Source: Patescibacteria group bacterium | GTDB taxonomy: Bacteria; Patescibacteriota; Patescibacteriia; Patescibacteriales; UBA12465 | Assembly: GCA_041650715.1 (NCBI GenBank) | Contig: JBAZKQ010000001.1 | Span: forward strand, 723,913-787,912 | Length of the DNA stretch: 64,000 nt | Direction of reading: 5' to 3' | Notes under the pieces: generated by a model | Database searches by the model: none | The model's input: the letters and a program-made list of their open reading frames with translations, nothing else | Told to the model about the DNA's origin: nothing | Part shown: positions 1 through 64,000 of the stretch, one piece after another | Layout of the letters: each line of letters starts with the position of its first letter | Numbering within the stretch: position 1 is the first letter of the stretch | Position numbers and translations under genes: made by a program

Positions 1-446
1 CTCAAGCTTTCCCGAATTTTGGTGTCGAGCGCACAGGCGCTCCGATACAATCTTTCGCGCGCATTAGCCGCGAACCGATTATTACCCGCGAACAAATTTA
101 TGAACCCACAATCTTGATTATTCAGGACTCGACTCTGCTCGACACGGTTGATGTTTTCGCCGGTTGCTCGAAAGATACGCTCGTGATTATTAATGCCACG
201 GAAAATAAATGGCCAAAATTAACCGCTAAATTTAAAAAACTATATCTCGCCGGCGCCACCGAAATCGCCTTGGAAATTTTCGGAAAAAATATCGTTAATA
301 CGATTATTCTCGGCGCTCTGGCTAAACACAGCCAGCTCGTCAGTCTAAACTCTCTCCAAAAAGCCATCACCGAAAAATTTAAAGATAAAGGCGAAGCGCT
401 GATTGCCAAAAATATCAAAGCGATAAAAATGATTTATGAAGAATAA
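1..446 (+). CDS. porG: 2-oxoacid (pyruvate):ferredoxin oxidoreductase gamma subunit, 5' end cut by window edge
   Basis: The frame of ORF 114..446 stays open back to nt 3 (QAFPNFGVERTGAPIQSFARISREPIITREQIYEP...), which is PorG-like. It overlaps the downstream porD start by 11 nt. Confidence 0.8.
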   Translation, partial: QAFPNFGVERTGAPIQSFARISREPIITREQIYEPTILIIQDSTLLDTVDVFAGCSKDTLVIINATENKWPKLTAKFKKLYLAGATEIALEIFGKNIVNTIILGALAKHSQLVSLNSLQKAITEKFKDKGEALIAKNIKAIKMIYEE

Positions 447-711
447 AAAAATTAGTTTAATTACTGATCCCAATACAACTTTAAAGAATAAAACCGGGCC
501 TTGGCGCACCCAAAAACCGGTGACTGATTATAATACCTGCATTAGCTGCGGCTTATGCTCTAAAATCTGCCCAGACGCTTGCATCGAAATGAAAGCACAA
601 GCCGGTTTTAATAAAGAGAAGCCGGTCACGAATTATGATTATTGCAAAGGCTGCGCTTTGTGCGTGCATGAATGTCCGGTAAAAGCGATTAAAATGGTAG
701 CCGACTATTAA
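436..711 (+). CDS. porD: PFOR delta subunit, 2x[4Fe-4S] ferredoxin
   Basis: 91 aa with two CxxCxxCxxxCP motifs (CISCGLCSKICP, CKGCALCVHECP). Sits between porG and porA. Confidence 0.85.
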   Translation: MKNKKISLITDPNTTLKNKTGPWRTQKPVTDYNTCISCGLCSKICPDACIEMKAQAGFNKEKPVTNYDYCKGCALCVHECPVKAIKMVADY

Positions 712-712
712 T

Positions 713-1861
713 ATGGAAAATAAAAAACAAATCATGGAGGGTTCGCAGGCAATTGCGGCGGTTATTAATAATATTAACCCAGCCGTTATTTCTGCTTACC
801 CGATAACACCCCAAACTCATATCGTCGAAAAGCTCGCGAAGCTCAAAGCAAACGGCGAAGCCAACTATGAATATGTGCGCGCGGAAAGCGAGTTCGCGGC
901 CGCTTCGATTATCCTCGGGGCGAGCGCGACCGGTGTCCGCGTTTATAGCGCGACCAGCTCCCAGGGCTTACTCTTAATGGCCGAAGTCATTTTTAATATC
1001 GCGGGCATGCGCCTCCCGATCGTGATGACTTGCGCTAATCGTGCCCTATCCGGACCGATTAATATTTGGAACGATCAGAGCGATGTAATGTCTATCCGCG
1101 ACGCGGGCTGGATTCAATTATTTGCCAGCGATAACCAGGAAGCGGTTGACCTGCATATTTTGGCTTATAAGCTGGCCGAAAAATTAAATTTACCGGTCAT
1201 GGTCAACGTTGACGGTTTTATTTTAACGCATGCTTATGAACCGGTAGCAATTCCCGACCGTAAAACCATTAAGAAATATCTACCCGACTATAAAGCGGCG
1301 CGCGGCACTTATTTAGACCCTAATAATCCGGTAACGCTCGGCGCCTTTTTTACGCCGGCGCATTATTTCGAAACGAGAGAAGATTTGCATAATGACGGTT
1401 TAGCTGCCATAGGCACTATTAAAAAAGAATACCAAAGTTTAGTAAAAATTATCGGCCGCAAAAATAAAGATAATGGCTTAGTCGAATACTACGGACCAAA
1501 AAAGCCGGAAACGATTTTAGTTGCGCTCGGTTCGGTCGTCGGCACCTTGCGGGAAAGCGTTAAGGACAATAATAAGGTCGGGGTCTTAAAAATAAAAACT
1601 TTCCGCCCTTTCCCGGCCGCCGAAATTAATAAAATAATTTTACGCGCGAAAAATGTCGCGGTGATTGAAAAAGCCATTAGCCTCGGCCAAGCCGGCCCGC
1701 TATTTTCCGATCTTAAAGCCGCTCTCCCGAATAATAAATTAAATCTCAGTAATTATATCGTCGGGCTCGGCGGACGCGATGTCACACAAAAAATGATTAA
1801 GAGCATTATTGTGAGTGCGAAGAAAATAAATAAACAAACTAAATTTATCGGCAAAATATGA
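713..1861 (+). CDS. porA: PFOR alpha subunit
   Basis: 382 aa. The N-terminus (EGSQAIAAVINNINPAVISAYPITPQTHIVE) is typical of PorA. Starts 2 nt after the porD stop. Confidence 0.85.
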   Translation: MENKKQIMEGSQAIAAVINNINPAVISAYPITPQTHIVEKLAKLKANGEANYEYVRAESEFAAASIILGASATGVRVYSATSSQGLLLMAEVIFNIAGMRLPIVMTCANRALSGPINIWNDQSDVMSIRDAGWIQLFASDNQEAVDLHILAYKLAEKLNLPVMVNVDGFILTHAYEPVAIPDRKTIKKYLPDYKAARGTYLDPNNPVTLGAFFTPAHYFETREDLHNDGLAAIGTIKKEYQSLVKIIGRKNKDNGLVEYYGPKKPETILVALGSVVGTLRESVKDNNKVGVLKIKTFRPFPAAEINKIILRAKNVAVIEKAISLGQAGPLFSDLKAALPNNKLNLSNYIVGLGGRDVTQKMIKSIIVSAKKINKQTKFIGKI

Positions 1862-2691
1862 TTAAGTCTAAATTTAATTTTGCTAAACTTTCACTCGGCG
1901 TAATTTTCGGCCTGCAATTGGCCGCTGCCACTTTAATTTTTTCTTCCCCTCTTCCCGCAAGCGCGCAAACAAAGATTCAATCCTTAAACTTTGTGCCTCA
2001 AGTGAGCATTCCTAATTCCGAATTTAACGGCAGCGTTTCGGTGGGTAGTTACAACGATAAAACGGGAACAATCAGCAGCGATTTATTGGCTCGCTATATC
2101 AAAGCCTTTTATAATTACGGCTTAGCGGCAGCCGGAATATTGGCGGCCCTTATTTTAATGGGCGGCGGCGTACTCTGGTTAACTTCCGGCGGCGATGCCG
2201 GCAAAGTCGGCCAAGCGAAAGAATTAATTACCGGCAGTATCGTTGGTGTCGTCATTCTTGTCTGCGCTTGGGTGATACTAAATACGATCAATCCGAACCT
2301 CGTAAACTTACAACCGATTGAAACGACAGTTGTAAAAAAAATCGCTTATTGTTGCGACTCTAAACTTGGTAATGTCATGATGGATAAGGATGGAAATTGT
2401 CCGAGCGGGAAAGCTTGTGAAAACGGATTAACTTGTTTAAAAATGGACTCGACCAGCTATAGCTGCGCCGAAAATAGAATTTGTTGCCAATGCGGCGTCC
2501 ATTGCGTCGGCGGAATATGCCCGGATATTCTTTGTAAAAATGACACCACCGTCCAAGAATGTGATAATTGGTGCGAAAATGAAAAATATCTCGGAACCGG
2601 TTGGGCCTCGGCTTATTACGCCGGTGGAAGCAAATCCTATGAATGCAAAGCTATTCTCGGACTGATTGGAGTGGGCTGCGTAAAACAATAA
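1858..2691 (+). CDS. secreted T4SS-pilin-like (TrbC/VirB2-like) membrane protein with Cys-rich C-terminal domain
   Basis: Signal peptide (..PLPASA|QT). Two-TM hairpin core (AAGILAALILMGGGVLWLTSGGDAGKVGQAKELITGSIVGVVILVCAWVILNTINPNLVNL) is shared with ORFs 3591 and 4969. 16 Cys in the last ~110 aa. ATGA start/stop overlap with porA. Confidence 0.7.
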   Translation: MIKSKFNFAKLSLGVIFGLQLAAATLIFSSPLPASAQTKIQSLNFVPQVSIPNSEFNGSVSVGSYNDKTGTISSDLLARYIKAFYNYGLAAAGILAALILMGGGVLWLTSGGDAGKVGQAKELITGSIVGVVILVCAWVILNTINPNLVNLQPIETTVVKKIAYCCDSKLGNVMMDKDGNCPSGKACENGLTCLKMDSTSYSCAENRICCQCGVHCVGGICPDILCKNDTTVQECDNWCENEKYLGTGWASAYYAGGSKSYECKAILGLIGVGCVKQ

Positions 2692-2693
2692 AT

Positions 2694-3569
2694 ATGAAAA
2701 ATAATACAAAACAAAAATTTCTCTCTCCCGGTCATAATGCCTGCGCTGGCTGCGGCCAATTAAGCGCGGCTCAAGCCGTGATGCGGGGTTTAAATAAAAA
2801 TGTCATAATTGCCAATGCGACTGGTTGTTTAGAGGTAACCACAACTGCTTATCCGCAAAGCGCCTGGGGTCTTCCCTGGATTCATTCTTTATTTGAAAAC
2901 GCGGCGGCCGTTGCGTCCGGTATTCAAGCGGCTCTGAATAAAAAAGGAGATAAGACAACTAAAGTTATCGTTCAAGCGGGCGACGGCGGAACTTATGATA
3001 TCGGCCTGGGACTCATCAGTGGCATGTGGGAACGCGGCGAAAATATTTTATATATCTGCTACGATACTGAGGCTTATTCTAACACCGGTATCCAGGCCTC
3101 TGGCGCGACGCCCTATGGCGCCGACACAACGACTTCTCCTGCCGGTAGTGCTTCTATCGGCTCCAACCAGCGGAAAAAGGATATGCTGGCCCTGGCTCTT
3201 GCTCACGGCCTTAAATACGCCGCGCAAAGCACGGCCGGTTTCCCCGATGATATTACAAATAAAGTAAAAAAAGCGCTCAGTATTCCGGGCCCAAGCTATA
3301 TCCAAATTCTATCGCCCTGTATGCCCGGCTGGCGCATAAATAATGACGAAGCGGTGATGATGGGCAAACTGGCAGCTGCTACCGGACTTTTCCCTTTACT
3401 CGAGTACACTGACGGCCTTTTAAGCGCTTCGAGCGTGAACGCAAATTTCATAGCCAAGCCGGTCGCTGAATACTTATTAAAACAAGGACGCTTCAAACAT
3501 CTAAAAGAAGAAGATATTGCCGCTATCCAAAAATTAGCGGATGCCAATATAAAGAAATACAAAATTTAA
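2694..3569 (+). CDS. porB: PFOR beta subunit (TPP-binding)
   Basis: Contains GHNACAGCG and the QAGDGGTYDIG TPP motif. I prefer ATG 2694, 3 nt after the upstream stop. The track start at 2643 would overlap ORF 1858..2691 by 49 nt. Confidence 0.85.
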   Translation: MKNNTKQKFLSPGHNACAGCGQLSAAQAVMRGLNKNVIIANATGCLEVTTTAYPQSAWGLPWIHSLFENAAAVASGIQAALNKKGDKTTKVIVQAGDGGTYDIGLGLISGMWERGENILYICYDTEAYSNTGIQASGATPYGADTTTSPAGSASIGSNQRKKDMLALALAHGLKYAAQSTAGFPDDITNKVKKALSIPGPSYIQILSPCMPGWRINNDEAVMMGKLAAATGLFPLLEYTDGLLSASSVNANFIAKPVAEYLLKQGRFKHLKEEDIAAIQKLADANIKKYKI

Positions 3570-3590
3570 AAGAAGAAGCCTAAATTTATT

Positions 3591-4961
3591 ATGAAAAAAA
3601 TAAAACATTTTTATATACTGTCTATTTTATTTTTTGTTTTATTTCCATTTTTTTTAGTTTCTGCTGATATCGCTCCAATGGGAAAGGTTAATAGTGCTGC
3701 TGATTTCAATGCTTGGGGCGGAGGCAAGTGCGTCTACTATTCGGGCGGGGGCTGCAGCTCGGGCCAATGGTTAAATAGTGACAAGAGTAATTGCGCCTGG
3801 GAGCCCTGTTGCAAACAACACTTGGATGGCTATCCCGCCAACGACTTTATTTATCGATTTGCGACTCTTAATACTCCTTGTGTTAGTAAGACCGGTTTAA
3901 CTGAGACCATAGAACCTGACCAAACAAAATGTGTTAATCCAAACTTTGACTGCTGCTGTCCGGGTGCTCCAATTATTGCGCAGCAAAGTACCGTAGAAGA
4001 AAAAAAAGCCATCTATACTCCTCCCGATTTGCAGGTGAAGATACCAGGTATGGAAAAACTGTCGACTATCAGTTGTGACGAAACCGGACAATGCGAAATT
4101 CCTTGGCTCGGGCAATATGTAATCGGTATTTATAATTACGCCCTGAGCATCGTCGGTATTTTAGCGGCCATTATGCTCATGGCCGGCGGCCTACTTTGGT
4201 TAATTTCGGCCGGAGATGCTTCAAAAATAACTCAAGCGAAAGAGCTTATCACCGGCAGCGTTACCGGCCTAATTATTTTGGCCGCCTCTTTTATAATTCT
4301 TGTCCAAATTAATCCTAACTTGGTAAATTTTAATGCCCTTAGTTTATCTTCAATCAAGCGAGTAGATCTCGGTGATGCCGCTTGGACCCCAATAGTTTCC
4401 ACTAAACAATCGGTTGCGGCCTATTGCGGCTGTGTTGATTGGCATACCTTATATGCAGGTTCTAATCTAAAATCAGCCTCGGCGATAAAAGCGAAATTAG
4501 CAGGTTCACCCTTAGAAAGTTATAGCGATTTAGTTGCTTCTGCTTGTCAGCAAACCCAAATTGATCCGGCTTTAGTTTTAATTATTTGGCGCGTTGATAG
4601 TATCTACGCAACCGCCGGTCCAGGAAAAAAGAACAACAATCCCGGTAACGTCCGCTGCGGTGAGAAAAAAAGTGGCAATGGCTGGACCTGCGTCGACAAC
4701 TTCAGGCATTATGATAATCTCGCAATCGGCATTACGGATTGGTTTGTCGTTGTTGGCCAAGGCAAGCGCCTGAGCTCAAGTAAGAATATTCGTGAATTAA
4801 TTAAAACCTATGCCCCACCCAGCGATCATAATGATACTCAAGCCTATATTAATTTGGTTATGAGCGCGATAGACTCCGCTCACGGCGGCCAATTAAAAAC
4901 GACCGACGGCAGTGCCGCTTCTTTGCAGAAATGTACCGATATAAATAGTACTTGCCCATAA
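3591..4961 (+). CDS. secreted pilin-like membrane protein: Cys-rich N-domain, two-TM pilin core, lysozyme/SLT-like C-domain (tentative)
   Basis: Signal peptide (FFLVSA|DI). Core IPWLGQYVIGIYNYALSIVGILAAIMLMAGGLLWLISAGDASKITQAKELITGSVTGLIILAASFIILVQINPNLVNF. The C-domain has QIDPALVLIIWRVDS...NNNPGNVRC, which resembles the lytic transglycosylase/muramidase helix plus NNxxN motif, with D in place of the usual catalytic E. Confidence 0.65.
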   Translation: MKKIKHFYILSILFFVLFPFFLVSADIAPMGKVNSAADFNAWGGGKCVYYSGGGCSSGQWLNSDKSNCAWEPCCKQHLDGYPANDFIYRFATLNTPCVSKTGLTETIEPDQTKCVNPNFDCCCPGAPIIAQQSTVEEKKAIYTPPDLQVKIPGMEKLSTISCDETGQCEIPWLGQYVIGIYNYALSIVGILAAIMLMAGGLLWLISAGDASKITQAKELITGSVTGLIILAASFIILVQINPNLVNFNALSLSSIKRVDLGDAAWTPIVSTKQSVAAYCGCVDWHTLYAGSNLKSASAIKAKLAGSPLESYSDLVASACQQTQIDPALVLIIWRVDSIYATAGPGKKNNNPGNVRCGEKKSGNGWTCVDNFRHYDNLAIGITDWFVVVGQGKRLSSSKNIRELIKTYAPPSDHNDTQAYINLVMSAIDSAHGGQLKTTDGSAASLQKCTDINSTCP

Positions 4962-4968
4962 GACTATT

Positions 4969-5997
4969 ATGAAAAAACTAATTTTTATCATCAGTTTCAT
5001 AACTATATTTTTTATTTTTTCCGCTCCCGCTTGGGCGGCGTGCTCTTGGGAAACGGAAATTACCACTACGACCTATACCGCTCTCGGCTCAGCCCCGGTT
5101 ACGTCTGTTTCGGGAGGCTGCATCGCTAAAAGCATGCTTAAGGATAGTGATACTAAATGTTCCGGGACTAAGCCGACTTTTAGCATCAACTCCGGAAAAT
5201 CGGCCGTTTGTTGCTGTGATGGCGATCTTGGAAGCACGGATAAAATGCCGTTATTTAATATTCCTGATTTACAAGTAAAAATTCCGGGTATGCAAAATTT
5301 TAGCCAAACCACTTGTATCCCCGGAGCCAGTGGCGGTTATTTTTGCCAAATACCATGGATTGGACAATATATAATCGGTATTTATAATTATGCCATTAGC
5401 ATTGTCGGTATTTTAGCGGCGATTATGCTTATGGCCGGCGGCTTACTTTGGTTGCTTTCGTCGGGAGATGCTTCAAAAATTAGCCAAGCCAAAGAATTAA
5501 TTATCGGCAGTGTAACCGGCCTAATTATCTTGGCGGCCTCCTACATAATTCTCGGTCAAATTAATCCCAATCTCGTAAATTTTTCGCCAACCGCGATTAA
5601 TACGGTGGCCGATGTCGAACCGCTTTCCAGCGACGGCAATATAAATAACAGCACCGAATGCAATAATTGCGTTTCGCTGCAAAGCGCGATACCTTATAAA
5701 AATGGCCACCTCATAAATAGTGATTTGAATGCTAAATTGGCAACCGCTTGGGCAAACTCGGGTAGCCTGAAGTGGAGGGTAACCGAGGCTTATCCGCCCT
5801 CAAGCATGCACAACAGCCTTTGCCATAATAACGGCATGTGCGTCGATATCGCTTTGACGACCGATAAGAGTTGCACTAATGTAAATAAATTAATCTCAAT
5901 TTTAAAAAACGCCGGCGTATCAGTTTTAAATGAATACACCGGCTGCGGCGGGACCCAGACGACTTATGCCACGGGCGGGCATTTACATGTCAGATAA
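4969..5997 (+). CDS. secreted pilin-like membrane protein with LAS/peptidase-M15-like zinc hydrolase C-domain
   Basis: Signal peptide (SAPAWA|A). The pilin core is a close match to ORF 3591 at both protein and DNA level. The C-domain has H-x6-D (CHNNGMCVD) and a terminal HxH (GGHLHV), the LAS metallopeptidase signature. Confidence 0.65.
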   Translation: MKKLIFIISFITIFFIFSAPAWAACSWETEITTTTYTALGSAPVTSVSGGCIAKSMLKDSDTKCSGTKPTFSINSGKSAVCCCDGDLGSTDKMPLFNIPDLQVKIPGMQNFSQTTCIPGASGGYFCQIPWIGQYIIGIYNYAISIVGILAAIMLMAGGLLWLLSSGDASKISQAKELIIGSVTGLIILAASYIILGQINPNLVNFSPTAINTVADVEPLSSDGNINNSTECNNCVSLQSAIPYKNGHLINSDLNAKLATAWANSGSLKWRVTEAYPPSSMHNSLCHNNGMCVDIALTTDKSCTNVNKLISILKNAGVSVLNEYTGCGGTQTTYATGGHLHVR

Positions 5998-6402
5998 CTA
6001 TCTCCCCCGATCCATTGCTTCGTTAGCCAGGCGATCGGCTTCCCCATTCCGCTCCCGCGGAATATGAGTATAAGAAATTTTCTTAAAATTTAAACTTAAA
6101 TTGTGAATAGTCAAAAACAAAGGCGCCAAGTCTTTGTTTTTTACTTTATATTCATGTTTTAATTGTTTGACGACAAGTTCACTATCTAAATAGCAATCAA
6201 GCTCATTAGCCTTTAAAGAGGCGGCTTTCTGAAGGGCGGCGATAAGCGCTTTATACTCAGCTTGATTATTCGTGGCCACGCCAAGATACTCGGAAATTTC
6301 TGCCACGAGTTTTTTGTTTTCGTCATAAATTACTGCGCCGATGCCAGCCGGTCCGGGATTACCCCGCGCTCCGCCGTCGGTAAAAATAATCGCTTTATTC
6401 AT
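5998..6402 (-). CDS. rnhA: ribonuclease HI
   Basis: 134 aa: FTDGGARGNPGPAGIGAVI...NNQAEYKALIAAL...SELVVKQL...NGEADRLAN (DEDD RNase H motifs). Confidence 0.85.
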   Translation of the reverse strand: MNKAIIFTDGGARGNPGPAGIGAVIYDENKKLVAEISEYLGVATNNQAEYKALIAALQKAASLKANELDCYLDSELVVKQLKHEYKVKNKDLAPLFLTIHNLSLNFKKISYTHIPRERNGEADRLANEAMDRGR

Positions 6403-8224
6403 ATTTTTTTATATCAATCATTTTTAATTGCGGTTCACGCCGACCGTTAAAATCGTTCACTTCCAAATAATAAACCAAATCAACCCGATCGCCCACTTTA
6501 AATTCTTTATAACTGGCTGCTCCACCAAAAGCCAAGGCCCAGAAAGAGGACGCCGGGTGTGAAGCCGCCTGCGGATTAAACTGCGAGAAACGAATTTTAA
6601 TATGTTGATTATCGAAACCCATCGTTGTCACGTCATCCACGCGCAAATCATAGCTCACGAAACGGGGCTGCTGATTATTTTGGCCATAAGGTGCGAGCTT
6701 ACTGATACTATCAGCCAAATCAAGATTAATCGAAGAGAAATCCAGTTCCGCTTCGATTTTCAGTTTCGGTACCAGTTTACTTTTATCAACTGTTGTTTCG
6801 GCTAATTGCTGGATTTCCGTAACGAATTTATTTAATTTTTCTTCTGACTTTATAGAAAACCCGCAGGCCATCGGATGGCCGCCGAACTTATCAAGATTAG
6901 CGGAGCACGCTTCAATCGCGTGGATTAGGTTTAATTCTTCAACGGAACGTCCGGAACCTTTAAAGGCGACTTTCTTTGGCACGAGCTTCTTCGCAACGGG
7001 ATCAAACTCCGCCGCCTCAATTAAACGGGTAATGATTAAAGTTGGTCGATAATATTTTTCCGTAATTTTTCCGGCCACGAGTCCGATTACGCCTTCATTC
7101 CAAACCTCGTCTTCACCGGCGATACCGACAATTAAATTAGGCAGATTATTCTTATCAATCTGCTTTTCAACCGCTGCAATTATTTCCTCGGTGATTTGCT
7201 GGCGACTAATATTGCGTTGATTTAACTCGGCTGCCAGCCCTTGTGCCTCGCTCTCGTCAGTCGTCGTGAGCAGGGCGAAGGCGCTATTAGCATGGCTCAG
7301 ACGGCTTGCCGCGTTTAGGCGCGGCCCGATTTGCCAGCCAATATTCCAAGCCTCAAGCGGTCGCCCGCTATTTATTTTTGAAACTTTAATTAATTCGTTT
7401 AAGCCTAAGCGCTTACTGGTATTTAGAATTTTTAAACCGCTTTTAACGAGCAAGCGATTTTCTCCGAGTAAGCTGACCATATCGGCTACGGTTCCGACTG
7501 CCACTAAGTCCAAACTTTTATCGAGAATTAATTGTTTTTGCTTATCCGGCAAACTGGCTTTAGTTAAAAGAGCGCTAATTAATTTGAAAGCGACGCCAAC
7601 GCCGGCTAAATACGGCCAAGGATAATTATCGCTTTTATCCGCCGGATCGATATACAAACAATCAGGCGCGTCTTTCGGATCTTCCGGCAAGACGTGGTGA
7701 TCAGTCACAATAATTTCCAAGCCCTTACTTTTGGCGTAAGCAATTTCTTCATGATTGCGAATCCCGTTATCAACGGTTATGAGCAATTTAAAACCTTGGG
7801 CGACAATTTGATTAATCGCAACTTTATTCAAGCCGTAGCCCTCACTGACTCGATCCGGCAAATAGACTTCGGCGTTTGCGTGTAAAATCTTTAAAGTCTC
7901 CAGAAGGATAACGGAAGAGGTAACGCCGTCAGCGTCATAATCGCCGTACACAACTATCGGGCTGCCTTTTTTTATGTGGCTGATAATCAAATCGACTATC
8001 TGGGCCATGTGCTTAAATAAAAATGGATCGTAGAAAGCGTGTTCCGCGTTTTCCCCGATTACTAAAACTTTATCCGGCGAGAGTTCGCTATCTAAAAAAG
8101 CTTTAATATCAACTTTATTTTTCAAATCGCGATTATAAAGCAATTGCAAAAGCACCGGATTAATCTCCGGGTACTGAGCAAAAAATTCACTCGTGGCGGC
8201 AGGTGCGATTAGCCATTCCTTCAT
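6395..8224 (-). CDS. recJ: single-stranded-DNA-specific exonuclease RecJ
   Basis: 609 aa with DHH family motifs (VVYGDYDADGVTSS, ITVDNG, VTDHH) and DHHA1-like GGHPMACG. Confidence 0.9.
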   Translation of the reverse strand: MKEWLIAPAATSEFFAQYPEINPVLLQLLYNRDLKNKVDIKAFLDSELSPDKVLVIGENAEHAFYDPFLFKHMAQIVDLIISHIKKGSPIVVYGDYDADGVTSSVILLETLKILHANAEVYLPDRVSEGYGLNKVAINQIVAQGFKLLITVDNGIRNHEEIAYAKSKGLEIIVTDHHVLPEDPKDAPDCLYIDPADKSDNYPWPYLAGVGVAFKLISALLTKASLPDKQKQLILDKSLDLVAVGTVADMVSLLGENRLLVKSGLKILNTSKRLGLNELIKVSKINSGRPLEAWNIGWQIGPRLNAASRLSHANSAFALLTTTDESEAQGLAAELNQRNISRQQITEEIIAAVEKQIDKNNLPNLIVGIAGEDEVWNEGVIGLVAGKITEKYYRPTLIITRLIEAAEFDPVAKKLVPKKVAFKGSGRSVEELNLIHAIEACSANLDKFGGHPMACGFSIKSEEKLNKFVTEIQQLAETTVDKSKLVPKLKIEAELDFSSINLDLADSISKLAPYGQNNQQPRFVSYDLRVDDVTTMGFDNQHIKIRFSQFNPQAASHPASSFWALAFGGAASYKEFKVGDRVDLVYYLEVNDFNGRREPQLKMIDIKKYE

Positions 8225-8245
8225 GAGGATATGTGAAAAAAATTA

Positions 8246-8344
8246 TTAATAAAACATGGAACTAAAAGTCCAAGCGAGCATTGAGACAACCACAATCAGC
8301 GAAATTATCGTCCATAAGACTTTGGCGATTTTTTTCTTTTTCAT
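8246..8344 (-). CDS. possible 32-aa small membrane protein (below ORF-track cutoff)
   Basis: My own translation: MKKKKIAKVLWTIISLIVVVSMLAWTFSSMFY. It has a Lys-rich N-terminus plus one hydrophobic helix and fills the lepA-recJ gap. No clear SD. Confidence 0.3.
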   Translation of the reverse strand: MKKKKIAKVLWTIISLIVVVSMLAWTFSSMFY

Positions 8345-8353
8345 ATTATCTTT

Positions 8354-10180
8354 TTATCTTTTTAGTATTTTAACAAAAGTATCAGGGGGGATATCAACGC
8401 TTCCCTTGCCCGCCGCCATCATTTTTTTCTTGCCTTTTTTCTGTTTCTCGAGTAATTTGCGTTTCCGCGTTACGTCGCCGCCGTAAAGTTTAGCGGTTAC
8501 ATCTTTGCGCATCGCCGATAATTTATCGGCGGCGATAATTTTACCGTGGAGAGCCGCTTGAATTTTCACGGCAAACATTTGACGGGGTAAGTTATTTTTT
8601 AAAATATCGACGACTTCCCGCCCCTCCCGCATCGCGTCTTCGCGGTAAACGATAGTCGCCAAGGCTTCAATCGGTTCTTCGGCGACTAAAATATCCATGC
8701 GCACGACATCGGCCGGACGATACTCGAGATATTCATAGTTAATTGAGGCGTAACCCGAGGAGACACTCTTTATCTTATCATAAAAATCGGTTAAAATCGC
8801 GGCCATCGGTATTTCGTAATGCAGAATCACTCGCGCTTCATCGCTTTCCGCCGATATATATTCCGTATTTTTATAAATACCTTTCTTTTCTTGGGATAAT
8901 TTAATGATATTACCCATATAATTTTTGGGGGTAATAACATCCAAGCTCACCCAGGGTTCTTCTATGATATCAATATGTGTCGGATCGGGCAATCGCTGCG
9001 GTGTCCGAATTATCATTTCTTCGCCGCTGCTTTTAAGAACTTTATAAGCGACGCTCGGCACGGTCACGATTAAATCTAAATTATATTCTCGGCGCAGCCT
9101 TTCTTGAAAAACCTCGAGATGCAAGAGCCCTAAAAAACCACAACGAAAGCCGAAGCCGAGCGCGTCCGATCTTTCCGGCTCATATGATAAGGCGGCGTCA
9201 TTTAATTTTAATTTTTCCATGGCTTCGCGCAGTTCCTTAAAATCATTACCTTCGCGCGGGAAAATACCAGCGAAAACCATCGGCTTAACTTCTTTATAAC
9301 CAGAAAGAGCTTCAATTTTATTAAAATTAACTACTCCGGCCTTAGCCGTCATCGTATCGCCGACTCGGCAATCGCCGACGGTTTTAAAACCGGTAATAAC
9401 ATAGCCGATTTCGCCCGGTTCAAGCACGCCGGTCGATAAATAATCGGGCTTAAAAATCCCGCAGTCGAGTACTTCACTCTCCACCCGCATGGATAGCAGG
9501 CGAATTTTGTCGCCTTTCCTAATCGCCCCGTTAAAAACGCGAACATAAGCGACAACGCCCCGATAAATATCATATTTAGAATCAAAAATCAAAGCACGCG
9601 GATAATTATCCTGATCGCCGAGCGCATCTTCCTCCGGGGGTAAGCCTTTAGCAATCACTTCGTCTAAAACTGCCGCCACGCCTTCGCCCGTTTTTCCGGA
9701 ACAGCAAAATATTTCCTCTTCTTTGCAGCCCAAAAGCTTAATGATTTCCCGTTTTGTTTTTGGAACATCGGCCGCCGGCAAATCAATTTTATTAACCACC
9801 GGAATTATCGTTAAATTTTGTTCCATGGCCAAATATAAATTCGCCAGGGTTTGCGCTTGGATGCCTTGAGTACAATCGACCAAAAGAACGGCCGTCTCGA
9901 CGGCCGCGAGCGATCGGGAAACTTCGTAAGAAAAATCAACATGGCCGGGAGTATCAATCAAATCCAATTTATAACCCTTATAATCCATGGTCACCGGCTG
10001 CAATTTAATCGTTATTCCCCGCTCCCGCTCGATATCCATGCCATCCAGAATCTGATCTTTCATTTTTCGCTTATCGACTGTGCCGGTAATTTCAAGCATA
10101 CGATCGGCCAAGGTAGATTTGCCATGATCAATATGAGCGATTATGCAGAAATTTCTGATTTTTTTTATTTCTTCTATCAT
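8354..10180 (-). CDS. lepA: translation elongation factor 4 (LepA)
   Basis: 608 aa. IRNFCIIAHIDHGKSTLADRMLE G-domain and LepA-specific C-terminus. Confidence 0.95.
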   Translation of the reverse strand: MIEEIKKIRNFCIIAHIDHGKSTLADRMLEITGTVDKRKMKDQILDGMDIERERGITIKLQPVTMDYKGYKLDLIDTPGHVDFSYEVSRSLAAVETAVLLVDCTQGIQAQTLANLYLAMEQNLTIIPVVNKIDLPAADVPKTKREIIKLLGCKEEEIFCCSGKTGEGVAAVLDEVIAKGLPPEEDALGDQDNYPRALIFDSKYDIYRGVVAYVRVFNGAIRKGDKIRLLSMRVESEVLDCGIFKPDYLSTGVLEPGEIGYVITGFKTVGDCRVGDTMTAKAGVVNFNKIEALSGYKEVKPMVFAGIFPREGNDFKELREAMEKLKLNDAALSYEPERSDALGFGFRCGFLGLLHLEVFQERLRREYNLDLIVTVPSVAYKVLKSSGEEMIIRTPQRLPDPTHIDIIEEPWVSLDVITPKNYMGNIIKLSQEKKGIYKNTEYISAESDEARVILHYEIPMAAILTDFYDKIKSVSSGYASINYEYLEYRPADVVRMDILVAEEPIEALATIVYREDAMREGREVVDILKNNLPRQMFAVKIQAALHGKIIAADKLSAMRKDVTAKLYGGDVTRKRKLLEKQKKGKKKMMAAGKGSVDIPPDTFVKILKR

Positions 10181-10199
10181 TTATCAAATAATTTATAAA

Positions 10200-11846
10200 T
10201 TAAACTCCGCGGGCCTCACCCTGATCGCCAACTTTAAGCTTCCGGAAGGAAAAGCGCTTGCGCAGAGAACCGACCAGGCTAAAATATTCTTCACTTCTAA
10301 GCAAATAGCAGAAAAAGGCATAAATCAGCAGGCCGGCCGTAAAGGAGCTGAACAACTGTACAAAGACTCCGGTGAATTTTGTCATATCGATAAACGGCCA
10401 AACCACTATCTTCATTAATTGCGCCGCGGCCCCGGCGGCAATTGCGCTCGCCGTAAATTTTAGTACCGAACGTAAAATATTTTTAATATCCAAACTGCCG
10501 ACATGTAAAGACAACCAGACCCAGAGCAATAAGAAATTCAATATATTGGCAATTGAAAAAGCGAGCGCTAAACCGGCGACGCCCATGCGCGGGCCAAGAA
10601 TAAAGGAAAGGCCGATATTAAGAGCAACAGTAACAAGGCCAAGATAAAACGGCGTGGAAGAATTATGACGCGCGTAAAAAACTCGGATTAGAAGCGGGGT
10701 CGTCGCTTGGGCGAATAGACTCAAGGCAAAATAGCCGAGCGTATTCATCGTAAGAATCGTATCTTCCCAGTCGAACGCACCCGAACCCAAAACGACGCGG
10801 ATAATTTGCGCGCGCAGAGTAATTATTAAAACCGTGGCCGGCACGATAAAAAATAAAATCTGCCGAATTGTCTGCGAGAAATTTTCCGTTAATTCTTTTT
10901 TATTAAAAGCGGCCGCCGAGAGAGCCGGAAAAGCGGCGATGGCGAAAGAAATGCCGAAAATGCCGATGGGAAATGACTGTAAATTATTGGCCAAATTAAA
11001 AATCGACAAAGAACCGCTCGATAAACCCGAGGCAATAATCGTAATGACGACTAAATTAATCTGAGAAATCGCCAGACTTAAAGTGCGCGGCACCATCATG
11101 CGCCCAATCTTAATTGTATTAAGGTCCCGCCAAAAAATTATAAATTTATAGCGGAAGCCTAAATGATAAACTGAAGGGATTTGAATCGCCATATGCATAA
11201 ACGCACCCAAAACTACGCCCCAGGCCAAACCATCAAGCCCCCACCACTTCATAAAGTACAAAGCGCCGATAATGATGCCAATATTATAAAAGATTGGAGC
11301 CAGCGAATAAATCAAAAATCTTTTGAATGATTGCAAGACGCCGCCAAGCACACCGGACAAGCCAAGGAATAAGGGCGACAAAAACATAATGCGGGTTAGG
11401 GCCGCCGTTTTTAACTGCTCTTCCGGACCAAAACCAGGCGTTATTAAACGTGTTAAGAGAGGCGCAAAAATGATGCCGATAATAGATAAAGCCAATAAGC
11501 CAATAAACAAATAATTCAAAACATTATTCGCCAAGCCCCAAGCTTCTTTATTGCCATCGCTCGCAGCGCCGTCTTTTTTGGTTTCAACGGTAAAATCTTT
11601 AATCAGCCCGGTAAAAATCGGGACAAAACCGGCCGATAAAGCACCCAAAACAATAAGATTGAAAATTAAATCCGGTATACGAAAAGCGGCGTAGTATATG
11701 TCCAAAGTCGTGCTGGCACCAAATTGGCCGGCCAAAATACGGTCGCGGATAACGCCCAAAAGACGAGAGGCCAGCGAAGACAGGGCGACAAGGGCTGCGG
11801 CCACGGTAATACTATTGATTTGCTGATGGAAAAGCTTCCTAAACAT
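10200..11846 (-). CDS. murJ: lipid II flippase MurJ (MviN family)
   Basis: 548 aa polytopic membrane protein. The N-terminus (SRLLGVIRDRILAGQFGASTTLDIYYAAFRIPD) is typical of MurJ. Confidence 0.85.
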   Translation of the reverse strand: MFRKLFHQQINSITVAAALVALSSLASRLLGVIRDRILAGQFGASTTLDIYYAAFRIPDLIFNLIVLGALSAGFVPIFTGLIKDFTVETKKDGAASDGNKEAWGLANNVLNYLFIGLLALSIIGIIFAPLLTRLITPGFGPEEQLKTAALTRIMFLSPLFLGLSGVLGGVLQSFKRFLIYSLAPIFYNIGIIIGALYFMKWWGLDGLAWGVVLGAFMHMAIQIPSVYHLGFRYKFIIFWRDLNTIKIGRMMVPRTLSLAISQINLVVITIIASGLSSGSLSIFNLANNLQSFPIGIFGISFAIAAFPALSAAAFNKKELTENFSQTIRQILFFIVPATVLIITLRAQIIRVVLGSGAFDWEDTILTMNTLGYFALSLFAQATTPLLIRVFYARHNSSTPFYLGLVTVALNIGLSFILGPRMGVAGLALAFSIANILNFLLLWVWLSLHVGSLDIKNILRSVLKFTASAIAAGAAAQLMKIVVWPFIDMTKFTGVFVQLFSSFTAGLLIYAFFCYLLRSEEYFSLVGSLRKRFSFRKLKVGDQGEARGV

Positions 11847-11851
11847 ACTAT

Positions 11852-13405
11852 TTATCTTAACGGGTTTGGTAAATTAAGCAAGTGCTGGTAGGCCTGATAA
11901 TTACGTGGATTAATACGCAGCGCTTCCTGCCATAAATTCTCCGCTTCTGTCAATCTTTTTTCCGTGAAATACAAATTTCCCAGATTTACCAGGGCCGTAT
12001 CATAATTCGGATATAAGCTTAGCTCTTTCTTGTACTCTCTCTCGGCCGCGCCGTAACTCCCCTGGTCAGCATAAATTAAACCCAAATTGTTGTGGACCAT
12101 CGGTTCGTTTTCATTAATAAGGAGGGCCTGGCGATAGCTCTTCTCGGCGCCTTCAAGATTATTATCTAAATAATACATCGCTCCGAGATTGCGGTTAGCG
12201 AGCGCCGAATGAGGCGAGCTTACGGCCGCCGATTGCCAAAAAGTAATTCTATCTTTAAAGACGCCAATATGGCGCCAACTTAAAATAAAGAAAAATAGAA
12301 TTAAGAGCAGGCTACCGAATTTTATTATCTTTTTATTAAAATCTAAATTTTTAATCCACTCAACTTCAAGCAACACGATAAAAAGACCGATCATGGGCAA
12401 ATAGAGACGGTGTTCGAGAAAATCGGGCGTGTCTATCGGGTTGAGCCGGACAAGCGAGGGTAGAAGAAATAATACAAACCAAACGAAACCAAGGCCGAGG
12501 TAGGACCATCTTTTATTTTTGGAAAATAATAGGGCGGCGATTAAGAGCGGCAAAACTATTAAGCCGTAAATAATTTTTGCATCCGCCAAAATCGGCAGAA
12601 CGCTGAGATTAAACGGCAAAAACACCTTGCCCAAGCTTACTAAAAAAGCGGGTGCATTCCGGATAATTGAGCTAATAACGATGTTTCCAGTTACCGGGTC
12701 CGACCCCAGGGCAAAGTAACGGAATAAATACCAGACAAAACCGGTGGCGAGCGAACCAAAAATTAATAGCCATCTATCACGCGCCAAAATTTTATCCCTG
12801 GCTATAAACGAAAAATAATAAATCACGACCAGCGGCAGGAGCGCGGCTGTTTCTTTGGTAAAAAGGGCCAGGAGAAAAGTTAATAAATAACCAAGATAAT
12901 ATTTAAGGCGCGGCTTGTCTTTAAAGGCAAGAAAAAAATTAAAGGCGGCCAAAACAAAAACGGCAAGCAGCGAATCGTTTCGCCCGGGTATCCAGGCAAC
13001 AGCCTGAGTTAAAACCGGATGAACGACAAATAAAGCCGCGAAGAAAAAGGCGAGCTCGCGCCGATATTTTAATTTGCTAAGTAATAAATAGAGCAAGGCG
13101 GCGCCCAAAATATGGATGAGAATATTATCGAGGTGATAAATAAAGGGCAAAACGCCGCCCACTTTCATATCGGCCATGAAAGATAAATTGAGGAGCGGCC
13201 GATAATAGTATTTACTGCTGGAGAAAAAGGCATCGCTCGTAAAAACCGTGCCGATATTCTGGAAACTGCTCAGTATCGGTGCATTATTTAAAATTAAACT
13301 TTGATCATCAAAATAAGAAAAATCAAAAAACAAGCTCTGACCGTAAAGCGCAAAGCCCAAAACAAATAAAATAAAATAAGGACGCCACCCTTTAAGCATA
13401 ATCAA
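11852..13405 (-). CDS. GT-C-type membrane glycosyltransferase-like protein with C-terminal TPR repeats (PMT/TMTC-like)
   Basis: 517 aa with ~10 TM segments (YHLDNILIHILGAALLYLLL motif), then TPR repeats (NRNLGAMYYLDNNLEGAEKSYRQAL...). 4-nt overlap with the upstream GT2 gene. Confidence 0.6.
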   Translation of the reverse strand: MIMLKGWRPYFILFVLGFALYGQSLFFDFSYFDDQSLILNNAPILSSFQNIGTVFTSDAFFSSSKYYYRPLLNLSFMADMKVGGVLPFIYHLDNILIHILGAALLYLLLSKLKYRRELAFFFAALFVVHPVLTQAVAWIPGRNDSLLAVFVLAAFNFFLAFKDKPRLKYYLGYLLTFLLALFTKETAALLPLVVIYYFSFIARDKILARDRWLLIFGSLATGFVWYLFRYFALGSDPVTGNIVISSIIRNAPAFLVSLGKVFLPFNLSVLPILADAKIIYGLIVLPLLIAALLFSKNKRWSYLGLGFVWFVLFLLPSLVRLNPIDTPDFLEHRLYLPMIGLFIVLLEVEWIKNLDFNKKIIKFGSLLLILFFFILSWRHIGVFKDRITFWQSAAVSSPHSALANRNLGAMYYLDNNLEGAEKSYRQALLINENEPMVHNNLGLIYADQGSYGAAEREYKKELSLYPNYDTALVNLGNLYFTEKRLTEAENLWQEALRINPRNYQAYQHLLNLPNPLR

Positions 13406-14106
13406 GAAAATAAATATTTAAGTCCTTCCCATACCGTTCCAAAGCCATATTTTAAGCTCCGGGTAAAATTTATAGACGAGGCTTCTTTAAAATAGCGGAC
13501 CGGGACAGGGACTTCGCCAATTCGGTATTTCTCGCGCACAATCTGAAATAAGACTTGGCTATCAAACACAAAATCATCGGAATTTCCCTGCCACTTTATT
13601 TTTTCCAGCACCGACCGCTTATAAGCGCGCATGCCAGTGTGCCATTCCGAGAGATTATAGCCGGTCACTAAATTTTCAAAAATAGTCAGAGCGCGATTAG
13701 CCAAGTATTTATAACGGGGCATACCGCCGGCGAGAGTCTCGCGCCGGCTGCGGATACGCGTCCCCAGCATGACATCATAATAATCATCGACAATAAACTG
13801 AACAAAAAAATTAATTAATTTCGGATCATATTGATAATCCGGATGCACCATAACAACGATATCCGCGCCGTGTTCAAGCGCCAAGCGGTAACACGTTTTT
13901 TGGTTCGCTCCATAGCCGCCGTTTGTTTCGCGCCGAAAAACAAAAAGCCCTAAGCGTTCGGCTTCAGCCACTGTCGTATCGGCGCTGCGGTCGTCAACTA
14001 AAATAATTTCATCGACGAGCGCCGGTATATCGCGCACTGTGAGCGCTAAAGTCTCGGCCGCGTTATAGGCCGGAAGGACAACAATAATTTTCTGGCCTTT
14101 ATACAT
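13402..14106 (-). CDS. family 2 glycosyltransferase (polyprenol-phosphate sugar synthase-like)
   Basis: 234 aa. VVLPAYNAAETL...ILVDDRSADTT is the GT2 DxD region. Confidence 0.8.
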   Translation of the reverse strand: MYKGQKIIVVLPAYNAAETLALTVRDIPALVDEIILVDDRSADTTVAEAERLGLFVFRRETNGGYGANQKTCYRLALEHGADIVVMVHPDYQYDPKLINFFVQFIVDDYYDVMLGTRIRSRRETLAGGMPRYKYLANRALTIFENLVTGYNLSEWHTGMRAYKRSVLEKIKWQGNSDDFVFDSQVLFQIVREKYRIGEVPVPVRYFKEASSINFTRSLKYGFGTVWEGLKYLFS

Positions 14107-14107
14107 A

Positions 14108-16093
14108 TTAAATAATTATTCTGACGTCAGCGGCTAAACATTCTCCCGGCATTACAAATAAGGGGTTAATATCAAACTCCTTAATTTCCGGGTGTTCATT
14201 GGCGAGCCGCGCTAAATTTACCAGTGCCTTCACTAAGCCTTTTAGGTCATACTTCTTCTGACCGCGCGCCCCGTTTAAAATTGGAAATATTTTCAATTCC
14301 ATAATAGCCGCCAGCGCAGATTTAGAATCGAGATCACCGGTCGCGAGTTTAATTTCCTTAAATATTTCCGTATAAATTCCGCCGAGCCCGACCATCATAA
14401 TCGGACCAAAAGAGGCGTCGCGCTTAAAACCAAGGATGATTTCCTGAAAGTGATCCGCCTGCGTCTGAACGATAAAATAATTTTCCGGCTTCTCAAGCAC
14501 GCGTTTATTTTGCTGTTTCAATTCTTTCACTGCTGCCTTTAAGGCGCTTTCATTTTTTAAATTAGCGACCACCGCTTTTTTATCAGACTTATGCAAAAAA
14601 TCCGGACCAATTATTTTTAATACAACTGGGTATTTATAATTTGCCGCTCGCGCCTCTTCATATTTTACGGTTTTAACGGTCGGAATTTTATAATCGCGCA
14701 GTAATTTTAAAGATTGCAAATAATCCGTATTTGTTATGACCTTTCTAACTTTTACGCGAGGCGCTTTATAGGGCTTAATGGTCGCAATCGTATTCTTATA
14801 AGCGATTAATTTTTTAAAACTGCGTACGGCTTCCTCCGGGTAATTAAAACTTGGGATATTACTTTTTTCCAGCATATCCTGGGCTTTCGCCACGGCTTCC
14901 CCGCCCAAAAAACAGGCCATAATCAATTTATGCGGATATTTTTTAGCAGCCGCAATTATCGCGGCAGCCGTTTTTTCCGGTTCGGTGGAAGTTTGCGGGG
15001 TTAAGAGCACCAATAAATTATTGATTTTTTTATCGGCCAGCATTTCTTTCAAGCCCGCCGTGTAGCGCGCGGCATCGGCATCGCCGAGTAAATCCCAGCT
15101 CCTGCCGAAGGGTAATTTCTGCCGGCTAATTTCGTCGACCGTTAAAACGGCTACTCCGCCGGCATTAGTTAAAACATAAAGCTTCTGTTCTCCCGGATTA
15201 TGCCAGGCTTCTTTCCGGAATAATAATAAAAGATTGAATAATTCTTCCAGGTTCTCCAACCAAATTGCACCGGCGCGGCGTAGCCCGGTTTCAACGGCGG
15301 CGCTTGACCCGGCGAGCGATCCGGTATGGGATAGGGCTAATTGTCCACCAGCGGCGCTTTGGCCCGCTTTAAGAATCGCAACGGGCTTATGTTTAACCAG
15401 GCGAGAAACAAGGGCCATTAATTTTTCGCCATCTTTAATTTCTTCAAGATAGGCAACTACCAAATCGATTCTCTTCTCGGTCGCCAGATATTCAATAATT
15501 TGATTTTCTTCTAAAACCGCTTTGTTTCCCAAACTGATAAAATAACCAAAATTAAAATCTTTCACTTTTAACCAATCAAGGGCGGCCGAACCGATGGCGC
15601 CGGATTGCGATAAAAGAGCCGTATTACCGGTTGCTTTATCGGCGGCAGCGAAAGTTGCATTCAATTTATGCCAAGTATTAATCAGGCCCAGGCAATTCGG
15701 CCCCAGGATATGAAGATGATGGCGGGCAGCTAAAGCCACGATATCTGCCTCCTGTTTTTTACCTTCTTCCCCCGCTTCCTTAAACCCGGCGGTAATAATA
15801 ATAATATTTTTAATGCCGAGGTGCGCGCATTTCTTTATTTCTGCCAGTACAAATTGAGCCGGGATGGCGATAATTACCAAGAGCGCCTCATATTCGCGGC
15901 GAGGTAAATTCTCTAAATTCTCATAGGCGATTAGGCCGGCGATTTTCTTTTCCTTCAAATTTAGCGGATAAATTCTCCCCTGATAGCCGCCGCGGATAAT
16001 ATTATCTAAAACTTGGCGTCCAATTTTCGCCTTATCGCTTGAAGCGCCGATAACGGCTACTGACTTGGGGTTAAAAAAATACTTTAAAGACAT
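14108..16093 (-). CDS. ADP-forming acetyl-CoA synthetase (fused alpha/beta; CoA-binding plus ATP-grasp)
   Basis: 661 aa. FNPKSVAVIGASSDKAKIGRQV CoA-binding N-terminus, succinyl-CoA-synthetase-like middle, ATP-grasp C-terminal third. Confidence 0.8.
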   Translation of the reverse strand: MSLKYFFNPKSVAVIGASSDKAKIGRQVLDNIIRGGYQGRIYPLNLKEKKIAGLIAYENLENLPRREYEALLVIIAIPAQFVLAEIKKCAHLGIKNIIIITAGFKEAGEEGKKQEADIVALAARHHLHILGPNCLGLINTWHKLNATFAAADKATGNTALLSQSGAIGSAALDWLKVKDFNFGYFISLGNKAVLEENQIIEYLATEKRIDLVVAYLEEIKDGEKLMALVSRLVKHKPVAILKAGQSAAGGQLALSHTGSLAGSSAAVETGLRRAGAIWLENLEELFNLLLLFRKEAWHNPGEQKLYVLTNAGGVAVLTVDEISRQKLPFGRSWDLLGDADAARYTAGLKEMLADKKINNLLVLLTPQTSTEPEKTAAAIIAAAKKYPHKLIMACFLGGEAVAKAQDMLEKSNIPSFNYPEEAVRSFKKLIAYKNTIATIKPYKAPRVKVRKVITNTDYLQSLKLLRDYKIPTVKTVKYEEARAANYKYPVVLKIIGPDFLHKSDKKAVVANLKNESALKAAVKELKQQNKRVLEKPENYFIVQTQADHFQEIILGFKRDASFGPIMMVGLGGIYTEIFKEIKLATGDLDSKSALAAIMELKIFPILNGARGQKKYDLKGLVKALVNLARLANEHPEIKEFDINPLFVMPGECLAADVRIII

Positions 16094-16238
16094 ATATAAT
16101 TAATTTGCGTTTCAGCTAAGCTTTTTCTACGCTTAGATGATTTCTGGGGAAAAATTAATCTTTTTTCTTAATTTTTTATTACACGTGATTAATTTTTCTT
16201 AACGAAATCATATGCGCTCCGAACAACTTAGCTGAAAC

Positions 16239-16433
16239 TTATTGATAAATTTTAATATTTTTTTTTAATAAATTAATTAATCCGCTCATAAGACACAAAA
16301 CAATCAGGTAATTTATATTAAAATAGGCAAGAATAATGTTCGGCCAAACAAGTTCCAAGCCGATAAAAGCCAAGAGGAGGAAAAAGAGAAAATAAAAAAT
16401 TTCCCGACTGATTATTGCCAAATTTTTTGCCAT
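16239..16433 (-). CDS. small membrane protein (2 predicted TM helices)
   Basis: 64 aa and hydrophobic. Overlaps the end of ORF 16412..17932 by 22 nt on the same strand. Confidence 0.4.
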   Translation of the reverse strand: MAKNLAIISREIFYFLFFLLLAFIGLELVWPNIILAYFNINYLIVLCLMSGLINLLKKNIKIYQ

Positions 16434-17932
16434 AGGGTCCGGCCTTTTAATTCTATTTTAATTTGATAAATTTCTAAATTATCTTCAACTCCATCTTCCG
16501 TCTTTAGGCCCGGTACCGAAATCATAAAACTATATTTACCGTTTTCCCGATAAGTTCCCTTTAAATCGAATTCGGCCGTGGCGGTTTTAAAGCCCTCTTC
16601 TTCGCTCGGTTTATGATAATTCGCCACGATATATTTAACCGGATCGGAGACCGAAAAATACCGATCGACTTTAGGCAAAGCGGGATTAAAAAGGCTGTTG
16701 GCTGACCAGGCAAAAACGCCATTATTTTCCAAAATTAGGTTGTCTTTGCTTAATTTTATCGCCTTCTTTATTTCTCCGCCCTCAGCTTTAAAGTCATATT
16801 GCTGATAGGCCGTGCTGAGAGTAAAATTTTTCCCCCCGAAATTAATCGTCTGTAAGCTCGCCGGCGTAGGCGCCTTAACCTGTAAATAGGCTGAATCGGT
16901 ATAAAGAGTCAAAGCTCCCGGATTCGATACCGGCCAAATTTTGTTGATGAAAGACAGGCGATCAACCGAACTGACAATTTTCTTTATAACCATATCATCG
17001 GTTATTTTCACCTCAACTTTATAAACACCAGCCGGCAAGTTCCCCGGATCAAGAGTCAGCTCTTTTTCTTCGGTCTGCCCGCTACCCGGCTGCGGATTAG
17101 GGTCACTCAAATCCCGTGTCTCGATAATTTTATCACCGCGAGAAATAATTAAGCTAATTGGGGCCGGTTTCAGGTCTTGATTTAAATCGACAAAAGTAAA
17201 GGCCAGGCGCAGAGGTTCATTTTTAACGTAAACATAAAATTGATGCGCGCCGCGCAAAGGGATATTAAGCGTAAGCGGAACGGCCGCTTGATAGTTTTGG
17301 ATCTGATAATCATACTCCGGAGCGTAATTATAAACGGCCAGACAATTTTTTGAAACTTGGTCGCAGCCCTTAATATCGCCCTTGCTTAAATCCGCTTCGA
17401 GAACACTTAAACTCGTATAATTTTCTTCCTTTTGCAAAAATAATTTACCGTTCTCCTCACTCAGGTGCCAGCGCAGCATTAAATAGTCGAGAGCCTTATT
17501 ATCAAGCGGCTGCAAATTATAGCGCCAGACAATATTATCGGCTAAAACACCGGCCTCAACAACAGGAGTATCGAGCCCGAGATTATCACGATAAACAACG
17601 GTCAGTTTTGCCCGATCAAAAGTGCGCGACGTAAACACGGAAAAATAAATTGGGTCGCCAATGACGCGCGGCAATTCCCCTTTTTCAACCGCGACTCTTT
17701 CCGCCGGCGTAAACCCATAAATAAAGCCCTTGCCTGAGCGCCAAGGCGAACTATAATCGCGCGTATAAACAATCTGACCGAAGGGCACAATTTTCAAATA
17801 TAAAAAAGAAAAAATAATAATAAACAAAATAAGCCCCAAAAATAGGCGTAATTTAAATAAAAATGGCCATTTTTTCCAAATAGTTTTAAGCATATCTATC
17901 TCTATTTTACGCCATTTTGCACTCGCTGGCAA
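16412..17932 (-). CDS. hypothetical membrane-anchored protein
   Basis: 506 aa. One N-terminal TM helix (LFLGLILFIIIFSFLYL) followed by a large, probably extracytoplasmic, beta-rich domain. No motif recognised. The true start may be the internal MLKTIWKKW. Confidence 0.6.
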   Translation of the reverse strand: MPASAKWRKIEIDMLKTIWKKWPFLFKLRLFLGLILFIIIFSFLYLKIVPFGQIVYTRDYSSPWRSGKGFIYGFTPAERVAVEKGELPRVIGDPIYFSVFTSRTFDRAKLTVVYRDNLGLDTPVVEAGVLADNIVWRYNLQPLDNKALDYLMLRWHLSEENGKLFLQKEENYTSLSVLEADLSKGDIKGCDQVSKNCLAVYNYAPEYDYQIQNYQAAVPLTLNIPLRGAHQFYVYVKNEPLRLAFTFVDLNQDLKPAPISLIISRGDKIIETRDLSDPNPQPGSGQTEEKELTLDPGNLPAGVYKVEVKITDDMVIKKIVSSVDRLSFINKIWPVSNPGALTLYTDSAYLQVKAPTPASLQTINFGGKNFTLSTAYQQYDFKAEGGEIKKAIKLSKDNLILENNGVFAWSANSLFNPALPKVDRYFSVSDPVKYIVANYHKPSEEEGFKTATAEFDLKGTYRENGKYSFMISVPGLKTEDGVEDNLEIYQIKIELKGRTLWQKIWQ

Positions 17933-17956
17933 CCGAATTTAACGAGTTTCCGCCAA

Positions 17957-17991
17957 CAAAAAAAGAAGTTTAAATTTAAACTTCTTTTTTA
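17957..17991 (-). terminator. intrinsic terminator downstream of rpoC (bidirectional-looking)
   Basis: GAAGTTTA/TAAACTTC stem flanked by an A-run and a T-run, 32 nt after the rpoC stop. Confidence 0.7.
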
Positions 17992-18022
17992 TAAAATTCG
18001 AAATAATTTTTTTGCCGCTCAA

Positions 18023-21000
18023 TTATTTTCCGTAATCGACGCGTTTTTTCTTACCTTTATATCCGGTACCGGCTGGGATTAAACAACCGATAATAACGTT
18101 TTCTTTCAGACCCTCGAGATAATCGATTTTGCCGTTAACGGCGGCGTCGATAAGAACGCGAGAGGTTTCTTGAAAGGAGGCGGCGGAGAGGAAGCTGTCG
18201 GTAGTAAGAGATGCCTTGGTAATACCAAGCAATAACTTTTCGGCCTTGGCCGGATTCTTCAGCCCCTTATTCGCTTGCGCCAATACTTCGTCCTCGATTG
18301 TTTCACCCGGCAGGAGCGCGGCGTCGCCGGCTTCTTTCACCAAATAACGGGAGAACATTTGACGCGCAATAATTTCAACGTGCTTATCGTTCAAGGGTTG
18401 ACCCTGAGAACCATAAACATATTGGATTTCTTGAATAATATATTTCTGAGTTTCAAGTTGGCCTTTAAGTTTATATAACTCACGCAAATCGAGACTGCCT
18501 TCAGTCAGCTGCGTGCCCCGTTCAATAACATCACCGTCTTTAACCATTAACATCGTACCCTTCAGAATCGAGAATTCCTTAACTTTCTCCACATCTTTGG
18601 CGACGCTAATGTATTTATCGGTTACCGATGCCTGACCGGCTGATTTCGAGCGCACGACATCGCCGTTGATACTGAAAAGATCAGTGTTTTTGGCGACTTC
18701 GGCCCCATCCTTAACCAAAACCTTGGTTTCCAATTTCTTTTTATCCTTGGCAGTAATACCACTGGACAACTTAATCTCATTAATTTTTTCCGAGAAATAA
18801 TATTTATCGTGGTCCTTGCCTTTGTAGAAAATGCTAAGAATCTTGGCCTGCGGGTTATTTACGGAAATCTCTTTCCCTTCCTGATCTTTAATAATTTTCT
18901 GCGCAAACTCAATTTTAACCCGACCGGCGACATCAGAAATTAAAGCCTTTTTCTTCGGGCTGCGCGCTTCAAAGATTTCTTCAACGCGCGGTAAACCCTG
19001 GGTAATATCGTCCTGACCGGCCACACCACCGGAATGGAAGGTTCTCATAGTTAACTGTGTGCCCGGTTCACCGATAGACTGAGCGGCAATAATTCCGACG
19101 GTCGAACCCATCGCCACGGGCTTATTGTAAGCCAAATCCCAACCGTAACATTTCGCACAAATTCCTTTGTGCATCTTGCAGCTTAGAACCGAACGGACGC
19201 AAGCTTCACTAATATCTTTAGTTTTAACTAATTTAATGTTTTCTTCATTCAAAATTTCTCCAGCCGCAAGTACGAGCTTGCCTTTGACGTCGACAATATC
19301 TTTAGCGACGTAGCGACCGGTCAAACGGCGGAAGAAATCTTCACCGTTCTTCTCGATTTCCGCGCGCTTAAGAGTCATACCGACAGTATCGCCGCAGTCG
19401 TCTTCCGCGATAATAACATCTTGCGAAACATCAACCAAACGACGAGTCAAATAACCGGCGTTAGCTGTTCTTAAAGCGGTATCGGATAAACCTTTACGCA
19501 CACCATGAGTAGAAATAAAATATTCCAATACGCCGAATCCCTGTTTAAAGTTTCCTTTCACCGGTAATTCGATGATGGCGCCACTTGGTGAGGTAACTAA
19601 ACCCTTCATTCCTAAAATCTGTACCGGCTGCGCCCAAGAACCGCGGGCTCCGGAATCAATCATCGAGAAAACTGGCAAAATATCCATCAATCCTTTTTTA
19701 CAAATATCGGCAATCTTATCTTTAGTATTGGTCCATTCTTCAATAACTTTGGCGTAGCGTTCTGATTCGGTGAGTAAACCTTCGTTATATTGTTCCTGAA
19801 TGAGTTCTACTTTTTCATTGGCCAAATCGATTAATTTATCTTTCTCGGGCAGGCTCGGCAAATCGCCGAAACCCCAGGACAAACCAGACTTGGTAATAAA
19901 GGCAAAAGCGCGGTTCTTTAAGCCATCAATAAACTTAACGGTTTCGTCTTCGCCATAAATGCGTAAACATTCACGAATCAAATCTTTTAATTTACTCTTA
20001 CCGACAACATCATTAATGAATTTTAATTTTTCCGGAAGCAACGAGTTAAAAATTAGGCGACCGACAGTTGTCTTAAGCATCTCGCCTTTATATTTAACGC
20101 TAATCGCTTCATGCAAATCAATATAATTACTTTCGTAAGCAAGCAAAGCTTCGTCTTCATTATAGAAATAACGCATTTCGGTGACTGGTTTTTCCAGGAA
20201 ATCTTTTTCCACCAAAGTAATATAATAGGTACCCCAAACAATATCCTGCGCCGGGGCCACGATTGGGTCGCCGGTCGCCGGTTTAAGCAGATTGTGAGTA
20301 GAAAGCATTAAAGTTTCCGCTTCGTGGCGAGCTTCTTTAGTCAGCGGAACATGAACAGCCATTTGGTCACCGTCGAAGTCGGCATTAAAAGCCGTACAAA
20401 CGAGCGGATGAATCTGGATAGCTTTACCTTCGATTAAAATCGGGCGGAAGGCCTGAATACCTAAACGATGCAAAGTTGGTGCACGATTTAAGAGAACGAA
20501 GGCGCCGCGGACGATTTCTTCCAAAATATCCCAAACCTCGTCATGCCCGGCTTCGATATAGCGAGAAGCGCTGCGCACATTATGCACAATTTCTCTTTTA
20601 ATCAATTGGGAAATGATGAAGGGTTTAAATAACTCGAGGGCCATAATCTTCGGTAAACCGCACTGATCCAAATTTAATTTCGGATTAACAACAATAACCG
20701 AACGGCCGGAGTAGTCGACGCGCTTACCGAGTAAATTCTGACGGAAACGGCCCTGTTTACCTTTCAAAGTATCCGCTAAGGATTTCAATTGTCTCTTTTG
20801 ACCAGTTGAAGCAGTTACAGTCTTGGTGTGACGGGCGCTATTATCAATTAAAGCATCAACTGCTTCCTGTAACATTCTTTTTTCGTTGCGGCAGATAACT
20901 TCCGGCGCGTTAAGATCCATTAATTGCTTTAAGCGATTATTACGGTTAATCACGCGACGATATAAATCATTTAAATCGGACGCGGCAAAACGACCGCCGT

Positions 21001-21949
21001 CGAGCGCAACCATCGGACGTAAATCCGGCGGTACTACCGGGAGAACAGTCATAATCATCCATTCCGGACGAATATCATTATTGCGAAAACTCTTAAGCAG
21101 TTTTAAGCGCTTCACTAATTTTTCTTTTTTAGAATCAACCGCGTCCGTTAATTTGCCTTCCAAATTTTCGATGCTGGCCACCAAATCAATCTTCATGAGT
21201 AATTTGCGAATCGCTTCGGCGCCAATCGAGGCTTCAAAAATATGTCCAAATTTCAAACTTAAATTCTGATATTGTTGTTCCGATAAAATTAAGAGGGGTT
21301 TTAATTCTTTTAATTCTTTTTGGGTAACGCCGAAATCTTCGTCTAAGCGCGCCATTCTTTCGGCCTTAGCCTTGGCGGCGTCTTTAATTTCGCTTTCGCC
21401 GTTTTCACCCTTCTCTTCTTTTATTTTTTTAAGGCTATTATTATATTCATTATCAATCCCTTTGACTTTAGATTTATATTCCGCTTTAATCTGCTCAATC
21501 GTTGAGTCCTTAAGAGCGTCGTCAACATCGGTCACGATAAAACTGGCATAATAAATTACTTTTTCCAAAGACTGAATACCGAGATTTAAGAGCAAGCCGA
21601 TTTTAGAAGATAGGCCGCGTAAAAACCAGATATGGGTAGCCGGCACCTGTAAGCTAATATGGCCCATGCGTTCACGACGCACAACACTGCGCGTAACCTC
21701 AACGCCGCATTTATCGCAAACGATACCCTTATAACGGATTTTTTTATATTTACCGCAAGCGCATTCCCAATCCTTGGTCGGACCAAAAATCTTTTCGCAG
21801 AATAAACCGTCTTTCTCCGGTTTTTGCGTGCGATAATTAATCGTTTCCGGGCGCGTTACTTCGCCATGGGACCAATTAAGAATCTCATCGGGCGAAGCCA
21901 ATTTGAGGCGGATGGCGCTGAAATCGCTTGTTTTTATTGGATTTAACAT
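18023..21949 (-). CDS. rpoC: DNA-directed RNA polymerase beta' subunit
   Basis: 1308 aa with the NADFDGD catalytic motif and zinc-binding CxC..CxxC near the N-terminus. Confidence 0.97.
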   Translation of the reverse strand: MLNPIKTSDFSAIRLKLASPDEILNWSHGEVTRPETINYRTQKPEKDGLFCEKIFGPTKDWECACGKYKKIRYKGIVCDKCGVEVTRSVVRRERMGHISLQVPATHIWFLRGLSSKIGLLLNLGIQSLEKVIYYASFIVTDVDDALKDSTIEQIKAEYKSKVKGIDNEYNNSLKKIKEEKGENGESEIKDAAKAKAERMARLDEDFGVTQKELKELKPLLILSEQQYQNLSLKFGHIFEASIGAEAIRKLLMKIDLVASIENLEGKLTDAVDSKKEKLVKRLKLLKSFRNNDIRPEWMIMTVLPVVPPDLRPMVALDGGRFAASDLNDLYRRVINRNNRLKQLMDLNAPEVICRNEKRMLQEAVDALIDNSARHTKTVTASTGQKRQLKSLADTLKGKQGRFRQNLLGKRVDYSGRSVIVVNPKLNLDQCGLPKIMALELFKPFIISQLIKREIVHNVRSASRYIEAGHDEVWDILEEIVRGAFVLLNRAPTLHRLGIQAFRPILIEGKAIQIHPLVCTAFNADFDGDQMAVHVPLTKEARHEAETLMLSTHNLLKPATGDPIVAPAQDIVWGTYYITLVEKDFLEKPVTEMRYFYNEDEALLAYESNYIDLHEAISVKYKGEMLKTTVGRLIFNSLLPEKLKFINDVVGKSKLKDLIRECLRIYGEDETVKFIDGLKNRAFAFITKSGLSWGFGDLPSLPEKDKLIDLANEKVELIQEQYNEGLLTESERYAKVIEEWTNTKDKIADICKKGLMDILPVFSMIDSGARGSWAQPVQILGMKGLVTSPSGAIIELPVKGNFKQGFGVLEYFISTHGVRKGLSDTALRTANAGYLTRRLVDVSQDVIIAEDDCGDTVGMTLKRAEIEKNGEDFFRRLTGRYVAKDIVDVKGKLVLAAGEILNEENIKLVKTKDISEACVRSVLSCKMHKGICAKCYGWDLAYNKPVAMGSTVGIIAAQSIGEPGTQLTMRTFHSGGVAGQDDITQGLPRVEEIFEARSPKKKALISDVAGRVKIEFAQKIIKDQEGKEISVNNPQAKILSIFYKGKDHDKYYFSEKINEIKLSSGITAKDKKKLETKVLVKDGAEVAKNTDLFSINGDVVRSKSAGQASVTDKYISVAKDVEKVKEFSILKGTMLMVKDGDVIERGTQLTEGSLDLRELYKLKGQLETQKYIIQEIQYVYGSQGQPLNDKHVEIIARQMFSRYLVKEAGDAALLPGETIEDEVLAQANKGLKNPAKAEKLLLGITKASLTTDSFLSAASFQETSRVLIDAAVNGKIDYLEGLKENVIIGCLIPAGTGYKGKKKRVDYGK

Positions 21950-21976
21950 ATATTAATAATGGCTAATTAATTATAA

Positions 21977-24900
21977 TTATTCTTTGTCCCCGCCTTCTTC
22001 AAGTAAGGTCGCGATAATTTCCGGCTTATCATAAATAAGCTTTTCATCATTTCTGATTTCTTCATCAATTTCAGTAACTACCTCAGAGGCCGGCTGTCCG
22101 CCGTTACCACCCAAGAGTTCCACGTTTAAGCCTAAGCCCTTGAGCTCACGGATTAAAACGTTGAAGGATTCAGGAACATTTAATTTTTCAATTTCTTCGC
22201 CCTTAATAATAGATTCATAAGCTTTGGAGCGACCAGGAACGTCATCGGATTTAATCGTTAACATTTCCTGTAAAGTGTGGGCGGCGCCATAACCTTCAAG
22301 CGCCCAAACTTCCATTTCTCCGAATCTCTGGCCGCCGAATTGCGCTTTACCGCCTAAAGGCTGCTGCGTGATTAAGGAGTAAGGACCAATAGAACGTTGG
22401 TGGATCTTATCTTCAACCATGTGGTTAAGTTTCAGTACATATTTATAACCGACCGTAATCGTGTGGTCGTAAGCGCTGCCGCTTTTACCGCTATAAAGAG
22501 TTACTTTTCCGTCCTCAGGCAAACCCGCGCGGATAAGTTCTCCCCGAATCTGATCTTCATTAATACCATCAAGCGCCGGGGTCATAACGCGATAACCAAG
22601 TTTCTTCGCAGCAAAACCTAAATGAGTTTCGAGCAATTGGCCGAGGTTCATACGAGAGATAATGCCGAGCGGAGACAAGATAACATCAATCGGTGTGCCG
22701 TCGGCCATATAAGGCATATCTTCAATCGGGACAACCTGAGAAATAACACCCTTATTACCATGGCGACCGGACATTTTATCGCCGACCTGAATCTTTCTTA
22801 AATTAGCGACGGCCACCTGAATAGATTTCAAAACGCCAGCCGATAATTTATCGCCGTCTTCACGCGAGAAAATTTTAATATCAACCACTTTACCGTGTTC
22901 GCCGTGCTCCAAGTATAAAGAGGAGTCGCGCACGTCTTTAGCTTTCTCACCGAAAATCGCGCGTAATAATTTTTCTTCCGCCGATAAAGTAGTTTCACCT
23001 TTCGGCGTAATTTTACCGACTAAAATATCACCGCTCGAAACTTCAGCGCCAATACGGATAATTCCGTCTTCGTCTAAATTCTTTAATTTTTCTTCACTGA
23101 TGTTTGGAATATCATTCGTAATCACTTCCGGACCGAGTTTTGTATCGCGGACATCAATCGTATAATTTTCAATATGGATAGAAGAATAAATATCTTCTTT
23201 AACGAGGCGTTCGGAAATAATAACCGCATCTTCATAATTGAAACCTTCCCAAGTCATGAAAGCAACAAGCACGTTGCGGCCCAAGGATAATTCACCGTTG
23301 TCGATGGCCGGGCCATCCGATAAAATATCTCCCTTCTTTACTTTCTGACCAACATCAACTACCGGGTGCTGGTTAATACAGGTGGAAGAATTAGAACGTA
23401 AAAATTTATTTAAAGGATAACGGTCGAGCGCGCCTTTCTTATTCTGAACTTCAACCGTCGCCGCTTCAACCTTAGTCACAACACCGTCTTCAAGCGCAAT
23501 CGCGACATGGCCGCTATCGCGGGCCGCTCTTTCCTCAACGCCCGTACCAACAATCGGTGCTTCGCTCTTCACGAGCGGCACAGCCTGACGTTGCATGTTC
23601 GTTCCCATGAGGGATCTCTGTCCATCGTTATGTTCCATGAAAGGAATAAGCGAAGTCGCGATAGAAATAATCTGATTAGCGGCCACACCGACGAAGTCGA
23701 TTTTACCAACTTCTTCCATGCCCGGTTGGCCGTGTTTGCGCACTTCAAATTTGCTGACAATAAAATAACCGTCCTTATCAAAAGGCACGGTGGCATCCAC
23801 CGTAATAAATTTTTCTTCTTCAAAAGCATCAAGATAAACAATCTCGTCGGTGACGCGGCTGCCTTTCTTATCGCGCACCACTTTTCGGTAAGGAGTTTCC
23901 AAGAAGCCGTAACTATTTAAGCGGGCATAGCTCGCTAAATGGCCGACTAAACCGATATTCGGACCTTCCGGAGTCGCAATCGGGCAGATACGTCCATAGT
24001 GAGTAGCGTGCACATCGCGGACATCAAAGCCGGCGCGTTCCCGGGTTAAACCACCCGGACCCATCGCTGATAAGCGACGCTTATGTTCGAGTTCAGCTAA
24101 AGGATTAGTTTGATCCATGAATTGGGATAACTGCGAAGACATAAAGAATTCGCGCACCACACCGATAACCGGACGGGCGTTAACTAATTTTGATGGCGTT
24201 AAGGAAACGATATCAGTTGTCGACATACGATCCTTAATAATGCGCTCCATTCTCGCCAAACCGACGCGGAAACGATTTTGAATCAAACCGCCAATCGCGC
24301 GGATACGGCGATTGCCTAAATGATCGATATCATCCTCCAGCTCTTTAGTAATATTTAATCGTATTACTTCTTTAACAATTAAAACTAAATCTTCTTTGCG
24401 TAAAATTCGGTTTTCTTTTTTATTGGCCGGCAAGTTCAATTCGAAACGGCGGTTCAATTTATAACGGCCAACGCGTCCGAAATCGTAACGGTCAAAGCGG
24501 AAAAACATCGAGTAGATTAATTGGCGCGCGTTTTCGACGGAAGCTAAATCTCCCGGACGAATGCGGCGATAAACTTCCTGTAAACCTTCCGCTTCAGTTT
24601 TAGCGGCATCTTTTTCAATAGTCGCTTCGATAAAAGATTTTTCATCCTTATTCTTAACGAGATCGACGTCGGCAAAAAGCTTAATCAGCTCTTCGTCTTT
24701 TTCATAACCAAAAGCCCGGAGCAATGAAGTCACCGCGACTTTTCTTTTACGATCGATGCGCACCCAGAGAACTTTATTTGAATCGGTTTCAATTTCGAGC
24801 CAAGCGCCGCGATTCGGAATAATTTTCGCGCCATAGCATTTCTTCCCTTTAACAAATTCAGCGGTAAACATAACACCGGCGCTACGGATGAGCTGAGAAA

Positions 24901-25276
24901 CAACCACACGTTCAATGCCGTTAACGATAAAAGTTCCCTTCTCGGTCATGAGCGGAAAATCACCCAAGAAAACTTCTTGGTTAATCGCTTTATTCGTTTT
25001 TTTATTAAGCAAGCGCGTCTTAACGCGGAGAGGCGCTTCATAAGTAATATTTTTCTCGCGGCTTTCAATTTCCGAGAATTTCGGTTCGTCTAAATAGTAA
25101 TCTTCGAAATATAATTCTAAATCGCGTCCGATAAAATCGGTGACCGGATTTATCTCATCAAATAATTCGGCTAATCCTTCTTTCAGAAACCAATCATAAG
25201 AATCTTTCTGAATCTCGATTAGGTCAGGCATCGGCATGATAACCTGGAGCTCAGAAAATGATTTTCTTTTAGACAT
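21977..25276 (-). CDS. rpoB: DNA-directed RNA polymerase beta subunit
   Basis: 1099 aa. Conserved RpoB blocks (GRHGNKGVIS, FGEMEVWALE). Immediately upstream of rpoC. Confidence 0.97.
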   Translation of the reverse strand: MSKRKSFSELQVIMPMPDLIEIQKDSYDWFLKEGLAELFDEINPVTDFIGRDLELYFEDYYLDEPKFSEIESREKNITYEAPLRVKTRLLNKKTNKAINQEVFLGDFPLMTEKGTFIVNGIERVVVSQLIRSAGVMFTAEFVKGKKCYGAKIIPNRGAWLEIETDSNKVLWVRIDRKRKVAVTSLLRAFGYEKDEELIKLFADVDLVKNKDEKSFIEATIEKDAAKTEAEGLQEVYRRIRPGDLASVENARQLIYSMFFRFDRYDFGRVGRYKLNRRFELNLPANKKENRILRKEDLVLIVKEVIRLNITKELEDDIDHLGNRRIRAIGGLIQNRFRVGLARMERIIKDRMSTTDIVSLTPSKLVNARPVIGVVREFFMSSQLSQFMDQTNPLAELEHKRRLSAMGPGGLTRERAGFDVRDVHATHYGRICPIATPEGPNIGLVGHLASYARLNSYGFLETPYRKVVRDKKGSRVTDEIVYLDAFEEEKFITVDATVPFDKDGYFIVSKFEVRKHGQPGMEEVGKIDFVGVAANQIISIATSLIPFMEHNDGQRSLMGTNMQRQAVPLVKSEAPIVGTGVEERAARDSGHVAIALEDGVVTKVEAATVEVQNKKGALDRYPLNKFLRSNSSTCINQHPVVDVGQKVKKGDILSDGPAIDNGELSLGRNVLVAFMTWEGFNYEDAVIISERLVKEDIYSSIHIENYTIDVRDTKLGPEVITNDIPNISEEKLKNLDEDGIIRIGAEVSSGDILVGKITPKGETTLSAEEKLLRAIFGEKAKDVRDSSLYLEHGEHGKVVDIKIFSREDGDKLSAGVLKSIQVAVANLRKIQVGDKMSGRHGNKGVISQVVPIEDMPYMADGTPIDVILSPLGIISRMNLGQLLETHLGFAAKKLGYRVMTPALDGINEDQIRGELIRAGLPEDGKVTLYSGKSGSAYDHTITVGYKYVLKLNHMVEDKIHQRSIGPYSLITQQPLGGKAQFGGQRFGEMEVWALEGYGAAHTLQEMLTIKSDDVPGRSKAYESIIKGEEIEKLNVPESFNVLIRELKGLGLNVELLGGNGGQPASEVVTEIDEEIRNDEKLIYDKPEIIATLLEEGGDKE

Positions 25277-25446
25277 AGGACGTATATTTTATAAAATATT
25301 TATGTAAAACAAAAGAAAAAATAAAGGGCTCGATGATTTTTTAACAAAAAAATCCCAATCCCAAATTGGCTTGAGTTCAAGTCTATTTAATTAATTATTT
25401 TTTCGATAAATCACTTTTTTTAGATAAAAAAGTGTTAATGCCTTTA

Positions 25447-26904
25447 TTATATATCCTTAATGGCTGCCTTGTCAATATCAATTCTCGCCATAATTTCCGC
25501 GTGGACAACTAATCTTTCATCCCAGGGGAGTTTCGTGCCATTTGGCCCGCAAATTGCCTGCTCGGCGCCCTTACCCGTGAAGAGCAATAAATCGCCCTCT
25601 TTGGCTAATTCAAGCGCTTTTTTAACCGCCTCCCGCCTATCAAGAATTTTAAATAAGTCGACATTAAGGGTTTTACCCGCCTCTTCGGCACCGGCCGCCA
25701 CCTGATTTATAATTTGAGCCGGGTCCTCGTCATAAGGATCTTCATTGGTGACAATAACAATATCTGCGTTGTCGGCGGCAATTTTGCCCAAAATCGGTCG
25801 CCGCGCAGCATCTCGTCCACCCCCGGTCGAGCCTAATAGATGAATTACCTTTTCGCGCGGCACGAGGGCAAGCGCCTGATAAAGTTTAGCGAGGGCCATC
25901 GGCTCGAATGAGTAATCAACAATGGCCGTATAATTTTGCCCGGCCGCAATAAGTTCAATCTTCCCTGCCAAGCCGCGAACGCTTTCTAAGCCGAGCCGCA
26001 GTTTTTCTGAATTAATATTTTGGTTAATACCAACCGCATAGGCGGCCAGCGCGTTAAACGCATTAAATTCTCCCAGGAGATTTAATTTAATTAGGTCCTG
26101 CTCTCCCCCCTCGATACGGAAAGAAATACCCTCAACTCCGGAACTAATATCCGCCCCCTTAACCAAAGAAAAATCTTTAACTGCCGCTTCACTCGGTAAT
26201 TGCCTGAGTAGTTCATCTAAGGAAAACCCGGCACGGAAAGAGCACACAATTTTTGCTTCAGCCCAAAAACCCAGGAAATACGGGGCATTTTCGTCATCGC
26301 CATTAGCAATAATCGTTTTCACAACACGTGTTAATTCCAGTTTTTTTAGATTACTCATCGGTTTAACCACCTGTCTTTTCTCGTTAACATATTTAACGGA
26401 GCAATCTTTTAAATGGGCAAAAAGTTTTCCCTTGGCCTCTTTATACTTTTCAAAATTACCATGAGCCTCAATATGCTCGGGATATAAATTTGTAAAAACA
26501 ATCGTATCGTAATTAATAAAGCGATGACGGAATTGCTTAATGCCCTCAGAGGTCGTTTCGACGATTGCATAGCGGCAATTATTTTTTAGCATCAGCTTTA
26601 AAGTTTTCTGAATAAAAAAGCGACCCGGCATGGTCATCTTTTTATCATTCAACCATTCCTCGTCGCCATCCGAAAAAACCGCAGTCGAGGTGAAGCCCGT
26701 TTTATAACCGGCCGCTGAGAGCATTTTTGCCAAAAGGTAGACAGTCGAAGTCTTGCCGGCCGTTCCAGTCACGCCGATAACAATCATCTTCCGGCTTGGA
26801 AAACCATAGCTAATAGCTGCCGCCAGGGCAACCATAAAATGATAAACCGGTTGAAAAAAATGAAACAGTTTTAAGGGAATTAGTTTTTTGATTTTATTAA
26901 GCAT
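25447..26904 (-). CDS. murE: Mur ligase family protein, MurE-like
   Basis: GVTGTAGKTST P-loop and a DRREAVKKALELAKEGDLLLFTGKGAEQ C-terminus. I chose the start at internal ATG 26904 (MLNKIKK). The track's 20 extra codons overlap the ftsK terminator U-tract, and a TATAAT box lies 7 nt upstream of 26904. Confidence 0.75.
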   Translation of the reverse strand: MLNKIKKLIPLKLFHFFQPVYHFMVALAAAISYGFPSRKMIVIGVTGTAGKTSTVYLLAKMLSAAGYKTGFTSTAVFSDGDEEWLNDKKMTMPGRFFIQKTLKLMLKNNCRYAIVETTSEGIKQFRHRFINYDTIVFTNLYPEHIEAHGNFEKYKEAKGKLFAHLKDCSVKYVNEKRQVVKPMSNLKKLELTRVVKTIIANGDDENAPYFLGFWAEAKIVCSFRAGFSLDELLRQLPSEAAVKDFSLVKGADISSGVEGISFRIEGGEQDLIKLNLLGEFNAFNALAAYAVGINQNINSEKLRLGLESVRGLAGKIELIAAGQNYTAIVDYSFEPMALAKLYQALALVPREKVIHLLGSTGGGRDAARRPILGKIAADNADIVIVTNEDPYDEDPAQIINQVAAGAEEAGKTLNVDLFKILDRREAVKKALELAKEGDLLLFTGKGAEQAICGPNGTKLPWDERLVVHAEIMARIDIDKAAIKDI

Positions 26905-26945
26905 ATAGACCATTATAACAGGAAATGGCGTAAAGTAAAAAGCAC

Positions 26946-26985
26946 CCCAAAAAACAAAAACCACCCCGATTCCGAGGGGTGGCTT
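26946..26985 (-). terminator. intrinsic terminator downstream of ftsK
   Basis: Minus strand reads CCACCCC-UCGGAAUC-GGGGUGG followed by UUUUUGUUUUUU. Confidence 0.7.
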
Positions 26986-27132
26986 TGTTTAATTTATTCT
27001 ATTTATTTCAAGCACCAAACGAGCTTAATATTTTATCACTTTCTCGTTTGATAATCTTAAATAATAATACGGATGATTAGTTAAATTGTTACAAAATCTT
27101 GACAAAATCTTGTATTTTAATTAATCACGCCC

Positions 27133-29682
27133 TTACTTGGCAAAAAACATTTCATCATCATCCTCGTAAGGCTTTGCCGCCGGCTTATCGCCCTCAACTT
27201 TCGGCAAGGGATGATCCTGATGAATCTCCTCTAATATTTCATCCTCATCGTCAATTGTAGCGTCTTCTTCTTCCGGCGTCAAACTTAATTCTTCTTTAAT
27301 TTCTTCTTCATTTTCTGGGGCTTCGTCCTCCGCTTCTTCTTCCTCATTTTCATCCGGAGCGGGCTTGTCATTCTTAAAAACCAAAACATCATCCGCCTCC
27401 TCTTCATCTTCATCCGCCTCATCTTCTTCGCCTAAATAACTGGCTGGCGCCACGGCTGTCGCCCGATCATGAACCGGAATTCCGCTAATAACTTCCGTAT
27501 TCGATGCTTCATATTGTTCCTGGCTAATCATCACTTCGCGCGGCTTCGCGCCATTTGAGGGTCCAATAATACCTGACTCTTCGAGCATATCTAATATCTT
27601 AGCCGCCCGGCCATAACCGATAGAAAGACGGCGCTGCAGCATTGAGGTTGAAGCCTTTCCGGCTTTAACAATTATTTCTTTAGCTGCTTCGAATAATTCA
27701 TCTTCATCACCGTGATTACCGTCTAACCCGACTCCGGCGTTTCCGCCCACTTTCTGACGGTCGGTTACCCCCTCTAAATATTCAGCTGGTCCGCACTTAT
27801 CTTTAATATAATTTACGACATCGTTTATTTCATTATCGCTTAAGTATGCCCCCTGGATTCTTTTTGGTTTGGAAAACTCAGCGGTCATAAATAACATATC
27901 GCCTTGGCCCAATAATTTTTCTGCGCCCGACGAATCAAGAATTGTTTTCGAGTCGACGAGCGAAGCCACGGAAAACGCGATACGCGTCGGTACGTTCGCT
28001 TTGATTAACCCGGTAATAACATCAACGCTCGGCCGCTGTGTCGCAAGTATCAAATGGATACCGATGGCGCGCGACATCTGGGCAAGACGGATAATAGCCG
28101 CTTCCATTTCCTTACCGCTCGTCATCATAAAATCGGCGAGCTCATCAATAATGAAAACGATATAGGGTAATTTTTCTTTAGCTGTTTGATTATATGATTG
28201 GATATTGCGCTTCCCCGCTTTATTTAAAACATCATAGCGGCGCTCCATTTCATTCAAGCACCACTTAAGCGCGTTGATCGTTTTATTAACATCGGTAATG
28301 ACCGGGGTTAGTAAATGAGGAATGCCGTTATAAGTCGGGAGTTCAACCCGCTTCGGATCAACCATGATAAAGCGTAGTTCATCCGGATTATTTTGGTAAA
28401 GCAAAGAAACAATAATTGAATTTAAACAGACTGATTTCCCGGAATTAGTCGCGCCCGCCACAAGGAGGTGCGGCATGCGCGTTAAATCATAAAGCCAGGC
28501 CGTACCGGCGACATCTTTACCAAGAGCAATAAATAAATTATTTTTTCGATCTTTAAAAGTTTGATCTTCTAAAATTTCTCTTAGACCAACGATTGCTTTC
28601 GCGCGGTTAGGCACCTCGACACCGACTAATGACTTACCCGGAATCGGTGCTTCAATTCTAATCGGATGCGCGGCGAGCGACAACGAGAGATCATTACTTA
28701 AAGTTGTAATCCGAGAAAGTTTAACGCCTTCCGCCGGACGAAAAGTATATTGAGTCACAGTCGGGCCAACCTTAGTATCTCCCATCTCGACATCAATGCC
28801 GAATTTATTTAAAGTTTTTTGAATCTTAAGTGCATTGGCGTCGGTATCGCCGCCGATTGCTTTGGTAAATTTATTATTTAAAAGTTCGAACGGCAAATCA
28901 ATTTTAATTAAGCGTTTCGGCCAAACAATTTTTTCCTGTACCTTCGGCTTATCTTTAAGTGCCTTAGCCGGTGAAACTATTTCATCTTCCTCTTCTTCAA
29001 TTTCTTCCGGTTTCACTTCTTTCTTCTGCCAGGCACTTAAAATTTCTTCTTTCGCTTCGGCCACAAATTTCTGACCCTGATTATCCTCCACTTCCGAACT
29101 GGAAAATAAATTCTTGAAGAAAAGAGCAAAGGGCCGGAAAATCTTAGCGAGCATACTTTCCTGACCGATAATGCGCGCGAGCGAAGTATTGAAGACGAGC
29201 ACGAGCGATATTAATAAGAGGGCAATTAAAACGAGCACACCGCCCCAGAAACCGAAGATATAATTAAATAACTCACTCAAATACAAGCCGATATAGCCAC
29301 CGCCAACCCCTGTTTCCACCGTCGTCTCCCAATTAATCTGGTCGATAAAAAAGTGAAATAGAGTTTGATAAGAAATAAAAAGCGTAGTCAATCCCAAATA
29401 GTCCGTAAATTTTAAAGGTTTCTTGGTCTTACGGATTAAAATAAGCGCCCAATAAAGAAAAATGAGCGGGACAAGCCATTTACCGAAGCCGAAAATAAGG
29501 GTCAACCACTTCGAAAGGAAAATGCCAAAATGGCCGGAAAGATTAAACAGGCCGAGCAGGCTAACAAGACCGAGCACAATGAGAAACACGATAATAATAC
29601 TGCGCTTAGCGCGATCATCAAGGTCGAACTCTGGCAAGGAGATGTAATCAAGGGGATTAGAATTTTTCTTTTTACGAGACAT
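27133..29682 (-). CDS. ftsK: DNA translocase FtsK/SpoIIIE with acidic C-terminal tail
   Basis: 849 aa. N-terminal TM segments, Walker A (VAGATNSGKSV), a gamma-like winged-helix region (LQRRLSIGYGRAAKILDMLEE), then a ~100-aa Glu/Asp-rich tail. Confidence 0.9.
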   Translation of the reverse strand: MSRKKKNSNPLDYISLPEFDLDDRAKRSIIIVFLIVLGLVSLLGLFNLSGHFGIFLSKWLTLIFGFGKWLVPLIFLYWALILIRKTKKPLKFTDYLGLTTLFISYQTLFHFFIDQINWETTVETGVGGGYIGLYLSELFNYIFGFWGGVLVLIALLLISLVLVFNTSLARIIGQESMLAKIFRPFALFFKNLFSSSEVEDNQGQKFVAEAKEEILSAWQKKEVKPEEIEEEEDEIVSPAKALKDKPKVQEKIVWPKRLIKIDLPFELLNNKFTKAIGGDTDANALKIQKTLNKFGIDVEMGDTKVGPTVTQYTFRPAEGVKLSRITTLSNDLSLSLAAHPIRIEAPIPGKSLVGVEVPNRAKAIVGLREILEDQTFKDRKNNLFIALGKDVAGTAWLYDLTRMPHLLVAGATNSGKSVCLNSIIVSLLYQNNPDELRFIMVDPKRVELPTYNGIPHLLTPVITDVNKTINALKWCLNEMERRYDVLNKAGKRNIQSYNQTAKEKLPYIVFIIDELADFMMTSGKEMEAAIIRLAQMSRAIGIHLILATQRPSVDVITGLIKANVPTRIAFSVASLVDSKTILDSSGAEKLLGQGDMLFMTAEFSKPKRIQGAYLSDNEINDVVNYIKDKCGPAEYLEGVTDRQKVGGNAGVGLDGNHGDEDELFEAAKEIIVKAGKASTSMLQRRLSIGYGRAAKILDMLEESGIIGPSNGAKPREVMISQEQYEASNTEVISGIPVHDRATAVAPASYLGEEDEADEDEEEADDVLVFKNDKPAPDENEEEEAEDEAPENEEEIKEELSLTPEEEDATIDDEDEILEEIHQDHPLPKVEGDKPAAKPYEDDDEMFFAK

Positions 29683-29754
29683 AGTTAAAAATTAAGAAAA
29701 TAAAGGATAAATACATTATATCATAAGCGGGGATAAATAAAATACGGAAAAATA

Positions 29755-29893
29755 AAAAACCGTCAATAATCTGTAGAGCGTTATTTACCGGCCCGAAGGC
29801 TAATAAACGACGAAAAGTAAAAACATATTTAAGGAGAGAGATTGATTAAATGCGTTTTAGACTTCTCCGCTCTACAAGTTATTGGCGGTTTTT
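29755..29893. repeat. 26-nt imperfect inverted repeat (23/26) enclosing ~87 nt; terminator-like or structured RNA at the distal end of the GC-rich block
   Basis: 29755-29780 (AAAAACCGTCAATAATCTGTAGAGCG) pairs with 29868-29893 (CGCTCTACAAGTTATTGGCGGTTTTT). The inside holds a GCC-UUCG-GGC hairpin (minus-strand reading). A/T runs on both outer sides give a U-tract on either strand. Confidence 0.6.
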
Positions 29894-29898
29894 AGCTT

Positions 29899-29985
29899 AT
29901 TCTCTTCTGAAGATACCATAATTATATGATATTTTCGGGAAAGAAGCGAACAGGTGAACTGCCTGTTCGCGCTTTTTTTGAACTT
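29899..29985 (-). ncRNA. conserved intergenic element, copy A (hairpin plus second hairpin; no hammerhead core)
   Basis: Shares GUUCAA, a GCGAACAG(G)/(C)CUGUUCGC stem, CUUCUUUCCCGAAA, a covarying second hairpin and UUCAGAAGAGAA with 33568-33658. Starts 8 nt after the helicase stop. Confidence 0.55.
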
Positions 29986-29992
29986 AAAAGAA

Positions 29993-32900
29993 CTATTTGA
30001 TTAACCCAGCGCGACGCAAGGCTTCAGCCATAGCGTCATTCGAAGTTCCGACTTTATCTTGCCAATTTTCTTGGCGCAACTGTTTCGGTTCTTCGTACGA
30101 AGTGTCATTTCCGAAATGATATTCCGATACATAGTATTTGACATCATTCGGATCGGCGCCACAAAAAAAATCTGAAGTTTCGCCAATAGACGACCAAACG
30201 TCGCTTAAATTGCGGCTAACTCGGGCGCGCCCGCAGGAAATTTCATGAGCATCAATTTTACGGGTCGGCAATTTAGACACATTATCCATAAATTGAAGCG
30301 CACGGTCAACGTCGTTTGCGAAAGCATTAAGCAAGTAAGCCGGAATATTATTGGCCCTTACTAAAGCGTCACGGTCGGCTTGGCGTGTTTTTAGAAGATC
30401 AACGAGTCCGGCGATAAAATTATTGGCCTCGTTAATCTTTACTTTAGCTTCCAAAAAATTAGCTTCATTACTCAGGCTACGTGCTTCGGAAACTAAATAA
30501 CGGAAACGGCTCGATTCTTCAGAAATTAATTCTAAGGATTGATTAGAAAAATGATTGCTAAAGTTATTTTCTGCTTCTTCAATCAATTCTCCCACTTCGC
30601 TGTTTTCCGAAAGCAAATTTGCCTTCAGCGTACGTAAGCCCTGTCTGCTTTCGCTTAGGAGCTCAGAAAAATTTTCCGCGTTTGCCCGTTCGACAACCTG
30701 AGAAATAATTCTTGTACTTTCAGTTTGGAATCTTTCAGTCATGGCAGTCCAGCCCCAGCTATACCAGGGTCTATCGGATTCCAAGAAAAATTCACCGCTC
30801 AGTAGCGCCCGCATCATACTTATTATCGCGGAGCGATTAGCAAGCTTTGCATCTTTAGAATCCTTATGAATGGCGAGGCGGAAACTATTACCACTCAGTG
30901 AGATATACGGAAAAGCATAAACTTTTTCTCCGTTATCTTTCTGGGCATATTCTAACGGCTGAAGCTCTTTCAGCAAAGCAACAAAACTTTCTCCGCTCTC
31001 TAACCAAGGAGCATTCCTCAGCTCGCTTTCCTTAATCCGCCACGCTTCTTCGAGGCGTCTATTTTCAAAATAAACGTTTACCTCGTCAAAGCTATCAAAA
31101 CTTGTATAAGAATCGACATACAGTCTCAGCTGACGACCACCGGCAAGACTTAAGGTGCCAATTTGGTTCTTAGCCTGCTCGGCATTGATACGAATTGCAG
31201 CCTGATTATTGTTATAGTTAACAGAAATTTCTTCACCATTAACTAAAATAGAGTCAGGATTATCAGCCAGCACTTTTGCTTCGAGCTCGGCGTCGATATT
31301 AGTAAGAAGAAAATCTTCTACCTTTATCTCAGCCAAACACTTTGCCGAAACAAGTTTCAATGAAACAAACTCTTGCCACTCCGATCGTTCGAACGGATAA
31401 ACAAAAATTTTCTCACCGGCACGACGATTTAATTCTTTGGCCCGCTTTATTATTTCGTTATCAGCGGCGGCGAATTCATAATTGTCTATGCTGTAACCAT
31501 AAGACAATTTATTCACCAGCCAATTACCAAAAATTTTAGCGGCCTCAGGATGATCCGGCGTTTCCAGAACTTCTTCTTTAACAAGCATGTCATTAAAGAA
31601 TGTCTGACGCGTCGAAACACAAACGTCTTTTTCCGAGTCAAATTTAGGACTTACTCCTTCTTCGACTTTAGCCAGTTGCGGAGCAACCTCGACTAACCAT
31701 GAAGTGTCCACGTTTGTGGCCATTGTGACAAGACGAAATATTCCGCGTCGGGTCGCGAGATCGAAGGGTTGTCCGACAATCCAATTTTTTCCGTTAACAA
31801 TGGATTCATTGGAAAGCCGACGAGAATAACCGTCGCCGTTTCTGTAATCCGACCATGAGCCCTGATATAAGTGCTCAACCATGCCGGCACAAAGTGCTTT
31901 TAGGATATCCTCCCTCTTTCCAGAACTCTGAAAAGAAGAAATTTTTCCTTTGAGCGCATTTGCCAGAAGCTGACGGCGATCACGTGCCTGATGATAGGCT
32001 TTCACGAAGACACCTTTTAAACGGCGTTCTTCGTTAGACATATTCCTGGCACCGCGGAAAACCGCGAGTTGCGCCATCGGGTCCGAATCTTCTTCCTTCG
32101 GACAGAAAGCCGGACGCCAAAGATCGACTGCATCCATTACATCGTCGCCGATTGTAACTTTACGAGCAGTTACTCCACCTTGTTCAAGAATAGCGGCGAT
32201 ATCAATAATATCGTCGACTACCCCGTACTTTTCCGCAGCGATAACCATGCGGCCATACTGAACAGAAATAGGCAGGCGAGAAACCTGACGCCCGATTGCA
32301 GTTACCAAACCGCTTTCGTCCATGCAACCAAGAGCTCTGAGAGCTTGCTTAGCCTCATGAATTTGATCTTGAGGCGGCTGATGGAAAAAATTTAATTCTT
32401 CGGCATCAATCTTAGCTTCGGCCAAACGTAAGACGGTTTGGTCGAGACGAACGCGTAGAATTTCGGCTTCCGGGAAGGCTAAACGATTTTCGTCGTCCGT
32501 TGGACAACAATCGATATAGACTCCCTCGCGGCAACGACCGGCCCGGCCTTTGCGTTGGGCGCGATCAGCTAGTGAAATCGCTTTCAGGAATAATCCTTCG
32601 ACGCCTTCATTAAGCTCGATACGACGCTCAGTCCCACCATCAACAACGGCATCAATATCCTCAATCGTAATCGAGGTCTGAGCGACGTTAGTGGCAATGA
32701 CACACTTGGGGCGACTATAGGAACGGAATACCCGATCCTGTTCGTCAGCTTCAAGTTCACCGTGCAGCGGCAGGATTTCGGCGTTGAGGCCATAGCTTTC
32801 CAGCTGGCTCCATAATTCACCGATTTCTTTTTTTCCCGGCTGAAAGGCTAAAACATTGCGACCCTCTTTAAGAAGACTGCTAATGTCCTGGCCCATGTTT

Positions 32901-33457
32901 CCGGAACTAACTTGCTCCTCAACCGGGTAACAACGACCGGGAATACTAATCACCGGTGCGTTGTTGAAATAAAGCGATAATTTTTCCGCTTCAAGTGTAG
33001 CGGACATAATTACCAATTTAAATTCGACGCCGCTTTCGATTTGGCGTTTCGACCAAGCAACGAGAACCTCCATATTGAGATTCCATTCGTGGACTTCGTC
33101 GAGCACCAGAATCTGGTGACGATGAGTGCCCATTAACTCTCTCACGAGAGCGAGGCCGTCCGTTACGAATAAGCAGCGCGTATTCGGTCCGTCCTGTTTT
33201 TCATAAGCAGTCCGGAATCCGATTTCGCTACCAAGTTCGCAATTACGTTCTTGGGCAACACGTTTCGCTACCGAGCGAGCGGCGAGACGACGCGGTTGAG
33301 TTACAACGAGAGAATATCCCTCGTCGAGCAAAAATTGCGGCACGCGGGTTGATTTCCCGGCGCCAGTTTCAGCGGTGATGATAACAACTGAATTGTTAAT
33401 CACTGAATTAATAATCTGGGCCCGGTAAGAATCCACGGGCAATTTCTGGTTTTTCAT
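29993..33457 (-). CDS. DEAH-box (HrpA/HrpB-like) ATP-dependent helicase with ~500-aa extra C-terminal region
   Basis: 1154 aa. TGAGKST Walker A, DEVHE motif II, SAT, QRKGRAGR motif VI, then an HA2/OB-like region to about aa 600. I could not assign the rest. Confidence 0.8.
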   Translation of the reverse strand: MKNQKLPVDSYRAQIINSVINNSVVIITAETGAGKSTRVPQFLLDEGYSLVVTQPRRLAARSVAKRVAQERNCELGSEIGFRTAYEKQDGPNTRCLFVTDGLALVRELMGTHRHQILVLDEVHEWNLNMEVLVAWSKRQIESGVEFKLVIMSATLEAEKLSLYFNNAPVISIPGRCYPVEEQVSSGNMGQDISSLLKEGRNVLAFQPGKKEIGELWSQLESYGLNAEILPLHGELEADEQDRVFRSYSRPKCVIATNVAQTSITIEDIDAVVDGGTERRIELNEGVEGLFLKAISLADRAQRKGRAGRCREGVYIDCCPTDDENRLAFPEAEILRVRLDQTVLRLAEAKIDAEELNFFHQPPQDQIHEAKQALRALGCMDESGLVTAIGRQVSRLPISVQYGRMVIAAEKYGVVDDIIDIAAILEQGGVTARKVTIGDDVMDAVDLWRPAFCPKEEDSDPMAQLAVFRGARNMSNEERRLKGVFVKAYHQARDRRQLLANALKGKISSFQSSGKREDILKALCAGMVEHLYQGSWSDYRNGDGYSRRLSNESIVNGKNWIVGQPFDLATRRGIFRLVTMATNVDTSWLVEVAPQLAKVEEGVSPKFDSEKDVCVSTRQTFFNDMLVKEEVLETPDHPEAAKIFGNWLVNKLSYGYSIDNYEFAAADNEIIKRAKELNRRAGEKIFVYPFERSEWQEFVSLKLVSAKCLAEIKVEDFLLTNIDAELEAKVLADNPDSILVNGEEISVNYNNNQAAIRINAEQAKNQIGTLSLAGGRQLRLYVDSYTSFDSFDEVNVYFENRRLEEAWRIKESELRNAPWLESGESFVALLKELQPLEYAQKDNGEKVYAFPYISLSGNSFRLAIHKDSKDAKLANRSAIISMMRALLSGEFFLESDRPWYSWGWTAMTERFQTESTRIISQVVERANAENFSELLSESRQGLRTLKANLLSENSEVGELIEEAENNFSNHFSNQSLELISEESSRFRYLVSEARSLSNEANFLEAKVKINEANNFIAGLVDLLKTRQADRDALVRANNIPAYLLNAFANDVDRALQFMDNVSKLPTRKIDAHEISCGRARVSRNLSDVWSSIGETSDFFCGADPNDVKYYVSEYHFGNDTSYEEPKQLRQENWQDKVGTSNDAMAEALRRAGLIK

Positions 33458-33567
33458 TTTTATAAGTTTTGGTTTTGAGGATGGTCAAACAAATTTAGCC
33501 AGCCTAAAAACCAAAACTAAAGGATAAATAATAACCTTATTACTATTAAGTTTTAAACGTACACTTT

Positions 33568-33658
33568 TTTCTCTTCTGAAAGCACCATTGGTAAATTTCA
33601 CTAATGATGATTTCGGGAAAGAAGCGAACAGTTTGAAAGTCTGTTCGCTCTTGAACTT
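33568..33658 (-). ncRNA. conserved intergenic element, copy B
   Basis: Paralog of 29899-29985. Lies between the DHH-motif gene stop (33727) and the helicase leader. Confidence 0.55.
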
Positions 33659-33726
33659 TTTTCTCATCCGATTTCGCTCTTAGAGATTAAAGCGCTCAAT
33701 TTAATGTCGAGAGATGACGAAAGGAT

Positions 33727-34575
33727 TTATGCCTGGGGTTTGTCGTAAGCCCCGGCAAAACCACGGCCAGCATCACCATAGGCCTGATAAAGACCGTTAG
33801 CAGCTGCCCAGCCGTTGGGATAAGTTGGCCGGCCTTCGGCCATTACGGCCTCACCGAGAAATTCGGCGACAACCGGTTTGGTACCGGACAGGTTCACCTT
33901 GTCCGGGAAACGTTTGTCTCCCTTTGCGAGATAAGGTGTGGCTGTCATGACTCCGGCCTCTACCAAAAATGGTATCGGACCCGAGTCGCGAACATCTGCT
34001 ACCTGGACACCGCCGAGCGTGACAGTTTTGGTCGGATTTTTCAGCTGCTGAACAGCGGCTTCGATTCCGGCCATAGCTTCGGCCTCCGAAGAAACGTTTT
34101 CACGTTTCATAATTTCGGGAAGACGCATGGCGAGAACTTCTTCAGCCGTAACACCAGGACACTGTCCCTGGTAGGCGGCGCCAAGACAGTGGTCTGCGGC
34201 AGCTATCACCCGGTCCTCCTGAGTTGGCTCAACTTCGAGATATTTCAGGAGTTGCCCCAATGAGGAAGCCTCGAGATACTGGCTTGGCGGTAAGCCGAAG
34301 CCAAAATTTCCTGGGTTATGATGGTCGCATTGCCCAACCATGACCAGCGAGCCGGCGGCTTTCGGAGAGCATTCAAAAATAATGCATTCCAAAGCCTCGG
34401 CGGCAGATTCGGTTGAATCCAGAACGAAGCCGTCGGCACGGTAGGCTGTCATTGGGTTGCACTTTTCGCCTGCAATTGTTGCCGTGGCTAAAAGTAAACC
34501 GTGCTGAGCGGCAATTTTGCGTGCTCTCTGCTCCTCGATGTCGGGAGCGCCGAAAATAATCACAATTTTATTCAT
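33727..34575 (-). CDS. DHH-motif protein (putative phosphoesterase), paralog 1
   Basis: 282 aa from MNKIVIIFGAPD. Contains QCDHHNPGN and AAADHC. It aligns by eye with ORF 34862..35632 (KIVIIFGAPD/KIFFIVPAND; CDHH/IDHH; SSLGQLLKYLEVE/SSIEQVAALLGVE; IAAADH/IAANDK). The track's upstream 17 codons fall inside the conserved leader hairpin, so I trimmed them. Confidence 0.6.
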   Translation of the reverse strand: MNKIVIIFGAPDIEEQRARKIAAQHGLLLATATIAGEKCNPMTAYRADGFVLDSTESAAEALECIIFECSPKAAGSLVMVGQCDHHNPGNFGFGLPPSQYLEASSLGQLLKYLEVEPTQEDRVIAAADHCLGAAYQGQCPGVTAEEVLAMRLPEIMKRENVSSEAEAMAGIEAAVQQLKNPTKTVTLGGVQVADVRDSGPIPFLVEAGVMTATPYLAKGDKRFPDKVNLSGTKPVVAEFLGEAVMAEGRPTYPNGWAAANGLYQAYGDAGRGFAGAYDKPQA

Positions 34576-34601
34576 TTTTTTCTTTTTTTCTCCGCGCACC
34601 A

Positions 34602-34656
34602 TTGCTCGGATTATTCTGTAACTCATAAATTATGAAATCCAAAATAATCCGGACAA
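34602..34656 (-). promoter_or_regulatory. conserved 5'-leader long hairpin, copy 1
   Basis: Arms 34602-34615 and 34643-34656 (minus strand UUGUCCGGAUUAUU / AAUAAUCCGAGCAA) enclose a 27-nt loop containing CAUAAUUUAUG. About 100 nt of leader is near-identical to 36580-36690. Confidence 0.6.
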
Positions 34657-34723
34657 TATGCTCCTTAAAAATGAAACAAATTTTTAGGTCTTTCTATTTC
34701 TATATTTTTCTATCAAAGAACAT

Positions 34724-34776
34724 TTCCATTTCGTCGTTTCCGACTCATCAGCACTGATACACATCAGTGGATGGAA
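34724..34776 (-). ncRNA. type III hammerhead ribozyme (HHR-1)
   Basis: Minus strand: UUCCAUC|CACUGAU-GUGU-AUCAGUG-CUGAUGA-GUCG-GAAA-CGAC-GAAA-UGGAA. All core invariants are present (C3-A9, G12-A14, A15.1:U16.1, C17, G10.1:C11.1). Stems I, II and III are 7, 4 and 6 bp. Confidence 0.9.
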
Positions 34777-34861
34777 GAGCAAGTTTAAACGGCTTGCTCT
34801 TTTGAACTTTTTTTTGCTGGCCAACGCCAATTACTCCGCAAAAGAGAGTATGATTTTGAAA

Positions 34862-35632
34862 TTATTTTTGCCAGAAAAATTCCAAAATCTTGACCTGGGT
34901 TTCTGGAGTGGGTTTTTCCACTCCCGAGAATCCATTCTTCGGATCACCACCGGCCCAGCGAGCGAATGTCGTTCCATCCTCAGTGAGAGCATAAAACTGC
35001 ATGTGCCGTGGACCGAAATAAATCCATTTTCCATTGAGGCCGTCAACGGTCAGAAGTTCAGCGTACTGACCAAAAATGCGGTCGGTAATTGCCGAAGTGG
35101 AGCCCTTTGGGCAACGGACAAACCATTTTTCGCCCCGGATTTCAGCCGACCGGATATCAGCTACTGCTTGGGCCTCTTGATCAGGAGTGACGCCCTGCGA
35201 CAAGCGGTCTTGGGCACGAACAATTTTAATTTCGTTTTCAGTTGCGCCCATCGCCCTTAATGCCGGAATGTATCCTTTATCATTGGCGGCGATAAGGAGT
35301 TGATGGTGAGTAAGTTCTACTCCCAAAAGAGCGGCCACCTGCTCGATTGAGGATTTTTCGTTGAAACGATTTTCATCACGGTAAATGTGATGATCAATAT
35401 TAATTGCGTTCCAACGAGCGAGCCCGCCCAGTTCAACCCCGTAAATCACGGCCGAAGGATTAGCGGATAAAACTCCCTCAACTTTTTCAACCACGGTTTG
35501 TTCTAACCTGGCCCAGGTTGCTCCCCAGGCTTGACGGGTAACTACGTGACTGATTTTAGCGGCCTGAAGAATTTTACGGATTTCTACCGCTTCGCCATCA
35601 TTAGCTGGCACTATGAAAAAAATTTTTTCCAT
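34862..35632 (-). CDS. DHH-motif protein (putative phosphoesterase), paralog 2
   Basis: 256 aa. Contains NIDHH and AANDKGY. Start is coupled to the upstream stop (UAAUG). Confidence 0.6.
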   Translation of the reverse strand: MEKIFFIVPANDGEAVEIRKILQAAKISHVVTRQAWGATWARLEQTVVEKVEGVLSANPSAVIYGVELGGLARWNAINIDHHIYRDENRFNEKSSIEQVAALLGVELTHHQLLIAANDKGYIPALRAMGATENEIKIVRAQDRLSQGVTPDQEAQAVADIRSAEIRGEKWFVRCPKGSTSAITDRIFGQYAELLTVDGLNGKWIYFGPRHMQFYALTEDGTTFARWAGGDPKNGFSGVEKPTPETQVKILEFFWQK

Positions 35633-36063
35633 TACACAAAGTTTAATTGGCCACCAAGCTCATAAGCAACGGCGTCCTGGTTGGTTAAAACTTTTATCTC
35701 TTCGGCGAGCGAAGCTAAGTTCTTCCGAACTTTACTGGCTATGCCTATACCCCAGAGAATCCAAATATATTCAATTTGAACCACTCCGTTTTCGGATAGT
35801 ACCCACATACCGCTAGCCGGGGTTTCATTGCTGAACCCCAAACTCTTAGCATGTTCACGTAGCTTCTGGACGTGCTCGGTTGCCACCGGCTCACCAGTTT
35901 TTTGTAGAGTTGGGATATATAGGGCATCCCGTCCCCCTTTAAATTCTTCTCCGAGTTCCGAAAGTTCTTCAGTGGAATATGTCCACCAACCGATTTCCGG
36001 TTCAAGAGTACACCCACCAGCTCTAAGAGCCGCCTCAAGAGGCGACTTTGCTAAATATTTCAT
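35632..36063 (-). CDS. hypothetical protein (143 aa)
   Basis: The ORF starts 24 nt after HHR-2 and its stop overlaps the next start. No motif recognised. Confidence 0.55.
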   Translation of the reverse strand: MKYLAKSPLEAALRAGGCTLEPEIGWWTYSTEELSELGEEFKGGRDALYIPTLQKTGEPVATEHVQKLREHAKSLGFSNETPASGMWVLSENGVVQIEYIWILWGIGIASKVRKNLASLAEEIKVLTNQDAVAYELGGQLNFV

Positions 36064-36087
36064 CTACCGCGTTGTTTTAATGAACAT

Positions 36088-36140
36088 TTCCGTTTCGTCG
36101 TTTCCGACTCATCAGCACCGACATACATCGGTTGACGGAA
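36088..36140 (-). ncRNA. type III hammerhead ribozyme (HHR-2)
   Basis: Minus strand: UUCCGUC|AACCGAU-GUAU-GUCGGUG-CUGAUGA-GUCG-GAAA-CGAC-GAAA-CGGAA. Core and stem II are identical to HHR-1. Stems I and III carry compensatory changes. Confidence 0.9.
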
Positions 36141-36180
36141 GAGCAAGTTTGAACGACTTGCTCTTTTTTGAACGCCCTTG

Positions 36181-36579
36181 CTATTTAGCCTTGGGCCGAA
36201 AATCCAAGTACTCGAACTCCACTTCCAAAAAAGTGAGTTGAGTTGTTGACTGGCCCAATTTTTTCGCGGTCCTTTTCAGAACCTTGAGAGTCGCGGCTTT
36301 GTAGGCCGCTAATTCGGTGTATTCCGGATTACATTCGCCAGTGATGGCGACTGTAATTTCACCTCCGACAGGGCAGCCCCAGTCTTTGTGATAAACCGTG
36401 CGCGCCGACGTAATCACGGCTCCAACATAGGTGCCGTATTTTTTCATAACTGCGGCCGCTGATTGCTGCCATGCTTTTGCAGCGATTTCCACTGCATTGT
36501 CGGCAGTAATCACTGCATTGTCGTGGCCATAGCCTGCAACAACTCCCAGGCTGGCAAAAAATTTACTGGTTTTTTTCAT
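36181..36579 (-). CDS. hypothetical protein (132 aa)
   Basis: ORF preceded by the conserved leader hairpin and an A-rich tract. No motif recognised. Confidence 0.55.
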   Translation of the reverse strand: MKKTSKFFASLGVVAGYGHDNAVITADNAVEIAAKAWQQSAAAVMKKYGTYVGAVITSARTVYHKDWGCPVGGEITVAITGECNPEYTELAAYKAATLKVLKRTAKKLGQSTTQLTFLEVEFEYLDFRPKAK

Positions 36580-36606
36580 TTTTTTCTTTTTTCGTCCGCG
36601 ACACCA

Positions 36607-36661
36607 TTGTCCGGATTATTCTGTAGTCCATAAATTATGAAATTCAAAATAATCCGGACAA
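36607..36661 (-). promoter_or_regulatory. conserved 5'-leader long hairpin, copy 2
   Basis: Perfect 14-bp arms at 36607-36620 and 36648-36661 (UUGUCCGGAUUAUU / AAUAAUCCGGACAA). Confidence 0.6.
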
Positions 36662-36719
36662 TATGATCCACAAAAAATGAAAAATCTTTTTCGACTATTC
36701 AATTTCAAAGAACTTTTTT

Positions 36720-37668
36720 TCCTCTACCTAATCTAATTAATCTATTCTGAGGAAGTTCCCGAGTCCCAAGCTTGTTCAAGGCTTAATGGCTCGGCCGATC
36801 TCCTCATAAGAGACGGTCACGATTGTCGCTTTTCTCCGAGCCTTTTCTCCTTTCGGAAATACGGCCACAAGATACTTGGATCGCCTGCGCCCTTGATTAT
36901 AGTTTGCGACATAATCTCGGGATCAGCTCGACTAACCGTTTATTCTTTCCGGTCCGTAGGCCACGAAAGAAGCAAACGAATGAGCGCTTGCTGGTCTTAG
37001 GAAATGAACTCTCTCCCTGACTCGCAATTTTTGCGAGCAGATGTTAATTCATCTTAATCTCCTAAAATCGACACTAATCGCTCGATAATTTTTTTATTAT
37101 TTATGTACGATAGATTATTCCTTAATCTAATTAGGAGAACGGTTTAACCGCCGTTCTTTCGGCTCTCCGCTAAGCGGATAGTGATGAAGGGGAGAAACGA
37201 ATACATTATTTTGTGGCGCGCATGGGGCTGCACCGCTCTCTCTCCTCTCCATTACTATTCACTCAACAAAAAACTCTCTATTATGGAGAGAGCAAAGTTC
37301 CTATATATGCGGGCGCGCCTTAGCTTAATCAAGCCTCTGCGCTCACGTATATATCTTGGTTTTAAATAATGGCTCTCTCCTTCCATTACTTTTCTATTTG
37401 TAAATGTTCGTCTCGACTTCTCGCCCGGCTCTTGGCCTGGGCATTAGCGGAGACTGGGTCTCTCTTATCTTATTGATAAGGGATGGCCACTCGCCGTTAA
37501 GGCTTTCCCTGTTCTTACCCTTCGGATTGGACTACCACCATGCTCTCTCCTTCATAATGGTCGTCACTCTAACCCAGCTAAGTATAGAATCGGGGAGTGA
37601 TATCTCTTTATTAATGAATGTACTGGGATGTGTCCGAATGTCTCTTTGCCTTTTCTCACTTTCGATAC
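36720..37668 (-). ncRNA. candidate large structured non-coding RNA or long leader (no ORF of 60 aa or more on this strand)
   Basis: Lies downstream of the minus-strand promoter at 37701-37673. Dense local hairpins. Three GGAGAGAG-containing repeats (plus coordinates 37538-37560, 37367-37390, 37233-37256) and a complementary GCUCUCUCC (37285-37293). Class unknown. Confidence 0.45.
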
Positions 37669-37672
37669 TAAC

Positions 37673-37701
37673 AGTTTAGCATAGATATTTAATCTTGTCA
37701 A
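37673..37701 (-). promoter_or_regulatory. sigma70-like promoter facing the GC-rich block
   Basis: Minus strand TTGACA (37701-37696), 17-nt spacer, TAAACT (37678-37673). Confidence 0.55.
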
Positions 37702-37797
37702 TACTAAATCTTACATTTTATTGCTATTGTTAGCAAAACAGCGGACAGTATTGAGTAAAATAGGCATATTTATTTACTAAAAGTGTCATTATTTGAG

Positions 37798-37826
37798 TTG
37801 ACACCTATATTTAAATTTGCTATAAT
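37798..37826 (+). promoter_or_regulatory. consensus sigma70 promoter of the TrmB-like gene
   Basis: TTGACA (37798-37803), 17 nt, TATAAT (37821-37826). The -10 is embedded in palindromes GCTATAATATAGC and TATAGCTATA. Confidence 0.7.
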
Positions 37827-37911
37827 ATAGCTATAAACTACTATTTCGCTTGACGCCTAATAAGCGCAAACGAAATAAAAATCATTATTTGTAAAGTTAT
37901 CCCCAACCCAT

Positions 37912-38700
37912 ATGAACGAAAAAATCTTAATTAGTCTCGGTTTAAGCGGTGTACAAGCAGAGGTTTTTAGTTGCCTGCTCCAAAACGGACCGCAAAAAGC
38001 CAGTGATATCGCCAAATTAACCAAGCGCCCCCGCGGTGTCGCCTACAAAGGCTTAGAGGAATTGATTAGCTTGGGTCTGGCCAATAAAAAAGAAGCAAAG
38101 GCCGGTATAGCTGTCTTCGCGGCTGAGCACCCCTCGAATCTCGAGAAGGTCATAGAACAAAAAGAAAAAGACCTGGCTAAAACCAAGTCTGCTTTTGCGA
38201 GCTCCCTGCCCGATCTGATATCGACTTTCAATCTTGTCAGCAATAAGCCAGGAGTTAGATTTTATGAGGGGGAGGAAGGAATTAAAAAATCCCTGGAAGA
38301 TACCTTAAATTGCCAAGACATAATTTATACTTTTGCTGACATCGAGGCCGTTGAAAAAAACGTCAAAGAAATTAATGACGCTTACGCTAAAAAGAGGGAG
38401 AAGGCACAAATTAAAAAAAGAGTTATCGTCGCCGATACTCCTTTTAATCGCTCTTATTTAAAAAATTATAATGGCACTATTACCGAGTTTCGTTTTCTCC
38501 CCAAAGATTTTTACAGTTTTAACAGCGGCGTGCAAATTTATGAAAATAAAGTTTCTTATCAAGTAATTTCGGCGGAGAATAAGATGGCTATTATTATTGA
38601 AGACAAAAATATATACCAAATGAATAAGCTTTTATTTGAGTTTATCTGGGAAAAATTGGCAACTAAAATTAATGATTCTTCTCAAACGCCAAATACCTAA
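37912..38700 (+). CDS. TrmB-family HTH transcriptional regulator (paralog 1)
   Basis: 262 aa. N-terminal wHTH (LGLSGVQAEVFSCLLQNGPQKASDIAKLTKRPRGVAYKGLEELISLGL). The shared block PGVRFYEGEEGIKKSLEDTL matches ORF 52657..53430. Confidence 0.75.
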   Translation: MNEKILISLGLSGVQAEVFSCLLQNGPQKASDIAKLTKRPRGVAYKGLEELISLGLANKKEAKAGIAVFAAEHPSNLEKVIEQKEKDLAKTKSAFASSLPDLISTFNLVSNKPGVRFYEGEEGIKKSLEDTLNCQDIIYTFADIEAVEKNVKEINDAYAKKREKAQIKKRVIVADTPFNRSYLKNYNGTITEFRFLPKDFYSFNSGVQIYENKVSYQVISAENKMAIIIEDKNIYQMNKLLFEFIWEKLATKINDSSQTPNT

Positions 38701-41182
38701 TATTTCCCTGGGGTTCTTCATCCTTATCATAAAAATAACGCGTTAAAGTATATTTCCCCTTCTTCGCTTCCAGCTCCCGTCCCTCATCATCAACCTTGGG
38801 TAATAATTCACTCAAGGTTTTTTGATAGTCGGCCATCTCGGAATTTAAATCAAAACGCAAAACAAAAGTTTCGCGGCCAATTAAATCTTTTAACTCCACG
38901 CAGCTTTGCGCCGCCATTTTTAACTCACTAATCGTCAACGGACCGTCCTTCCCTTCCGGTCTAAGAGTATAATTTGAGTTGTTCTCTTTATCCAATTTTA
39001 TATTATATAAGCTTTCGCCGGTCTGATGATAATTCTCAATGATCCCGTTAGCCACAAAACCAATTTTTTCGACATAAGAACAACCCGCCGGAATTTTTAT
39101 GGAAGCAGTTGCCTCTAAAACATTATCGTCCCCTTCTCTCATTAAGGCTTTTTCCATCAGGTCATTGCCAATTGCTAAACCACGCAAATCTTTAGAAACA
39201 TTAAACGACCCGGCATAAACAGTGCTCCGGTCAGTTTTTTCAAAACGAACGAAACCGATTGCCTCATCTTTAAACTTTAAAATATAAGCCCGTTGGTTTT
39301 TATCATTTTCCAAAGCTTCCTCCAATCCGGACAGAGCCACCTTGGCCATTTTATCGTTGCCAAAATTATTCCAATTAGCTTCAGCCATTTCCAAAACCTC
39401 TTTCTTGTCTTTTTCGTTTATACCTTCACCGTAATCATTGACCTGTAAACTTAAATCTCGGGCCGATTCAATATTGAACTCTTTTTGATATTTCTTAATT
39501 GACTCTAAAAGGCCCGCTAAAATAGTTATTTCCGATTTATTATTGTTAAGATTATGCAGGAGCGCATCAAAATTTTTATTTTTGTTGTCCGCCAATTCTT
39601 CAATAATTTTCGCCGACTTCTGGAGTAAAACCTGACGCAAACCATTAACGGTATCGTCTTCAACACTTGTACCGCTCTTAAAAAACAGCGGAATTAGATC
39701 ATTAATCTTCTGTGTGGTAAGTTCATTTATCTTACTGATTGCCGAGAAAACCGCGCTTGCCTTTTCCGGAGCTATCCTATTGCCCAGACCCAACTCGATT
39801 ATCTTTTCACCGAGATTATTGCCCCGCTCCATGGCTAAAAACGTTTTTAGGCCATCAATGCCATAGCGTCCGACAAATTCTTTTAATTTCTGTTCATCTT
39901 TTATTTCCGATGTATAATTAGCGATTAAAATTTGTTCCGACCAAGACAATTCCCTAATTGGAGTTTTTGTTTCTAAAAATAAAGACCGAAAACGATTATG
40001 GACAAAATTTACATCATTGAGGTTAGACAAACGATCGGCATATTCTTCGACGGATTCTTGCGGCCGTTTCGGAAAATGGTCTGAAACATGATAAGGTTTA
40101 ATCCGCTCCTTCATATGTTCGGCTGGAATAGTCCGAAAAACATCCCGTTTGTCGGCAAAAGAAAAGTCTTTATATTCCGGCTCGGATAATTTATTAAAAG
40201 TGTATAAGATTTTTTCTCGGCCATGGCTTGTCTCCGTAATACCCATTAAATCTTTGGCTAGTTCCACTGCCTTAATGTCGGGCGTTATCTCCTTGTCTGT
40301 TCCGGTTATCTTATTACGGCCAATATAATATCTAACTAATTTATTATTTTCTCCAGAAATATTAACATAGGGGTTGGATCCGCCAAATTTGCGGTCATGC
40401 GAAAAAGACACGGCGGCCGACTCGGAATCAGTGGGTCGAGTTTTTAAATCTTCATTTTTAAATAGATTTAACGAGTCAATCGTCGGTAAGAATTTTTTAA
40501 TAAAAATCGTGGGGGTTCCCTCAAATGAATATTTCTTTCCATCCGCGACAAAAGTTATTCTGCGATTAAACAACTCTCGTGATTTTTTGAACGCAAAATC
40601 ATTAGTCTGCCCGTTTTTGGGATCAGTATATTCTAAATTTCCTTTTTCATTACGACGCAAATCAATTTCTTTAAACTTCTGTAAATAATATAATTCAGCT
40701 AATGATATATTGTTACCATCATCCAATTTAAGTTGGCTAGAAAATTCCGGCCGCTGACCAATTTCCCACGGCTTAATTATACCTTTAGAGAAATCGCCCC
40801 TCTTAGCATCTTCAATGTTGTTAGGGAGCGAAAGGAGCGGCTTTCCCGCCTGGGCGGCTGCACCATTATCGTCGCTCGCATCTTTCGCTAATCCCTTTTT
40901 ATCCCTTAAATAGTCTAAAATATCCTGATAATTTAAATAGTGTCTTCCCCCGTTTTGATTAATTGATTTGTTTATAAAACGATCGGACATTTTAAAGCCT
41001 CCGAGTGCATCGAGGTCAAACCGCTCTGCGCCATCCTCTCCGGAAATAATACCTAATTGTCTAAACTTTTTATCGACATCAGAAAAAATCAAGTCGCGAT
41101 CAAACCCGTCTGGTTGGTTCCCTGACTCGGCTTTTGAAATATCTGGCGCAATTACCTCATTTTTCAACATATATTGAATCAA
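38669..41182 (-). CDS. large hypothetical protein with GNAT-like acetyltransferase domain near the C-terminus
   Basis: 837 aa with no signal peptide or TM helix. AYILKFKDEAIGFVRFEK...VSKDLRGLAIGNDLMEKAL...GFVANG resembles the GNAT motif A region. The first ~620 aa are unassigned. Confidence 0.55.
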   Translation of the reverse strand: MIQYMLKNEVIAPDISKAESGNQPDGFDRDLIFSDVDKKFRQLGIISGEDGAERFDLDALGGFKMSDRFINKSINQNGGRHYLNYQDILDYLRDKKGLAKDASDDNGAAAQAGKPLLSLPNNIEDAKRGDFSKGIIKPWEIGQRPEFSSQLKLDDGNNISLAELYYLQKFKEIDLRRNEKGNLEYTDPKNGQTNDFAFKKSRELFNRRITFVADGKKYSFEGTPTIFIKKFLPTIDSLNLFKNEDLKTRPTDSESAAVSFSHDRKFGGSNPYVNISGENNKLVRYYIGRNKITGTDKEITPDIKAVELAKDLMGITETSHGREKILYTFNKLSEPEYKDFSFADKRDVFRTIPAEHMKERIKPYHVSDHFPKRPQESVEEYADRLSNLNDVNFVHNRFRSLFLETKTPIRELSWSEQILIANYTSEIKDEQKLKEFVGRYGIDGLKTFLAMERGNNLGEKIIELGLGNRIAPEKASAVFSAISKINELTTQKINDLIPLFFKSGTSVEDDTVNGLRQVLLQKSAKIIEELADNKNKNFDALLHNLNNNKSEITILAGLLESIKKYQKEFNIESARDLSLQVNDYGEGINEKDKKEVLEMAEANWNNFGNDKMAKVALSGLEEALENDKNQRAYILKFKDEAIGFVRFEKTDRSTVYAGSFNVSKDLRGLAIGNDLMEKALMREGDDNVLEATASIKIPAGCSYVEKIGFVANGIIENYHQTGESLYNIKLDKENNSNYTLRPEGKDGPLTISELKMAAQSCVELKDLIGRETFVLRFDLNSEMADYQKTLSELLPKVDDEGRELEAKKGKYTLTRYFYDKDEEPQGNIRYLAFEKNH

Positions 41183-41271
41183 TTAAAGCTTAAGCTTCGT
41201 GCCTTACCTATATTAATACTAACATATTTTGCTACTTTTGTAAATAGGCACCACTTTGCCCATGACGGCAT

Positions 41272-42327
41272 TTAATTTATCTCAATATCAATAAATACCG
41301 CCTGCGGAACCTCAGCGCGAATCTTTTTCTCAATATCGTCTATCTTCTTCCCGACTAAACGCGGGACGCGATCCAGATATTCAACCGAAAACTTCATAAA
41401 ATTCTCAAAGCTTAATTTTGCATCATCGTATTCGTTTTCAAAAAAATGATGCTGCGACATTTCCTTCAAAAGAATAGAAGCGTTAAACTCCACATCGAAT
41501 TTAATCAAATATTTATTAACGTCTAAAATCGCCGATTTAAAATCAAGAATTTTTTCAATCGTCGGATCGGCATTTAATATGTCCCTGATTGTTTCTTCCA
41601 CTTCCGGTGGAATCGATTTCGTAATCAAATAGTTTCGATTTTTCGCGATTAGAACAATGGCCATCACACCGAGAAGCAAGCCAATCAAAATTGAACCGAT
41701 CGCGTCCCAATAAGTCTGCCCCGTTAAATAAACTAAACCGATACTAATTAAAGCGATAATAATCCCGATAACGGCCAAGCCATCCTCATATAAAACTGCA
41801 AGAACCGATGGGTCGGCATCGGCCAAAGCCTTTTTTAGTTTTATCTTCGGTGAAGTCAAAAGATGCTTTCGGATTTCTCGAACTGCAATTAAGAAAGTCG
41901 AGAATTCAATAACAAAGGAAACGCCTAAAATAATTATCGCCCAAATATTAAAATGAATTTCCGGTCCGTGCATGAGTGCGCTCACGCCGTGATAAACGGT
42001 AACGCCGCAACCGATGAAGAAAATGCCGCAGGCGGAGATGAGCGCCCAAATAAATCTTTCTTTACCATAACCATAATTAAATTCTTTGTCCGGCTTTTTC
42101 GCCGATGAGCGTACGCCGATAACGAGTAAAAACTGATTCGCCGTGTCGGCGAAACTATGAATCGCTTCAGAAAAAAGGGCGCCTGACCCCGTAAAAAAGA
42201 ACCCGACAAATTTAGCGGCACAGACGATAGCATTACCGATTAGGGCCGCTAAAACCGGCAAGAGACCGGAAACTTTGGGTGCTTTGGCTAATGACGCCGT
42301 CACTGGCATCTTCGCTTTAGGAAGCAT
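41272..42327 (-). CDS. cation diffusion facilitator family transporter
   Basis: 351 aa. GNAIVCAAKFVGFFFTGSGALFSEAIHSFADTANQ is the CDF signature. 5-6 TM helices plus a cytoplasmic domain. Confidence 0.8.
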   Translation of the reverse strand: MLPKAKMPVTASLAKAPKVSGLLPVLAALIGNAIVCAAKFVGFFFTGSGALFSEAIHSFADTANQFLLVIGVRSSAKKPDKEFNYGYGKERFIWALISACGIFFIGCGVTVYHGVSALMHGPEIHFNIWAIIILGVSFVIEFSTFLIAVREIRKHLLTSPKIKLKKALADADPSVLAVLYEDGLAVIGIIIALISIGLVYLTGQTYWDAIGSILIGLLLGVMAIVLIAKNRNYLITKSIPPEVEETIRDILNADPTIEKILDFKSAILDVNKYLIKFDVEFNASILLKEMSQHHFFENEYDDAKLSFENFMKFSVEYLDRVPRLVGKKIDDIEKKIRAEVPQAVFIDIEIN

Positions 42328-42394
42328 AAATTTTTTTTATTTAATATCTTTAATTTACTTTAAGAATTTAACTTGTTTTGCCGCGATCTCAATT

Positions 42395-42982
42395 TTAAGT
42401 TTTTTCAAAAATCATTAAATTATTCACCAGCCACCAGACTACTCCCTGGGCCCCCATTATCTTCTTCATTTCTTCTGTCCGCGCTTCCAAATAACGGAAT
42501 CCCTTCTCGCGAAATTTCTCAATCCAATAACTATGCGGTTGCTCATTAATATGCCCGATACTACGCGGCCCTTGACCGAGAACCGCCGCCGTAAAAATAA
42601 TATTGTCCGCGGCGTTAATTATCGTTTCCACAAGCGTGTCGGCATCCGCTTCCGGCAGATGCTCGGCTACCTCCAAGCAAAGACTAAGATCATACTTCTT
42701 GGCAAACTTATATTTTTTTGCCAAATCAAAAATTATTAGTTTGTCTTTTTCTAATAAAAATTCGGCGGCTGCCGCCGGTGAGCCGTCAAGGCCTAAGATA
42801 TCTTTAATTCCCCGACGCTGAAATTCCTGAAGATACAGGCCTGCGCCGCAACCGATGTCAACCACGCTGGCTGGCGAATAATATTTCAAAATAATATCCA
42901 CAAACTGAGCCGCCGACTTGGCTTCCAGCTTGATGGTATTTTGAAAGAATTTCCGGTCATAAATATGTGTTTCAACTGCCAT
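42395..42982 (-). CDS. class I SAM-dependent methyltransferase
   Basis: 195 aa. VVDIGCGAGLY motif I. Confidence 0.8.
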   Translation of the reverse strand: MAVETHIYDRKFFQNTIKLEAKSAAQFVDIILKYYSPASVVDIGCGAGLYLQEFQRRGIKDILGLDGSPAAAAEFLLEKDKLIIFDLAKKYKFAKKYDLSLCLEVAEHLPEADADTLVETIINAADNIIFTAAVLGQGPRSIGHINEQPHSYWIEKFREKGFRYLEARTEEMKKIMGAQGVVWWLVNNLMIFEKT

Positions 42983-43062
42983 ATATAAAATTATAAATTC
43001 GGGACACCGAGCGACTTTGGCTGTCTAATTTAAGCTTTTCGAAAATAATATGGCTTGTCATA

Positions 43063-44085
43063 TTATATTTTTAAATTATTTTTAACCATATTTAACAAAG
43101 CTTCGCCACGCTCCTCATTGTGGCCCGCCTTGAGAAACCAATAAGTCGAGGTGCGAATCGCTGTCCAATTATAATACAAATCAATTCTGGCGCGCAGACT
43201 GGCATCAAGTTCTAAGCCGGCCGCGTCTAAATATGTTTCTAAAAAAATATTTTTAATTTTATCCGCAAATAAAGAATCGCTAACTTTCATATTTATTTTA
43301 TACTCGACTTGCTGAATAAATGCTCCCAAGTCGCGGGCGAAATCGCTTAAGCATAAATCCGTAAAATCGATTAGGCCGATCCTATCCTCTCCCGTTTTAA
43401 TGATATTTTCCGGATGAGCGTCACCATGGATTAATTTTAGCGGTGCGCCGGACGCGAAGAAAACGGCCTCGCGCTTGGCCAAAATATCATAAATCGCCTC
43501 AAGCGTCGGCGTATACTTGCCATGATAGCGCGCTCTCATTTCGGAAAAAATCATGGCTGTCCCCGGAATAACGGTTTGAATACGAGCATTTAAGGGGTTA
43601 AAATTAGCTTCCGGCCCGACAGATAGCGCATGCAGTCGCGCAAACAGTTCAGCCGATTCACGGGTAATTTTCTCGATACTCGCCCTATCTTTATTAATAA
43701 TATAATGGAGCAAATTTTCGCCGTTCAAGGCGCGATAAAAAGTGCCATTAAAATGGTGCGAAAAAAATAAAGGGCGCGGTAAATCGATTCCCGACCGGTT
43801 AATTTTTTTCTCCCAAAGATAATTAAGGCCAATAAAGACATTCTCCCGCGCCTCGTCGCTGTGCGCGGAACAAATAATCGGAATCTTTATTTCTTTTTTT
43901 CCCTTCGCTAAAAAATAAACATTAAAACCGATCACGACGTGATAGGTTGTCTCCCAGATTAATTTTTTGTACGGTTTTATTTCAACGCGCTTTATCTCCT
44001 TAAAGGCCGGATAAAGCGGTAATAATTTACGGCGGAAATAATCAAGTACAAACGCCTCGTCAAATAATTGCCAGATTTTATTCAT
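43063..44085 (-). CDS. phosphotransferase (APH/choline-kinase fold), possibly maltokinase-like given the neighbours
   Basis: 340 aa. LIHGDAHPENII...GLIDFTD is the Brenner/catalytic loop. 8-nt overlap with the GH57 gene. Confidence 0.6.
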   Translation of the reverse strand: MNKIWQLFDEAFVLDYFRRKLLPLYPAFKEIKRVEIKPYKKLIWETTYHVVIGFNVYFLAKGKKEIKIPIICSAHSDEARENVFIGLNYLWEKKINRSGIDLPRPLFFSHHFNGTFYRALNGENLLHYIINKDRASIEKITRESAELFARLHALSVGPEANFNPLNARIQTVIPGTAMIFSEMRARYHGKYTPTLEAIYDILAKREAVFFASGAPLKLIHGDAHPENIIKTGEDRIGLIDFTDLCLSDFARDLGAFIQQVEYKINMKVSDSLFADKIKNIFLETYLDAAGLELDASLRARIDLYYNWTAIRTSTYWFLKAGHNEERGEALLNMVKNNLKI

Positions 44086-45262
44086 ATTGTTTCTTCCAGT
44101 GTTTTTTCCAATGCTCTTCCCAAATTAATTTTTTAATCTTTAAATAATATTTTTCCGCTTCGATTTTTGCTTTTTTTGTTTTCTGATCATTAAGCGAGCG
44201 AATACTTCGAACTAAATCTTCCAAACCGCGTTCAATATCGTCCGGGCTCCAGGCGTAGGGACCAAAAATTTTCGAAAAATCGCGGGCGCTCGCCCACCAG
44301 AAAGTGCAACTGGCGAGTCCGCGCGCCAAATGCCAGCGATACCAATAATAATTTTTATCTTTTTTATATTTTTTCTCCAAATCTAAAGCGAGTTTCGCTA
44401 AGCGCCAAAGCAGAACCTGAATCTTATTGTTTTTATTCTGCCAGAGGCTATAGGCTTCGCCGGCCTTAACTTCCTTGGCCGTGCTTTCCCAGGAAGAGGG
44501 CCAAATCTTAACTTTTTGCGTGCCCGTCTTCGGCATTCTTTTTAAATAAGCCGATAAGGTCATGGTTGTTATCTCCCGGCTTTTCACAATTTTTTCCATT
44601 TCTCCGGTCGGGTCCTCATGGCGCAAACCATAAAGCTCGGCGTCAGTCGCGGTCAATAACTGCGCCGGCATCTTTTTCTCCTTCAAGAAAGATAGAATTT
44701 TATCGGGGGGATAAGCGCTCGAGATTTCCCGGTCGCGGAATAAAACTTTTAGGCCGCTTGCCTCATCGATATATAAATGATTAATATCCGGTCTTATTTT
44801 CTCGCCCCCGCTAAAAGCAATCTCATCTAAAATCAACCACTGATAACCTAAGCGCTTAATAATTTTAGCGACCGCCGGCGCATAGGCCATTTCCGGCAAG
44901 AAAAAGCCGCTCGCCTTAAAGCTTTTCCCAAATACCTTACGGAGCATTTTTTCGTTTTCTTTAATTTGCCGAATAACTTCCTCTTCCGGTAAGAGCGGCA
45001 AGAAACCGTGATAATAAGCGGAGCCGGTTAATTCAATCCTTCCCTTTTTCACCAAAAATTTTAAGCGCTCGAGGAAAGCTTTTTCTTTAGCCTCAAGCAA
45101 GCGCTCAAGCAGGCAGCCACTAATATTAAAAGTCATTTTTATTTCCGGGTGTTCTTCAAGCAAACGCAAAAGACGCCAATAGCTTTTATCAAGCGCTTTG
45201 CGGATATTATAAAATTCGGCGTTGGCGGGCTGATAAAAATGTAGAAAATTAAGCCACAGCAT
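44078..45262 (-). CDS. glycoside hydrolase family 57 protein
   Basis: 394 aa. FLHFYQP, GRIELTGSAYYHGFLPL, FFLPEMAY and WLILDE match the GH57 conserved regions. Confidence 0.7.
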   Translation of the reverse strand: MLWLNFLHFYQPANAEFYNIRKALDKSYWRLLRLLEEHPEIKMTFNISGCLLERLLEAKEKAFLERLKFLVKKGRIELTGSAYYHGFLPLLPEEEVIRQIKENEKMLRKVFGKSFKASGFFLPEMAYAPAVAKIIKRLGYQWLILDEIAFSGGEKIRPDINHLYIDEASGLKVLFRDREISSAYPPDKILSFLKEKKMPAQLLTATDAELYGLRHEDPTGEMEKIVKSREITTMTLSAYLKRMPKTGTQKVKIWPSSWESTAKEVKAGEAYSLWQNKNNKIQVLLWRLAKLALDLEKKYKKDKNYYWYRWHLARGLASCTFWWASARDFSKIFGPYAWSPDDIERGLEDLVRSIRSLNDQKTKKAKIEAEKYYLKIKKLIWEEHWKKHWKKQYE

Positions 45263-45265
45263 AAA

Positions 45266-46732
45266 TTATTTTTTTAAGGCCTTTTTATATAGCTCTAAAT
45301 ATTTTTGCGCCGGTATCTCCCAGCTGCTTGATTGCTTCATGGCCCGCTTCACTAATTTTTCCCAAGCCTTCTTATGTTTAAAATTTTCCAGAGCTCGAAT
45401 AATCGTCATATAGAACATCGACTCGTCGTCATCTTGAAAATTAAAACCATTCCCCGTGTCTTTAATCGGATCATAATTTTCGACTGTATCGTAAAGACCG
45501 CCGATAGCGCGCACCACCGGAATACAGCCGTAGCGCATCGCAATTAATTGATTGAGGCCGCAGGGTTCGTGCACCGACGGCAGCAAAAATAAATCACTCC
45601 CCGCATAAACTAAAGTTTCATACTTCTGATTGGCGGCGTGCGAAGGAATAACAATAATTTTACTGGGATTTTTCGTCGCAATTTGCTGTAATTTTTTTAA
45701 ATAAGTTTTATCACCCGTACCAATAATAATAAATTGGGCATCAAGCTTTAAAAGTTGAGGCAATAATTTAATAATAAGTTCAAAACCTTTCTGGAAAGTC
45801 ACTCGGGAGGTCGTACATAAAATCGGCATGTTTTTATCAATCGGTAATAAAAACTTTTTCTGCAGCGCCACTTTATTATCCATTTTAGCGGCCGGGTTCG
45901 CGGCCGTGTAGTTTTTAGAGAGCCCCGCGTCACGCGCCGGGTTATAAGCGTTATAATCAATGCCGTTAACAATGCCGAATAAATGGTCCGCGCGATTTTT
46001 TAGGGTTCGCTGCAAATCCTGACCGAATTTCTTGGTCATAATTTCTTCGCGATATTGTTCACTCACGGTATTTATAATATCGGCCGAGCGAATCGCACGC
46101 TTGGCAAAATTAATATCTTCTAAGCGCGGGTCGCTTAAATGCGGCAGTTTGCCGCGTCCGTAATCCTTGCGGTCGAGCGGAATTTCCCACCAATTATGGC
46201 CGAGCTGAAAAATTAAATTATGAATCGTAAAAATAGTTTTTGCCTTCTTCAAAGTTTTAGAATAACGGAAATCCGTTTTTAAATAATAGGGGATAAGACC
46301 GGTCTGCCAATCGTGGCAATGGATAATATCAGCCGAGAACTTTAAGAGCGATAATAATTTAAGGGCGGCCACGCTAAAAACTAAGAAGCGGGCGTTTTCA
46401 TGGATCGAACCATAAATCCGTTTATGCTTGGAAAAAAAGCTTTTATTCTCGACGAAATATACGGGCAGATCATTCATTAAATAACCCCGCCAATAATTAA
46501 CCTTTACCGTCTCGAGTGAATTAAGACGGAGTTCGATATTTTCAAATATTAACTCTAAGTTAAATTCTTTTTTATCGATTGTTCTCCCGTAAAGAGGCGT
46601 AATCAAAATGACCTCCTGTCCTAAACGCTTAAGCGCTTTCGGCAGACTACGAGCCACATCACCTAAGCCACCGGTTTTAGAAAAGGGTGCGACCTCGGAA
46701 GCGATATGAACAATTTTTAATTTTTTGGACAT
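45266..46732 (-). CDS. glgA: glycogen synthase
   Basis: 488 aa. IVHIASEVAPFSKTGGLGDV N-terminus, GT5 family. Confidence 0.9.
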   Translation of the reverse strand: MSKKLKIVHIASEVAPFSKTGGLGDVARSLPKALKRLGQEVILITPLYGRTIDKKEFNLELIFENIELRLNSLETVKVNYWRGYLMNDLPVYFVENKSFFSKHKRIYGSIHENARFLVFSVAALKLLSLLKFSADIIHCHDWQTGLIPYYLKTDFRYSKTLKKAKTIFTIHNLIFQLGHNWWEIPLDRKDYGRGKLPHLSDPRLEDINFAKRAIRSADIINTVSEQYREEIMTKKFGQDLQRTLKNRADHLFGIVNGIDYNAYNPARDAGLSKNYTAANPAAKMDNKVALQKKFLLPIDKNMPILCTTSRVTFQKGFELIIKLLPQLLKLDAQFIIIGTGDKTYLKKLQQIATKNPSKIIVIPSHAANQKYETLVYAGSDLFLLPSVHEPCGLNQLIAMRYGCIPVVRAIGGLYDTVENYDPIKDTGNGFNFQDDDESMFYMTIIRALENFKHKKAWEKLVKRAMKQSSSWEIPAQKYLELYKKALKK

Positions 46733-47211
46733 AGCTTAGAATTTAAACCGCAAATGGCAACGGCGAGAGCGTCGGCCGCATCATCGGGTTGAGGTAATTC
46801 TTTTAAATTAAGAATTAATTTAACCATTTTTTGTACCTGCAATTTCGAAGCCTGGCCGTAAGCCGAGACCGCCGACTTAACTTGCGAGGGCGTATAGTCA
46901 AAAGTAGCCAATTTATTTTGTTTAAGCGTTAAGAGTACGACGCCGCGGGCCTGGCCGACAATGAGCGCCGTCCGCACGTTCTTATTAAAAAATAATTGCT
47001 CAATGCTGGCGTAATCCGGTCTATACTGCTTAATTATTTTATCGAGTTCCGTGTGCAAAATTTCCAGACGGGAAATTAAATCAAGTTTCGCACTCGTTTT
47101 TATCGAGCCGTAACACAAGCAGTCAAGCCGGCTGCCTTCGGATTTAATAACCCCATAGCCGGTGTCGGCTATTCCCGGGTCGATGCCTAAAATTATTTTT
47201 ACGCTCGCCAT
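46717..47211 (-). CDS. ruvC: crossover junction endodeoxyribonuclease RuvC
   Basis: 164 aa. ILGIDPGIADTGYGVI ... DAADALAVAIC. Confidence 0.9.
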   Translation of the reverse strand: MASVKIILGIDPGIADTGYGVIKSEGSRLDCLCYGSIKTSAKLDLISRLEILHTELDKIIKQYRPDYASIEQLFFNKNVRTALIVGQARGVVLLTLKQNKLATFDYTPSQVKSAVSAYGQASKLQVQKMVKLILNLKELPQPDDAADALAVAICGLNSKLCPKN

Positions 47212-47222
47212 AATTTCCGGCT

Positions 47223-47942
47223 TTAAGCCAAATTAGTGTAATAGTCACTCACATCTTCGTTTTCATCGAGTGCTTCAATAAATTTTTCCATCTTTTCCTT
47301 ACTGTCAGCGGGTAATTCCAATTTTTCTTTGGCGACATACTCAATATCGGCCGACTCGGTTTTCAGGTCCTTAGCTTCTAAAAACTCTTTGATGCTTTGC
47401 AGGTCCTTAATTTCCGTATAAACCGTAATACCCTCTTCTTCCTTTTGGAAGTCACTAATATTTAAATCGATTAATTCAAGTTCTAATTCTTCATTGCTTA
47501 ATTTTTTCGCTTTAATTTCCTCGCTCGCAATCCGAATTACTCCCAATTGCGAAAAATTCCACATGACCGCGCCGAAAGCCCCGCCATTTTTGGTAAATAA
47601 ATGACGGACGGTCGAACCGCTGCGATTTTTATTATCTGTTACGCACTTAACGACTACCTGAATTCCCGGCGGCATGATGCCTTCATAGAATAATTCTTCG
47701 AGAATCGCTCCCCCAAGTTCACCGGTGCCCTTTTTTATCGCCCGTTCAATATTGTCCTTCGGCATACTCGCGTCGCGCGCCCGATCAACTGCCGCGCGCA
47801 GCGAAGGGTTGCCATTCGGGTCACCGCCTTTACGGGCAGCAATCGTAATTATATTGGCCAGTTTTGTAAAAACGGCGCCGCGCTTAGCGTCCACCAATTC
47901 TTTTTGGCGATGCGTTGTCGCCCACTTTGAGTGTCCAGACAT
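47223..47942 (-). CDS. yebC: YebC/PmpR family DNA-binding regulator
   Basis: 239 aa. MSGHSKWATTHRQKELVDAKRGAVFTKL. Confidence 0.9.
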   Translation of the reverse strand: MSGHSKWATTHRQKELVDAKRGAVFTKLANIITIAARKGGDPNGNPSLRAAVDRARDASMPKDNIERAIKKGTGELGGAILEELFYEGIMPPGIQVVVKCVTDNKNRSGSTVRHLFTKNGGAFGAVMWNFSQLGVIRIASEEIKAKKLSNEELELELIDLNISDFQKEEEGITVYTEIKDLQSIKEFLEAKDLKTESADIEYVAKEKLELPADSKEKMEKFIEALDENEDVSDYYTNLA

Positions 47943-47982
47943 AAATTAAATTCGTTAATAATCACTTTTATCCTACCCCAAA

Positions 47983-48011
47983 TTGAAATTAAAATCAAGA
48001 TGAATTATAAT
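47983..48011 (+). promoter_or_regulatory. sigma70-like promoter
   Basis: TTGAAA, 17 nt, TATAAT. The -10 ends 28 nt upstream of ATG 48040. Confidence 0.55.
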
Positions 48012-48039
48012 AAAAACATAAGTAAAATAAAGCAAAAAT

Positions 48040-48957
48040 ATGAATTACAATAAATTGCCTAGTCTTGACGAAAGTGTTATCGCCGCCCTCGACTTCTTTG
48101 TAAAAAATAATCCGCCCCATTTAAATCTTAAACCCTATTCCCTGCCTATCGTTGTCGGGAGCGGCAATGCCTATAATACCGCCCAAATTATTTTTGCCGG
48201 GCGTCCGGCGATTATCGCCAATGAAAGTAACTTCAAGACAATCTTAACCGGTTACAGGAAATTAATTAGTAGTAAGACTATCAGCCAGGCAATTATTATT
48301 TCTGCTTCCGGCGAAAAAGATTCGATTTGGGAAATTAAATTAGCCAAGAAAAGTAAATTAAAAACCGTTCTCATTACTTGTAATTCGGACTCGAGCGCAG
48401 CCAAATTAGCGGATCAAGTCGTCGCCTATAAAAAGCTCCCCGAACCTTATACTTATAATGTCTCTACGTATTTGGGTATGATTTTATCGGCCGGCCAAGA
48501 AGAGTCTCGCGGAATCAAAGAATTTATCAGTAAAATTAAGTTACCGGCTAATTTCAAAAAATATAATGCCTTCTCCTTTATTCTGCCTGACGAATTTGGC
48601 GCTATTTCTCCCATGCTTGAGATTAAACGCAATGAATTATTCGGTCCCTATATTTCCCTACGCGCTTTTAGCTTCGGCGAGGCGCGCCATGCTAAATTCG
48701 TGAATAATTCAGACAAGGAACTGGTGATTAGTTTCGGCGACAATAAATATTTCGGCCTAAAAGGAAATCGCTGGGAAATTAAAATACCACGTAACGCCGG
48801 CAATAGCTTTATTATGGCTTTAAGCTATTATCTAATCGGTAAAATCCAAGAGTCGAAAACACCCTATTTTAAGAAAAACATCGCTGATTTCTGTAAAGAA
48901 GGACCTTTAGCCTATGGCAGTAAGCGGCCGTTTGATATTATTGTCCCAGGAAATTAG
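48040..48957 (+). CDS. hypothetical protein (weak SIS/sugar-phosphate-binding-like pattern)
   Basis: 305 aa. VVGSGNAYNTAQ...IIISASGEK...LITCNSDS resembles SIS-domain segments. Low certainty. Confidence 0.5.
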   Translation: MNYNKLPSLDESVIAALDFFVKNNPPHLNLKPYSLPIVVGSGNAYNTAQIIFAGRPAIIANESNFKTILTGYRKLISSKTISQAIIISASGEKDSIWEIKLAKKSKLKTVLITCNSDSSAAKLADQVVAYKKLPEPYTYNVSTYLGMILSAGQEESRGIKEFISKIKLPANFKKYNAFSFILPDEFGAISPMLEIKRNELFGPYISLRAFSFGEARHAKFVNNSDKELVISFGDNKYFGLKGNRWEIKIPRNAGNSFIMALSYYLIGKIQESKTPYFKKNIADFCKEGPLAYGSKRPFDIIVPGN

Positions 48958-49014
48958 ATTAATATTAGCTTAATTATTAGCAAGTCATAAAAGCCCCAAA
49001 TCAAGGGGCTTTTA

Positions 49015-49044
49015 TTGACAAAAATAGCAATATCGTGCTATAGT
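49015..49044 (+). promoter_or_regulatory. sigma70-like promoter after a terminator hairpin
   Basis: TTGACA, 18 nt, TATAGT. Preceded by the AAAAGCCCC..GGGGCTTTTATT hairpin (48989-49014). Confidence 0.55.
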
Positions 49045-49125
49045 GACACCTGTTAGATACAGAAGAATTGTAATTAAATCAAAAACCCCTACTCGGTAAT
49101 GAGTAGATCTTTAAAAACTTAGAAA

Positions 49126-49683
49126 ATGGAAAAAAAAATTAGACCGGCGAGCATTTTTATTGCTCTGAGTTTTCTGGCAATCGGCGGCACAGCACTTTTT
49201 ATGGGTATTAAAATAATAATTCCCCACTGGCCCACCATTGTTCAAGCTTCAAGCAGCGCAGCAATCTATACCGCAATTATTTCGGTAGCTGCCTGCTGCG
49301 GTACATTTTATGCGCTTGGTAAGGATTTTAAATTTTTATCAGTAAAAGTAGGCAAAAAAATCATTCTTTCAAGCATTGTCATTTTTACTATAAACACATT
49401 CGCTCTATTCAATAAATTCGGTCTCTTAAACTTGTGGCTAATTATTCTTGGCGGACTCTTCCTTCTGAGTTTGCTCTACCTGACCTACCGGTATTTAGAA
49501 AATGACAAGGATAGTAATTTGCCCATGGTTCTCGCCATTTTCCTGCTTATCGGTTTCATGTACTATTTAGACGCGATTATTTTTTCTTGGAACCAACCCT
49601 ATTTAAGCGGTCTAAGCGCTCTTTTAATAACCGTTAAATTTATTAATTCCTTGTTTCCAAACAGACTTAAAAAAAGAATTTAA
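49126..49683 (+). CDS. hypothetical polytopic membrane protein
   Basis: 185 aa with ~5 hydrophobic helices. Confidence 0.6.
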   Translation: MEKKIRPASIFIALSFLAIGGTALFMGIKIIIPHWPTIVQASSSAAIYTAIISVAACCGTFYALGKDFKFLSVKVGKKIILSSIVIFTINTFALFNKFGLLNLWLIILGGLFLLSLLYLTYRYLENDKDSNLPMVLAIFLLIGFMYYLDAIIFSWNQPYLSGLSALLITVKFINSLFPNRLKKRI

Positions 49684-49776
49684 CGATTAATATTTCGGTG
49701 CCTTAAAGCGCCGGAAACAATAAAGCCTCGCAAGCAATGCGAGGCTCTTTTATTTTAAAATCTAAAACACAAATAC

Positions 49777-50523
49777 TTATTTTTTCTTTTCCGTTTTTCC
49801 CTGATTTTCAATTTTCGCAATCGCCGCTTTCAGTTCTTTCGGGCTTGCCAAAAAATAATGTCGAATCGGTTTCAACTTAGCGTCGAGTTCATAAACCAAG
49901 GGAATCCCCGTCGGGATATTAAGGTTCGTGATTTCTCCGGCCGGAACTTTATCTAAATATTTAATAAGCGCCCGCAGACTATTGCCGCTTGCCGCAATAA
50001 TTATTTTCTTGCCCGCTTTAATCTGCGGCGCAATTTCATTTTGCCAGAGAGGTGTCACGCGCAGGACAACATCTTTTAAACTTTCTGCTTCCGGCACTTT
50101 AATGCCTTTATATTTCGGATCATTTTTCTGATTATACTGATTAGCCTTAGCAATCTTCGGTGGGCGAACCGAATAGCTCCGGCGCCAAATTAAAACCTGC
50201 TTTTCGCCGAATTTCGCAGCCATCTCTTTTTTATTTAAACCCTGCAAATTGCCATAATGGCGCTCGTTAAGGCGCCAATCAATGACAACGGGAATTTTTG
50301 TTAATTTTAGGAAATGTAAAACTATATTTAAAGTGCGCGACGCGCGTACTAAAAGTGAGGAATAGGCTAAATCAAAAGTGTAGCCCTTTTTTTTAAATTC
50401 ACGCGCAGCCTTTTCCGCTTCTTTAACTCCGGCGGCCGTTAAATTAACGTCGGTCCACCCGGTAAATAAACCCTTTTTATTCCAAACACTTTCACCATGA
50501 CGCAGTAAAACAATTTTATACAT
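49777..50523 (-). CDS. gpmA: 2,3-bisphosphoglycerate-dependent phosphoglycerate mutase
   Basis: 248 aa. LLRHGESVWNKKGLFTGWTDVNLT. Confidence 0.9.
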   Translation of the reverse strand: MYKIVLLRHGESVWNKKGLFTGWTDVNLTAAGVKEAEKAAREFKKKGYTFDLAYSSLLVRASRTLNIVLHFLKLTKIPVVIDWRLNERHYGNLQGLNKKEMAAKFGEKQVLIWRRSYSVRPPKIAKANQYNQKNDPKYKGIKVPEAESLKDVVLRVTPLWQNEIAPQIKAGKKIIIAASGNSLRALIKYLDKVPAGEITNLNIPTGIPLVYELDAKLKPIRHYFLASPKELKAAIAKIENQGKTEKKK

Positions 50524-50603
50524 AATTGAACCTATTAAAATTATTAATTTTATTATATCATAAATTGACTATAAAAGTTCAAAAATGATAGTATAGTTAT
50601 GAG

Positions 50604-52001
50604 TTGAATAAATATATAAATACACAGCCACCAAGACAATTCAAGAAAATAGCCGTAGAAATCGGTCTGATTACGATAAAAGGCACTGTTTTACTGAAAA
50701 AACTACTGGCTTTCCCTTTCCGGCTAATCGCCGGTTTTTTTCGTTGGGTCTTCAAGCTGCTTTTTTATAAAATATTAGTCAAAATATACTATCAATTATT
50801 CCGCCTCCGCAAGCTCGGTTTTATTAAACACTCGCCGCTCGAGTTATTTCGCCGCCAATCGGTTTATTTCTTTATTTTTGGTTTGCTGGTTATTGTTTTG
50901 ACAATAAATTTTAGCGCTACAAAACGCGCCAGCGCTATGGACACTAAGATACCCAAAACCGTTATGTTTCAATTAGTAGCGACCGACTTTAGTGTAACGG
51001 CGGCAGACGACTTAATCGAGGAAATTGCCTCGCCCAATAGCGTTCTCACGGCCGGCAAAGACAAATATATCGACGACTCCTGCAGTTTGCCAAAACAAAC
51101 AATTATCAATTCGACTGATGAGAGCGATCAATTCAACTCTTTTTCTTTTGACGAAAACAGCGACTTAGTTTTCAAACCCGAACTGATTACTCCCGGCTCC
51201 AGTGCAGATAACGGCAGTTCGGCCACAGCCCGCACGGAAATTGTTGAATACACTGTTCAGAACGGCGATACAGTTTCTTCAATTGCGCATCGCTTTGGTA
51301 TAACCATCAACACAATTCTGTGGGCCAATAACTTGACCGCCTATAGTTTAATTCGCCCGGGTGACTCCTTGAGTATTTTACCCTATAGCGGCGTTTTGTA
51401 TGTCGTAAAGAAAGGAGATACCCTGGCCAGAATTGCTCAGCTATATGATGTCGAGTTAGATAAAATATTAAGCTGTAATAATTTAGGCAACAGCATTGCG
51501 GTTGGCGAAAAAATTGTCGTGCCGGGTGCCCAAAAAATTAACACCGCCGTCGCTGTCAAAAAACCAAGCGCCAGTTATACCGGTATTTCCGTAATTAAAG
51601 ATTTAATTTCCAGTCCGGGCGTTAAAGCGAGCGGCAATAAAATGGTTTGGCCGACAGTTGGCGCGAGGATCACTCAATATTATGGTGCCGTTCATACTGG
51701 AGTTGATATTGCCAATAAGGTCGGGACGGCAATTTATGCGGCTGATGACGGTGTTGTTCTTATTTCCCAAGGCGGTTATAATGGCGGCTATGGTAACACG
51801 ATTGTTATTGATCATGGCGGCGGCGTAAAAACACGTTACGGTCATGCTTCGAAGCTTTATGTTAAGGCCGGGCAAACTGTCACCAAGGGACAAGTGATTG
51901 CCGCGATGGGCTCAACCGGACGTTCAACCGGATCGCACCTGCATTTCGAAGTACTTGTTAACGGAGCGCGGCGCAATCCTTTAAACTATATTAAATACTA
52001 A
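50604..52001 (+). CDS. LysM-domain M23 family metallopeptidase
   Basis: 465 aa. TM anchor, two LysM repeats (YTVQNGDTVSSIAHRFG.., YVVKKGDTLARIAQLY..), and M23 motifs HTGVDI and GSTGRSTGSHLHFE. The TTG start is uncertain. Confidence 0.8.
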   Translation: MNKYINTQPPRQFKKIAVEIGLITIKGTVLLKKLLAFPFRLIAGFFRWVFKLLFYKILVKIYYQLFRLRKLGFIKHSPLELFRRQSVYFFIFGLLVIVLTINFSATKRASAMDTKIPKTVMFQLVATDFSVTAADDLIEEIASPNSVLTAGKDKYIDDSCSLPKQTIINSTDESDQFNSFSFDENSDLVFKPELITPGSSADNGSSATARTEIVEYTVQNGDTVSSIAHRFGITINTILWANNLTAYSLIRPGDSLSILPYSGVLYVVKKGDTLARIAQLYDVELDKILSCNNLGNSIAVGEKIVVPGAQKINTAVAVKKPSASYTGISVIKDLISSPGVKASGNKMVWPTVGARITQYYGAVHTGVDIANKVGTAIYAADDGVVLISQGGYNGGYGNTIVIDHGGGVKTRYGHASKLYVKAGQTVTKGQVIAAMGSTGRSTGSHLHFEVLVNGARRNPLNYIKY

Positions 52002-52012
52002 AATAAACAAGT

Positions 52013-52282
52013 ATGGGACAAGTAATCCTCGGCATTATTATTACCCTCGCCAGCGTTTTTATGATTATAAAGACGGAATGGCTGGTTAATAATTTTGGCC
52101 GCATCGCCTGGTTCGAAGACAAGCTCGGTTCCGAGGGCGGTACAAGGCTTGGTTATAAATTAATCGGCATTATCGCACTATTTATCGGTATCGTTGTTAT
52201 GACCGGTAGCGGGCAAGATTTAATGAATTGGCTGCTCAGTCCACTCATCAAATCTGGTCAGCCCTCTTCACAAATTAAATAA
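52013..52282 (+). CDS. small membrane protein
   Basis: 89 aa with two hydrophobic helices. Confidence 0.5.
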   Translation: MGQVILGIIITLASVFMIIKTEWLVNNFGRIAWFEDKLGSEGGTRLGYKLIGIIALFIGIVVMTGSGQDLMNWLLSPLIKSGQPSSQIK

Positions 52283-52326
52283 TCCTGTTTATAATCATAA
52301 AGTCATCTTTCGAAGGTGACTTGATT

Positions 52327-52399
52327 GGGCCCTTAGCTCATCTGGTAGAGCACCTGCTTTGCAAGCAGGGGGTGGCAGGTTCGAGTCCTGTAGGGTCCA
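52327..52399 (+). tRNA. tRNA-Ala(UGC)
   Basis: Cloverleaf folds by hand. Anticodon loop CUUUGCAAG, G3:U70 identity pair, T-loop GGTTCGAGTCC. CCA is not encoded. Confidence 0.9.
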
Positions 52400-52410
52400 C
52401 TAAACAAAGA

Positions 52411-52440
52411 AAATTCCTAACTACGTTAGGAATTTTTTTG
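52411..52440 (+). terminator. intrinsic terminator after tRNA-Ala
   Basis: ATTCCTAAC-TAC-GTTAGGAAT followed by T7. Confidence 0.75.
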
Positions 52441-52454
52441 TTTATGGTTCGCAA

Positions 52455-52612
52455 CTACAGGACGAGAACAGGCGGCGAGCGAGATATTAGGGCGAGTGAA
52501 ACGAGCCATAATAATCGAGCGACGATAAACGCGAGTTGGCGAGCGTTTAGCGGGTCCGCCACGGCAAGGAGCAGGCGCCGCTAAGGCGCTTGCGACGCGA
52601 AAGTCCTGTAAT
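52455..52612. ncRNA. GC-rich structured element of unknown class
   Basis: Closing inverted repeat ACAGGAC (52457-52463) / GTCCTGT (52603-52609). Internal hairpins (AAACGC..GCGTTT; AGGCGCC-GCTAA-GGCGCTT). Repeated CGAG(C/T)G words. Composition stands out from the flanks. Confidence 0.35.
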
Positions 52613-52656
52613 TAATTACGACCGTGACCGAGTCCTGAACGTAATAACTCTTACAT

Positions 52657-53430
52657 TTAATTTTTACCCATTCTCTTTGCTTCTATCCAAGCCAACTCAA
52701 ACATTTTTTTCATAACATCGGCGATTTCATCTGACTCAATAATAATTCCTAATTTCTCTCGCCAAGAGGCAATCATAATTTTATTATCATAAATATCAAT
52801 TTCAGGAGAGAAGCCGTATTTATCAATCGGAACTAAGGCAACTTCACGAGCTTCATCATTCCCCAATCTCATTCGTTCGCGCGCCAAAGGTGTATCCGGA
52901 ACAATCCCCCTAATAGAAATGCCTTTTTCAGCACGACGTTTATAATATTCCGGAAAATAATTTGGCAAAGTTTTATGCATATCCTCAAAAGCAGCATAAG
53001 CTACAATTGGCTCAGTGGCTGTTAGTGTATCTTCGTAAACCTGCTTTAAGCCATCTATGCCTTCATAAAAACGGACCTTAGGACGGTCGCCCACATTATA
53101 AAGCGAGGCGAGATCCGGAATCATTTTATTAATTTCATTAACAATAGATTTTTGTTTTTCAACTTGTCCATTTAAATATTTAGACAAATTTTCCGGAGAT
53201 TCAGCCATATACTCCTGCTTAGGCTCTTTTCCAGAAATGCTTGCCAGACCTTTGCTGGCCAAGCTATCAAGAATAACATAACCAGTTGTGCGATTTATCT
53301 TTGCTTTACGAGAAATTTCAGAGACTGTCCCCCGCCCCATTTCCAGTAGTGTCAAAAAAACAGAGACTTCTTTATCTAAAAATCCCGCCTTTCTTAATAG
53401 ATCTTCTATTTTAATTAGCTGTTCTTTCAT
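52657..53430 (-). CDS. TrmB-family HTH transcriptional regulator (paralog 2)
   Basis: 257 aa. wHTH region (VSVFLTLLEMGRGTVSEISRKAKINRTTGYVILDSLASKGL). RPKVRFYEGIDGLKQVYEDTL block shared with ORF 37912. Confidence 0.75.
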   Translation of the reverse strand: MKEQLIKIEDLLRKAGFLDKEVSVFLTLLEMGRGTVSEISRKAKINRTTGYVILDSLASKGLASISGKEPKQEYMAESPENLSKYLNGQVEKQKSIVNEINKMIPDLASLYNVGDRPKVRFYEGIDGLKQVYEDTLTATEPIVAYAAFEDMHKTLPNYFPEYYKRRAEKGISIRGIVPDTPLARERMRLGNDEAREVALVPIDKYGFSPEIDIYDNKIMIASWREKLGIIIESDEIADVMKKMFELAWIEAKRMGKN

Positions 53431-53438
53431 ATAAAATA

Positions 53439-53467
53439 ATTATACACCAAAACCAATTTTGTGTCAA
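53439..53467 (-). promoter_or_regulatory. consensus sigma70 promoter giving a (near-)leaderless trmB-like mRNA
   Basis: Minus strand TTGACA (53467-53462), 17 nt, TATAAT (53444-53439). Only 8 nt separate the -10 from ATG 53430. Confidence 0.65.
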
Positions 53468-53556
53468 TAATATATAACAAAATATTTTACTACTAAAAAT
53501 AGCTATATTATTTGGCTATTTTATAATATATTTATGATAATTTTAATTGACATCTA

Positions 53557-53585
53557 TTGACAAGCTCATTTTAATATGCTATAAT
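53557..53585 (+). promoter_or_regulatory. consensus sigma70 promoter for ORF 53640
   Basis: TTGACA (53557-53562), 17 nt, TATAAT (53580-53585). A second TTGACA lies 10 nt upstream. GGAG SD at 53627-53630. Confidence 0.7.
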
Positions 53586-53639
53586 TTTCTATTGATAATA
53601 AAACCAGTAAATTAACAATCTAATATAGGAGAACAAACA

Positions 53640-54317
53640 ATGTACATAGATCTTAGCTCTATTAAAGCAAAAATTTTGGAGGAAACAGAAGATGAAAGGA
53701 ACAAAATCCAAGACATCATTCGATTACGCAACGAGATAGATAAAAGGCGTACGCGAATAACATATTATGTATTCGTATGCGCATTGGCTTATGTTTTAAT
53801 CGCCACTCAAGGCTGGATTAATTGGTATCTGATCCCAATTATGATAGCCGTACTACTAGCGGGGTTTTTATTCGCTGATTCTAAATTTATCCAATACTGC
53901 TCCGAGGGGGTTCAAAAAAAGGGAGAAGACCTTTTTTCACTGAAGGAGGTTGCCTCGAAAAAAAAAGATATGATTCTTCAGGAGAGCGATAATGTATCAA
54001 AGTATTTAAGCTACCTGCAACAAGAAACAATGAAGGCTGTGCTAAATGATTTCGACTATTATTCTGTATGTATGAAGAATAAAGGCGAGGTTGATCAAGA
54101 AAGAAAAAGAATAATCAATGAAATTAGATCAGCATTCTCGAAACGCGGGTTGTTTCTATCATTTACTTCTTCATACCAGGATCTAAAATTCGAGTTCTCT
54201 CGCAAATTTAATTATAAATGGGGGGACGGTCTTGAACATACAAAAATTTGTCAAATAAGTGCACACGGTGACAAAATCTCTTTTTACTCCTATTCTTATT
54301 ACCCAAGTTACTTTTAA
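53640..54317 (+). CDS. hypothetical membrane protein (AT-rich accessory gene)
   Basis: 225 aa. Charged N-terminus, two TM helices (YYVFVCALAYVLIA.., LIPIMIAVLLAGFLF), soluble C-domain. Good SD and promoter. Confidence 0.65.
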   Translation: MYIDLSSIKAKILEETEDERNKIQDIIRLRNEIDKRRTRITYYVFVCALAYVLIATQGWINWYLIPIMIAVLLAGFLFADSKFIQYCSEGVQKKGEDLFSLKEVASKKKDMILQESDNVSKYLSYLQQETMKAVLNDFDYYSVCMKNKGEVDQERKRIINEIRSAFSKRGLFLSFTSSYQDLKFEFSRKFNYKWGDGLEHTKICQISAHGDKISFYSYSYYPSYF

Positions 54318-54420
54318 CAATGCTTTTTCAATCCAAGTACAAATTGTCTCCAAATTGACAAAATTGAAGCTCTAACCAAAAAAAATTGACATCCTTTCTG
54401 TAATTTTATAAAATAAATAA

Positions 54421-54720
54421 AGAAGAGGTTGTTTGTTTTCATTTTCATTACTCGTCGACTTTGATCGGCTCGTAAACAAATTACTCGTATTCACTCTTTA
54501 AGTGCTTGGTTAATCGCTTGATGGTTTGTTGATGGTTGGTTGGTTTTCCTTCCCAGATACGGAGTGCCAATAAGCTCTCCCACATCTACGCAAAATGTAC
54601 GTTCTTTAAATCTTCTCGGATCCGAGCCAAAAAATTGGCTCGCATATCCACGCAGCACCCCACCTCTGTTCTGTTTTCCTGTGTTCAAAGCTTCGGTATT
54701 TAAAAACCGAAGCTTTTTTC
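54421..54720 (+). ncRNA. candidate ~300-nt small RNA bounded by a promoter and an intrinsic terminator
   Basis: Promoter TTGACA (54386-54391), 17 nt, TAAAAT (54409-54414). Terminator AAGCTTCGGT..ACCGAAGCTT plus T-run (54688-54720). No convincing ORF. Internal CGAGCCAA-AAAA-TTGGCTCG hairpin and a G/U-rich repeat tract. Confidence 0.4.
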
Positions 54721-54779
54721 TTTTCCAAGGCTTTATTTTTGCTTTTGCCCCTTTATCCTAAAGATGATAAAATTAAGCC

Positions 54780-57542
54780 ATGTCCAAAACAAAACCCAAA
54801 TTAATAATCATTGACGGGAATGCCCTAATTCACCGCAGTTTCCACGCCCTCCCTCCTACCCTACGCACCAAAAAAGGCGTTTTAGTAAACGCGGTTTATG
54901 GCTTCTCCTCCTTCCTCCTCAAGGCTCTGAACGAATTCCACCCGGAATACGTAGTTTTAACTTTGGATAAAAAGGGCCCGACTTTTCGACATGAGGCTTA
55001 TGCTGAATATAAAGGGACGCGCGTTAAAGCACCCGATGAGTTATATGAGCAAATTCCTTTAGTTAAAAAGGTGGCCGAAGCTTTTAATATTCCAATCTTT
55101 GAGCTCAGCGGCTTTGAGGCGGACGACCTCATCGGTACGCTTTGCGAAAAAACAAAAACCGAGAAGAACTTAGAAAAAATAATTATTACCGGCGACCTTG
55201 ATACTCTCCAACTTATTGACGATAAAACTAAAGTCTATACGATGAGCCGCGGCCTGTCCGATAGCGTCCTCTATGGTGCAGACGAGGTCAGAGCGCGTTA
55301 TAATCTCAACCCGGATCAAATTATCGACTATAAGGCGCTACGGGGCGATGTGAGTGATAATATTCCCGGCGTTAAAGGCATTGGCGAAAAGACGGCCAGC
55401 GAATTACTGGTTGATTTTAAAACTTTAGACGGCGTTTACACGGCGGCAAACAAAAATGATAAAAAAATTAAGCCGCGGATTATTGATTTGCTCAAAGAAC
55501 ATAAGTCCGACGCCTATCTTAGCCAAGACTTGGCGACAATTCATTTAAACGCGCCCATTAAATTCTCCCTGGCTGATGTTAGTTTTCGCTCCTTCGAATT
55601 AGAGAATGTCCTCTCTATTTTCAGTGAATTTGAATTCCGTTCCCTGCTGCCGAAAGTAAAAGAATTGCGCGATAAAATCAATAAAGAAAATGATAACCAA
55701 AAAAATTCCCTTCTTCCGGAAAACAAGAACTCGGGCGACATAAAATTCGCCCGTAACGCCAAGCAATTTAAATATGAATTAATCGATAATGATAAAAAAT
55801 TCACCAGCTTCTTAAAAAAAATAAAAGCTCAGAAAGAATTTGCGCTCGACGCGGAAACTTCCGGCCTCGATCCGATTACTTCCGATTTGCTCGGCCTGTC
55901 TTTCTCCTGGAAAACGGGCGAGGCTTACTTTGTTTTAATTAATAAAAAGAGACTTGCCGAATTAAAGCCCTTGCTCATAAATCCAAAAATAAAAAAATAC
56001 GGCCATAACCTTAAATTCGATTGGCGCGTTTTAAAAAACCAAGGAGTTGAGCTTCAGGGGCTCGCCTTTGATACGATGATCGCCTCCTATTTATTAAACC
56101 CCGGCAATCGGCAACATAATTTAGACGCCGTCGTTTTTTCCGAACTGGGCTTTGAAAAAATCAGTAAAATAAATTTGGCCGATACTCAACCGGGCCAACT
56201 CAGTCTCGATTTTACCGCGCTCGACCCGGAAAAATTAAGCCTTTACTCCTGCGAGGACGCGGACTTTACTAATCGCCTGGTTAAAGTTTTGGGCTCGCGT
56301 TTAAAAAGCGAGAAATTAACTGATTTATTTAATAATTTAGAGATGCCGCTTGTAGCGATTCTGGGCGAGATCGAAGATAATGGCATTAAGCTTGATTTAA
56401 CGCCTTTAAAAATTTTAGATAAAGAAGTGGGCGGTAAATTAAAAAAGTTGGAAAAAAATATTCACACTCTGGCTAAGGAAAAATTCAATATCAATTCTAC
56501 TAAACAACTGAAGGAAATCCTCTTTGAAAAATTGGCGATTCCGACCGATAATCTTAAAAAAACCAAAACCGGTTTCTCTACGGCTGAAGATACTTTAGAA
56601 AAATTAAATGATTTGCATCCAATAATTCCCTTACTGCGTGACTACCGTGAACTTAATAAACTTCAAACGACTTATTTAAATGCCCTGCCGGAAATGATAA
56701 ATTCGAAGACTGGGCGTATCCACACTAATTTTAATCAAACCGTAGCCGCCACCGGCCGTTTATCTTCAAACGATCCTAATCTGCAAAATATTCCTACCCG
56801 AACCGAAGAAGGCCGGAAGGTGCGCACTGCCTTTGTCGCTGCGCCCGGCTATTCGCTTCTCAGTTTCGACTATTCCCAAATCGAGCTTCGCCTGGCCGCT
56901 CATATTTCCGGCGACAAGAAAATGATTGCCGCCTTTAAAAATAATGAGGACATCCATACGGCGACGGCTGCCGAAATTAACGGACTGAAATTAGACGGGG
57001 TCACGAAAAATATGCGCCGCGAAGCCAAGGCGATAAATTTTGGTATTCTCTACGGTCAAGGTCCGCACGGCCTAAGCCAAAGCGCGGGGATTCCTTATTA
57101 CCAAGCCACCGAATTCATAAAAAAATATTGGGAAGCCTACCCAAGCATAAAAAAAATGATTGATAACTCAATTAAGACGGCCCAAAAAAATTCCTATGCC
57201 ATTACTTTATTTGGCCGCCGCCGCCCTTTGCCGGAAATAAATTCGACTATCCCGATGGTCCGAAAAAGCGCCGAGCGCATGGCGATAAATACGCCTCTCC
57301 AGGGAACGGCTGCTGATTTAATTAAAATGGCGATGATTAAAGTCGAGGAGTTAATTAAGGGACATGAGACAGATATTCGTATGCTCCTGCAAATTCACGA
57401 TGAGTTGATTTTTGAAGTAAAAAAAGATAAGCTTGATTTCTACTCACCGAAAATTAAAAATATCATGCAAGACGTGCTTGCTTTGCGCGTCCCGATTATC
57501 GTTGACGAGGGCCGGGGTAATAATTGGGGCGAATTAAAATAA
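54780..57542 (+). CDS. polA: DNA polymerase I
   Basis: 920 aa. 5'-nuclease N-terminus (IIIDGNALIHRSFHAL), a 3'-5' exo-like middle, and pol A motifs (DYSQIELRLAAH, QIHDELIFE). Confidence 0.95.
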   Translation: MSKTKPKLIIIDGNALIHRSFHALPPTLRTKKGVLVNAVYGFSSFLLKALNEFHPEYVVLTLDKKGPTFRHEAYAEYKGTRVKAPDELYEQIPLVKKVAEAFNIPIFELSGFEADDLIGTLCEKTKTEKNLEKIIITGDLDTLQLIDDKTKVYTMSRGLSDSVLYGADEVRARYNLNPDQIIDYKALRGDVSDNIPGVKGIGEKTASELLVDFKTLDGVYTAANKNDKKIKPRIIDLLKEHKSDAYLSQDLATIHLNAPIKFSLADVSFRSFELENVLSIFSEFEFRSLLPKVKELRDKINKENDNQKNSLLPENKNSGDIKFARNAKQFKYELIDNDKKFTSFLKKIKAQKEFALDAETSGLDPITSDLLGLSFSWKTGEAYFVLINKKRLAELKPLLINPKIKKYGHNLKFDWRVLKNQGVELQGLAFDTMIASYLLNPGNRQHNLDAVVFSELGFEKISKINLADTQPGQLSLDFTALDPEKLSLYSCEDADFTNRLVKVLGSRLKSEKLTDLFNNLEMPLVAILGEIEDNGIKLDLTPLKILDKEVGGKLKKLEKNIHTLAKEKFNINSTKQLKEILFEKLAIPTDNLKKTKTGFSTAEDTLEKLNDLHPIIPLLRDYRELNKLQTTYLNALPEMINSKTGRIHTNFNQTVAATGRLSSNDPNLQNIPTRTEEGRKVRTAFVAAPGYSLLSFDYSQIELRLAAHISGDKKMIAAFKNNEDIHTATAAEINGLKLDGVTKNMRREAKAINFGILYGQGPHGLSQSAGIPYYQATEFIKKYWEAYPSIKKMIDNSIKTAQKNSYAITLFGRRRPLPEINSTIPMVRKSAERMAINTPLQGTAADLIKMAMIKVEELIKGHETDIRMLLQIHDELIFEVKKDKLDFYSPKIKNIMQDVLALRVPIIVDEGRGNNWGELK

Positions 57543-57592
57543 AAAACCGCCTCCGAAGAAAGAGACGGTATAAAAGAGAACATTTTTGGAAA

Positions 57593-57841
57593 CTATCCGG
57601 CTTCGAGAGTGGGATCTTCTTCAACCGGTTGCAAAAGAATTGCAAAGGCCAGCGAAAGGATTCCTCCGATAAGAATGAGATAGGCCACCCATTGATGATT
57701 AGCCGGCTCAAACCAGGCGAGGGTAGAAAAAGTAAAAACGACAAAATCGATTTTGAAGCCAACCAGCAAGATAACGTTGGCTACAAAAACCGCGAAAACC
57801 AAATAAAAGAAAATTGAAAGGAACTTCCGAAACTTTTTCAT
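57593..57841 (-). CDS. small membrane protein
   Basis: 82 aa with two or three hydrophobic helices. Convergent with polA. Confidence 0.45.
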   Translation of the reverse strand: MKKFRKFLSIFFYLVFAVFVANVILLVGFKIDFVVFTFSTLAWFEPANHQWVAYLILIGGILSLAFAILLQPVEEDPTLEAG

Positions 57842-57941
57842 AAAACCAAGATTTAGTAGGCAGTTAAGAGATCTAATGAACTATTCAAACCTTATAATAT
57901 TTCGTGCCGATAGTCAATAATACAGGCAGTGCATAAAAAAA

Positions 57942-60545
57942 ATGAAACCAGACAGCAAAAAACCAAATATATTTACTTTTGAATCATATTCGATTAATGA
58001 AAAAACGGATACGATTAATTTTTGTTATTCTTTCGACAATGGCCTTAAATTTACGGAAACAATTTCTCTCGGCGGGGGTAAAATCGATTGGCATCGCGTC
58101 AATCGCCCATTAATTACCAGGATAATTTTTAATCTCCAGCTCGCTCTCGGGATTGGTTATTATAAAGCTTATTGCCCGAAAAAAATACTTATTAAAAGCG
58201 GCGCGCTTTCCCGCGGAGAAGCCGAATTTTGGAATAAACTTTATACTAAAGGCCTCGGCGAATTTTTTTATCGCAATAAAATTGATTACCGCGGTTTAAT
58301 TAATTTCCCTTACCAAAAAAATAAAAGTACTCAGGCCGTCACTATTAAATTAAGTGAGCGCGTTCTTCTCCCTTGGGGTGGCGGTAAAGATTCATGCGTC
58401 TCTGCTGAACTCTTAAAAGAGTTGGGGCACGATTTTACTCTTATTACTTTACGCGATAGCGATATCCAAAGAGCCACGGCGAAAATAAGCGGTAAAGCGC
58501 GCATTATTAATGATCGTATTATCGACCCGGCTCTTATTGAATTAAATAAGTCCGGTGTTTATAATGGCCATATTCCAATTTCCGCAATTTACGCCTGGAT
58601 GACGGTTTTGGGTGCGGTTCTTTATGACTATAGCCACATTATTTATTCTAATGAAGCCAGCGCCAATTTTGGGAACATCAATTATCTGGGCTCAGAAATA
58701 AATCATCAATATAGTAAGTCGCTTGAATTCGAAAATGATTTTCGGGATTATTTAAAAAATTTCGTTTCTCCCGACATTAATCATTTTAGTTCCCTGCGCC
58801 AATTTTCTGACTTAAAAATCAGCCGCCTTTTTTCCAAATATCCAAAATATTTTCCCGTATTTTCCAGTTGTAACCGCAATTTTTCAATTACGAAGAAAGC
58901 GGCTTCGCGCTGGTGCGGCGAGTGCCCGAAATGTTTATTTACTTTTTCCCAACTGGCCGCATATATTGAACGCCCGAAGTTAATCGCCACCTTCGGCCAA
59001 AATTTATTCGCGCGCAAAGAGCTTCTACCTTTATTCCAGGAGCTGTGGGGCGAAAAAAAATTTAAACCCTTTGACTGCGTCGGCACACCCGGCGAAGTTC
59101 GGGCCGCCCTGCTTTTAAGCGCGGCCAAAAAAGATTGGAATCAAGACTTTATCGTAAAATATTTTAATAAACAGATCGCTCCGAAAATAAGCAATCCGGG
59201 AAAGTTGATTAATGATGCCTTAAAAAATAAAACGGAACATAATATCCCGGCCAATTTCCGCTCAACTTTGATTCTCGGTTTTGGCATCGAAGGTAAATTT
59301 GCCGCCGACTACTTACAAAAAAAATATCCCGGTTTTAAATTTGCGATTGCCGACCAAAAAGATGGACCGGACTATTTATCTGCGGTAAAGGACTATGATG
59401 TAATTATAAAATCACCCGGCATTAGCCTCCGAGAACCGGAACTCGTCGCTGCCCAAAACTCCGGCCGAGAAATAACTTCGATTACTAATATATTCTTGGA
59501 AAAATATGGCGCGCAAACTATCGGCGTTACCGGCACCAAGGGAAAAAGTACGACCGCTTCGCTTATCTATGAAATACTTAAGGCCGCCGGAAAGAACGTC
59601 TATCTGGTAGGCAATATCGGCTTCGACCCGCTATCGCACCTCCTCTGTGCACCCGACAAAAATAAAATATTTGTCTACGAATTATCGAGCTATCAATTAG
59701 AAAGCGCTAAACACAGCCCCCATATTTCCGTGTTTATCAATATCTTCCCCGATCATCTGCCTTATCACCGCGGCTTTAATAATTATTTTAAAGCCAAAAC
59801 CAATATCACTAATTTCCAGACGCCCGCCGACCTTTTTATTTACAACGATAAATATCCGGCCATAAAAAAACTAGCGGCCCGCACGCCGGCGCAAACCCTG
59901 GCCTACCCAAAAGAATGCTCCGTCCGTGGCACCAATATTTATTATTTTTCAGAAAAAATAATTGCCTTGTCTGACATTAAACTTTTGGGTGAACATAATA
60001 TTAAAAATATTATGGCGGCCATCTGCGTGGCTAAAAATTATAAAATCTCCACGGCCGCGATTAAGCGCGCCTTAAGTAAATTCACCAATCTCAATCACCG
60101 TTTAGAATTTGTCGGCCGGTTTAAAAATATCGCTTTTTACGACGACGCAATTTCCACCACCCCGGAATCAACGCTGGCGGCTATTGAAGTATTCAAAGAA
60201 AAAATTGGCACCCTTATTTTAGGCGGCGAAGACCGCGGCTATAAATTCGGCGCCTTAGCCAAACGCTTGGCTGAACTTAAAATCAGAAATTATGTTTTCT
60301 TTCCGAATAGCGGGCGAGCAATTGCGTCCGCGATTCAAAAAGCGTACCAGAAAAAAGGACTAAAGGCTCCAGACATCCTATTCACCAAAAGTATGGCTGA
60401 AGCCGTAAAATTTGCCTATAAAAATACCGCGGCCGATCAGATTTGTCTCCTTTCCACCGCCTCGCCAAGCTATTCAATCTTTAGAGACTTTAAAGAGAAG
60501 GGAGATTTATTCCAAGCCGCCGTAAAAAAGACCGCTAAATTATGA
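57942..60545 (+). CDS. murD: fusion protein: N-terminal PP-loop (adenine-nucleotide alpha-hydrolase-like) domain plus C-terminal UDP-N-acetylmuramoylalanine--glutamate ligase (MurD)
   Basis: 867 aa. The N-half has PWGGGKDS (SGGxDS-like PP-loop) and WCGECPKCLF. The C-half has a MurD Rossmann N-domain (ILGFGIEGKFAADYL) and a GVTGTKGKSTT P-loop. Confidence 0.75.
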   Translation: MKPDSKKPNIFTFESYSINEKTDTINFCYSFDNGLKFTETISLGGGKIDWHRVNRPLITRIIFNLQLALGIGYYKAYCPKKILIKSGALSRGEAEFWNKLYTKGLGEFFYRNKIDYRGLINFPYQKNKSTQAVTIKLSERVLLPWGGGKDSCVSAELLKELGHDFTLITLRDSDIQRATAKISGKARIINDRIIDPALIELNKSGVYNGHIPISAIYAWMTVLGAVLYDYSHIIYSNEASANFGNINYLGSEINHQYSKSLEFENDFRDYLKNFVSPDINHFSSLRQFSDLKISRLFSKYPKYFPVFSSCNRNFSITKKAASRWCGECPKCLFTFSQLAAYIERPKLIATFGQNLFARKELLPLFQELWGEKKFKPFDCVGTPGEVRAALLLSAAKKDWNQDFIVKYFNKQIAPKISNPGKLINDALKNKTEHNIPANFRSTLILGFGIEGKFAADYLQKKYPGFKFAIADQKDGPDYLSAVKDYDVIIKSPGISLREPELVAAQNSGREITSITNIFLEKYGAQTIGVTGTKGKSTTASLIYEILKAAGKNVYLVGNIGFDPLSHLLCAPDKNKIFVYELSSYQLESAKHSPHISVFINIFPDHLPYHRGFNNYFKAKTNITNFQTPADLFIYNDKYPAIKKLAARTPAQTLAYPKECSVRGTNIYYFSEKIIALSDIKLLGEHNIKNIMAAICVAKNYKISTAAIKRALSKFTNLNHRLEFVGRFKNIAFYDDAISTTPESTLAAIEVFKEKIGTLILGGEDRGYKFGALAKRLAELKIRNYVFFPNSGRAIASAIQKAYQKKGLKAPDILFTKSMAEAVKFAYKNTAADQICLLSTASPSYSIFRDFKEKGDLFQAAVKKTAKL

Positions 60546-61510
60546 TTATATTTTTACATGGAGCCGACACTTTTCGTAGCCACCGCATGCTCCAAGACAT
60601 GAAAAAAAAATTTATTAATGACGTCGATCCAAACGCCAACAGTTTAAACGTGCTCGACGGGCAAAATACCAGCCTAAAAGAAATCGGCGAAAAAATTAAT
60701 ACCGGTTCCCTCTTTGTAAAAAAACGCCTGATTATAATTGAAAATATTTTTAAAAATAAAAAAACTAAAATATTTTCCGAGCTCGCCGAGTATTTAAAAA
60801 AATTTGTGAGCGATGGTGATAATATTATTATTTTTAGCGATGAAGAGGTGAGCGGCAAAAATAAAGTTTTGAAAGCGGATGCCAAAAAACTTTTTACTTT
60901 TTTAAATAAGCAAAAATTTGCCCAAGAATTTGCGCCTCTAAGCAATCTCCAGCTGCTTGCTTTCATAAAAAAAGAAAGCGCCGCTTACGACAAAGAAATC
61001 GGCGCGAGTGCCGCCTCCCGTCTGATAAATTTGAGCGGCGGCGATCTCTGGATAATCGCCGGTGAAATAAAAAAACTGGCTTTTTATACATCCGCTAAAA
61101 TTATTAATGAGGCTGACGTGAGCACGCTTTCGACTGGCACAGTAAACGACGATATCTTTGCCCTGACCGATGCGCTGAGCGCAAAAAATAAGAATCTGGC
61201 TCTAAAATTAATTGAAGAGCAATATGCCGCCGGCCTCAGCGATGAATATTTAATCGCCATGTTAATCCGCCAGTTTAAAATACTTTTGCAAATTCGGGCC
61301 GCGCTTGATAGCCGACTAAGCCAAACAGAAATGGCCAGCCAATTAAAACTTCATCCTTATGTTATTAAAAAGGGTATGTTCCAAGCGAAAAATTTTTCGC
61401 TCTCCGATTTAAAAAACTATCTAAACCAATTGATTCATTTAGATTTTTCGCTCAAAAACGGCCTCAGTCAGATTAAAACCGAATTAATGCTTCTTATTTC
61501 CACCCTTTAG
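60542..61510 (+). CDS. holA: DNA polymerase III delta subunit
   Basis: 322 aa. MIIFLHGADTFRS... and C-terminal helical domain typical of HolA. 4-nt overlap with the upstream gene. Confidence 0.7.
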   Translation: MIIFLHGADTFRSHRMLQDMKKKFINDVDPNANSLNVLDGQNTSLKEIGEKINTGSLFVKKRLIIIENIFKNKKTKIFSELAEYLKKFVSDGDNIIIFSDEEVSGKNKVLKADAKKLFTFLNKQKFAQEFAPLSNLQLLAFIKKESAAYDKEIGASAASRLINLSGGDLWIIAGEIKKLAFYTSAKIINEADVSTLSTGTVNDDIFALTDALSAKNKNLALKLIEEQYAAGLSDEYLIAMLIRQFKILLQIRAALDSRLSQTEMASQLKLHPYVIKKGMFQAKNFSLSDLKNYLNQLIHLDFSLKNGLSQIKTELMLLISTL

Positions 61511-61582
61511 CCGCCCCCACCCGAGATTAAAAAGCTTGCGTTTTTATTTATTATTTGATATATTCTTACTCGTAAATTCAAA

Positions 61583-61656
61583 GGGCAATTAGCTCAGTTG
61601 GTTAGAGCGCAACACTGATAATGTTGAGGTCGGAGGTTCGAATCCTCCATTGCCCA
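61583..61656 (+). tRNA. tRNA-Ile(GAU)
   Basis: GGGCAAT/ATTGCCC acceptor stem, anticodon loop CTGATAA, T-loop GGTTCGAATCC. Confidence 0.9.
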
Positions 61657-61680
61657 CTCTAAAGTATAGTTGATAATTAT

Positions 61681-61753
61681 AGCGGGATAGAGCAGTTGGC
61701 AGCTCGCTAGGCCCATAACCTAGAGGTCGTCGGTTCGAGTCCGACTCCCGCAA
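61681..61753 (+). tRNA. tRNA-Met(CAU), initiator-type
   Basis: Anticodon loop CCCATAA. An A1/A72 mismatch at the top of the acceptor stem and A73. The body is close to what I recall of E. coli tRNA-fMet (GAGCAG..GCTCG...AGGTCGTCGGTTCGA.TCCG.C.CCCGCAAC). Confidence 0.8.
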
Positions 61754-61777
61754 CAAGTTTAACAATAGTATTTTCAT

Positions 61778-62092
61778 GCCTCGGTAGCTCAGTGGTAGAG
61801 CAAAGGACTGGTTTTCGGTCCGCTCAATGGAAACATTGAGATGAAAATCGGGTGAATTCGGGGAAGCCTTAATTTAGAAATAAAAAAGGTAATCCCGAGC
61901 CAAGCTTTAATTGGGTAAATAATTAAAGAAGGTGTAGAGACTAGCGGGTGAGCCCAACAATAACCCCGCCGCGAGCGCCCGACTCCGTCCTTAAAAATTA
62001 AGCGGAGATGATATAGTCCGATCCTTAAGGAAACTTAAGTTGTAGCAAGGAAAATCCTTGTGTCGTCAGTTCGATTCTGACCCGGGGCACCA
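61778..62092 (+). tRNA. tRNA-Phe(GAA) interrupted by a group I intron; CCA encoded
   Basis: Exons 61778-61809 and 62050-62092 join to GCCUCGGUAGCUCAGUGGUAGAGCAAAGGACU|GAAAAUCCUUGUGUCGUCAGUUCGAUUCUGACCCGGGGCACCA. This makes a normal cloverleaf with anticodon GAA. Confidence 0.85.
61810..62049 (+). ncRNA. group I intron (IC3-like) in the tRNA-Phe anticodon loop
   Basis: P1 pairs exon GGACU with the intron guide GGUCC (61817-61821), with a U.G wobble at the 5' splice site. The intron ends in G. Core strings AAUUCGGGGAAGCCUUAA, AAUCCCGAGCCAAGCU and GAAGGUGUAGAGACUAG match tRNA-borne IC3 introns (Azoarcus tRNA-Ile, cyanobacterial tRNA-Leu) as I recall them. Confidence 0.85.
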
Positions 62093-62103
62093 ATCAGTAG
62101 ATA

Positions 62104-62153
62104 AAAAAGTGAACCCATGATATAATTATACTGTTACCGTGGGTTCACTTTTT
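62104..62153 (+). terminator. long hairpin plus T-run after the tRNA cluster
   Basis: AAAAAGTGAACCCA ... TGGGTTCACTTTTTT. The loop contains TGATATAAT, an extended -10-like sequence. Confidence 0.6.
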
Positions 62154-62158
62154 TATTT

Positions 62159-62842
62159 ATGCGTTTAGATAAACTAGAAGTCATAGAATTAAGAAAATCC
62201 GGCCAGTCTTATGGTCAAATAAGTGCTTCTTTGCATATTCCGAAAAGCACCCTTAGTGTTTGGCTAAAAGATATTAAACTTTCACAAATCGCGCAAAAAA
62301 AGATAAGGTCTCGGACAAATTTAACTGCTATAAGCAAATTAATTGAGAGAAATAAAAACCAAACCATCCTTGCGGCCGACAGGCAGGAGAAAATTCGGTC
62401 CTTAGCTAAGGCCGAGTCAAAAAAATTACTTTTAGATCCTCTATTTCTGGCCGGCGTTTCCTTATATTGGGCCGAAGGCTATAAACAAGGGGCGCTCGGC
62501 AGCAAATGGAAAAGCATTGACTTTGCCAACTCCGATCCGGAAATGATCAGATTGATGGTTAATTTTTTCACAAAATTCTTTGAATTTAAAAAAACAGAAA
62601 TTAAAGTCCAAATAATGCTGCACAATCCAAAAGACTCCACCGCGGCTATTAATTTTTGGCAACATCTTACGGGCATACCAAAAACCAATTTTTTTAAAGT
62701 TTCCACAGCTATTAGCCGGGCCAGTTTACAAAAGAGAAATAAAAAACTACAATATGGAACGATACACCTGAGAGTCAATAAGGTCGAATCTTTTTTTCGT
62801 CTGATTGGGTGGATTGATGGTTTAAAAGAAAAATTATTATAA
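62159..62842 (+). CDS. LAGLIDADG-like homing-endonuclease-family protein with N-terminal HTH (tentative)
   Basis: 227 aa. N-terminal HTH (SGQSYGQISASLHIPKSTLSVWLKD). Single LAGLIDADG-like helix (DPLFLAGVSLYWAEGYK). Wedged between two tRNA genes; its stop abuts tRNA-Pro. Confidence 0.45.
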   Translation: MRLDKLEVIELRKSGQSYGQISASLHIPKSTLSVWLKDIKLSQIAQKKIRSRTNLTAISKLIERNKNQTILAADRQEKIRSLAKAESKKLLLDPLFLAGVSLYWAEGYKQGALGSKWKSIDFANSDPEMIRLMVNFFTKFFEFKKTEIKVQIMLHNPKDSTAAINFWQHLTGIPKTNFFKVSTAISRASLQKRNKKLQYGTIHLRVNKVESFFRLIGWIDGLKEKLL

Positions 62843-62913
62843 CGGGGCGTCGTATACCGGTAGTACGCATGCTTTGGGAGCATGTTGACTGGGTTCAATT
62901 CCCAGCGCCCCGA
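62843..62913 (+). tRNA. tRNA-Pro(UGG)
   Basis: CGGGGCG/CGCCCCG acceptor stem, anticodon loop TTTGGGA, T-loop GGTTCAATTCC. 71 nt with a short D-loop and variable loop. Followed by the GAAGGC-TTAG-GCCTTC plus T-run terminator (62919-62948). Confidence 0.85.
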
Positions 62914-62976
62914 CATTAAAAAAGAAGGCTTAGGCCTTCTTTTTTTTGTTCTCTCATTAATTTAACTCTCGGCTTA

Positions 62977-64000
62977 TCAATTACCCGCCTGCTTAACGCT
63001 TATCTTATTTGCCGCCCGCGGCTTAGTAATAAGATCCGTGACTTTAGAAGCCGCCCAGCCAAGCGCGACAAAGAATGCTATATATAGAATAGTCGCGAGC
63101 CAAGCCGGCAGAAAACGATAGATAAAATCATAATGGTACATGATCGGCCAATGCCAAAGATAAATTTCGTAAGAGTAAATGCCAATCCAATAAAAAATTC
63201 TAAACTCAATCTTCTTTAGAATAAATACTCCCGAAATCGCCAAGACCGCGACGATACTCATCCATTGTTCTTTATTCGGGCTGACGCCGATACCAGAATT
63301 ATAATTCGCATAAACGAAGAGCGCGAAGAGAGCGAGCAAAACAACATAATATCCGACGGCGCGCCAACCGCGCGCTAACTTTTCCAATATTTCCGGATTT
63401 TTTAATTTACTGACACCCCAAGCTGCTAAAACACCCAGAGGGAAAGCGATGAAATGGACTTTATACAAATACAAAACATAATCCAGGGGCGCGGGCTGGA
63501 AATAAATTATCAAATAACCGAGCGCATATAAAATAAGTGCGGATAACCAGGGCCACTTTTTAATATACACGAGCGGATACAGCAAATAATAACCGAGAAT
63601 AAAAGTAAAATACCATAAAGGAGAATTTATATCTTGGTATAAATCGGCGTGCGTAAAAATACCGACCAGCGCTTTGGCCATGTAACTTAGAGAATAGCTA
63701 TGATGCAGCCCAAAAAAGTCCAAGGCGAAAAATACAATTAGTGCCAACCAGAAAGGCACAAATAATTTCAATAGTCTTTTCTTATAAAATTGGCCGACGC
63801 TCAAATTCTTTTGCATCTGGCTGGCAGTAAGCCCAAAGCCGGATAAAAACAAAAATAAATTGACGCCGACGCCCGCCATAATCGAAAGCGGCCACAAAAA
63901 ACGCGTATCGGTCACTAAGAAATAACCGATGTGCGATAAAACAATCACGAAAATAGCCAGACCTTTGAGCTCCGTCGTAAGCGATGAGGGAAACCAGGCT
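62977..64000 (-). CDS. acyltransferase family 3 membrane protein, 5' end beyond window
   Basis: Polytopic membrane protein. The frame stays open upstream of the track's GTG (..ELKGLAIFVIVLSHIGYF..) to the window edge. Confidence 0.7.
   Translation of the reverse strand, partial: AWFPSSLTTELKGLAIFVIVLSHIGYFLVTDTRFLWPLSIMAGVGVNLFLFLSGFGLTASQMQKNLSVGQFYKKRLLKLFVPFWLALIVFFALDFFGLHHSYSLSYMAKALVGIFTHADLYQDINSPLWYFTFILGYYLLYPLVYIKKWPWLSALILYALGYLIIYFQPAPLDYVLYLYKVHFIAFPLGVLAAWGVSKLKNPEILEKLARGWRAVGYYVVLLALFALFVYANYNSGIGVSPNKEQWMSIVAVLAISGVFILKKIEFRIFYWIGIYSYEIYLWHWPIMYHYDFIYRFLPAWLATILYIAFFVALGWAASKVTDLITKPRAANKISVKQAGN

Follow-up and report, generated by a model that had tools for sequence, protein, structure and literature searches.

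A cassette of two adjoining hairpins, which we call H1-Y, is a conserved and covarying RNA motif of Patescibacteria. It consists of a 9-10 bp hairpin (H1) joined with zero linker to a long imperfect hairpin (Y), the latter with ~21 stacked layers, and it is absent from Rfam 15. The window (the whole 64-kb stretch of DNA analysed here) carries two copies, A and B, both on the minus strand, and the element was found in at least 27 places in related Patescibacteria contigs. In two relatives, H1 followed by a type III hammerhead occupies the orthologous position of a Y hairpin. We favour, tentatively and with a little less than even confidence, the hypothesis that H1-Y is a boundary or processing cassette where a protein endonuclease does the work of the neighbouring hammerheads.

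Judged from its genes, the window is CPR bacterial chromosome: it carries a bacterial rpoB, an FtsK/SpoIIIE homologue (ftsK) and the gene of an HrpA-like DEAH helicase (Table 1). A phage origin was ruled out, since rpoB is bacterial, the helicase is 100% identical to a protein encoded on an 809-kb contig of a Patescibacteria MAG, and the DNA has no match in the phage collection. The minus strand carries all genes from about position 42300 down to 21977, and because of this the H1-Y sites are intergenic spacers of a co-directional gene array. Every Y copy lies in sense orientation between co-directional ORFs, and starts a few to ~100 nt past a stop codon. Where no small RNA lies 3′ of Y, an mRNA leader follows, such as the conserved long hairpin that precedes the helicase AUG. 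The purine-rich strand of Y was considered as the ribosome-binding site of a small ORF, and rejected because just a 3-codon frame follows. Elsewhere in the window, a group I intron (93 bits) lies inside a tRNA gene cluster.

Copies A and B had been predicted from the sequence, and were borne out by exact string matches and by a repeat finder. The sequence CTTCTTTCCCGAAA occurs exactly in the window only at 29933-29946 and 33611-33624 (8 matches vs 1.7 expected when up to two mismatches are allowed), TTCAGAAGAGAA only at 29900-29911 and 33569-33580, and the stretches 29926-29974 and 33604-33652 share 82% identity. As the original prediction stated, sites A and B and the two hammerhead sites C and D all begin with GUUCAA, an A-run and a strong hairpin. 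It also held the H1 loops to be unrelated; in fact nearly all of them contain GUUCA or GUUUA. In a consensus scan, H1 of copy A is terminator-like on both strands, and H1 of copy B and those of the hammerhead sites mostly fail. The sense tail after H1, UUCUUUCC, is a weak U-tract, and terminator-like sites show no excess in the region (12 vs 9.3 in shuffles). Because H1 and the UUCUUU after it look like a weak intrinsic terminator, some of the function could lie in transcription.

Table 1. Location of the cassettes and of associated features. Positions without an L number are those of the window; L numbers denote other loci. Paired strands are separated by a slash.
Feature	Position	Strand	Description
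rpoB	21977-25276	-	1099 aa; 47-57% identity to bacterial rpoB sequences
FtsK/SpoIIIE homologue	27133-29682	-	
HrpA-like DEAH helicase	29993-33457	-	1154 aa; stop codon 29993-29995
Copy A	29899-29985	-	GUUCAA (29978-29983) and A-run precede H1
H1, copy A	29946-29970	-	stem GCGAACAGG / CCUGUUCGC, loop CAGUUCA; starts 23 nt past the helicase stop codon
Y, copy A	29900-29945	-	MFE -28, z -5.7; covariance model 94.2 bits
Y of A, lower stem	29945-29940 / 29905-29900	-	UUCUUU with AGAGAA
Y of A, above lower stem	29939-29937 / 29908-29906	-	mismatch C29939.A29906, pair C29938-G29907, mismatch C29937.A29908
Y of A, short helix	29936-29934 / 29911-29909	-	GAA with UUC, then mismatch A29933.C29912
Y of A, upper stem	29932-29925 / 29920-29913	-	AUAUCAUA with UAUGGUAU, loop UAAU
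Copy B	33568-33658	-	GUUCAA (33651-33656) precedes H1
H1, copy B	33624-33648	-	stem GCGAACAG / CUGUUCGC, loop ACUUUCAAA
Y, copy B	33569-33623	-	MFE -27.2, z -4.5; covariance model 81.7 bits
Y of B, lower stem	33623-33618 / 33574-33569	-	UUCUUU with AGAGAA
Y of B, above lower stem	33617-33615 / 33577-33575	-	mismatch C33617.A33575, pair C33616-G33576, mismatch C33615.A33577
Y of B, short helix	33614-33611 / 33581-33578	-	GAAA with UUUC, then 1x1 mismatch U33610.C33582
Y of B, upper stem	33609-33603 / 33589-33583	-	CAUCAUU with AAUGGUG, including wobble U33607.G33585; 13-nt loop
Sister cassette C	34723-34800	-	H1 AGAGCAAG/CUUGCUCU (34776-34800), directly then type III hammerhead (34723-34777; RF00008, 41.4 bits, E 5e-6, below Rfam gathering cut-off)
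Sister cassette D	36088-36163	-	H1 GAGCAAG/CUUGCUC (36141-36163), directly then type III hammerhead (36088-36140; RF00008 match 36087-36127, 24.5 bits, below Rfam gathering cut-off)
Core-variant hammerheads	L056 274-296, 854-876; L071 845-867; L097 1594-1616(-); L121 9300-9322, 11963-11985		
GUUCA(A) sites	29978-29983, 29956-29959, 33651-33656, 34803-34808, 36165-36170	-	
GUUCA(A) 3′ of hammerheads	34716-34722, 36080-36086		
Small RNA	29753-29893	-	conserved, ~140 nt; starts about 7 nt after Y of copy A
Small RNA, relatives	L070 7555-7697(-); L071 1935-2075; L056 4405-4545; L055 5725-5835; L057 3480-3590		
Small RNA, further loci	L113, L109, L125, L126, L097, L120		
Element X	33662-33718	-	conserved, ~55 nt; between upstream stop codon and H1 of copy B (UCGUCAUCUCUCGACAUUAAAUUGAGCGCUUUAAUCUCUAAGAGCGAAAUCGGAUGAGA)
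Element X, relatives	L055 1862-1920, 5525-5585; L056 4245-4300; L070 7800-7860(-); L078 1190-1250		
Element X′	34812-34848	-	also L056 180-225 and 760-805
Helicase leader hairpin	33465-33518	-	
Leader hairpin, relatives	L055 2050-2110; L056 925-985; L057 115-170		
Long hairpin before start codons	34597-34685, 36602-36690		ATG at 34626 and 36579; same hairpin at L055 120-200
Y2 sites	L058 6895-6955, 10396-10445, 2786-2854, 4450-4520; L059 9811-9855, 13453-13500		
Group I intron	61801-62040		inside tRNA gene cluster 61583-62913
tRNA genes around the intron	61583-61656, 61681-61753, 62843-62913		

From its base, Y comprises a 6-7 bp lower stem, with a pyrimidine-rich 5′ strand and a purine-rich 3′ strand, a C.A mismatch (C.A / C-G / C.A in many copies), a 4-bp helix, a 1x1 mismatch of variable identity, an upper stem of 7-8 bp and a variable loop. 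Each copy examined folds into H1 plus the long hairpin, with z-scores of -4.5 to -7.1 relative to shuffles. In the alignment of 27 copies, pairing holds in 97.4% of the cells and both partners change in 21 of the 27 pairs, figures that are somewhat favoured by an alignment fitted to the covariance model. When the partners were slid, ~50% pairing and 2-7 double-changed pairs were obtained, and none of 500 shuffles reached the observed values. Compensatory changes affect 8 of the 9 pairs of H1, and 11 of the 15 pairs in the register formed by UUCUUU/AGAGAA, the C-G pair and GAAA/UUUC, which is 96.8% paired. The original prediction was right that the stem of the second hairpin covaries, and the relatives extend this covariation. 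It further proposed that CUUCU pairs with AGAAG to close a two-hairpin junction, but that helix is paired in 85.8% of the cases with no compensatory pair (27 copies), and the covariation supports a single continuous imperfect hairpin adjoining H1.

Among the copies the 4-bp helix GAAA/UUUC varies to GAGA/UCUC, AAGC/GCUU or GAGAC/GUCUC. The C.A mismatch beside it is kept in 25 of 27 copies (one or two relatives have a U-A pair instead), and the C-G pair below this mismatch and the U.G wobble of the upper stem in 26 of 27 each; all three persist even where the neighbouring helices have changed. In all 27 copies the duplex contains 17-21 base pairs and 2-3 single mismatches, which amounts to about two helical turns, and the portion above the mismatch usually has 12 layers. 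No conserved unpaired core, junction, pseudoknot, or conserved loop or linker nucleotide was seen in Y across these copies. Since the compensatory changes are distributed across genomes whose helicases are only 37-77% identical, the element is under selection.

The covariance model, built from 7 sequences, located 27 copies at E<1e-6, spread over 19 loci and in several cases divergent, along with a few weaker ones. In the 64-kb window it found no copy besides A and B. The homologue search and covariation analysis proposed with the original prediction yielded at least 27 places in related contigs, and strong covariation. Three loci with helicase homologues (L055, L056 and L057; 58-70% identity) have the same element at the same places: H1-Y lies upstream of the helicase gene in L055 and L057 and downstream of it in L056, and the downstream site of L055 holds a sequence-divergent, structurally equivalent version. 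A pattern scan of species-representative genomes gave 34 matches, of which 3 were real (L070, L071 and L078), indicating that the element is rare there. Scanning metagenomes with H1 and the first nine bases of Y only, the remainder of Y being unconstrained, added about a dozen distinct loci. Nothing similar was found in the phage collection by DNA match or among viral contigs by a protein-based search, and the 54 matches of the pattern scan in viral contigs were all due to chance. The more distant loci L058 and L059 carry a second type, Y2, in which H1 and a long hairpin stand on both sides of the helicase gene. In Y2 a lower stem of 5 bp leads, through a U-rich internal loop (UAU(U)/UU) or a bulged C, into an upper stem of 12 bp, where the CAUNA/UNGUG U.G wobble recurs. 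L070 (CAZCQW010000002.1) and L071 (CAZFUP010000005.1) are MAG contigs labelled 'uncultured Gammaproteobacteria'; they carry a Patescibacteria-type helicase tail, X, H1-Y, small RNA and hammerhead, and hence these bins may be misclassified or contaminated.

The small RNA that follows Y of copy A has a ~25-bp closing helix with a U-run terminator. A GAAAAG/CUUUUC helix carries the CU-rich apical loop, in which the anti-Shine-Dalgarno-like CUCUCUCC is invariant, and the third hairpin is variable. RNAalifold on 12 loci gave 49 pairs, 24 of them with compensatory changes, and no Rfam family corresponds to this RNA. The CUCUCUCC core is present within ~130 nt 3′ of Y in 18 of 29 copies, the small RNA starting within ~10 nt of Y. 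It is likely that the small RNA is the downstream product of processing at Y.

A further conserved element, X, has the consensus CYCUCGACAUUAAAUUGRGCGCUUUAAUCYCUAAGAGCGAAAUCGGAUGRGA, with a covarying CYC/GRG hairpin and a covarying UCYC/GRGA helix; should the invariant CGC/GCG pair as well, the latter would make a pseudoknot. Of the 29 Y copies, 13 have X beside them; copy A lacks it, so Y does not depend on X. A reading of X as a sigma-70 promoter (TNGACA-N15-TAAUCY) was rejected: the spacer is too short, the consensus scan gave no match at this place, and X has RNA-type covariation. In place of X, another conserved sequence, X′ (CUCUCUUUUGCGGAGUAAUUGGCGUUGGCCAGC), precedes the H1-hammerhead cassettes.

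Other hairpins occur near the start codons. The conserved helicase leader hairpin (AGUUUUGGUUUU…AAAACCAAAACU) ends a few nt before the AUG, and no Shine-Dalgarno sequence is visible there. A long hairpin, AUUGUCCGGAUUAUU…AAUAAUCCGGACAAU, present in two copies with 83% identity, directly precedes the start codon of the gene downstream of each hammerhead site, and its 89-nt repeat unit extends across this codon into the coding sequence. Finally, the region 36700-37900, ORF-poor over about 1.2 kb, contains five CTCTCTCC/GGAGAGAG cores on both strands, without an Rfam match at gathering score, and may encode further non-coding RNAs.

The relation of Y to known ribozymes was analysed with Rfam 15. 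A cmscan of 33440-33740 and 29690-30000, with permissive filters and E≤10, returned only chance matches to miRNA, snoRNA and sRNA families, the majority of them on the opposite strand. Twister-sister, pistol, hatchet and Drum, which we take to be families present in Rfam 15, had been named for comparison; none matched in these scans at E≤10, and none reached its gathering score in the whole window. RF00008 matches only the two sister sites, with no match at copies A and B even in focused scans. The statement that neither copy has a CUGAUGA, so that the element is not a hammerhead, was correct. A stem II equivalent and a three-helix junction are likewise absent from both copies, where one hairpin only follows H1. 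The likeness of CAGAAGAG to a CUGAUGA core is superficial, and it sits inside the covarying lower stem. Readings as a permuted hammerhead, in which GAAA-hairpin-C would be stem III plus C17 or CAGAAGAG a mutated form of CUGAUGAG, were discarded, since their nucleotides belong to covarying helices and there is no stem II or partner strand. The idea of the H1 loop as a tRNA T-loop mimic was dropped as well, its GUUCA being out of T-loop register. On the protein side, all 27 copies of Y, with ~21 stacked layers, agree with the about 20 bp or more of largely continuous dsRNA expected of an RNase III substrate. With an E. coli RNase III sequence as query, tblastn detected no RNase III gene in ~0.6 Mb (the window, which is 64 kb of an 809-kb contig, and related loci, genomes partly sampled).

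The hammerhead loci, which were the lead in the original prediction, proved to be a good one: the H1 chassis and a stem-III-like lower stem are common to both cassette types. Both hammerheads of the window have the canonical CUGAUGA...GAAA core. The helicase leader (AAAACUUAAUAGU..AAGGUU) that stands after H1-Y in the window has an H1-hammerhead directly before it in L056. In L057, an H1-hammerhead is placed between the helicase and the small RNA, where the window, L056, L070, L078 and L120 have H1-Y, and both cassette types of L057 start with an identical GCUUCCUUCC after H1. These two cases show the positional equivalence of the cassettes. Hammerhead cassettes on the same chassis also share contigs with Y in L071, L097, L109, L121, L129 and L136. 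Formally, Y resembles stem III plus the C plus stem I without the catalytic strands, and on such sequence likeness a hammerhead ancestry of Y is plausible.

Two further features of the cassettes were noted. In many hammerheads of the clade a core variant, CCGAUGAG or CCGACGAG, replaces CUGAUGAG (C at core position 4), the stems being otherwise intact. Each cassette, in the window and in all related loci, comes with three GUUCA(A) sites, one lying 3-8 nt before H1, one in the loop of H1 and one immediately 3′ of the hammerhead (GUUCAUUAAAA); these repeats could be a target-site duplication of the cassette or a recognition motif. In the literature library searched, no papers on hammerheads in Patescibacteria/CPR were found. 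To our knowledge, little is established about what hammerheads do in bacteria.

If H1-Y is a processing cassette, it would mark a cut boundary in a polycistronic transcript. After the cut, the upstream mRNA would retain H1 as a protective 3′ hairpin, and the downstream RNA would be either the helicase mRNA with its leader hairpin or the ~140-nt small RNA, which starts a few nt after Y. In the sister cassettes, the type III hammerhead on the same H1 chassis would make the cut. Y lacks the catalytic core, and there a protein endonuclease recognising the two-turn duplex would therefore make it: an RNase III-type enzyme or, alternatively, a more specific double-strand RNA-binding nuclease that reads the C.A and U.G pairs. 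Functionally, Y would then match the neighbouring hammerheads, but depend on a protein. A role in processing polycistronic mRNAs has been proposed for bacterial hammerheads and twisters (PMC6765202), and in Clostridium intergenic processing sites with adjacent stabilising stem-loops are documented (PMC4423207). Another ribozyme class, a degenerate hammerhead, and a protein-binding or processing site were all considered at the outset, and the last appears to fit best, given the sense location after stop codons, the small RNA 5′ edge, the replacement by hammerheads, and a ~21-layer duplex with conserved C.A and U.G pairs.

RNase III normally requires little sequence specificity. The conservation in Y of the stem sequences, C.A and U.G agrees with a binding protein of greater specificity, and also with a site that is bound without being cut. 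That Y is a protein-binding site without cleavage, acting in autoregulation, RNA stabilisation or insulation between cistrons, is the chief alternative, possible but less probable than processing. The candidate binders are the HrpA-like DEAH helicase, which Y flanks, or another double-strand RNA-binding or ribosomal-type protein. Conservation of the helix sequences and non-canonical pairs beyond the needs of pairing agrees with this, as do the helicase-X-H1-Y-sRNA order, kept in relatives with 37-59% identical helicases, and the H1 plus long hairpin with a U.G wobble that L058 and L059 keep on both sides of the helicase gene. However, many copies adjoin other genes, far from helicase genes, and the fact that a self-cleaving hammerhead can take the same places suggests that cleavage is what the two have in common. 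With an uncleaved Y, H1 might be a leaky bidirectional terminator or a 3′ stabiliser; its terminator-like score on both strands in copy A speaks for the former, but the U-tract UUCUUUCC is poor and the A-run is short in relatives.

It is improbable that the cassette is a DNA-level or mobile element, with GUUCA as target-site duplication or the imperfect palindrome as a recombination site, and with an incidental RNA structure. GUUCA(A) does lie 5′ of H1, in the H1 loop and again 3′ of hammerhead cassettes, for example with AGUUCAU flanking the cassette at either end in L056 and AUGUUCA doing so in L121, and H1-hammerhead and H1-Y swap at the same sites. Nevertheless, the copies are syntenic and old, their positions being kept between flanking proteins of ~40-60% identity; they are few (2 in 64 kb) and always in sense orientation; the pairs covary as RNA and include strand-specific U.G wobbles; and the Y copies linked to the small RNA have no 3′ GUUCA.

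We regard as very unlikely that Y, alone or together with H1 and/or X, belongs to a new self-cleaving ribozyme class that substitutes for the hammerhead. Y occupies hammerhead positions on the same H1 chassis, the conserved C of C.A takes the place of the cleavage-site C17 of the hammerhead cassette (H1-UUCCUUC-C), a pseudoknot may form in X, and classes have previously been found next to known ones (PMC5737381; PMC6765202). Yet Y is a nearly continuous duplex of plain hairpin type, with 1x1 mismatches only and no multi-helix junction, pseudoknot or conserved unpaired, loop or linker nucleotide. Every self-cleaving class known to us needs a junction, a pseudoknot or sizeable internal loops. 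In addition, C.A is replaced by U-A in one or two relatives, copy A and many others lack X, and no Rfam ribozyme matched at E≤10. Similarly slim is the chance that H1-Y is a catalytic or RNA-guided hammerhead descendant without the core, with scission at the conserved C of C.A; this would involve either a self-cleaving mechanism that is new and minimal, in which H1 or X might assist, or another RNA acting in trans, and if true H1-Y would be a new ribozyme class in Patescibacteria. That Y is a decaying, functionless hammerhead devoid of core and stem II is hardly credible: the H1 and stem-III-like lower-stem sequence shared with hammerhead cassettes and the missing CUGAUGA agree with it, but 27 or more copies from divergent genomes show 97% pairing, compensatory changes in 21 of 27 pairs and specific conserved mismatches, Y is often better conserved than the flanking proteins, and the divergent flanks exclude very recent copies as the source of the alignment. 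The covariation and the conserved mismatches thus indicate that Y is maintained by selection, whether or not it originated from a hammerhead.

These intergenic slots offer a natural comparison: after the same H1, one genome has a hammerhead where another has a duplex without a ribozyme, and some of the slots coincide exactly with the 5′ edge of a conserved small RNA. Should a protein nuclease cut Y, then: i) the hammerheads here would be intercistronic and small RNA-maturation scissors, and ii) ribozyme and protein-dependent processing would be evolutionarily interchangeable. H1-Y, X and the CUCUCUCC small RNA add uncatalogued RNA motifs for the poorly studied Patescibacteria.

The stem-loops cut by RNase III between the cistrons of phage T7 early mRNA, and the stems that flank rRNA, are like Y imperfect duplexes of about two turns with small internal mismatches; like Y they lie between cistrons, and after cutting the upstream RNA would end in a protective hairpin. 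Unlike typical RNase III sites, Y has a more strongly conserved stem sequence, C.A and U.G, and abuts a separate and obligatory upstream hairpin, H1. The processing and stabilisation sites of Clostridium cellulolyticum are also intergenic, with stem-loops at the 3′ ends of upstream genes, and set the relative transcript abundance within one operon (PMC4423207); they were defined experimentally and form no conserved family, whereas H1-Y is a motif defined by sequence comparison. Drum and DUF3800-I, examples of candidate structured RNAs that lie next to ribozymes or have no assigned function, are like H1-Y conserved bacterial non-coding motifs that came from comparative analysis, but they have complex folds and are tied to particular protein genes (PMC5737381), whereas H1-Y consists of two simple hairpins with no Rfam match. 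In comparison with the type III hammerhead cassettes (RF00008), Y lacks CUGAUGA, stem II, the GAAA junction strand and the three-way junction, and it is one continuous hairpin without the stem I loop (GYGU) and the stem II loop (GAAA/UAAA). Both cassettes, however, lie on the sense strand just past stop codons, both begin with GUUCA and an A-run followed by an H1 with a GUUCA loop, and in both a zero-linker pyrimidine-rich strand pairs with a purine-rich 3′ strand, as stem III in the hammerhead and as the lower stem in Y.

What the first reader, a model, noticed from the sequence alone, without database searches (positions are those of the whole stretch)
33727..35632. Two divergent paralogs carrying a DHH motif, separated by a hammerhead
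ORFs 33727..34575 and 34862..35632 align by eye over their N-terminal ~150 aa:
- KIVIIFGAPDIEE / KIFFIVPANDGEA;
- QCDHHNPGN / NIDHHIYRD;
- SSLGQLLKYLEVEPTQEDRVIAAADHC / SSIEQVAALLGVELTHHQLLIAANDKG.
The DHH tripeptide after a beta-strand, and a later Asp, recall DHH-family phosphoesterases (RecJ, NrnA, pApases). The canonical DxD motif I is not evident, so this could be a distinct family. If they are nucleases or phosphatases acting on RNA ends, they would fit functionally with ribozyme-generated 2',3'-cyclic-phosphate and 5'-OH termini. That link is speculative.
Basis: partly seen in the sequence, partly recalled or inferred. Interest (0 to 1): 0.6.

Follow-up and report, generated by a model that had tools for sequence, protein, structure and literature searches.

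The report
Stand-alone SAM-AMP-degrading enzyme operon
The two genes are real, distantly related phosphodiesterases of the NrN type (the CRISPR enzyme that destroys the antiviral signal SAM-AMP). They sit with a SAM-AMP-lyase gene in a ribozyme-punctuated operon of a tiny symbiotic bacterium, with no CRISPR genes in the 64-kb window, which hints that this signal chemistry is used or countered outside CRISPR loci.

Summary
ORF-A (33727..34575) and ORF-B (34862..35632), both on the minus strand, are true but ancient homologues. Pairwise BLASTP gives only E=0.07, but profile-profile comparison gives E=1.3e-16 over 229 columns.

The DHH interpretation is right at fold and active-site level, and can be made much more precise. 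ORF-B is a bona fide NrN:
- PDB 9lq9 E=1.5e-19, TM 0.8;
- PADLOC CorA-associated models at about 1e-35;
- 44% identical to an NrN inside a type III-D/CorA CRISPR locus.

ORF-A founds a large unannotated sister family (about 1,700 clusters at 50% identity, in bacteria and phages). The NrN residues probed experimentally or mutated in deposited structures (DHH, E21, D119), plus D19, are invariant in both ORFs. Motif I is DxE, not DxD.

The minus-strand operon reads: SAM-AMP-lyase homologue | hammerhead | p143 + NrN | hammerhead | NrN-like | HrpA/B-like helicase. It lies behind a 0.9-kb structured leader, in a Patescibacteria core chromosome, with no cas or corA gene in the 64 kb. Fusions (p143::B, B::A) and locus swapping link the genes.

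The most likely function is hydrolysis of SAM-AMP-type signals. The proposed link to ribozyme-made RNA ends is unsupported.

The parts
33727..34575 (-). ORF-A, 282 aa. NrN-like DHH-type phosphodiesterase and founding member of a large unannotated sister family ('family A'). Conserved D12, E14, E68, D84-H85-H86, S104-S105-G107-Q108, D128-H129, C69/C130/C139, Y266, R271-G272-F273-A274-G275.
34862..35632 (-). ORF-B, 256 aa. Orthodox NrN-family phosphodiesterase. Conserved N11-D12, E14, E67, D80-H81-H82, Q98, N117-D118.
34715..34825 (-). Hairpin (GAGCAAG/CTTGCTC) plus type III hammerhead module between ORF-B and ORF-A. Ribozyme core 34723..34777; predicted cleavage after AUC.
35632..36063 (-). p143, a 143-aa protein of unknown fold. 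Its TAA stop overlaps the ATG of ORF-B by 1 nt. The family is found next to or fused with ORF-B-type NrN in every locus examined.
36079..36189 (-). Second hairpin plus hammerhead module, between the lyase gene and p143.
36181..36579 (-). 132-aa SAM-AMP-lyase homologue (Mvol_0529 family, CorA-associated cluster 96). The Glu aligned with the C. botulinum lyase catalytic E71 is E74, in WGCPVGGE.
34596..34652 (-). About 28-bp-arm palindrome/hairpin leader directly upstream of the ORF-A start. It contains a promoter-like TTGTCC-16-CATAAT.
   Evidence: copy of the element found.
36606..36662 (-). The same palindromic leader element, upstream of the lyase start.
36760..37701 (-). Promoter (TTGACA-17-TAAACT, 37701..37673) and about 0.9-kb conserved, highly structured non-coding leader. 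It contains a terminator-like hairpin (37293..37273) and alternative GGAGAGAG/CUCUCUCC pairings.
33603..33675 (-). Degenerate hairpin-only remnant of the hairpin+hammerhead module, between ORF-A and the helicase.
   Evidence: 19 bits, E=0.039; sequence.
29993..33457 (-). 1154-aa HrpA/HrpB-like DEAH helicase, last gene of the cluster. Linked to A or B also in L004, L012, L014 and L151.
29946..29970 (.). Terminator-like hairpin after the helicase gene. The T-run follows it on the + strand; the - strand tail is T-poor.
37912..38700 (+). Divergently transcribed TrmB-family regulator. Conserved neighbour of this locus in about 15 Patescibacteria loci.
38669..41182 (-). 837-aa protein with a C-terminal GNAT domain. 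Conserved neighbour of the TrmB gene.

Best explanation
ORF-B and ORF-A are two anciently diverged members of the NrN branch of DHH-type, metal-dependent phosphodiesterases. ORF-B is an orthodox NrN. [quoted passage not shown] ORF-A represents a large, unnamed sister family that keeps the whole catalytic residue set but has its own insertions (DHHxPGDxGyGxPP; AAADHCLxAAYxGxCPGV; YGDPxRGFAG).

They are encoded in one minus-strand cluster: promoter (~37700), 0.9-kb structured leader, SAM-AMP-lyase homologue, hammerhead, p143 with ORF-B (translationally coupled), hammerhead, ORF-A, HrpA/B-like helicase.

The most likely function is a CRISPR-independent module that destroys SAM-AMP-type nucleotide conjugates. 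Lyase and NrN attack the two ends of SAM-AMP. ORF-A probably handles a related substrate or product (SAM-AMP2, MTA-AMP or a cognate conjugate), possibly as a partner or heterodimer of ORF-B.

The hammerheads most likely cut the polycistronic RNA into separately stable mRNAs. Each upstream piece would end in a hairpin plus a 2',3'-cyclic phosphate.

Shown: homology, fold, conservation of catalytic residues, gene linkage, fusions, ribozyme covariation. Inferred: substrates, heterodimer, biological role (signal clearance or counter-defence), consequences of RNA processing.
For: Family membership:
- ORF-B vs PDB NrN: E=1.5e-19; family profile 1.9e-41.
- Foldseek top hits for ORF-B are NrN 9lqa-c, TM 0.79-0.82, 28-30% identity.
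- PADLOC C3a116 ('CorA-associated') 1.3e-35 and DHH_CorA 1.1e-32. These models derive from Shah et al. (PMC6546367).
- P0172, 44% identical to ORF-B, lies in a type III-D locus with Cas10, Csm4, Cas7, CorA and RT-Cas1.
- ORF-A: profile vs NrN E=7.6e-5; Foldseek NrN E=2e-6; hhalign A vs B E=1.3e-16.
- Invariant across NrN, B and A: D19, E21, E70, D85-H86-H87, Q99, D119 in NrN numbering. DHH was mutated in Chi et al. (PMC10600005). E21A and D119A are the mutants in the PDB titles.

Operon context:
- The 132-aa neighbour matches SAM-AMP lyase 9gad/9lqd at E=1.4e-19 with WGCPxxGE conserved.
- Fusions: p143::B (L012, P0149) and B::A (L004, P0293).
- The same TrmB-adjacent locus carries A alone, lyase-p143-B, a B::A fusion, or all of them.
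- Hammerhead covariation, and hammerhead modules in this operon in L003, L004, L033, L151 and L152.
Against: - No enzymatic data exist for either protein. 30% identity to B. fragilis NrN does not fix substrate specificity.
- No cas10, corA or any known SAM-AMP synthase is present in the 64-kb window. The rest of the ~0.8-Mb genome could not be searched, so the source of the presumed substrate is unknown.
- ORF-A matches no PADLOC, Pfam, NCBIfam or PHROG model, and its fold match to NrN is only TM ~0.5.
- Family A occurs in ordinary metabolic neighbourhoods in Proteobacteria and next to nucleotide-metabolism genes in phage-like contigs. That would also fit a more general nucleotide substrate.
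- The conserved chromosomal position in many Patescibacteria and the linkage to an RNA helicase could indicate a housekeeping RNA or nucleotide role.
Confidence: 0.6

Rival explanations
1. Housekeeping RNA or nucleotide turnover. The two DHH-type enzymes would be NrnA/pAp-phosphatase-like nanoRNases that, with the DEAH helicase, finish RNA degradation or salvage nucleotides in a reduced-genome symbiont. The resemblance to NrN would reflect ancestry only.
For: - DHH-fold relatives include NrnA, PggH and PAP phosphatase.
- Linkage to an HrpA/B-like RNA helicase in the window, L004, L012, L014 and L151.
- Conserved chromosomal position next to TrmB/GNAT in about 15 Patescibacteria loci.
- Family A sits in metabolic or nucleotide-metabolism contexts elsewhere.
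Against: - ORF-B scores on the CorA-associated NrN models as well as a CRISPR-embedded NrN does (121.6 vs 129.1 bits).
- B. fragilis NrN does not cut pApA or cA2-6 (PMC10600005).
- A SAM-AMP-lyase homologue in the same operon has no place in nanoRNA turnover.
- Gene content at the locus is variable, which is unlike a core pathway.
Confidence: 0.2
2. Counter-defence (anti-CRISPR-like) island. The lyase, NrN and NrN-like genes would be of mobile-element origin and serve to destroy SAM-AMP made by a CorA-type type III CRISPR system, either one aimed at an element now resident at this locus or one belonging to the symbiont's host cell. This rival concerns the biological role; the molecular function is the same as in the best explanation.
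For: - ORF-B homologues are on phage contigs with terminases (L084, L086) and on a Mob_Pre mobilisable element.
- Family A is on 56 IMG/VR contigs.
- A phage SAM-AMP lyase is a proposed AcrIIIB4 (PMC12255297).
- Local G+C is raised, 0.47-0.48 against about 0.38-0.44 in the flanks.
- Cassette content varies between relatives.
Against: - No integrase, phage or plasmid genes flank the cluster. The neighbours are FtsK, Mur ligase, RpoBC and a TrmB regulator.
- The same chromosomal position is kept across divergent Patescibacteria.
- No match in 50,697 sequenced phage genomes.
Confidence: 0.25
3. One reading: the enzymes process the 2',3'-cyclic-phosphate or 5'-OH termini left by the adjacent hammerhead ribozymes.
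For: Hammerhead modules are confined to this operon in the 64-kb window and in 5 related loci, including one upstream of a family-A-only gene in L033. An RNA helicase is linked to the cluster.
Against: - In the loci searched with the ribozyme model, A and B family members outside the Parcubacteria-type operons lack hammerheads: the CRISPR locus L148, phage contigs, the mobilisable elements and other Patescibacteria loci.
- Hammerheads also flank the lyase, the helicase and unrelated genes.
- The characterised homologue acts on a small-molecule phosphodiester and releases 5'-AMP. No DHH enzyme among the structural matches is a cyclic phosphodiesterase.
Confidence: 0.05
4. Chance resemblance: the two ORFs merely share a DHH tripeptide and are not related.
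For: Pairwise BLASTP E=0.07. No Pfam DHH hit.
Against: hhalign E=1.3e-16 over 229 columns. Both models have NrN as best structural match. Eight functional columns are invariant across both families. Natural B::A fusions exist.
Confidence: 0.01

Closest known systems
NrN (CorA-associated DHH-family SAM-AMP phosphodiesterase of type III-B/D CRISPR systems; B. fragilis NrN, PDB 9lq9-9lqc; Shah et al. cluster 116 'C3a116')
   Same: - ORF-B has the same length (~260 aa) and fold (TM 0.8), and is 28-30% identical.
- All residues probed experimentally or used as mutants in the deposited structures are conserved (DHH, E21, D119).
- ORF-B is 44% identical to an NrN inside a CorA/type III-D locus.
- ORF-A has the same catalytic residue set and the same best structural match.
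   Different: - Neither gene is next to corA or cas genes in the 64-kb window.
- ORF-B is paired or fused with a novel 143-aa protein.
- ORF-A is a separate family (21% profile identity to B). It has insertions after the DHH and Asp motifs, three conserved Cys, and no hit to the NrN HMMs of PADLOC.
- Lyase and NrN co-occur here, whereas in CRISPR loci they are described as alternatives.
Canonical DHH/DHHA1 phosphoesterases (NrnA, GdpP, PggH, PAP phosphatase, RecJ; Pfam PF01368/PF02272)
   Same: Two-domain architecture, the DHH motif III, the Asp of motif IV, a Gly-rich C-terminal motif, and fold-level matches for ORF-B (E=1e-7 to 1e-4).
   Different: - No Pfam DHH or DHHA1 match even at E<=10.
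- Motif I is DxE instead of DxD.
- TM-scores are only 0.4-0.6.
- ORF-A matches these only weakly (E>=0.04).
SAM-AMP lyase (C. botulinum, PDB 9gab/9gad; candidate phage anti-CRISPR AcrIIIB4)
   Same: The 132-aa gene upstream in the same operon aligns full-length at E=1.4e-19. The Glu aligned with the catalytic residue is conserved. It belongs to the CorA-associated Mvol_0529 family.
   Different: It is not one of the two ORFs of the finding. It is encoded with NrN-type enzymes rather than instead of them, and outside a CRISPR locus.
Ring nucleases and viral signal-degrading enzymes (Crn1-4, Csx3, AcrIII-1, Acb1, Apyc1)
   Same: Functional analogy: dedicated phosphodiesterases that clear or intercept nucleotide immune signals, encoded by both cells and phages.
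   Different: Unrelated folds and different substrates (cyclic oligoadenylates or cyclic nucleotides). The analogy is by inference only.
Type III hammerhead ribozymes in bacterial and phage intergenic regions (Rfam RF00008; Perreault et al. 2011, PMC3088659)
   Same: Complete catalytic core, three stems, open stem III, and a position between co-oriented genes.
   Different: It is a compact variant scoring below Rfam's gathering score. It is always preceded by a conserved 7-bp hairpin and is repeated 2-3 times within one operon.

Membership tests
NrN (CorA-associated SAM-AMP phosphodiesterase) | Significant sequence or HMM similarity to characterised NrN | tested here: met
   ORF-B: PDB NrN E=1.5e-19, profile 1.9e-41, PADLOC C3a116 1.3e-35 and DHH_CorA 1.1e-32. 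ORF-A is only marginal: profile vs NrN 7.6e-5 over the N-terminal half and no PADLOC hit. It is linked through hhalign to the ORF-B family at E=1.3e-16.
NrN (CorA-associated SAM-AMP phosphodiesterase) | Catalytic residues D19/E21, D85-H86-H87, D119 (B. fragilis numbering) | tested here: met
   Invariant columns in the alignment of NrN, a CRISPR-linked NrN, ORF-B, ORF-A and distant family-A members. ORF-B: D12/E14, D80-H81-H82, D118. ORF-A: D12/E14, D84-H85-H86, D128.
NrN (CorA-associated SAM-AMP phosphodiesterase) | NrN three-dimensional fold | tested here: met
   ORF-B model (pLDDT 95.2) vs 9lqa-c: TM 0.79-0.82, E=5e-20. ORF-A model (pLDDT 95.9): NrN is the top and only significant hit, but TM is ~0.5, E=2e-6. 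The result is therefore weaker for ORF-A.
NrN (CorA-associated SAM-AMP phosphodiesterase) | Encoded next to corA within a type III CRISPR-cas locus | tested here: not met
   No cas or corA gene among the ORFs of the 64-kb window (Pfam; PADLOC). The rest of the genome could not be searched. A 44%-identical homologue does meet this criterion (L148).
NrN (CorA-associated SAM-AMP phosphodiesterase) | Specific hydrolysis of SAM-AMP to SAM + AMP | not testable with these tools
   Requires biochemistry.
DHH phosphoesterase superfamily (Pfam DHH PF01368 / DHHA1 PF02272) | Match to the Pfam DHH or DHHA1 models | tested here: not met
   Zero Pfam families at E<=10 for both ORFs. Positive control: the RecJ at 6395..8224 in the same window matches DHH at 2.5e-24 and DHHA1 at 2.6e-11.
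DHH phosphoesterase superfamily (Pfam DHH PF01368 / DHHA1 PF02272) | Motifs I (DxD), II (D), III (DHH), IV (D) | tested here: inconclusive
   Motifs III and IV are present and invariant. Motif I is DxE, and the motif II position carries Glu (E67/E68) instead of Asp, as in NrN itself.
DHH phosphoesterase superfamily (Pfam DHH PF01368 / DHHA1 PF02272) | DHH/DHHA1 two-domain fold | tested here: met
   ORF-B: PAP phosphatase 8a8k 1.4e-7, NrnA 5ipp 5.9e-6, PggH 7d62 1e-5, RecJ 4e-4. ORF-A reaches this only via NrN, plus weak hits: family II PPase 0.038, RecJ-Cdc45 0.11, phage 'DHH phosphohydrolases' 3e-3 to 0.25.
SAM-AMP lyase (neighbouring 132-aa gene) | Full-length similarity and the catalytic Glu (E71 in C. 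botulinum) | tested here: met
   PDB 9lqd/9gad E=1.4e-19, residues 1-125. WGCPENGE aligns with WGCPVGGE (E74). PADLOC Mvol_0529-fam 2.5e-25.
Hammerhead ribozyme, type III (RF00008) | Conserved core (CUGAUGA...GAAA, NUH cleavage site) and three helices supported by covariation | tested here: met
   Core seen in the sequence. 23 pairs, 99.4% paired, 6 pairs with compensatory change. The Rfam score of 41.4 is below the gathering score of 48.5, at E=1e-6.
Hammerhead ribozyme, type III (RF00008) | Self-cleavage | not testable with these tools
   Requires in vitro transcription.

The most novel reading that the evidence does not exclude
Patescibacteria (and, through family A, many other bacteria and phages) handle SAM-AMP-type nucleotide conjugates outside CRISPR loci. 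This operon would be a dedicated three-enzyme catabolic or interception pathway (lyase + NrN + NrN-like, with p143 and a DEAH helicase). It would be switched by a 0.9-kb attenuator-type leader RNA that may itself sense the ligand. Its role would be either to protect an episymbiont from a CorA-type immune signal or to serve a still unknown SAM-nucleotide signalling system. Family A would then be a new, widespread class of signal-degrading (anti-defence) enzymes.
Probability: 0.2. Interest if true: 0.85.

Novelty: new variant of a known kind. Interest (0 to 1): 0.66.

Why it matters
SAM-AMP is a recently discovered immune second messenger (2023). Its degrading enzymes (NrN, DEDD nucleases, SAM-AMP lyase) have so far been described inside CorA-type type III CRISPR loci, plus one phage lyase.

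This finding adds three things:
- A conserved operon that combines a lyase, an orthodox NrN and an NrN-like enzyme, with no cas or corA gene in the 64-kb window examined, in ultra-small symbiotic bacteria.
- A large unannotated NrN-like family (about 1,700 clusters at 50% identity) that is also common on phage contigs.
- NrN homologues on bona fide phage and mobilisable elements.

Together these give concrete, testable candidates for new anti-CRISPR or signal-clearing enzymes, and for substrates beyond SAM-AMP (SAM-AMP2, MTA-AMP). They also offer a natural example of hammerhead ribozymes and a long structured leader organising expression of such a module.

Tried and rejected
- Pfam, NCBIfam and PHROGs gave nothing for either ORF. 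PADLOC gave nothing for ORF-A.
- tblastn of both proteins against 50,697 phage genomes found no match. IMG/VR contigs did give hits.
- My own ORF-based clustering of neighbours of family A produced spurious antisense ORFs in high-G+C Proteobacteria. It was used only for the low-G+C Patescibacteria loci. No conserved neighbour emerged for proteobacterial or viral members.
- p143: no PDB hit for the single sequence or the profile. Only 3 of 33 members gave weak Pfam S-AdoMet_lyase hits (E>=0.029). hhalign against the lyase family was negative (probability 0.85%). Its fold remains unknown.
- The first hammerhead pattern search used the wrong spacing and found nothing. My strict regex missed the second copy. 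A covariance model solved both problems.
- Rfam has no family for the 0.9-kb leader.
- I could not search the remainder of the ~809-kb genome for cas10 or corA, and could not run a multimer prediction because of the structure-prediction cap.
- No paper describing the NrN crystal structures, or NrN homologues outside CRISPR loci, was found in the held library.


Full report
**1. The observation**

Both ORFs are on the minus strand: ORF-A at 33727..34575 (282 aa; an upstream ATG at 34626 would give 299 aa) and ORF-B at 34862..35632 (256 aa).

Pairwise BLASTP is not significant on its own: E=0.07, 25% identity over 154 residues. I collected homologues of each protein (455 and 224 hits), aligned 99 and 82 of them (A1, A2) and compared the profiles. 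hhalign gives probability 98.8% and E=1.3e-16 over 229 columns. The two are therefore genuine homologues over almost their whole length. They are ancient paralogues from two separate families, not a recent duplication.

**2. What the proteins are**

Pfam finds nothing for either ORF, even at E<=10. The canonical RecJ in the same window (6395..8224) is detected by DHH at 2.5e-24 and DHHA1 at 2.6e-11. The Pfam negative is therefore informative.

ORF-B matches the solved structure of 'NrN' (PDB 9lq9/9lqa/9lqc):
- single sequence E=1.5e-19;
- family profile E=1.9e-41.

NrN is the DHH-family phosphodiesterase encoded next to the CorA effector in type III CRISPR loci. [quoted passage not shown]

PADLOC places ORF-B in two models: C3a116 ('cluster 29 [CorA] associated', 1.3e-35) and DHH_CorA (1.1e-32). 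These models come from the type III accessory-gene survey of Shah et al. (PMC6546367).

A homologue 44% identical to ORF-B (P0172) lies inside a type III-D locus with Cas10, Csm4, Cas7, RT-Cas1, Cas2 and CorA (CorA at 2.4e-53). Its PADLOC score of 129 bits is about the same as ORF-B's 122 bits.

ORF-A has no hit in Pfam, NCBIfam, PHROGs or PADLOC. Its family profile does reach NrN, at E=7.6e-5.

*Structure predictions.* AlphaFold models built on the family alignments are confident: pLDDT 95.9 for A and 95.2 for B. Foldseek against the PDB gives:
- ORF-B: NrN first (TM 0.79-0.82, 28-30% identity, E~5e-20). Next come PAP phosphatase 8a8k, NrnA 5ipp, PggH 7d62 and RecJ proteins, at E=1e-7 to 1e-4.
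- ORF-A: NrN is the only significant match (E=2e-6, TM ~0.5). It is followed by weak DHH enzymes and weak phage 'DHH phosphohydrolases' in BFVD.

*Active site.* I aligned B. fragilis NrN, the CRISPR-embedded P0172, ORF-B, the N-domain of a natural fusion, ORF-A and distant family-A members. The invariant columns, in NrN numbering, are D19, E21, E70, D85-H86-H87, Q99 and D119.
- D85/H86/H87 is the triple mutant that abolishes NrN function.
- E21A and D119A are the mutants used for the ligand complexes 9lqa-c (titles).

*Family A features.* Family A adds its own conserved blocks: DHHxPGDxGYGxPP, EASSLGQ, AAADHCLxAAYxGxCPGV and YGDPxRGFAG. It also has three conserved Cys. It is large: 1,719 cluster representatives at 50% identity at E<=1e-3, and 1,129 at E<=1e-30. 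It occurs in Patescibacteria, in many Proteobacteria and on 56 IMG/VR viral contigs.

**3. The surroundings**

The window is core chromosome of a Patescibacteria-type bacterium. It carries RpoB/C, PolA, RuvC, FtsK, LepA, MurJ, RecJ and T4SS-pilin-like genes. The closest homologues are named Paceibacterota, Parcubacteria and Minisyncoccia. No cas or corA gene is present among its ORFs.

On the minus strand the cluster reads, from 5' to 3':
- a promoter, TTGACA-17-TAAACT, at 37701..37673;
- a ~0.9-kb conserved non-coding leader;
- a 132-aa gene (36181..36579);
- a hairpin + hammerhead module (36079..36189);
- p143 (35632..36063), whose TAA stop overlaps the ATG of ORF-B by one base (TAATG);
- ORF-B;
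- a hairpin + hammerhead module (34715..34825);
- ORF-A;
- a degenerate hairpin (33603..33675);
- a 1154-aa HrpA/HrpB-like DEAH helicase (TIGR01970 at 5.5e-89, below the curated cut-off);
- a terminator-like hairpin (29946..29970).

The 132-aa protein is a full-length homologue of SAM-AMP lyase (PDB 9gad/9gab and 9lqd, E=1.4e-19). The Glu that aligns with the lyase's catalytic residue is conserved: WGCPENGE in C. botulinum against WGCPVGGE here, E74. E71 is named as the catalytic residue of the C. botulinum enzyme in PMC12255297. The protein also matches PADLOC Mvol_0529-fam at 2.5e-25, which is the 'CorA-associated cluster 96' of Shah et al..

So three cistrons of one cluster are relatives of the two enzyme types known to destroy SAM-AMP. 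In CRISPR loci those two types are described as alternatives to each other.

**4. Comparative evidence for functional linkage**

Searching all fetched loci with family profiles shows a conserved Patescibacteria locus, GNAT-protein | TrmB (divergent). A variable operon lies downstream of it:

| Loci | Operon content |
|---|---|
| L001, L005-L011, L014, L073 | family A alone |
| L003, L152 | lyase-p143-B |
| L151 | lyase-p143-B plus a helicase-like gene |
| L004 | single 529-aa B-like::A fusion, followed by the helicase |
| window | all of the above genes |
| L012 (Absconditabacterales, genetic code 25) | p143::B fusion, then the helicase, with A 2.5 kb downstream |

Independent fusion proteins exist in the protein database: P0293 (B::A, 526 aa) and P0149 (p143::B, 416 aa). 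The fusions chain p143-B-A in the same order as the window's genes.

ORF-B homologues also occur on terminase-bearing phage contigs (L084, L086) and on a Mob_Pre mobilisable element.

**5. The hammerheads**

Rfam scores the first copy at 41.4 bits (E=1e-6, gathering score 48.5) and mis-aligns the second. Both have the full core and three stems.

Seven copies from the window, L003 and L004 align with a conserved upstream 7-bp hairpin. In that alignment 99.4% of cells are paired, six pairs carry compensatory changes, and the covariation score is reached by 0 of 500 shuffles.

A covariance model finds strong copies only in the intercistronic gaps of this operon:
- the window (2 copies);
- L003 (3);
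- L004 (3);
- L151 (2);
- L152 (1);
- L033 (1), just upstream of a family-A gene.

The model search of 575 kb (the window plus 32 fetched loci) found no strong copy elsewhere. That set covers the Patescibacteria loci and several CRISPR, phage, mobile-element and proteobacterial loci, but not the other ~120 fetched loci, most of them proteobacterial and viral. Those were covered only by my stricter motif scan, which found hammerheads in just the window, L003 and L004.

The ribozymes also flank the lyase, the helicase and unrelated cassettes. They therefore look like an RNA-processing device of the operon: cleavage would leave an upstream mRNA ending in a hairpin plus a cyclic phosphate. They do not look like a substrate source for the DHH enzymes.

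**6. Mechanism proposed, and its limits**

*Shown:*
- both ORFs keep the NrN catalytic constellation and fold;
- ORF-B is indistinguishable, by the available models, from CRISPR-linked NrN;
- the genes are linked by operon structure, translational coupling, fusions and locus swapping to each other and to a SAM-AMP-lyase homologue.

*Inferred:*
- they hydrolyse SAM-AMP-type conjugates;
- the lyase and NrN would attack the methionine and phosphodiester ends;
- ORF-A may take SAM-AMP2 or the lyase product MTA-AMP. SAM-AMP2 has been described as a second CorA-linked signal (PMC13294483).

*Unknown:* who makes the substrate. The candidates are an endogenous CorA/type III system elsewhere in the genome (off-switch role), a counter-defence role, or an undiscovered pathway.

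The housekeeping nanoRNase alternative is kept at about 0.2.

**7. Novelty**

In the held literature, NrN and SAM-AMP lyase are described within CRISPR loci, plus one phage lyase, AcrIIIB4. I found no description of stand-alone NrN/lyase operons, of family A, of p143, or of NrN homologues on phages.

I classify the finding as a new variant of a known kind. ORF-B is a new member of NrN in a new context. ORF-A is a new sister family.

Noticed in passing
window 36760..37701 (-): A ~0.9-kb non-coding leader lies between the TrmB gene and the lyase gene, behind a TTGACA-17-TAAACT promoter. It is conserved at nucleotide level in L003 and L151, and partly in L004 and L152. It is very stable (MFE -289 vs -236+/-10 kcal/mol for shuffles, z=-5.4). 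In 4 sequences, 15 of 72 alifold pairs of its 3' domain carry compensatory changes. It has four GGAGAGAG motifs and a terminator-like hairpin (37293..37273) whose CUCUCUCC arm can pair alternatively with an upstream GGAGAGAG (inverted repeat 37279-37294 / 37541-37556). This is an attenuator- or riboswitch-like architecture. No Rfam family matches.
   Followed up: partly
window 36606..36662 and 34596..34652 (-): A near-identical palindrome with ~28-nt arms (ATTGTCCGGATTATT...AATAATCCGGACAAT) is followed by GGTG(T)CGCGGA..GAAAAAAAGAAAAAAATGAA directly upstream of the start codons of the lyase and of ORF-A. It is also present in L003 and L004. It contains a promoter-like TTGTCC-16-CATAAT. It could be an operator (for TrmB?), an internal promoter or an RNA hairpin.
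   Followed up: partly
window 35632..36063 (-); L012 3147..4376; P0149: p143 is a 49-cluster protein family. In every locus examined it is adjacent to, translationally coupled with or fused to ORF-B-type NrN. All seven loci examined here that carry it have the Patescibacteria-type context (the window, L003, L012, L151, L152) or list it in the same small-contig sets as ORF-B homologues. Its fold is unknown, and the only hint is a weak, inconclusive similarity to Pfam S-AdoMet_lyase in 3 of 33 members.
   Followed up: partly
L004 9251..10840; P0293: Natural single-chain fusions of an NrN-type domain with a family-A domain (529 and 526 aa). This suggests that ORF-B and ORF-A work together, possibly as a heterodimer.
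   Followed up: partly
L084 9998..10789; L086 9950..10801; L149 8001..8819: NrN homologues (PADLOC C3a116 about 1e-36 to 1e-41 for L084 and L149) lie on phage contigs with terminase genes (L084, L086) and on a Mob_Pre mobilisable element (L149). They are candidate SAM-AMP-degrading anti-CRISPRs, analogous to the proposed lyase AcrIIIB4.
   Followed up: partly
window 29993..33457 (-): An HrpA/HrpB-like DEAH helicase with a ~400-aa C-terminal extension of unknown function is repeatedly linked to the NrN or family-A genes (L004, L012, L014, L151). Its role in the module is unexplained.
   Followed up: partly
window 61583..62913 (+): A group I intron (Rfam 93 bits, 61801..62040) sits 48 nt downstream of two adjacent tRNA genes (61583..61656, 61681..61753), with another tRNA at 62843..62913. 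I did not check whether the intron interrupts a tRNA or another gene.
   Followed up: no
window 1858..5997 (+): Three consecutive genes (277, 456 and 342 aa) have T4SS_pilin-like domains. They are interleaved with pyruvate:ferredoxin oxidoreductase subunit genes.
   Followed up: no
window 32000..36000: Local G+C is 0.47-0.48, against 0.38-0.44 in the flanking chromosome. This coincides with the helicase/ORF-A/ORF-B part of the cluster and could be a sign of lateral origin.
   Followed up: no
L012 (Absconditabacterales, 676-kb contig): This locus must be translated with genetic code 25 (UGA=Gly). With code 11 the family-A gene is broken into fragments.
   Followed up: yes

Follow-up and report, generated by a model that had tools for sequence, protein, structure and literature searches.

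A predicted type III hammerhead ribozyme coupled to an upstream hairpin follows a two-gene cassette in a Patescibacteria chromosome

We analysed a 64,000-nt stretch of DNA from a Patescibacteria group bacterium (hereafter, the window), in which genes for proteins of 132, 143, 256 and 282 aa lie on the minus strand with two candidate hammerhead ribozymes, HHR-2 and HHR-1, in the intergenic spaces (Table 1). The 132-aa gene is probably the first gene of the transcription unit, and the order 132-[HHR]-143-256 is syntenic across relatives. The family of the 143-aa protein was found in close relatives only. Its AlphaFold model (pLDDT 92.9) gave as best PDB fold match a phage SAM lyase (6zm9/6znb; probability 1.0, E = 1.4e-3, TM 0.5), with PII/CutA folds as the next matches. 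The 256-aa protein matched the PADLOC profiles DHH_CorA (E = 1e-32) and C3a116 (E = 1e-35) and, by profile match over its full length, PDB entry 9lq9, 'NrN' (E = 2.7e-41). SAM-AMP, a signal of type III CRISPR systems, is degraded by two known alternative enzymes, NrN and a PII-superfamily SAM-AMP lyase (PMC10600005, PMC12255297). No family match was obtained for the 282-aa downstream gene, which is absent from the position downstream of HHR-1 in most relatives. The gene caller of the source assembly placed the start of this gene at 34602 and not at the ATG at 34575; the ATG start is supported by the presence of a paralogous leader upstream of the 132-aa gene.

Neighbours in the window include rpoC, rpoB, Mur ligases, ftsK, a HrpA/HrpB-like helicase and polA. 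The RpoB protein was 100% identical to a 'Patescibacteria group bacterium' protein and 89-96% identical to proteins of Candidatus Falkowbacteria. Judged from this RpoB comparison, the host is a Falkowbacteria-like CPR bacterium. A Saccharibacteria host, taken from a TM7-labelled distant homologue, was rejected on the 89-100% RpoB identity to Patescibacteria/Falkowbacteria. The cassette genes had no match in PHROG, and we found no phage-family match and no integrase. A prophage or defence-island origin was likewise rejected, as PHROG gave no match and PADLOC matched the NrN-like and Mvol_0529-like proteins only. Based on RpoB, the housekeeping neighbours and the lack of phage-family matches, the locus belongs to the core chromosome of a CPR bacterium and not to a prophage.

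Table 1. Positions of genes, ribozymes and associated elements in the window
Feature	Position	Strand	Evidence or remark
132-aa gene, Mvol_0529 family ('DNA binding C-ter')	36181..36579	minus	PADLOC PDLC01067, E 2.5e-25
Hairpin directly 5' of HHR-2, GAGCAAG-UCGUUCAAA-CUUGCUC	36141..36163	minus	sequence, hairpin survey
HHR-2, type III hammerhead	36088..36140	minus	motif scan, sequence, RF00008, R1
HHR-2 stem III	36140-36135 with 36093-36088	minus	
HHR-2 C17	36134	minus	predicted cleavage between 36134 and 36133
HHR-2 stem-loop I	36133-36116	minus	
HHR-2 core	36115-36109	minus	
HHR-2 stem-loop II	36108-36097	minus	
143-aa gene, first in the bracketed cassette	35632..36063	minus	PII-like predicted fold, closest to phage SAM lyase
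256-aa gene, DHH-family phosphodiesterase, NrN homologue	34862..35632	minus	PADLOC, profile match
Hairpin directly 5' of HHR-1, GAGCAAG-CCGUUUAAA-CUUGCUC	34777..34799	minus	sequence, hairpin survey
HHR-1, type III hammerhead ribozyme	34724..34776	minus	sequence, RF00008, R1, MFE fold, covariation
HHR-1 stem III, 5' strand, UUCCAU	34776-34771	minus	
HHR-1 C17	34770	minus	predicted cleavage between 34770 and 34769
HHR-1 stem-loop I, CACUGAU-GUGU-AUCAGUG	34769-34752	minus	7-bp stem, GUGU loop, 18 nt
HHR-1 core, CUGAUGA	34751-34745	minus	
HHR-1 stem-loop II, GUCG-GAAA-CGAC	34744-34733	minus	4-bp stem, GAAA loop
HHR-1 GAA	34732-34730	minus	
HHR-1 stem III, 3' strand, AUGGAA	34729-34724	minus	stem III 6 bp, open
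Promoter/operator-like leader of the downstream gene	34573..34660	minus	consensus match, leader alignment
282-aa downstream gene	33727..34575	minus	ATG at 34575

Read base for base on the minus strand from 34776 to 34724, HHR-1 is UUCCAUC/CACUGAU-GUGU-AUCAGUG-CUGAUGA-GUCG-GAAA-CGAC-GAAA-UGGAA, with the slash at the predicted cleavage site; the region as displayed is SIGNIFICANCE. The original prediction had given this sequence and these coordinates, and both matched exactly. The invariant core is complete (C3 U4 G5 A6 N7 G8 A9, G12 A13 A14, and C at H17), the cleavage triplet is AUC, and the pairs next to the core, C1.1-G2.1, G10.1-C11.1 and A15.1-U16.1 (34729 with 34771), are all standard, so that each of the invariant positions previously listed (CUGAUGA, G10.1:C11.1, GAA with A15.1:U16.1, C17 and the AUC triplet) is present. 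Stems I and II, of 7 and 4 bp, are closed by loops and the 6-bp stem III is open, which is the type III topology that had been proposed; the MFE and centroid structures agree with this reading. C17 was confirmed at 34770, the position from which cleavage between 34770 and 34769 had been predicted. The placement on the sense strand, 86 nt past one stop codon and 148 nt ahead of the next start, also held, with the upstream ORF ending at 34862 and the ATG at 34575. Four points go beyond what had been described, namely the hairpin next to stem III, the downstream promoter/operator-like leader, the lineage of the host and the published precedent.

The Rfam model RF00008 (Hammerhead_3) matched HHR-1 with 41.4 bits over the full model length, with all core columns matched (E = 6.5e-8 in a 301-nt search). 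A covariance-model search had been suggested as a check of the ribozyme, and its outcome was mixed: the match was significant for the 64-kb window on both strands (E = 1.4e-5), but its bit score is below the RF00008 gathering score of 48.5, a database-scale cut-off under which HHR-2 falls as well. Run with default settings at the gathering threshold, the Rfam scan reported no hammerhead for the window, and a permissive scan was needed. At the scale of the 64-kb window, the match of HHR-1 to RF00008 is far beyond chance. We also built a family covariance model, R1, from 20 gap-free hammerheads (alignment A4), which scored HHR-1 at 79.2 bits. The word CTGATGA occurred nine times in the window compared to 3.35 expected, a count that is uninformative alone.

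For an isolated 56-nt HHR-1 RNA, the MFE and centroid structures were both the hammerhead fold (-16.6 kcal/mol, z -2.7). In a 98-nt context, folded with energy models that ignore the loop-loop tertiary contact, the MFE structure of both copies paired the cleavage-site CAUC with the core GAUG, replacing stem III. Folding also predicted that the upstream hairpin is able to capture the first two U of HHR-1 stem III. Because the 98-nt MFE structure competes with stem III, an inactive alternative fold is possible. A tertiary contact between loops I and II, of the kind that permits fast cleavage at physiological Mg2+, may form in HHR-1, given the likeness of these loops to those of satellite-RNA and phage hammerheads.

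HHR-2 lies 1.36 kb upstream of HHR-1 on the same strand, between the 132-aa and 143-aa ORFs, and the start codon of the 143-aa gene is 24 nt past it. RF00008 matched HHR-2 with 40.5 bits (E = 6.4e-8) in a 161-nt local scan, the only Rfam scan that recovered it, as the permissive Rfam scan at window scale filtered it out; R1 scored it at 75.3 bits. Standard pairing fails in HHR-2 at 1.1-2.1, where an A-G mismatch adjoins the core, and the orthologue at L102:2408 has C-G at this position. Mispairing at 1.1-2.1 was a ground for rejecting candidates in Perreault et al. (PMC3088659). The window copies form a repeat of about 95 nt, and compensatory changes between them, from A-U to G-C in stem III and from U-A to C-G in stem I, show that the structure was maintained after the copies diverged. 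Their predicted cleavage sites are 1364 nt apart, with the 143-aa and 256-aa genes between them.

An alignment of homologues of the 256-aa protein led to 80 loci from a genome collection and 80 from a metagenome collection. R1 matched 20 hammerheads, comprising the 2 in the window and 18 in eleven related loci (L002-L004, L102-L104, L106-L109 and L111), where the protein is at least about 53% identical, and gave no match in about 150 distant loci with NrN homologues (Acidobacteriota, Bacteroidota, Clostridia and others). All 20 copies lay between genes, on the same strand as their neighbours, and five related copies carried a U4C change in the core. Standard pairs filled 97.6% of cells in the 20 copies and 96.2% in a mixed phage/CPR set, percentages that are biased upward, as the sequences were collected by a structural filter or model and the alignment was fitted to the model. 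This collection bias does not account for the diversity of pair types. Both sides had changed in a compensatory manner in 11 of 17 pairs, in all three stems, among the 20 copies, and double changes were seen in 13 of 17 pairs in the mixed set. The covariation score was 0.694 compared to 0.191 in shuffles, none of 500 shuffles reached it, and controls with slid partners gave 32-52% pairing.

A pattern covering stem II only retrieved about 20 uncultivated phage contigs, in which hammerheads were often clustered. Most had the same layout as the window copies, with an upstream hairpin whose loop was UUCAAA or UCAA. The HHR-1 loop sequences also recurred in records of 322-457 nt from a viral collection (L089 and L101, stem II pattern). 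A BLAST search of the hairpin-hammerhead module against 50,697 cultured-phage records gave no relevant match.

Both window hairpins have a 9-nt loop ending in UUYAAA, and both end on the base just before stem III. The HHR-1 hairpin is preceded by GUUCAAAA and can be extended to 34801..34775, overlapping the first two U of stem III, while the HHR-2 hairpin begins 15 nt past the stop codon of the 132-aa gene and can be extended to 36165..36139. For 19 of the 20 hammerheads, a perfect hairpin of 7-13 bp ended at a distance of 0-2 nt from model position 1, which is itself immediately 5' of stem III, compared to 6.8% of 5000 random control positions at the same criterion (at least 7 bp). The hairpin arms covary among copies (GAGCAAG/CUUGCUC, GAGCAACGU/ACGUUGCUC and GGAUAACUA/UAGUUAUCC). 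Around the unit, GTTCA boxes numbered 23 in 1000 nt compared to 0.84 expected, with conserved GUUCA boxes 5' of the hairpin, within its loop and 3' of the ribozyme. An identity as a sense-strand intrinsic terminator was rejected for the hairpin, as no U-tract follows it in either window copy; a terminator scan made a call on the opposite strand only. We also rejected a tRNA T-arm as the identity of the hairpin with its UUCAAA loop, whose register gives no 7-nt T-loop, and ARAGORN found no tRNA beside any hairpin-hammerhead module. Our literature searches gave no relevant description of hairpin-coupled hammerheads.

Related loci differ in the element that follows the NrN gene. A hammerhead module is present there in L002, L003, L102 and L111, and L105 has a classical terminator made up of a 12-bp stem and a run of T. 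In L103, L104 and L107, the same upstream hairpin is followed by a conserved 18-bp imperfect hairpin, termed motif X, which also substitutes for the hammerhead at the HHR-2 site in L104. Since relatives carry a hammerhead, a terminator or an 18-bp hairpin at this position, the HHR-1 site is likely to be a transcript-end or processing site. Motif X looks like a substrate for a protein nuclease. Rfam searches returned miRNA-type noise only, both on the motif X loci, where no family was found, and on a 1.3-kb ORF-poor region.

About 67 nt past HHR-1 begins a leader of about 110 nt that is almost the same in sequence as its paralogue ahead of the 132-aa gene (36577..36680), which contains a 28-nt inverted repeat. 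A long imperfect inverted repeat (ATTGTCCGGATTATT...AATAATCCGAGCAAT) in the downstream leader encloses TTGTCC-16 nt-CATAAT, and the ATG at 34575 comes next. The promoter match covers only 9 of 12 consensus positions, and an RNA hairpin is another possible identity for the inverted repeat. L104 has the same leader between a hammerhead and the 132-aa homologue. The content of the downstream genes varies among relatives.

From these sequence comparisons, we propose that HHR-1 is probably a functional self-cleaving type III hammerhead within a composite hairpin-hammerhead module that processes the mRNA of a Patescibacteria operon. Here we infer cleavage itself, co-transcription of the genes, a protective role for the hairpin, and the promoter. 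Transcription from a promoter upstream of the 132-aa gene would continue through HHR-2, the SAM-lyase-fold gene and the NrN gene into HHR-1, and each ribozyme would fold co-transcriptionally and cut after its own C17. The upstream RNA would then end in a stable hairpin, seven nucleotides and a 2',3'-cyclic phosphate, and the downstream RNA would have a 5'-hydroxyl at its start, with stem-loops I and II next. In this way, HHR-1 could provide the NrN cassette mRNA with a defined 3' end that resists exonucleases. It would also sever the cassette mRNA from the next unit, whose own leader lies about 67 nt further on, and so act as a substitute for a terminator or insulator. Cleavage by HHR-2 would part the first cistron from the two cassette genes and allow them different stabilities, and the short 6-bp stem III may favour product release.

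Alternatively, the hairpin and hammerhead could together be an intergenic repeat, selfish or duplicative and possibly phage-derived, that spreads or is homogenised and self-cleaves without a selected benefit to the host. L002 has two copies without a single difference over more than 100 nt, a stretch that takes in 27 nt upstream of the hairpin, and such near-identical copies, together with turnover between sites, fit a repeat as well as they fit a host function. Copies of at least two subfamilies are found at one orthologous site, CUGAUGA with the GAGCAAG hairpin in the window and CCGAUGA with the GAGCAACGU hairpin in L102; presence or absence varies among close relatives; phage contigs carry the same module architecture; and GTTCA boxes flank the unit at the density given above. 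However, 9 of 12 loci have the site between the 132-aa and 143-aa genes filled, and L104 has a different structured element between the same flanks, which suggests selection for an element there. Every copy is in the sense orientation and intergenic, the window copies differ by compensatory changes, and no transposase, integrase, target-site duplication or terminal inverted repeat was seen, so we consider a selfish repeat unlikely. It is very improbable that the two ribozymes instead excise a 1364-nt RNA (36133 to 34770) whose ends are joined, by an RtcB-type ligase or by reversal of the ribozymes, into a circular mRNA for the SAM-lyase-fold and NrN proteins. RtcB ligases join hammerhead-type ends (5'-OH and 2',3'-cyclic phosphate), and hammerhead end chemistry would thus suit such a ligase, with two same-strand hammerheads bracketing the cassette. 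Perreault et al. (PMC3088659) raised this possibility for clustered bacterial hammerheads but found no spliced or circular products when they looked for them. Several relatives have a hammerhead at just one of the two sites, no ligase gene was identified within the window, and the conserved hairpin 5' of each ribozyme fits protection of a linear 3' end better than circularisation.

Cleavage might also be conditional, with an alternative pairing or a bound factor toggling the ribozyme to tune the NrN cassette or the downstream genes. The competing fold predicted for both copies in the 98-nt context, which sequesters the cleavage site with the core, would provide such a switch, the conserved GUUCA boxes could be protein-binding sites, and the U4C change in five related copies might slow cleavage. 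Conversely, that fold is a thermodynamic prediction only, in which tertiary contacts are ignored, stems I and II are minimal and capped, and there is no ligand-binding domain or expression platform, which makes this reading distinctly improbable. Finally, hammerhead-like sequences could be chance or decayed and non-cleaving, and the hairpins ordinary intergenic structures. The Rfam scores of both copies below the gathering threshold and the mismatch adjoining the core of HHR-2 would be expected in that case, but such an explanation is hardly credible given the E-value in the window (1.4e-5), two copies within 1.4 kb, and twenty homologous copies in which the core is intact and each of the three stems has compensatory changes.

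Type III hammerheads (RF00008) include the ribozymes of sobemovirus and nepovirus satellite RNAs. HHR-1 shares with these its catalytic core, its topology, a 4-bp stem II with a GAAA loop, and an 18-nt stem-loop I with an apex of the GAUGUGUAUC type. Unlike them, it is located in a CPR chromosome, within an mRNA and not a circular RNA replicon, is preceded by a conserved hairpin, and scores below the Rfam gathering threshold. In phage T7 early mRNA, intergenic cuts by RNase III leave a protective 3' stem-loop on the upstream mRNA. By analogy, the cut proposed here would fall between genes of a polycistronic RNA and leave an upstream mRNA ending in a stem-loop, whereas HHR-1 is predicted to be cut by the RNA itself and relatives have an 18-bp hairpin in the same slot. 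RiboJ-type insulators combine a satellite hammerhead with a hairpin that is 3' of the ribozyme. As with RiboJ, HHR-1 is predicted to cut off the upstream RNA and to give the downstream gene a constant, structured 5'-hydroxyl end, but its hairpin is 5' of the ribozyme and would stay with the upstream product. The retrozymes of plants and animals are circularising, non-coding retroelements with a length of 600-1000 nt. Although hammerhead-bearing direct repeats bracket a segment here as well, and its product ends are predicted to be ligatable, the segment between HHR-2 and HHR-1 is 1364 nt long, encodes two conserved proteins and lies in a bacterial operon. This coding content sets the locus apart from a retrozyme or other hammerhead-derived circular RNA element, in which the segment is non-coding.

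Clustered hammerheads that flank genes have been known in phages and other bacteria since 2011. Perreault et al. (PMC3088659) described clusters flanking single genes or short blocks in prophages and in bacterial polycistronic RNAs, of which three arrangements cleave in vitro and one in E. coli, and proposed that they process long transcripts. A 2017 review (PMC6155905) repeats this account and treats the role of prokaryotic hammerheads as an open question. HHR-1 and HHR-2 resemble these clusters in being same-strand intergenic hammerheads that bracket one or two small genes, as is also seen in L002 and L102, and in the role proposed for them, the conversion of long transcripts to gene-length mRNAs. 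Gene content offers a parallel too: the ribozymes of A. tumefaciens flank ardA, an anti-restriction gene, and HHR-2 and HHR-1 flank SAM-lyase-fold and NrN homologues of enzymes that degrade a CRISPR signal. The locus thereby also points to a small operon that pairs homologues of both known SAM-AMP-degrading enzymes. They differ in that their host belongs to the Patescibacteria, they are located in a core chromosome without PHROG matches or an integrase, and they are tightly coupled to an upstream hairpin. Our literature search found no report of a hammerhead in CPR, Patescibacteria or Saccharibacteria. New here are the CPR host lineage, the setting outside a prophage, the close association with a hairpin upstream, and the apparent swap with a terminator or motif X. 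The window ribozymes extend hammerheads to the Patescibacteria, and the locus offers a clean natural, non-prophage case for the role of bacterial hammerheads. With a ribozyme at the terminator site of relatives, a hairpin at the presumed 3' end and an apparent promoter for the next unit, the idea that the module forms an mRNA 3' end or insulator is directly testable.

We tentatively extend the processing role to a broader possibility, which we regard as doubtful at present. Together, the hairpin (loop ...GUUCAAA) and the cleavage element might mark mRNA ends as a modular, exchangeable signal, used in place of intrinsic terminators by this Falkowbacteria-like lineage and by a set of uncultivated phages. 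The cleavage element would be a type III hammerhead in the window and motif X in relatives, the latter being a site of RNase III type or else a self-cleaving motif not yet described, and the released SAM-lyase-fold and NrN cassette could act as a stand-alone SAM-AMP-degrading unit.

We found a second type III hammerhead ribozyme, HHR-2, upstream of the one originally flagged in the window (HHR-1), each preceded by the same hairpin. HHR-2 contains an A1.1·G2.1 mismatch; it scored 40.5 bits in a local Rfam scan and was not picked up by the Rfam scan of the whole window. The two ribozymes bracket a cassette of two genes, encoding a 143-aa protein with a phage SAM-lyase/PII-like predicted fold and a 256-aa full-length NrN homologue. 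For the degradation of SAM-AMP in type III CRISPR-CorA systems, the two alternative enzymes known are the ones to which this pair corresponds; their counterparts are neighbours here, in a CPR chromosome. Neither cas10 nor corA was noticed within the window.

Coordinates of features in the window and in related loci or phage contigs (prefix L)
Feature	Position	Strand
HHR-2, type III hammerhead, 1.36 kb upstream of HHR-1	36088-36140	-
Hairpin 5' of HHR-2	36141-36163	-
SAM-lyase/PII-like gene	35632-36063	-
NrN-homologue gene	34862-35632	-
Seven-codon ORF, MFFDRKI-stop	34721-34698	-
Seven-codon ORF, MFIKTTR-stop	36085-36062	-
GUUCA boxes (examples)	34803-34807, 36168-36172, 36149-36153	
GUUC 3' flanks	34718-34721, 36082-36085	
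Near-identical leaders	34573-34660, 36577-36680	-
Stretch without called genes	36663-37911	
U4C hammerheads	L003:6644-6699, L102:3874-3929, L102:6537-6592, L109:1661-1716, L104:1589-1644	
Motif X	L103:3385-3450, 4704-4769, 6000-6065; L104:2321-2384, 3856-3919; L107:2732-2800	
Phage hammerheads (examples)	L096 at 868, 2684, 3092; L098 at 655, 956, 2486	

The hammerhead is present in 20 CPR copies, two in the window and 18 in eleven related loci retrieved through homologues of the 256-aa protein; in 19 of the 20, a perfect hairpin precedes stem III to complete the module. GUUCA boxes are repeated shortly 5' of the hairpin and inside its loop (23 versus 0.84 expected in 20 x 50 nt), and GUUC directly follows stem III in 13/20 copies. 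In both window hammerheads, a seven-codon ORF beginning ATGUUC starts right where stem III ends, probably a coincidence arising from this conserved flank. The boxes themselves could be a protein site, a duplication remnant or a sign of shared ancestry.

Five related hammerheads carry U4C (CCGAUGA, not CUGAUGA), with the rest of the structure intact and covarying; judged from these sequences, CCGAUGA is a natural core variant of the hammerhead. Position 17 is U rather than C in both hammerheads of locus L002, whose two modules (2333-2446 and 3837-3931) are identical over >100 nt, including the stretch upstream of the hairpin, which indicates recent duplication or gene conversion. In loci L103, L104 and L107, the slot held by the hammerhead in the window is occupied by motif X, a conserved 18-bp imperfect hairpin (UUCYUUUC-C-GAG..CAUCA-loop-UGGUG..CUC-A-GAGAAGRR) that matched no Rfam family. 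All its copies are preceded by the same GTTCA-loop hairpin, and the 3' flank of the L104 copy at 3856-3919 is also that of the hammerhead. Motif X is possibly a site of the RNase III type, or else a cleavage motif of an unknown kind.

Two near-identical leaders of ~110 nt each lie upstream of a gene and contain a promoter-like site, TTGTCC-16-CATAAT, which is overlapped by an inverted repeat of 28 nt, ATTGTCCGGATTATT...AATAATCCGGACAAT. The leader probably acts as an operator through which one regulator serves both genes. Candidates for this regulator are the product of the divergent TrmB-like gene (37912-38700) and the 132-aa DNA-binding protein encoded upstream of HHR-2; alternatively, the repeat could form a long RNA hairpin. 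Between the TrmB-like gene and the 132-aa gene, a 1.25-kb stretch without called genes shows 72-78% nucleotide identity across six related loci, conservation as good as that of neighbouring coding regions. GGAGAGAGC motifs recur in this stretch, which gave no Rfam match. Either a large non-coding RNA or small unannotated genes could account for it.

On each of the uncultivated phage contigs from IMG/VR (L082-L100), one to three type III hammerheads score strongly, and some contigs have additional weaker matches. As in the window, stem-loop I is 18 nt and stem-loop II 12 nt, and most of the hammerheads have a G+C-rich hairpin upstream.

Elsewhere in the window, a tRNA gene on the plus strand that was not called by ARAGORN is split by a group I intron, located at 61801-62040 and scoring 93.3 bits with Rfam. 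The 5' half of the tRNA gene begins at ~61778 and its 3' half ends at ~62093, within a tRNA cluster where it adjoins tRNA-Ile and tRNA-Met.
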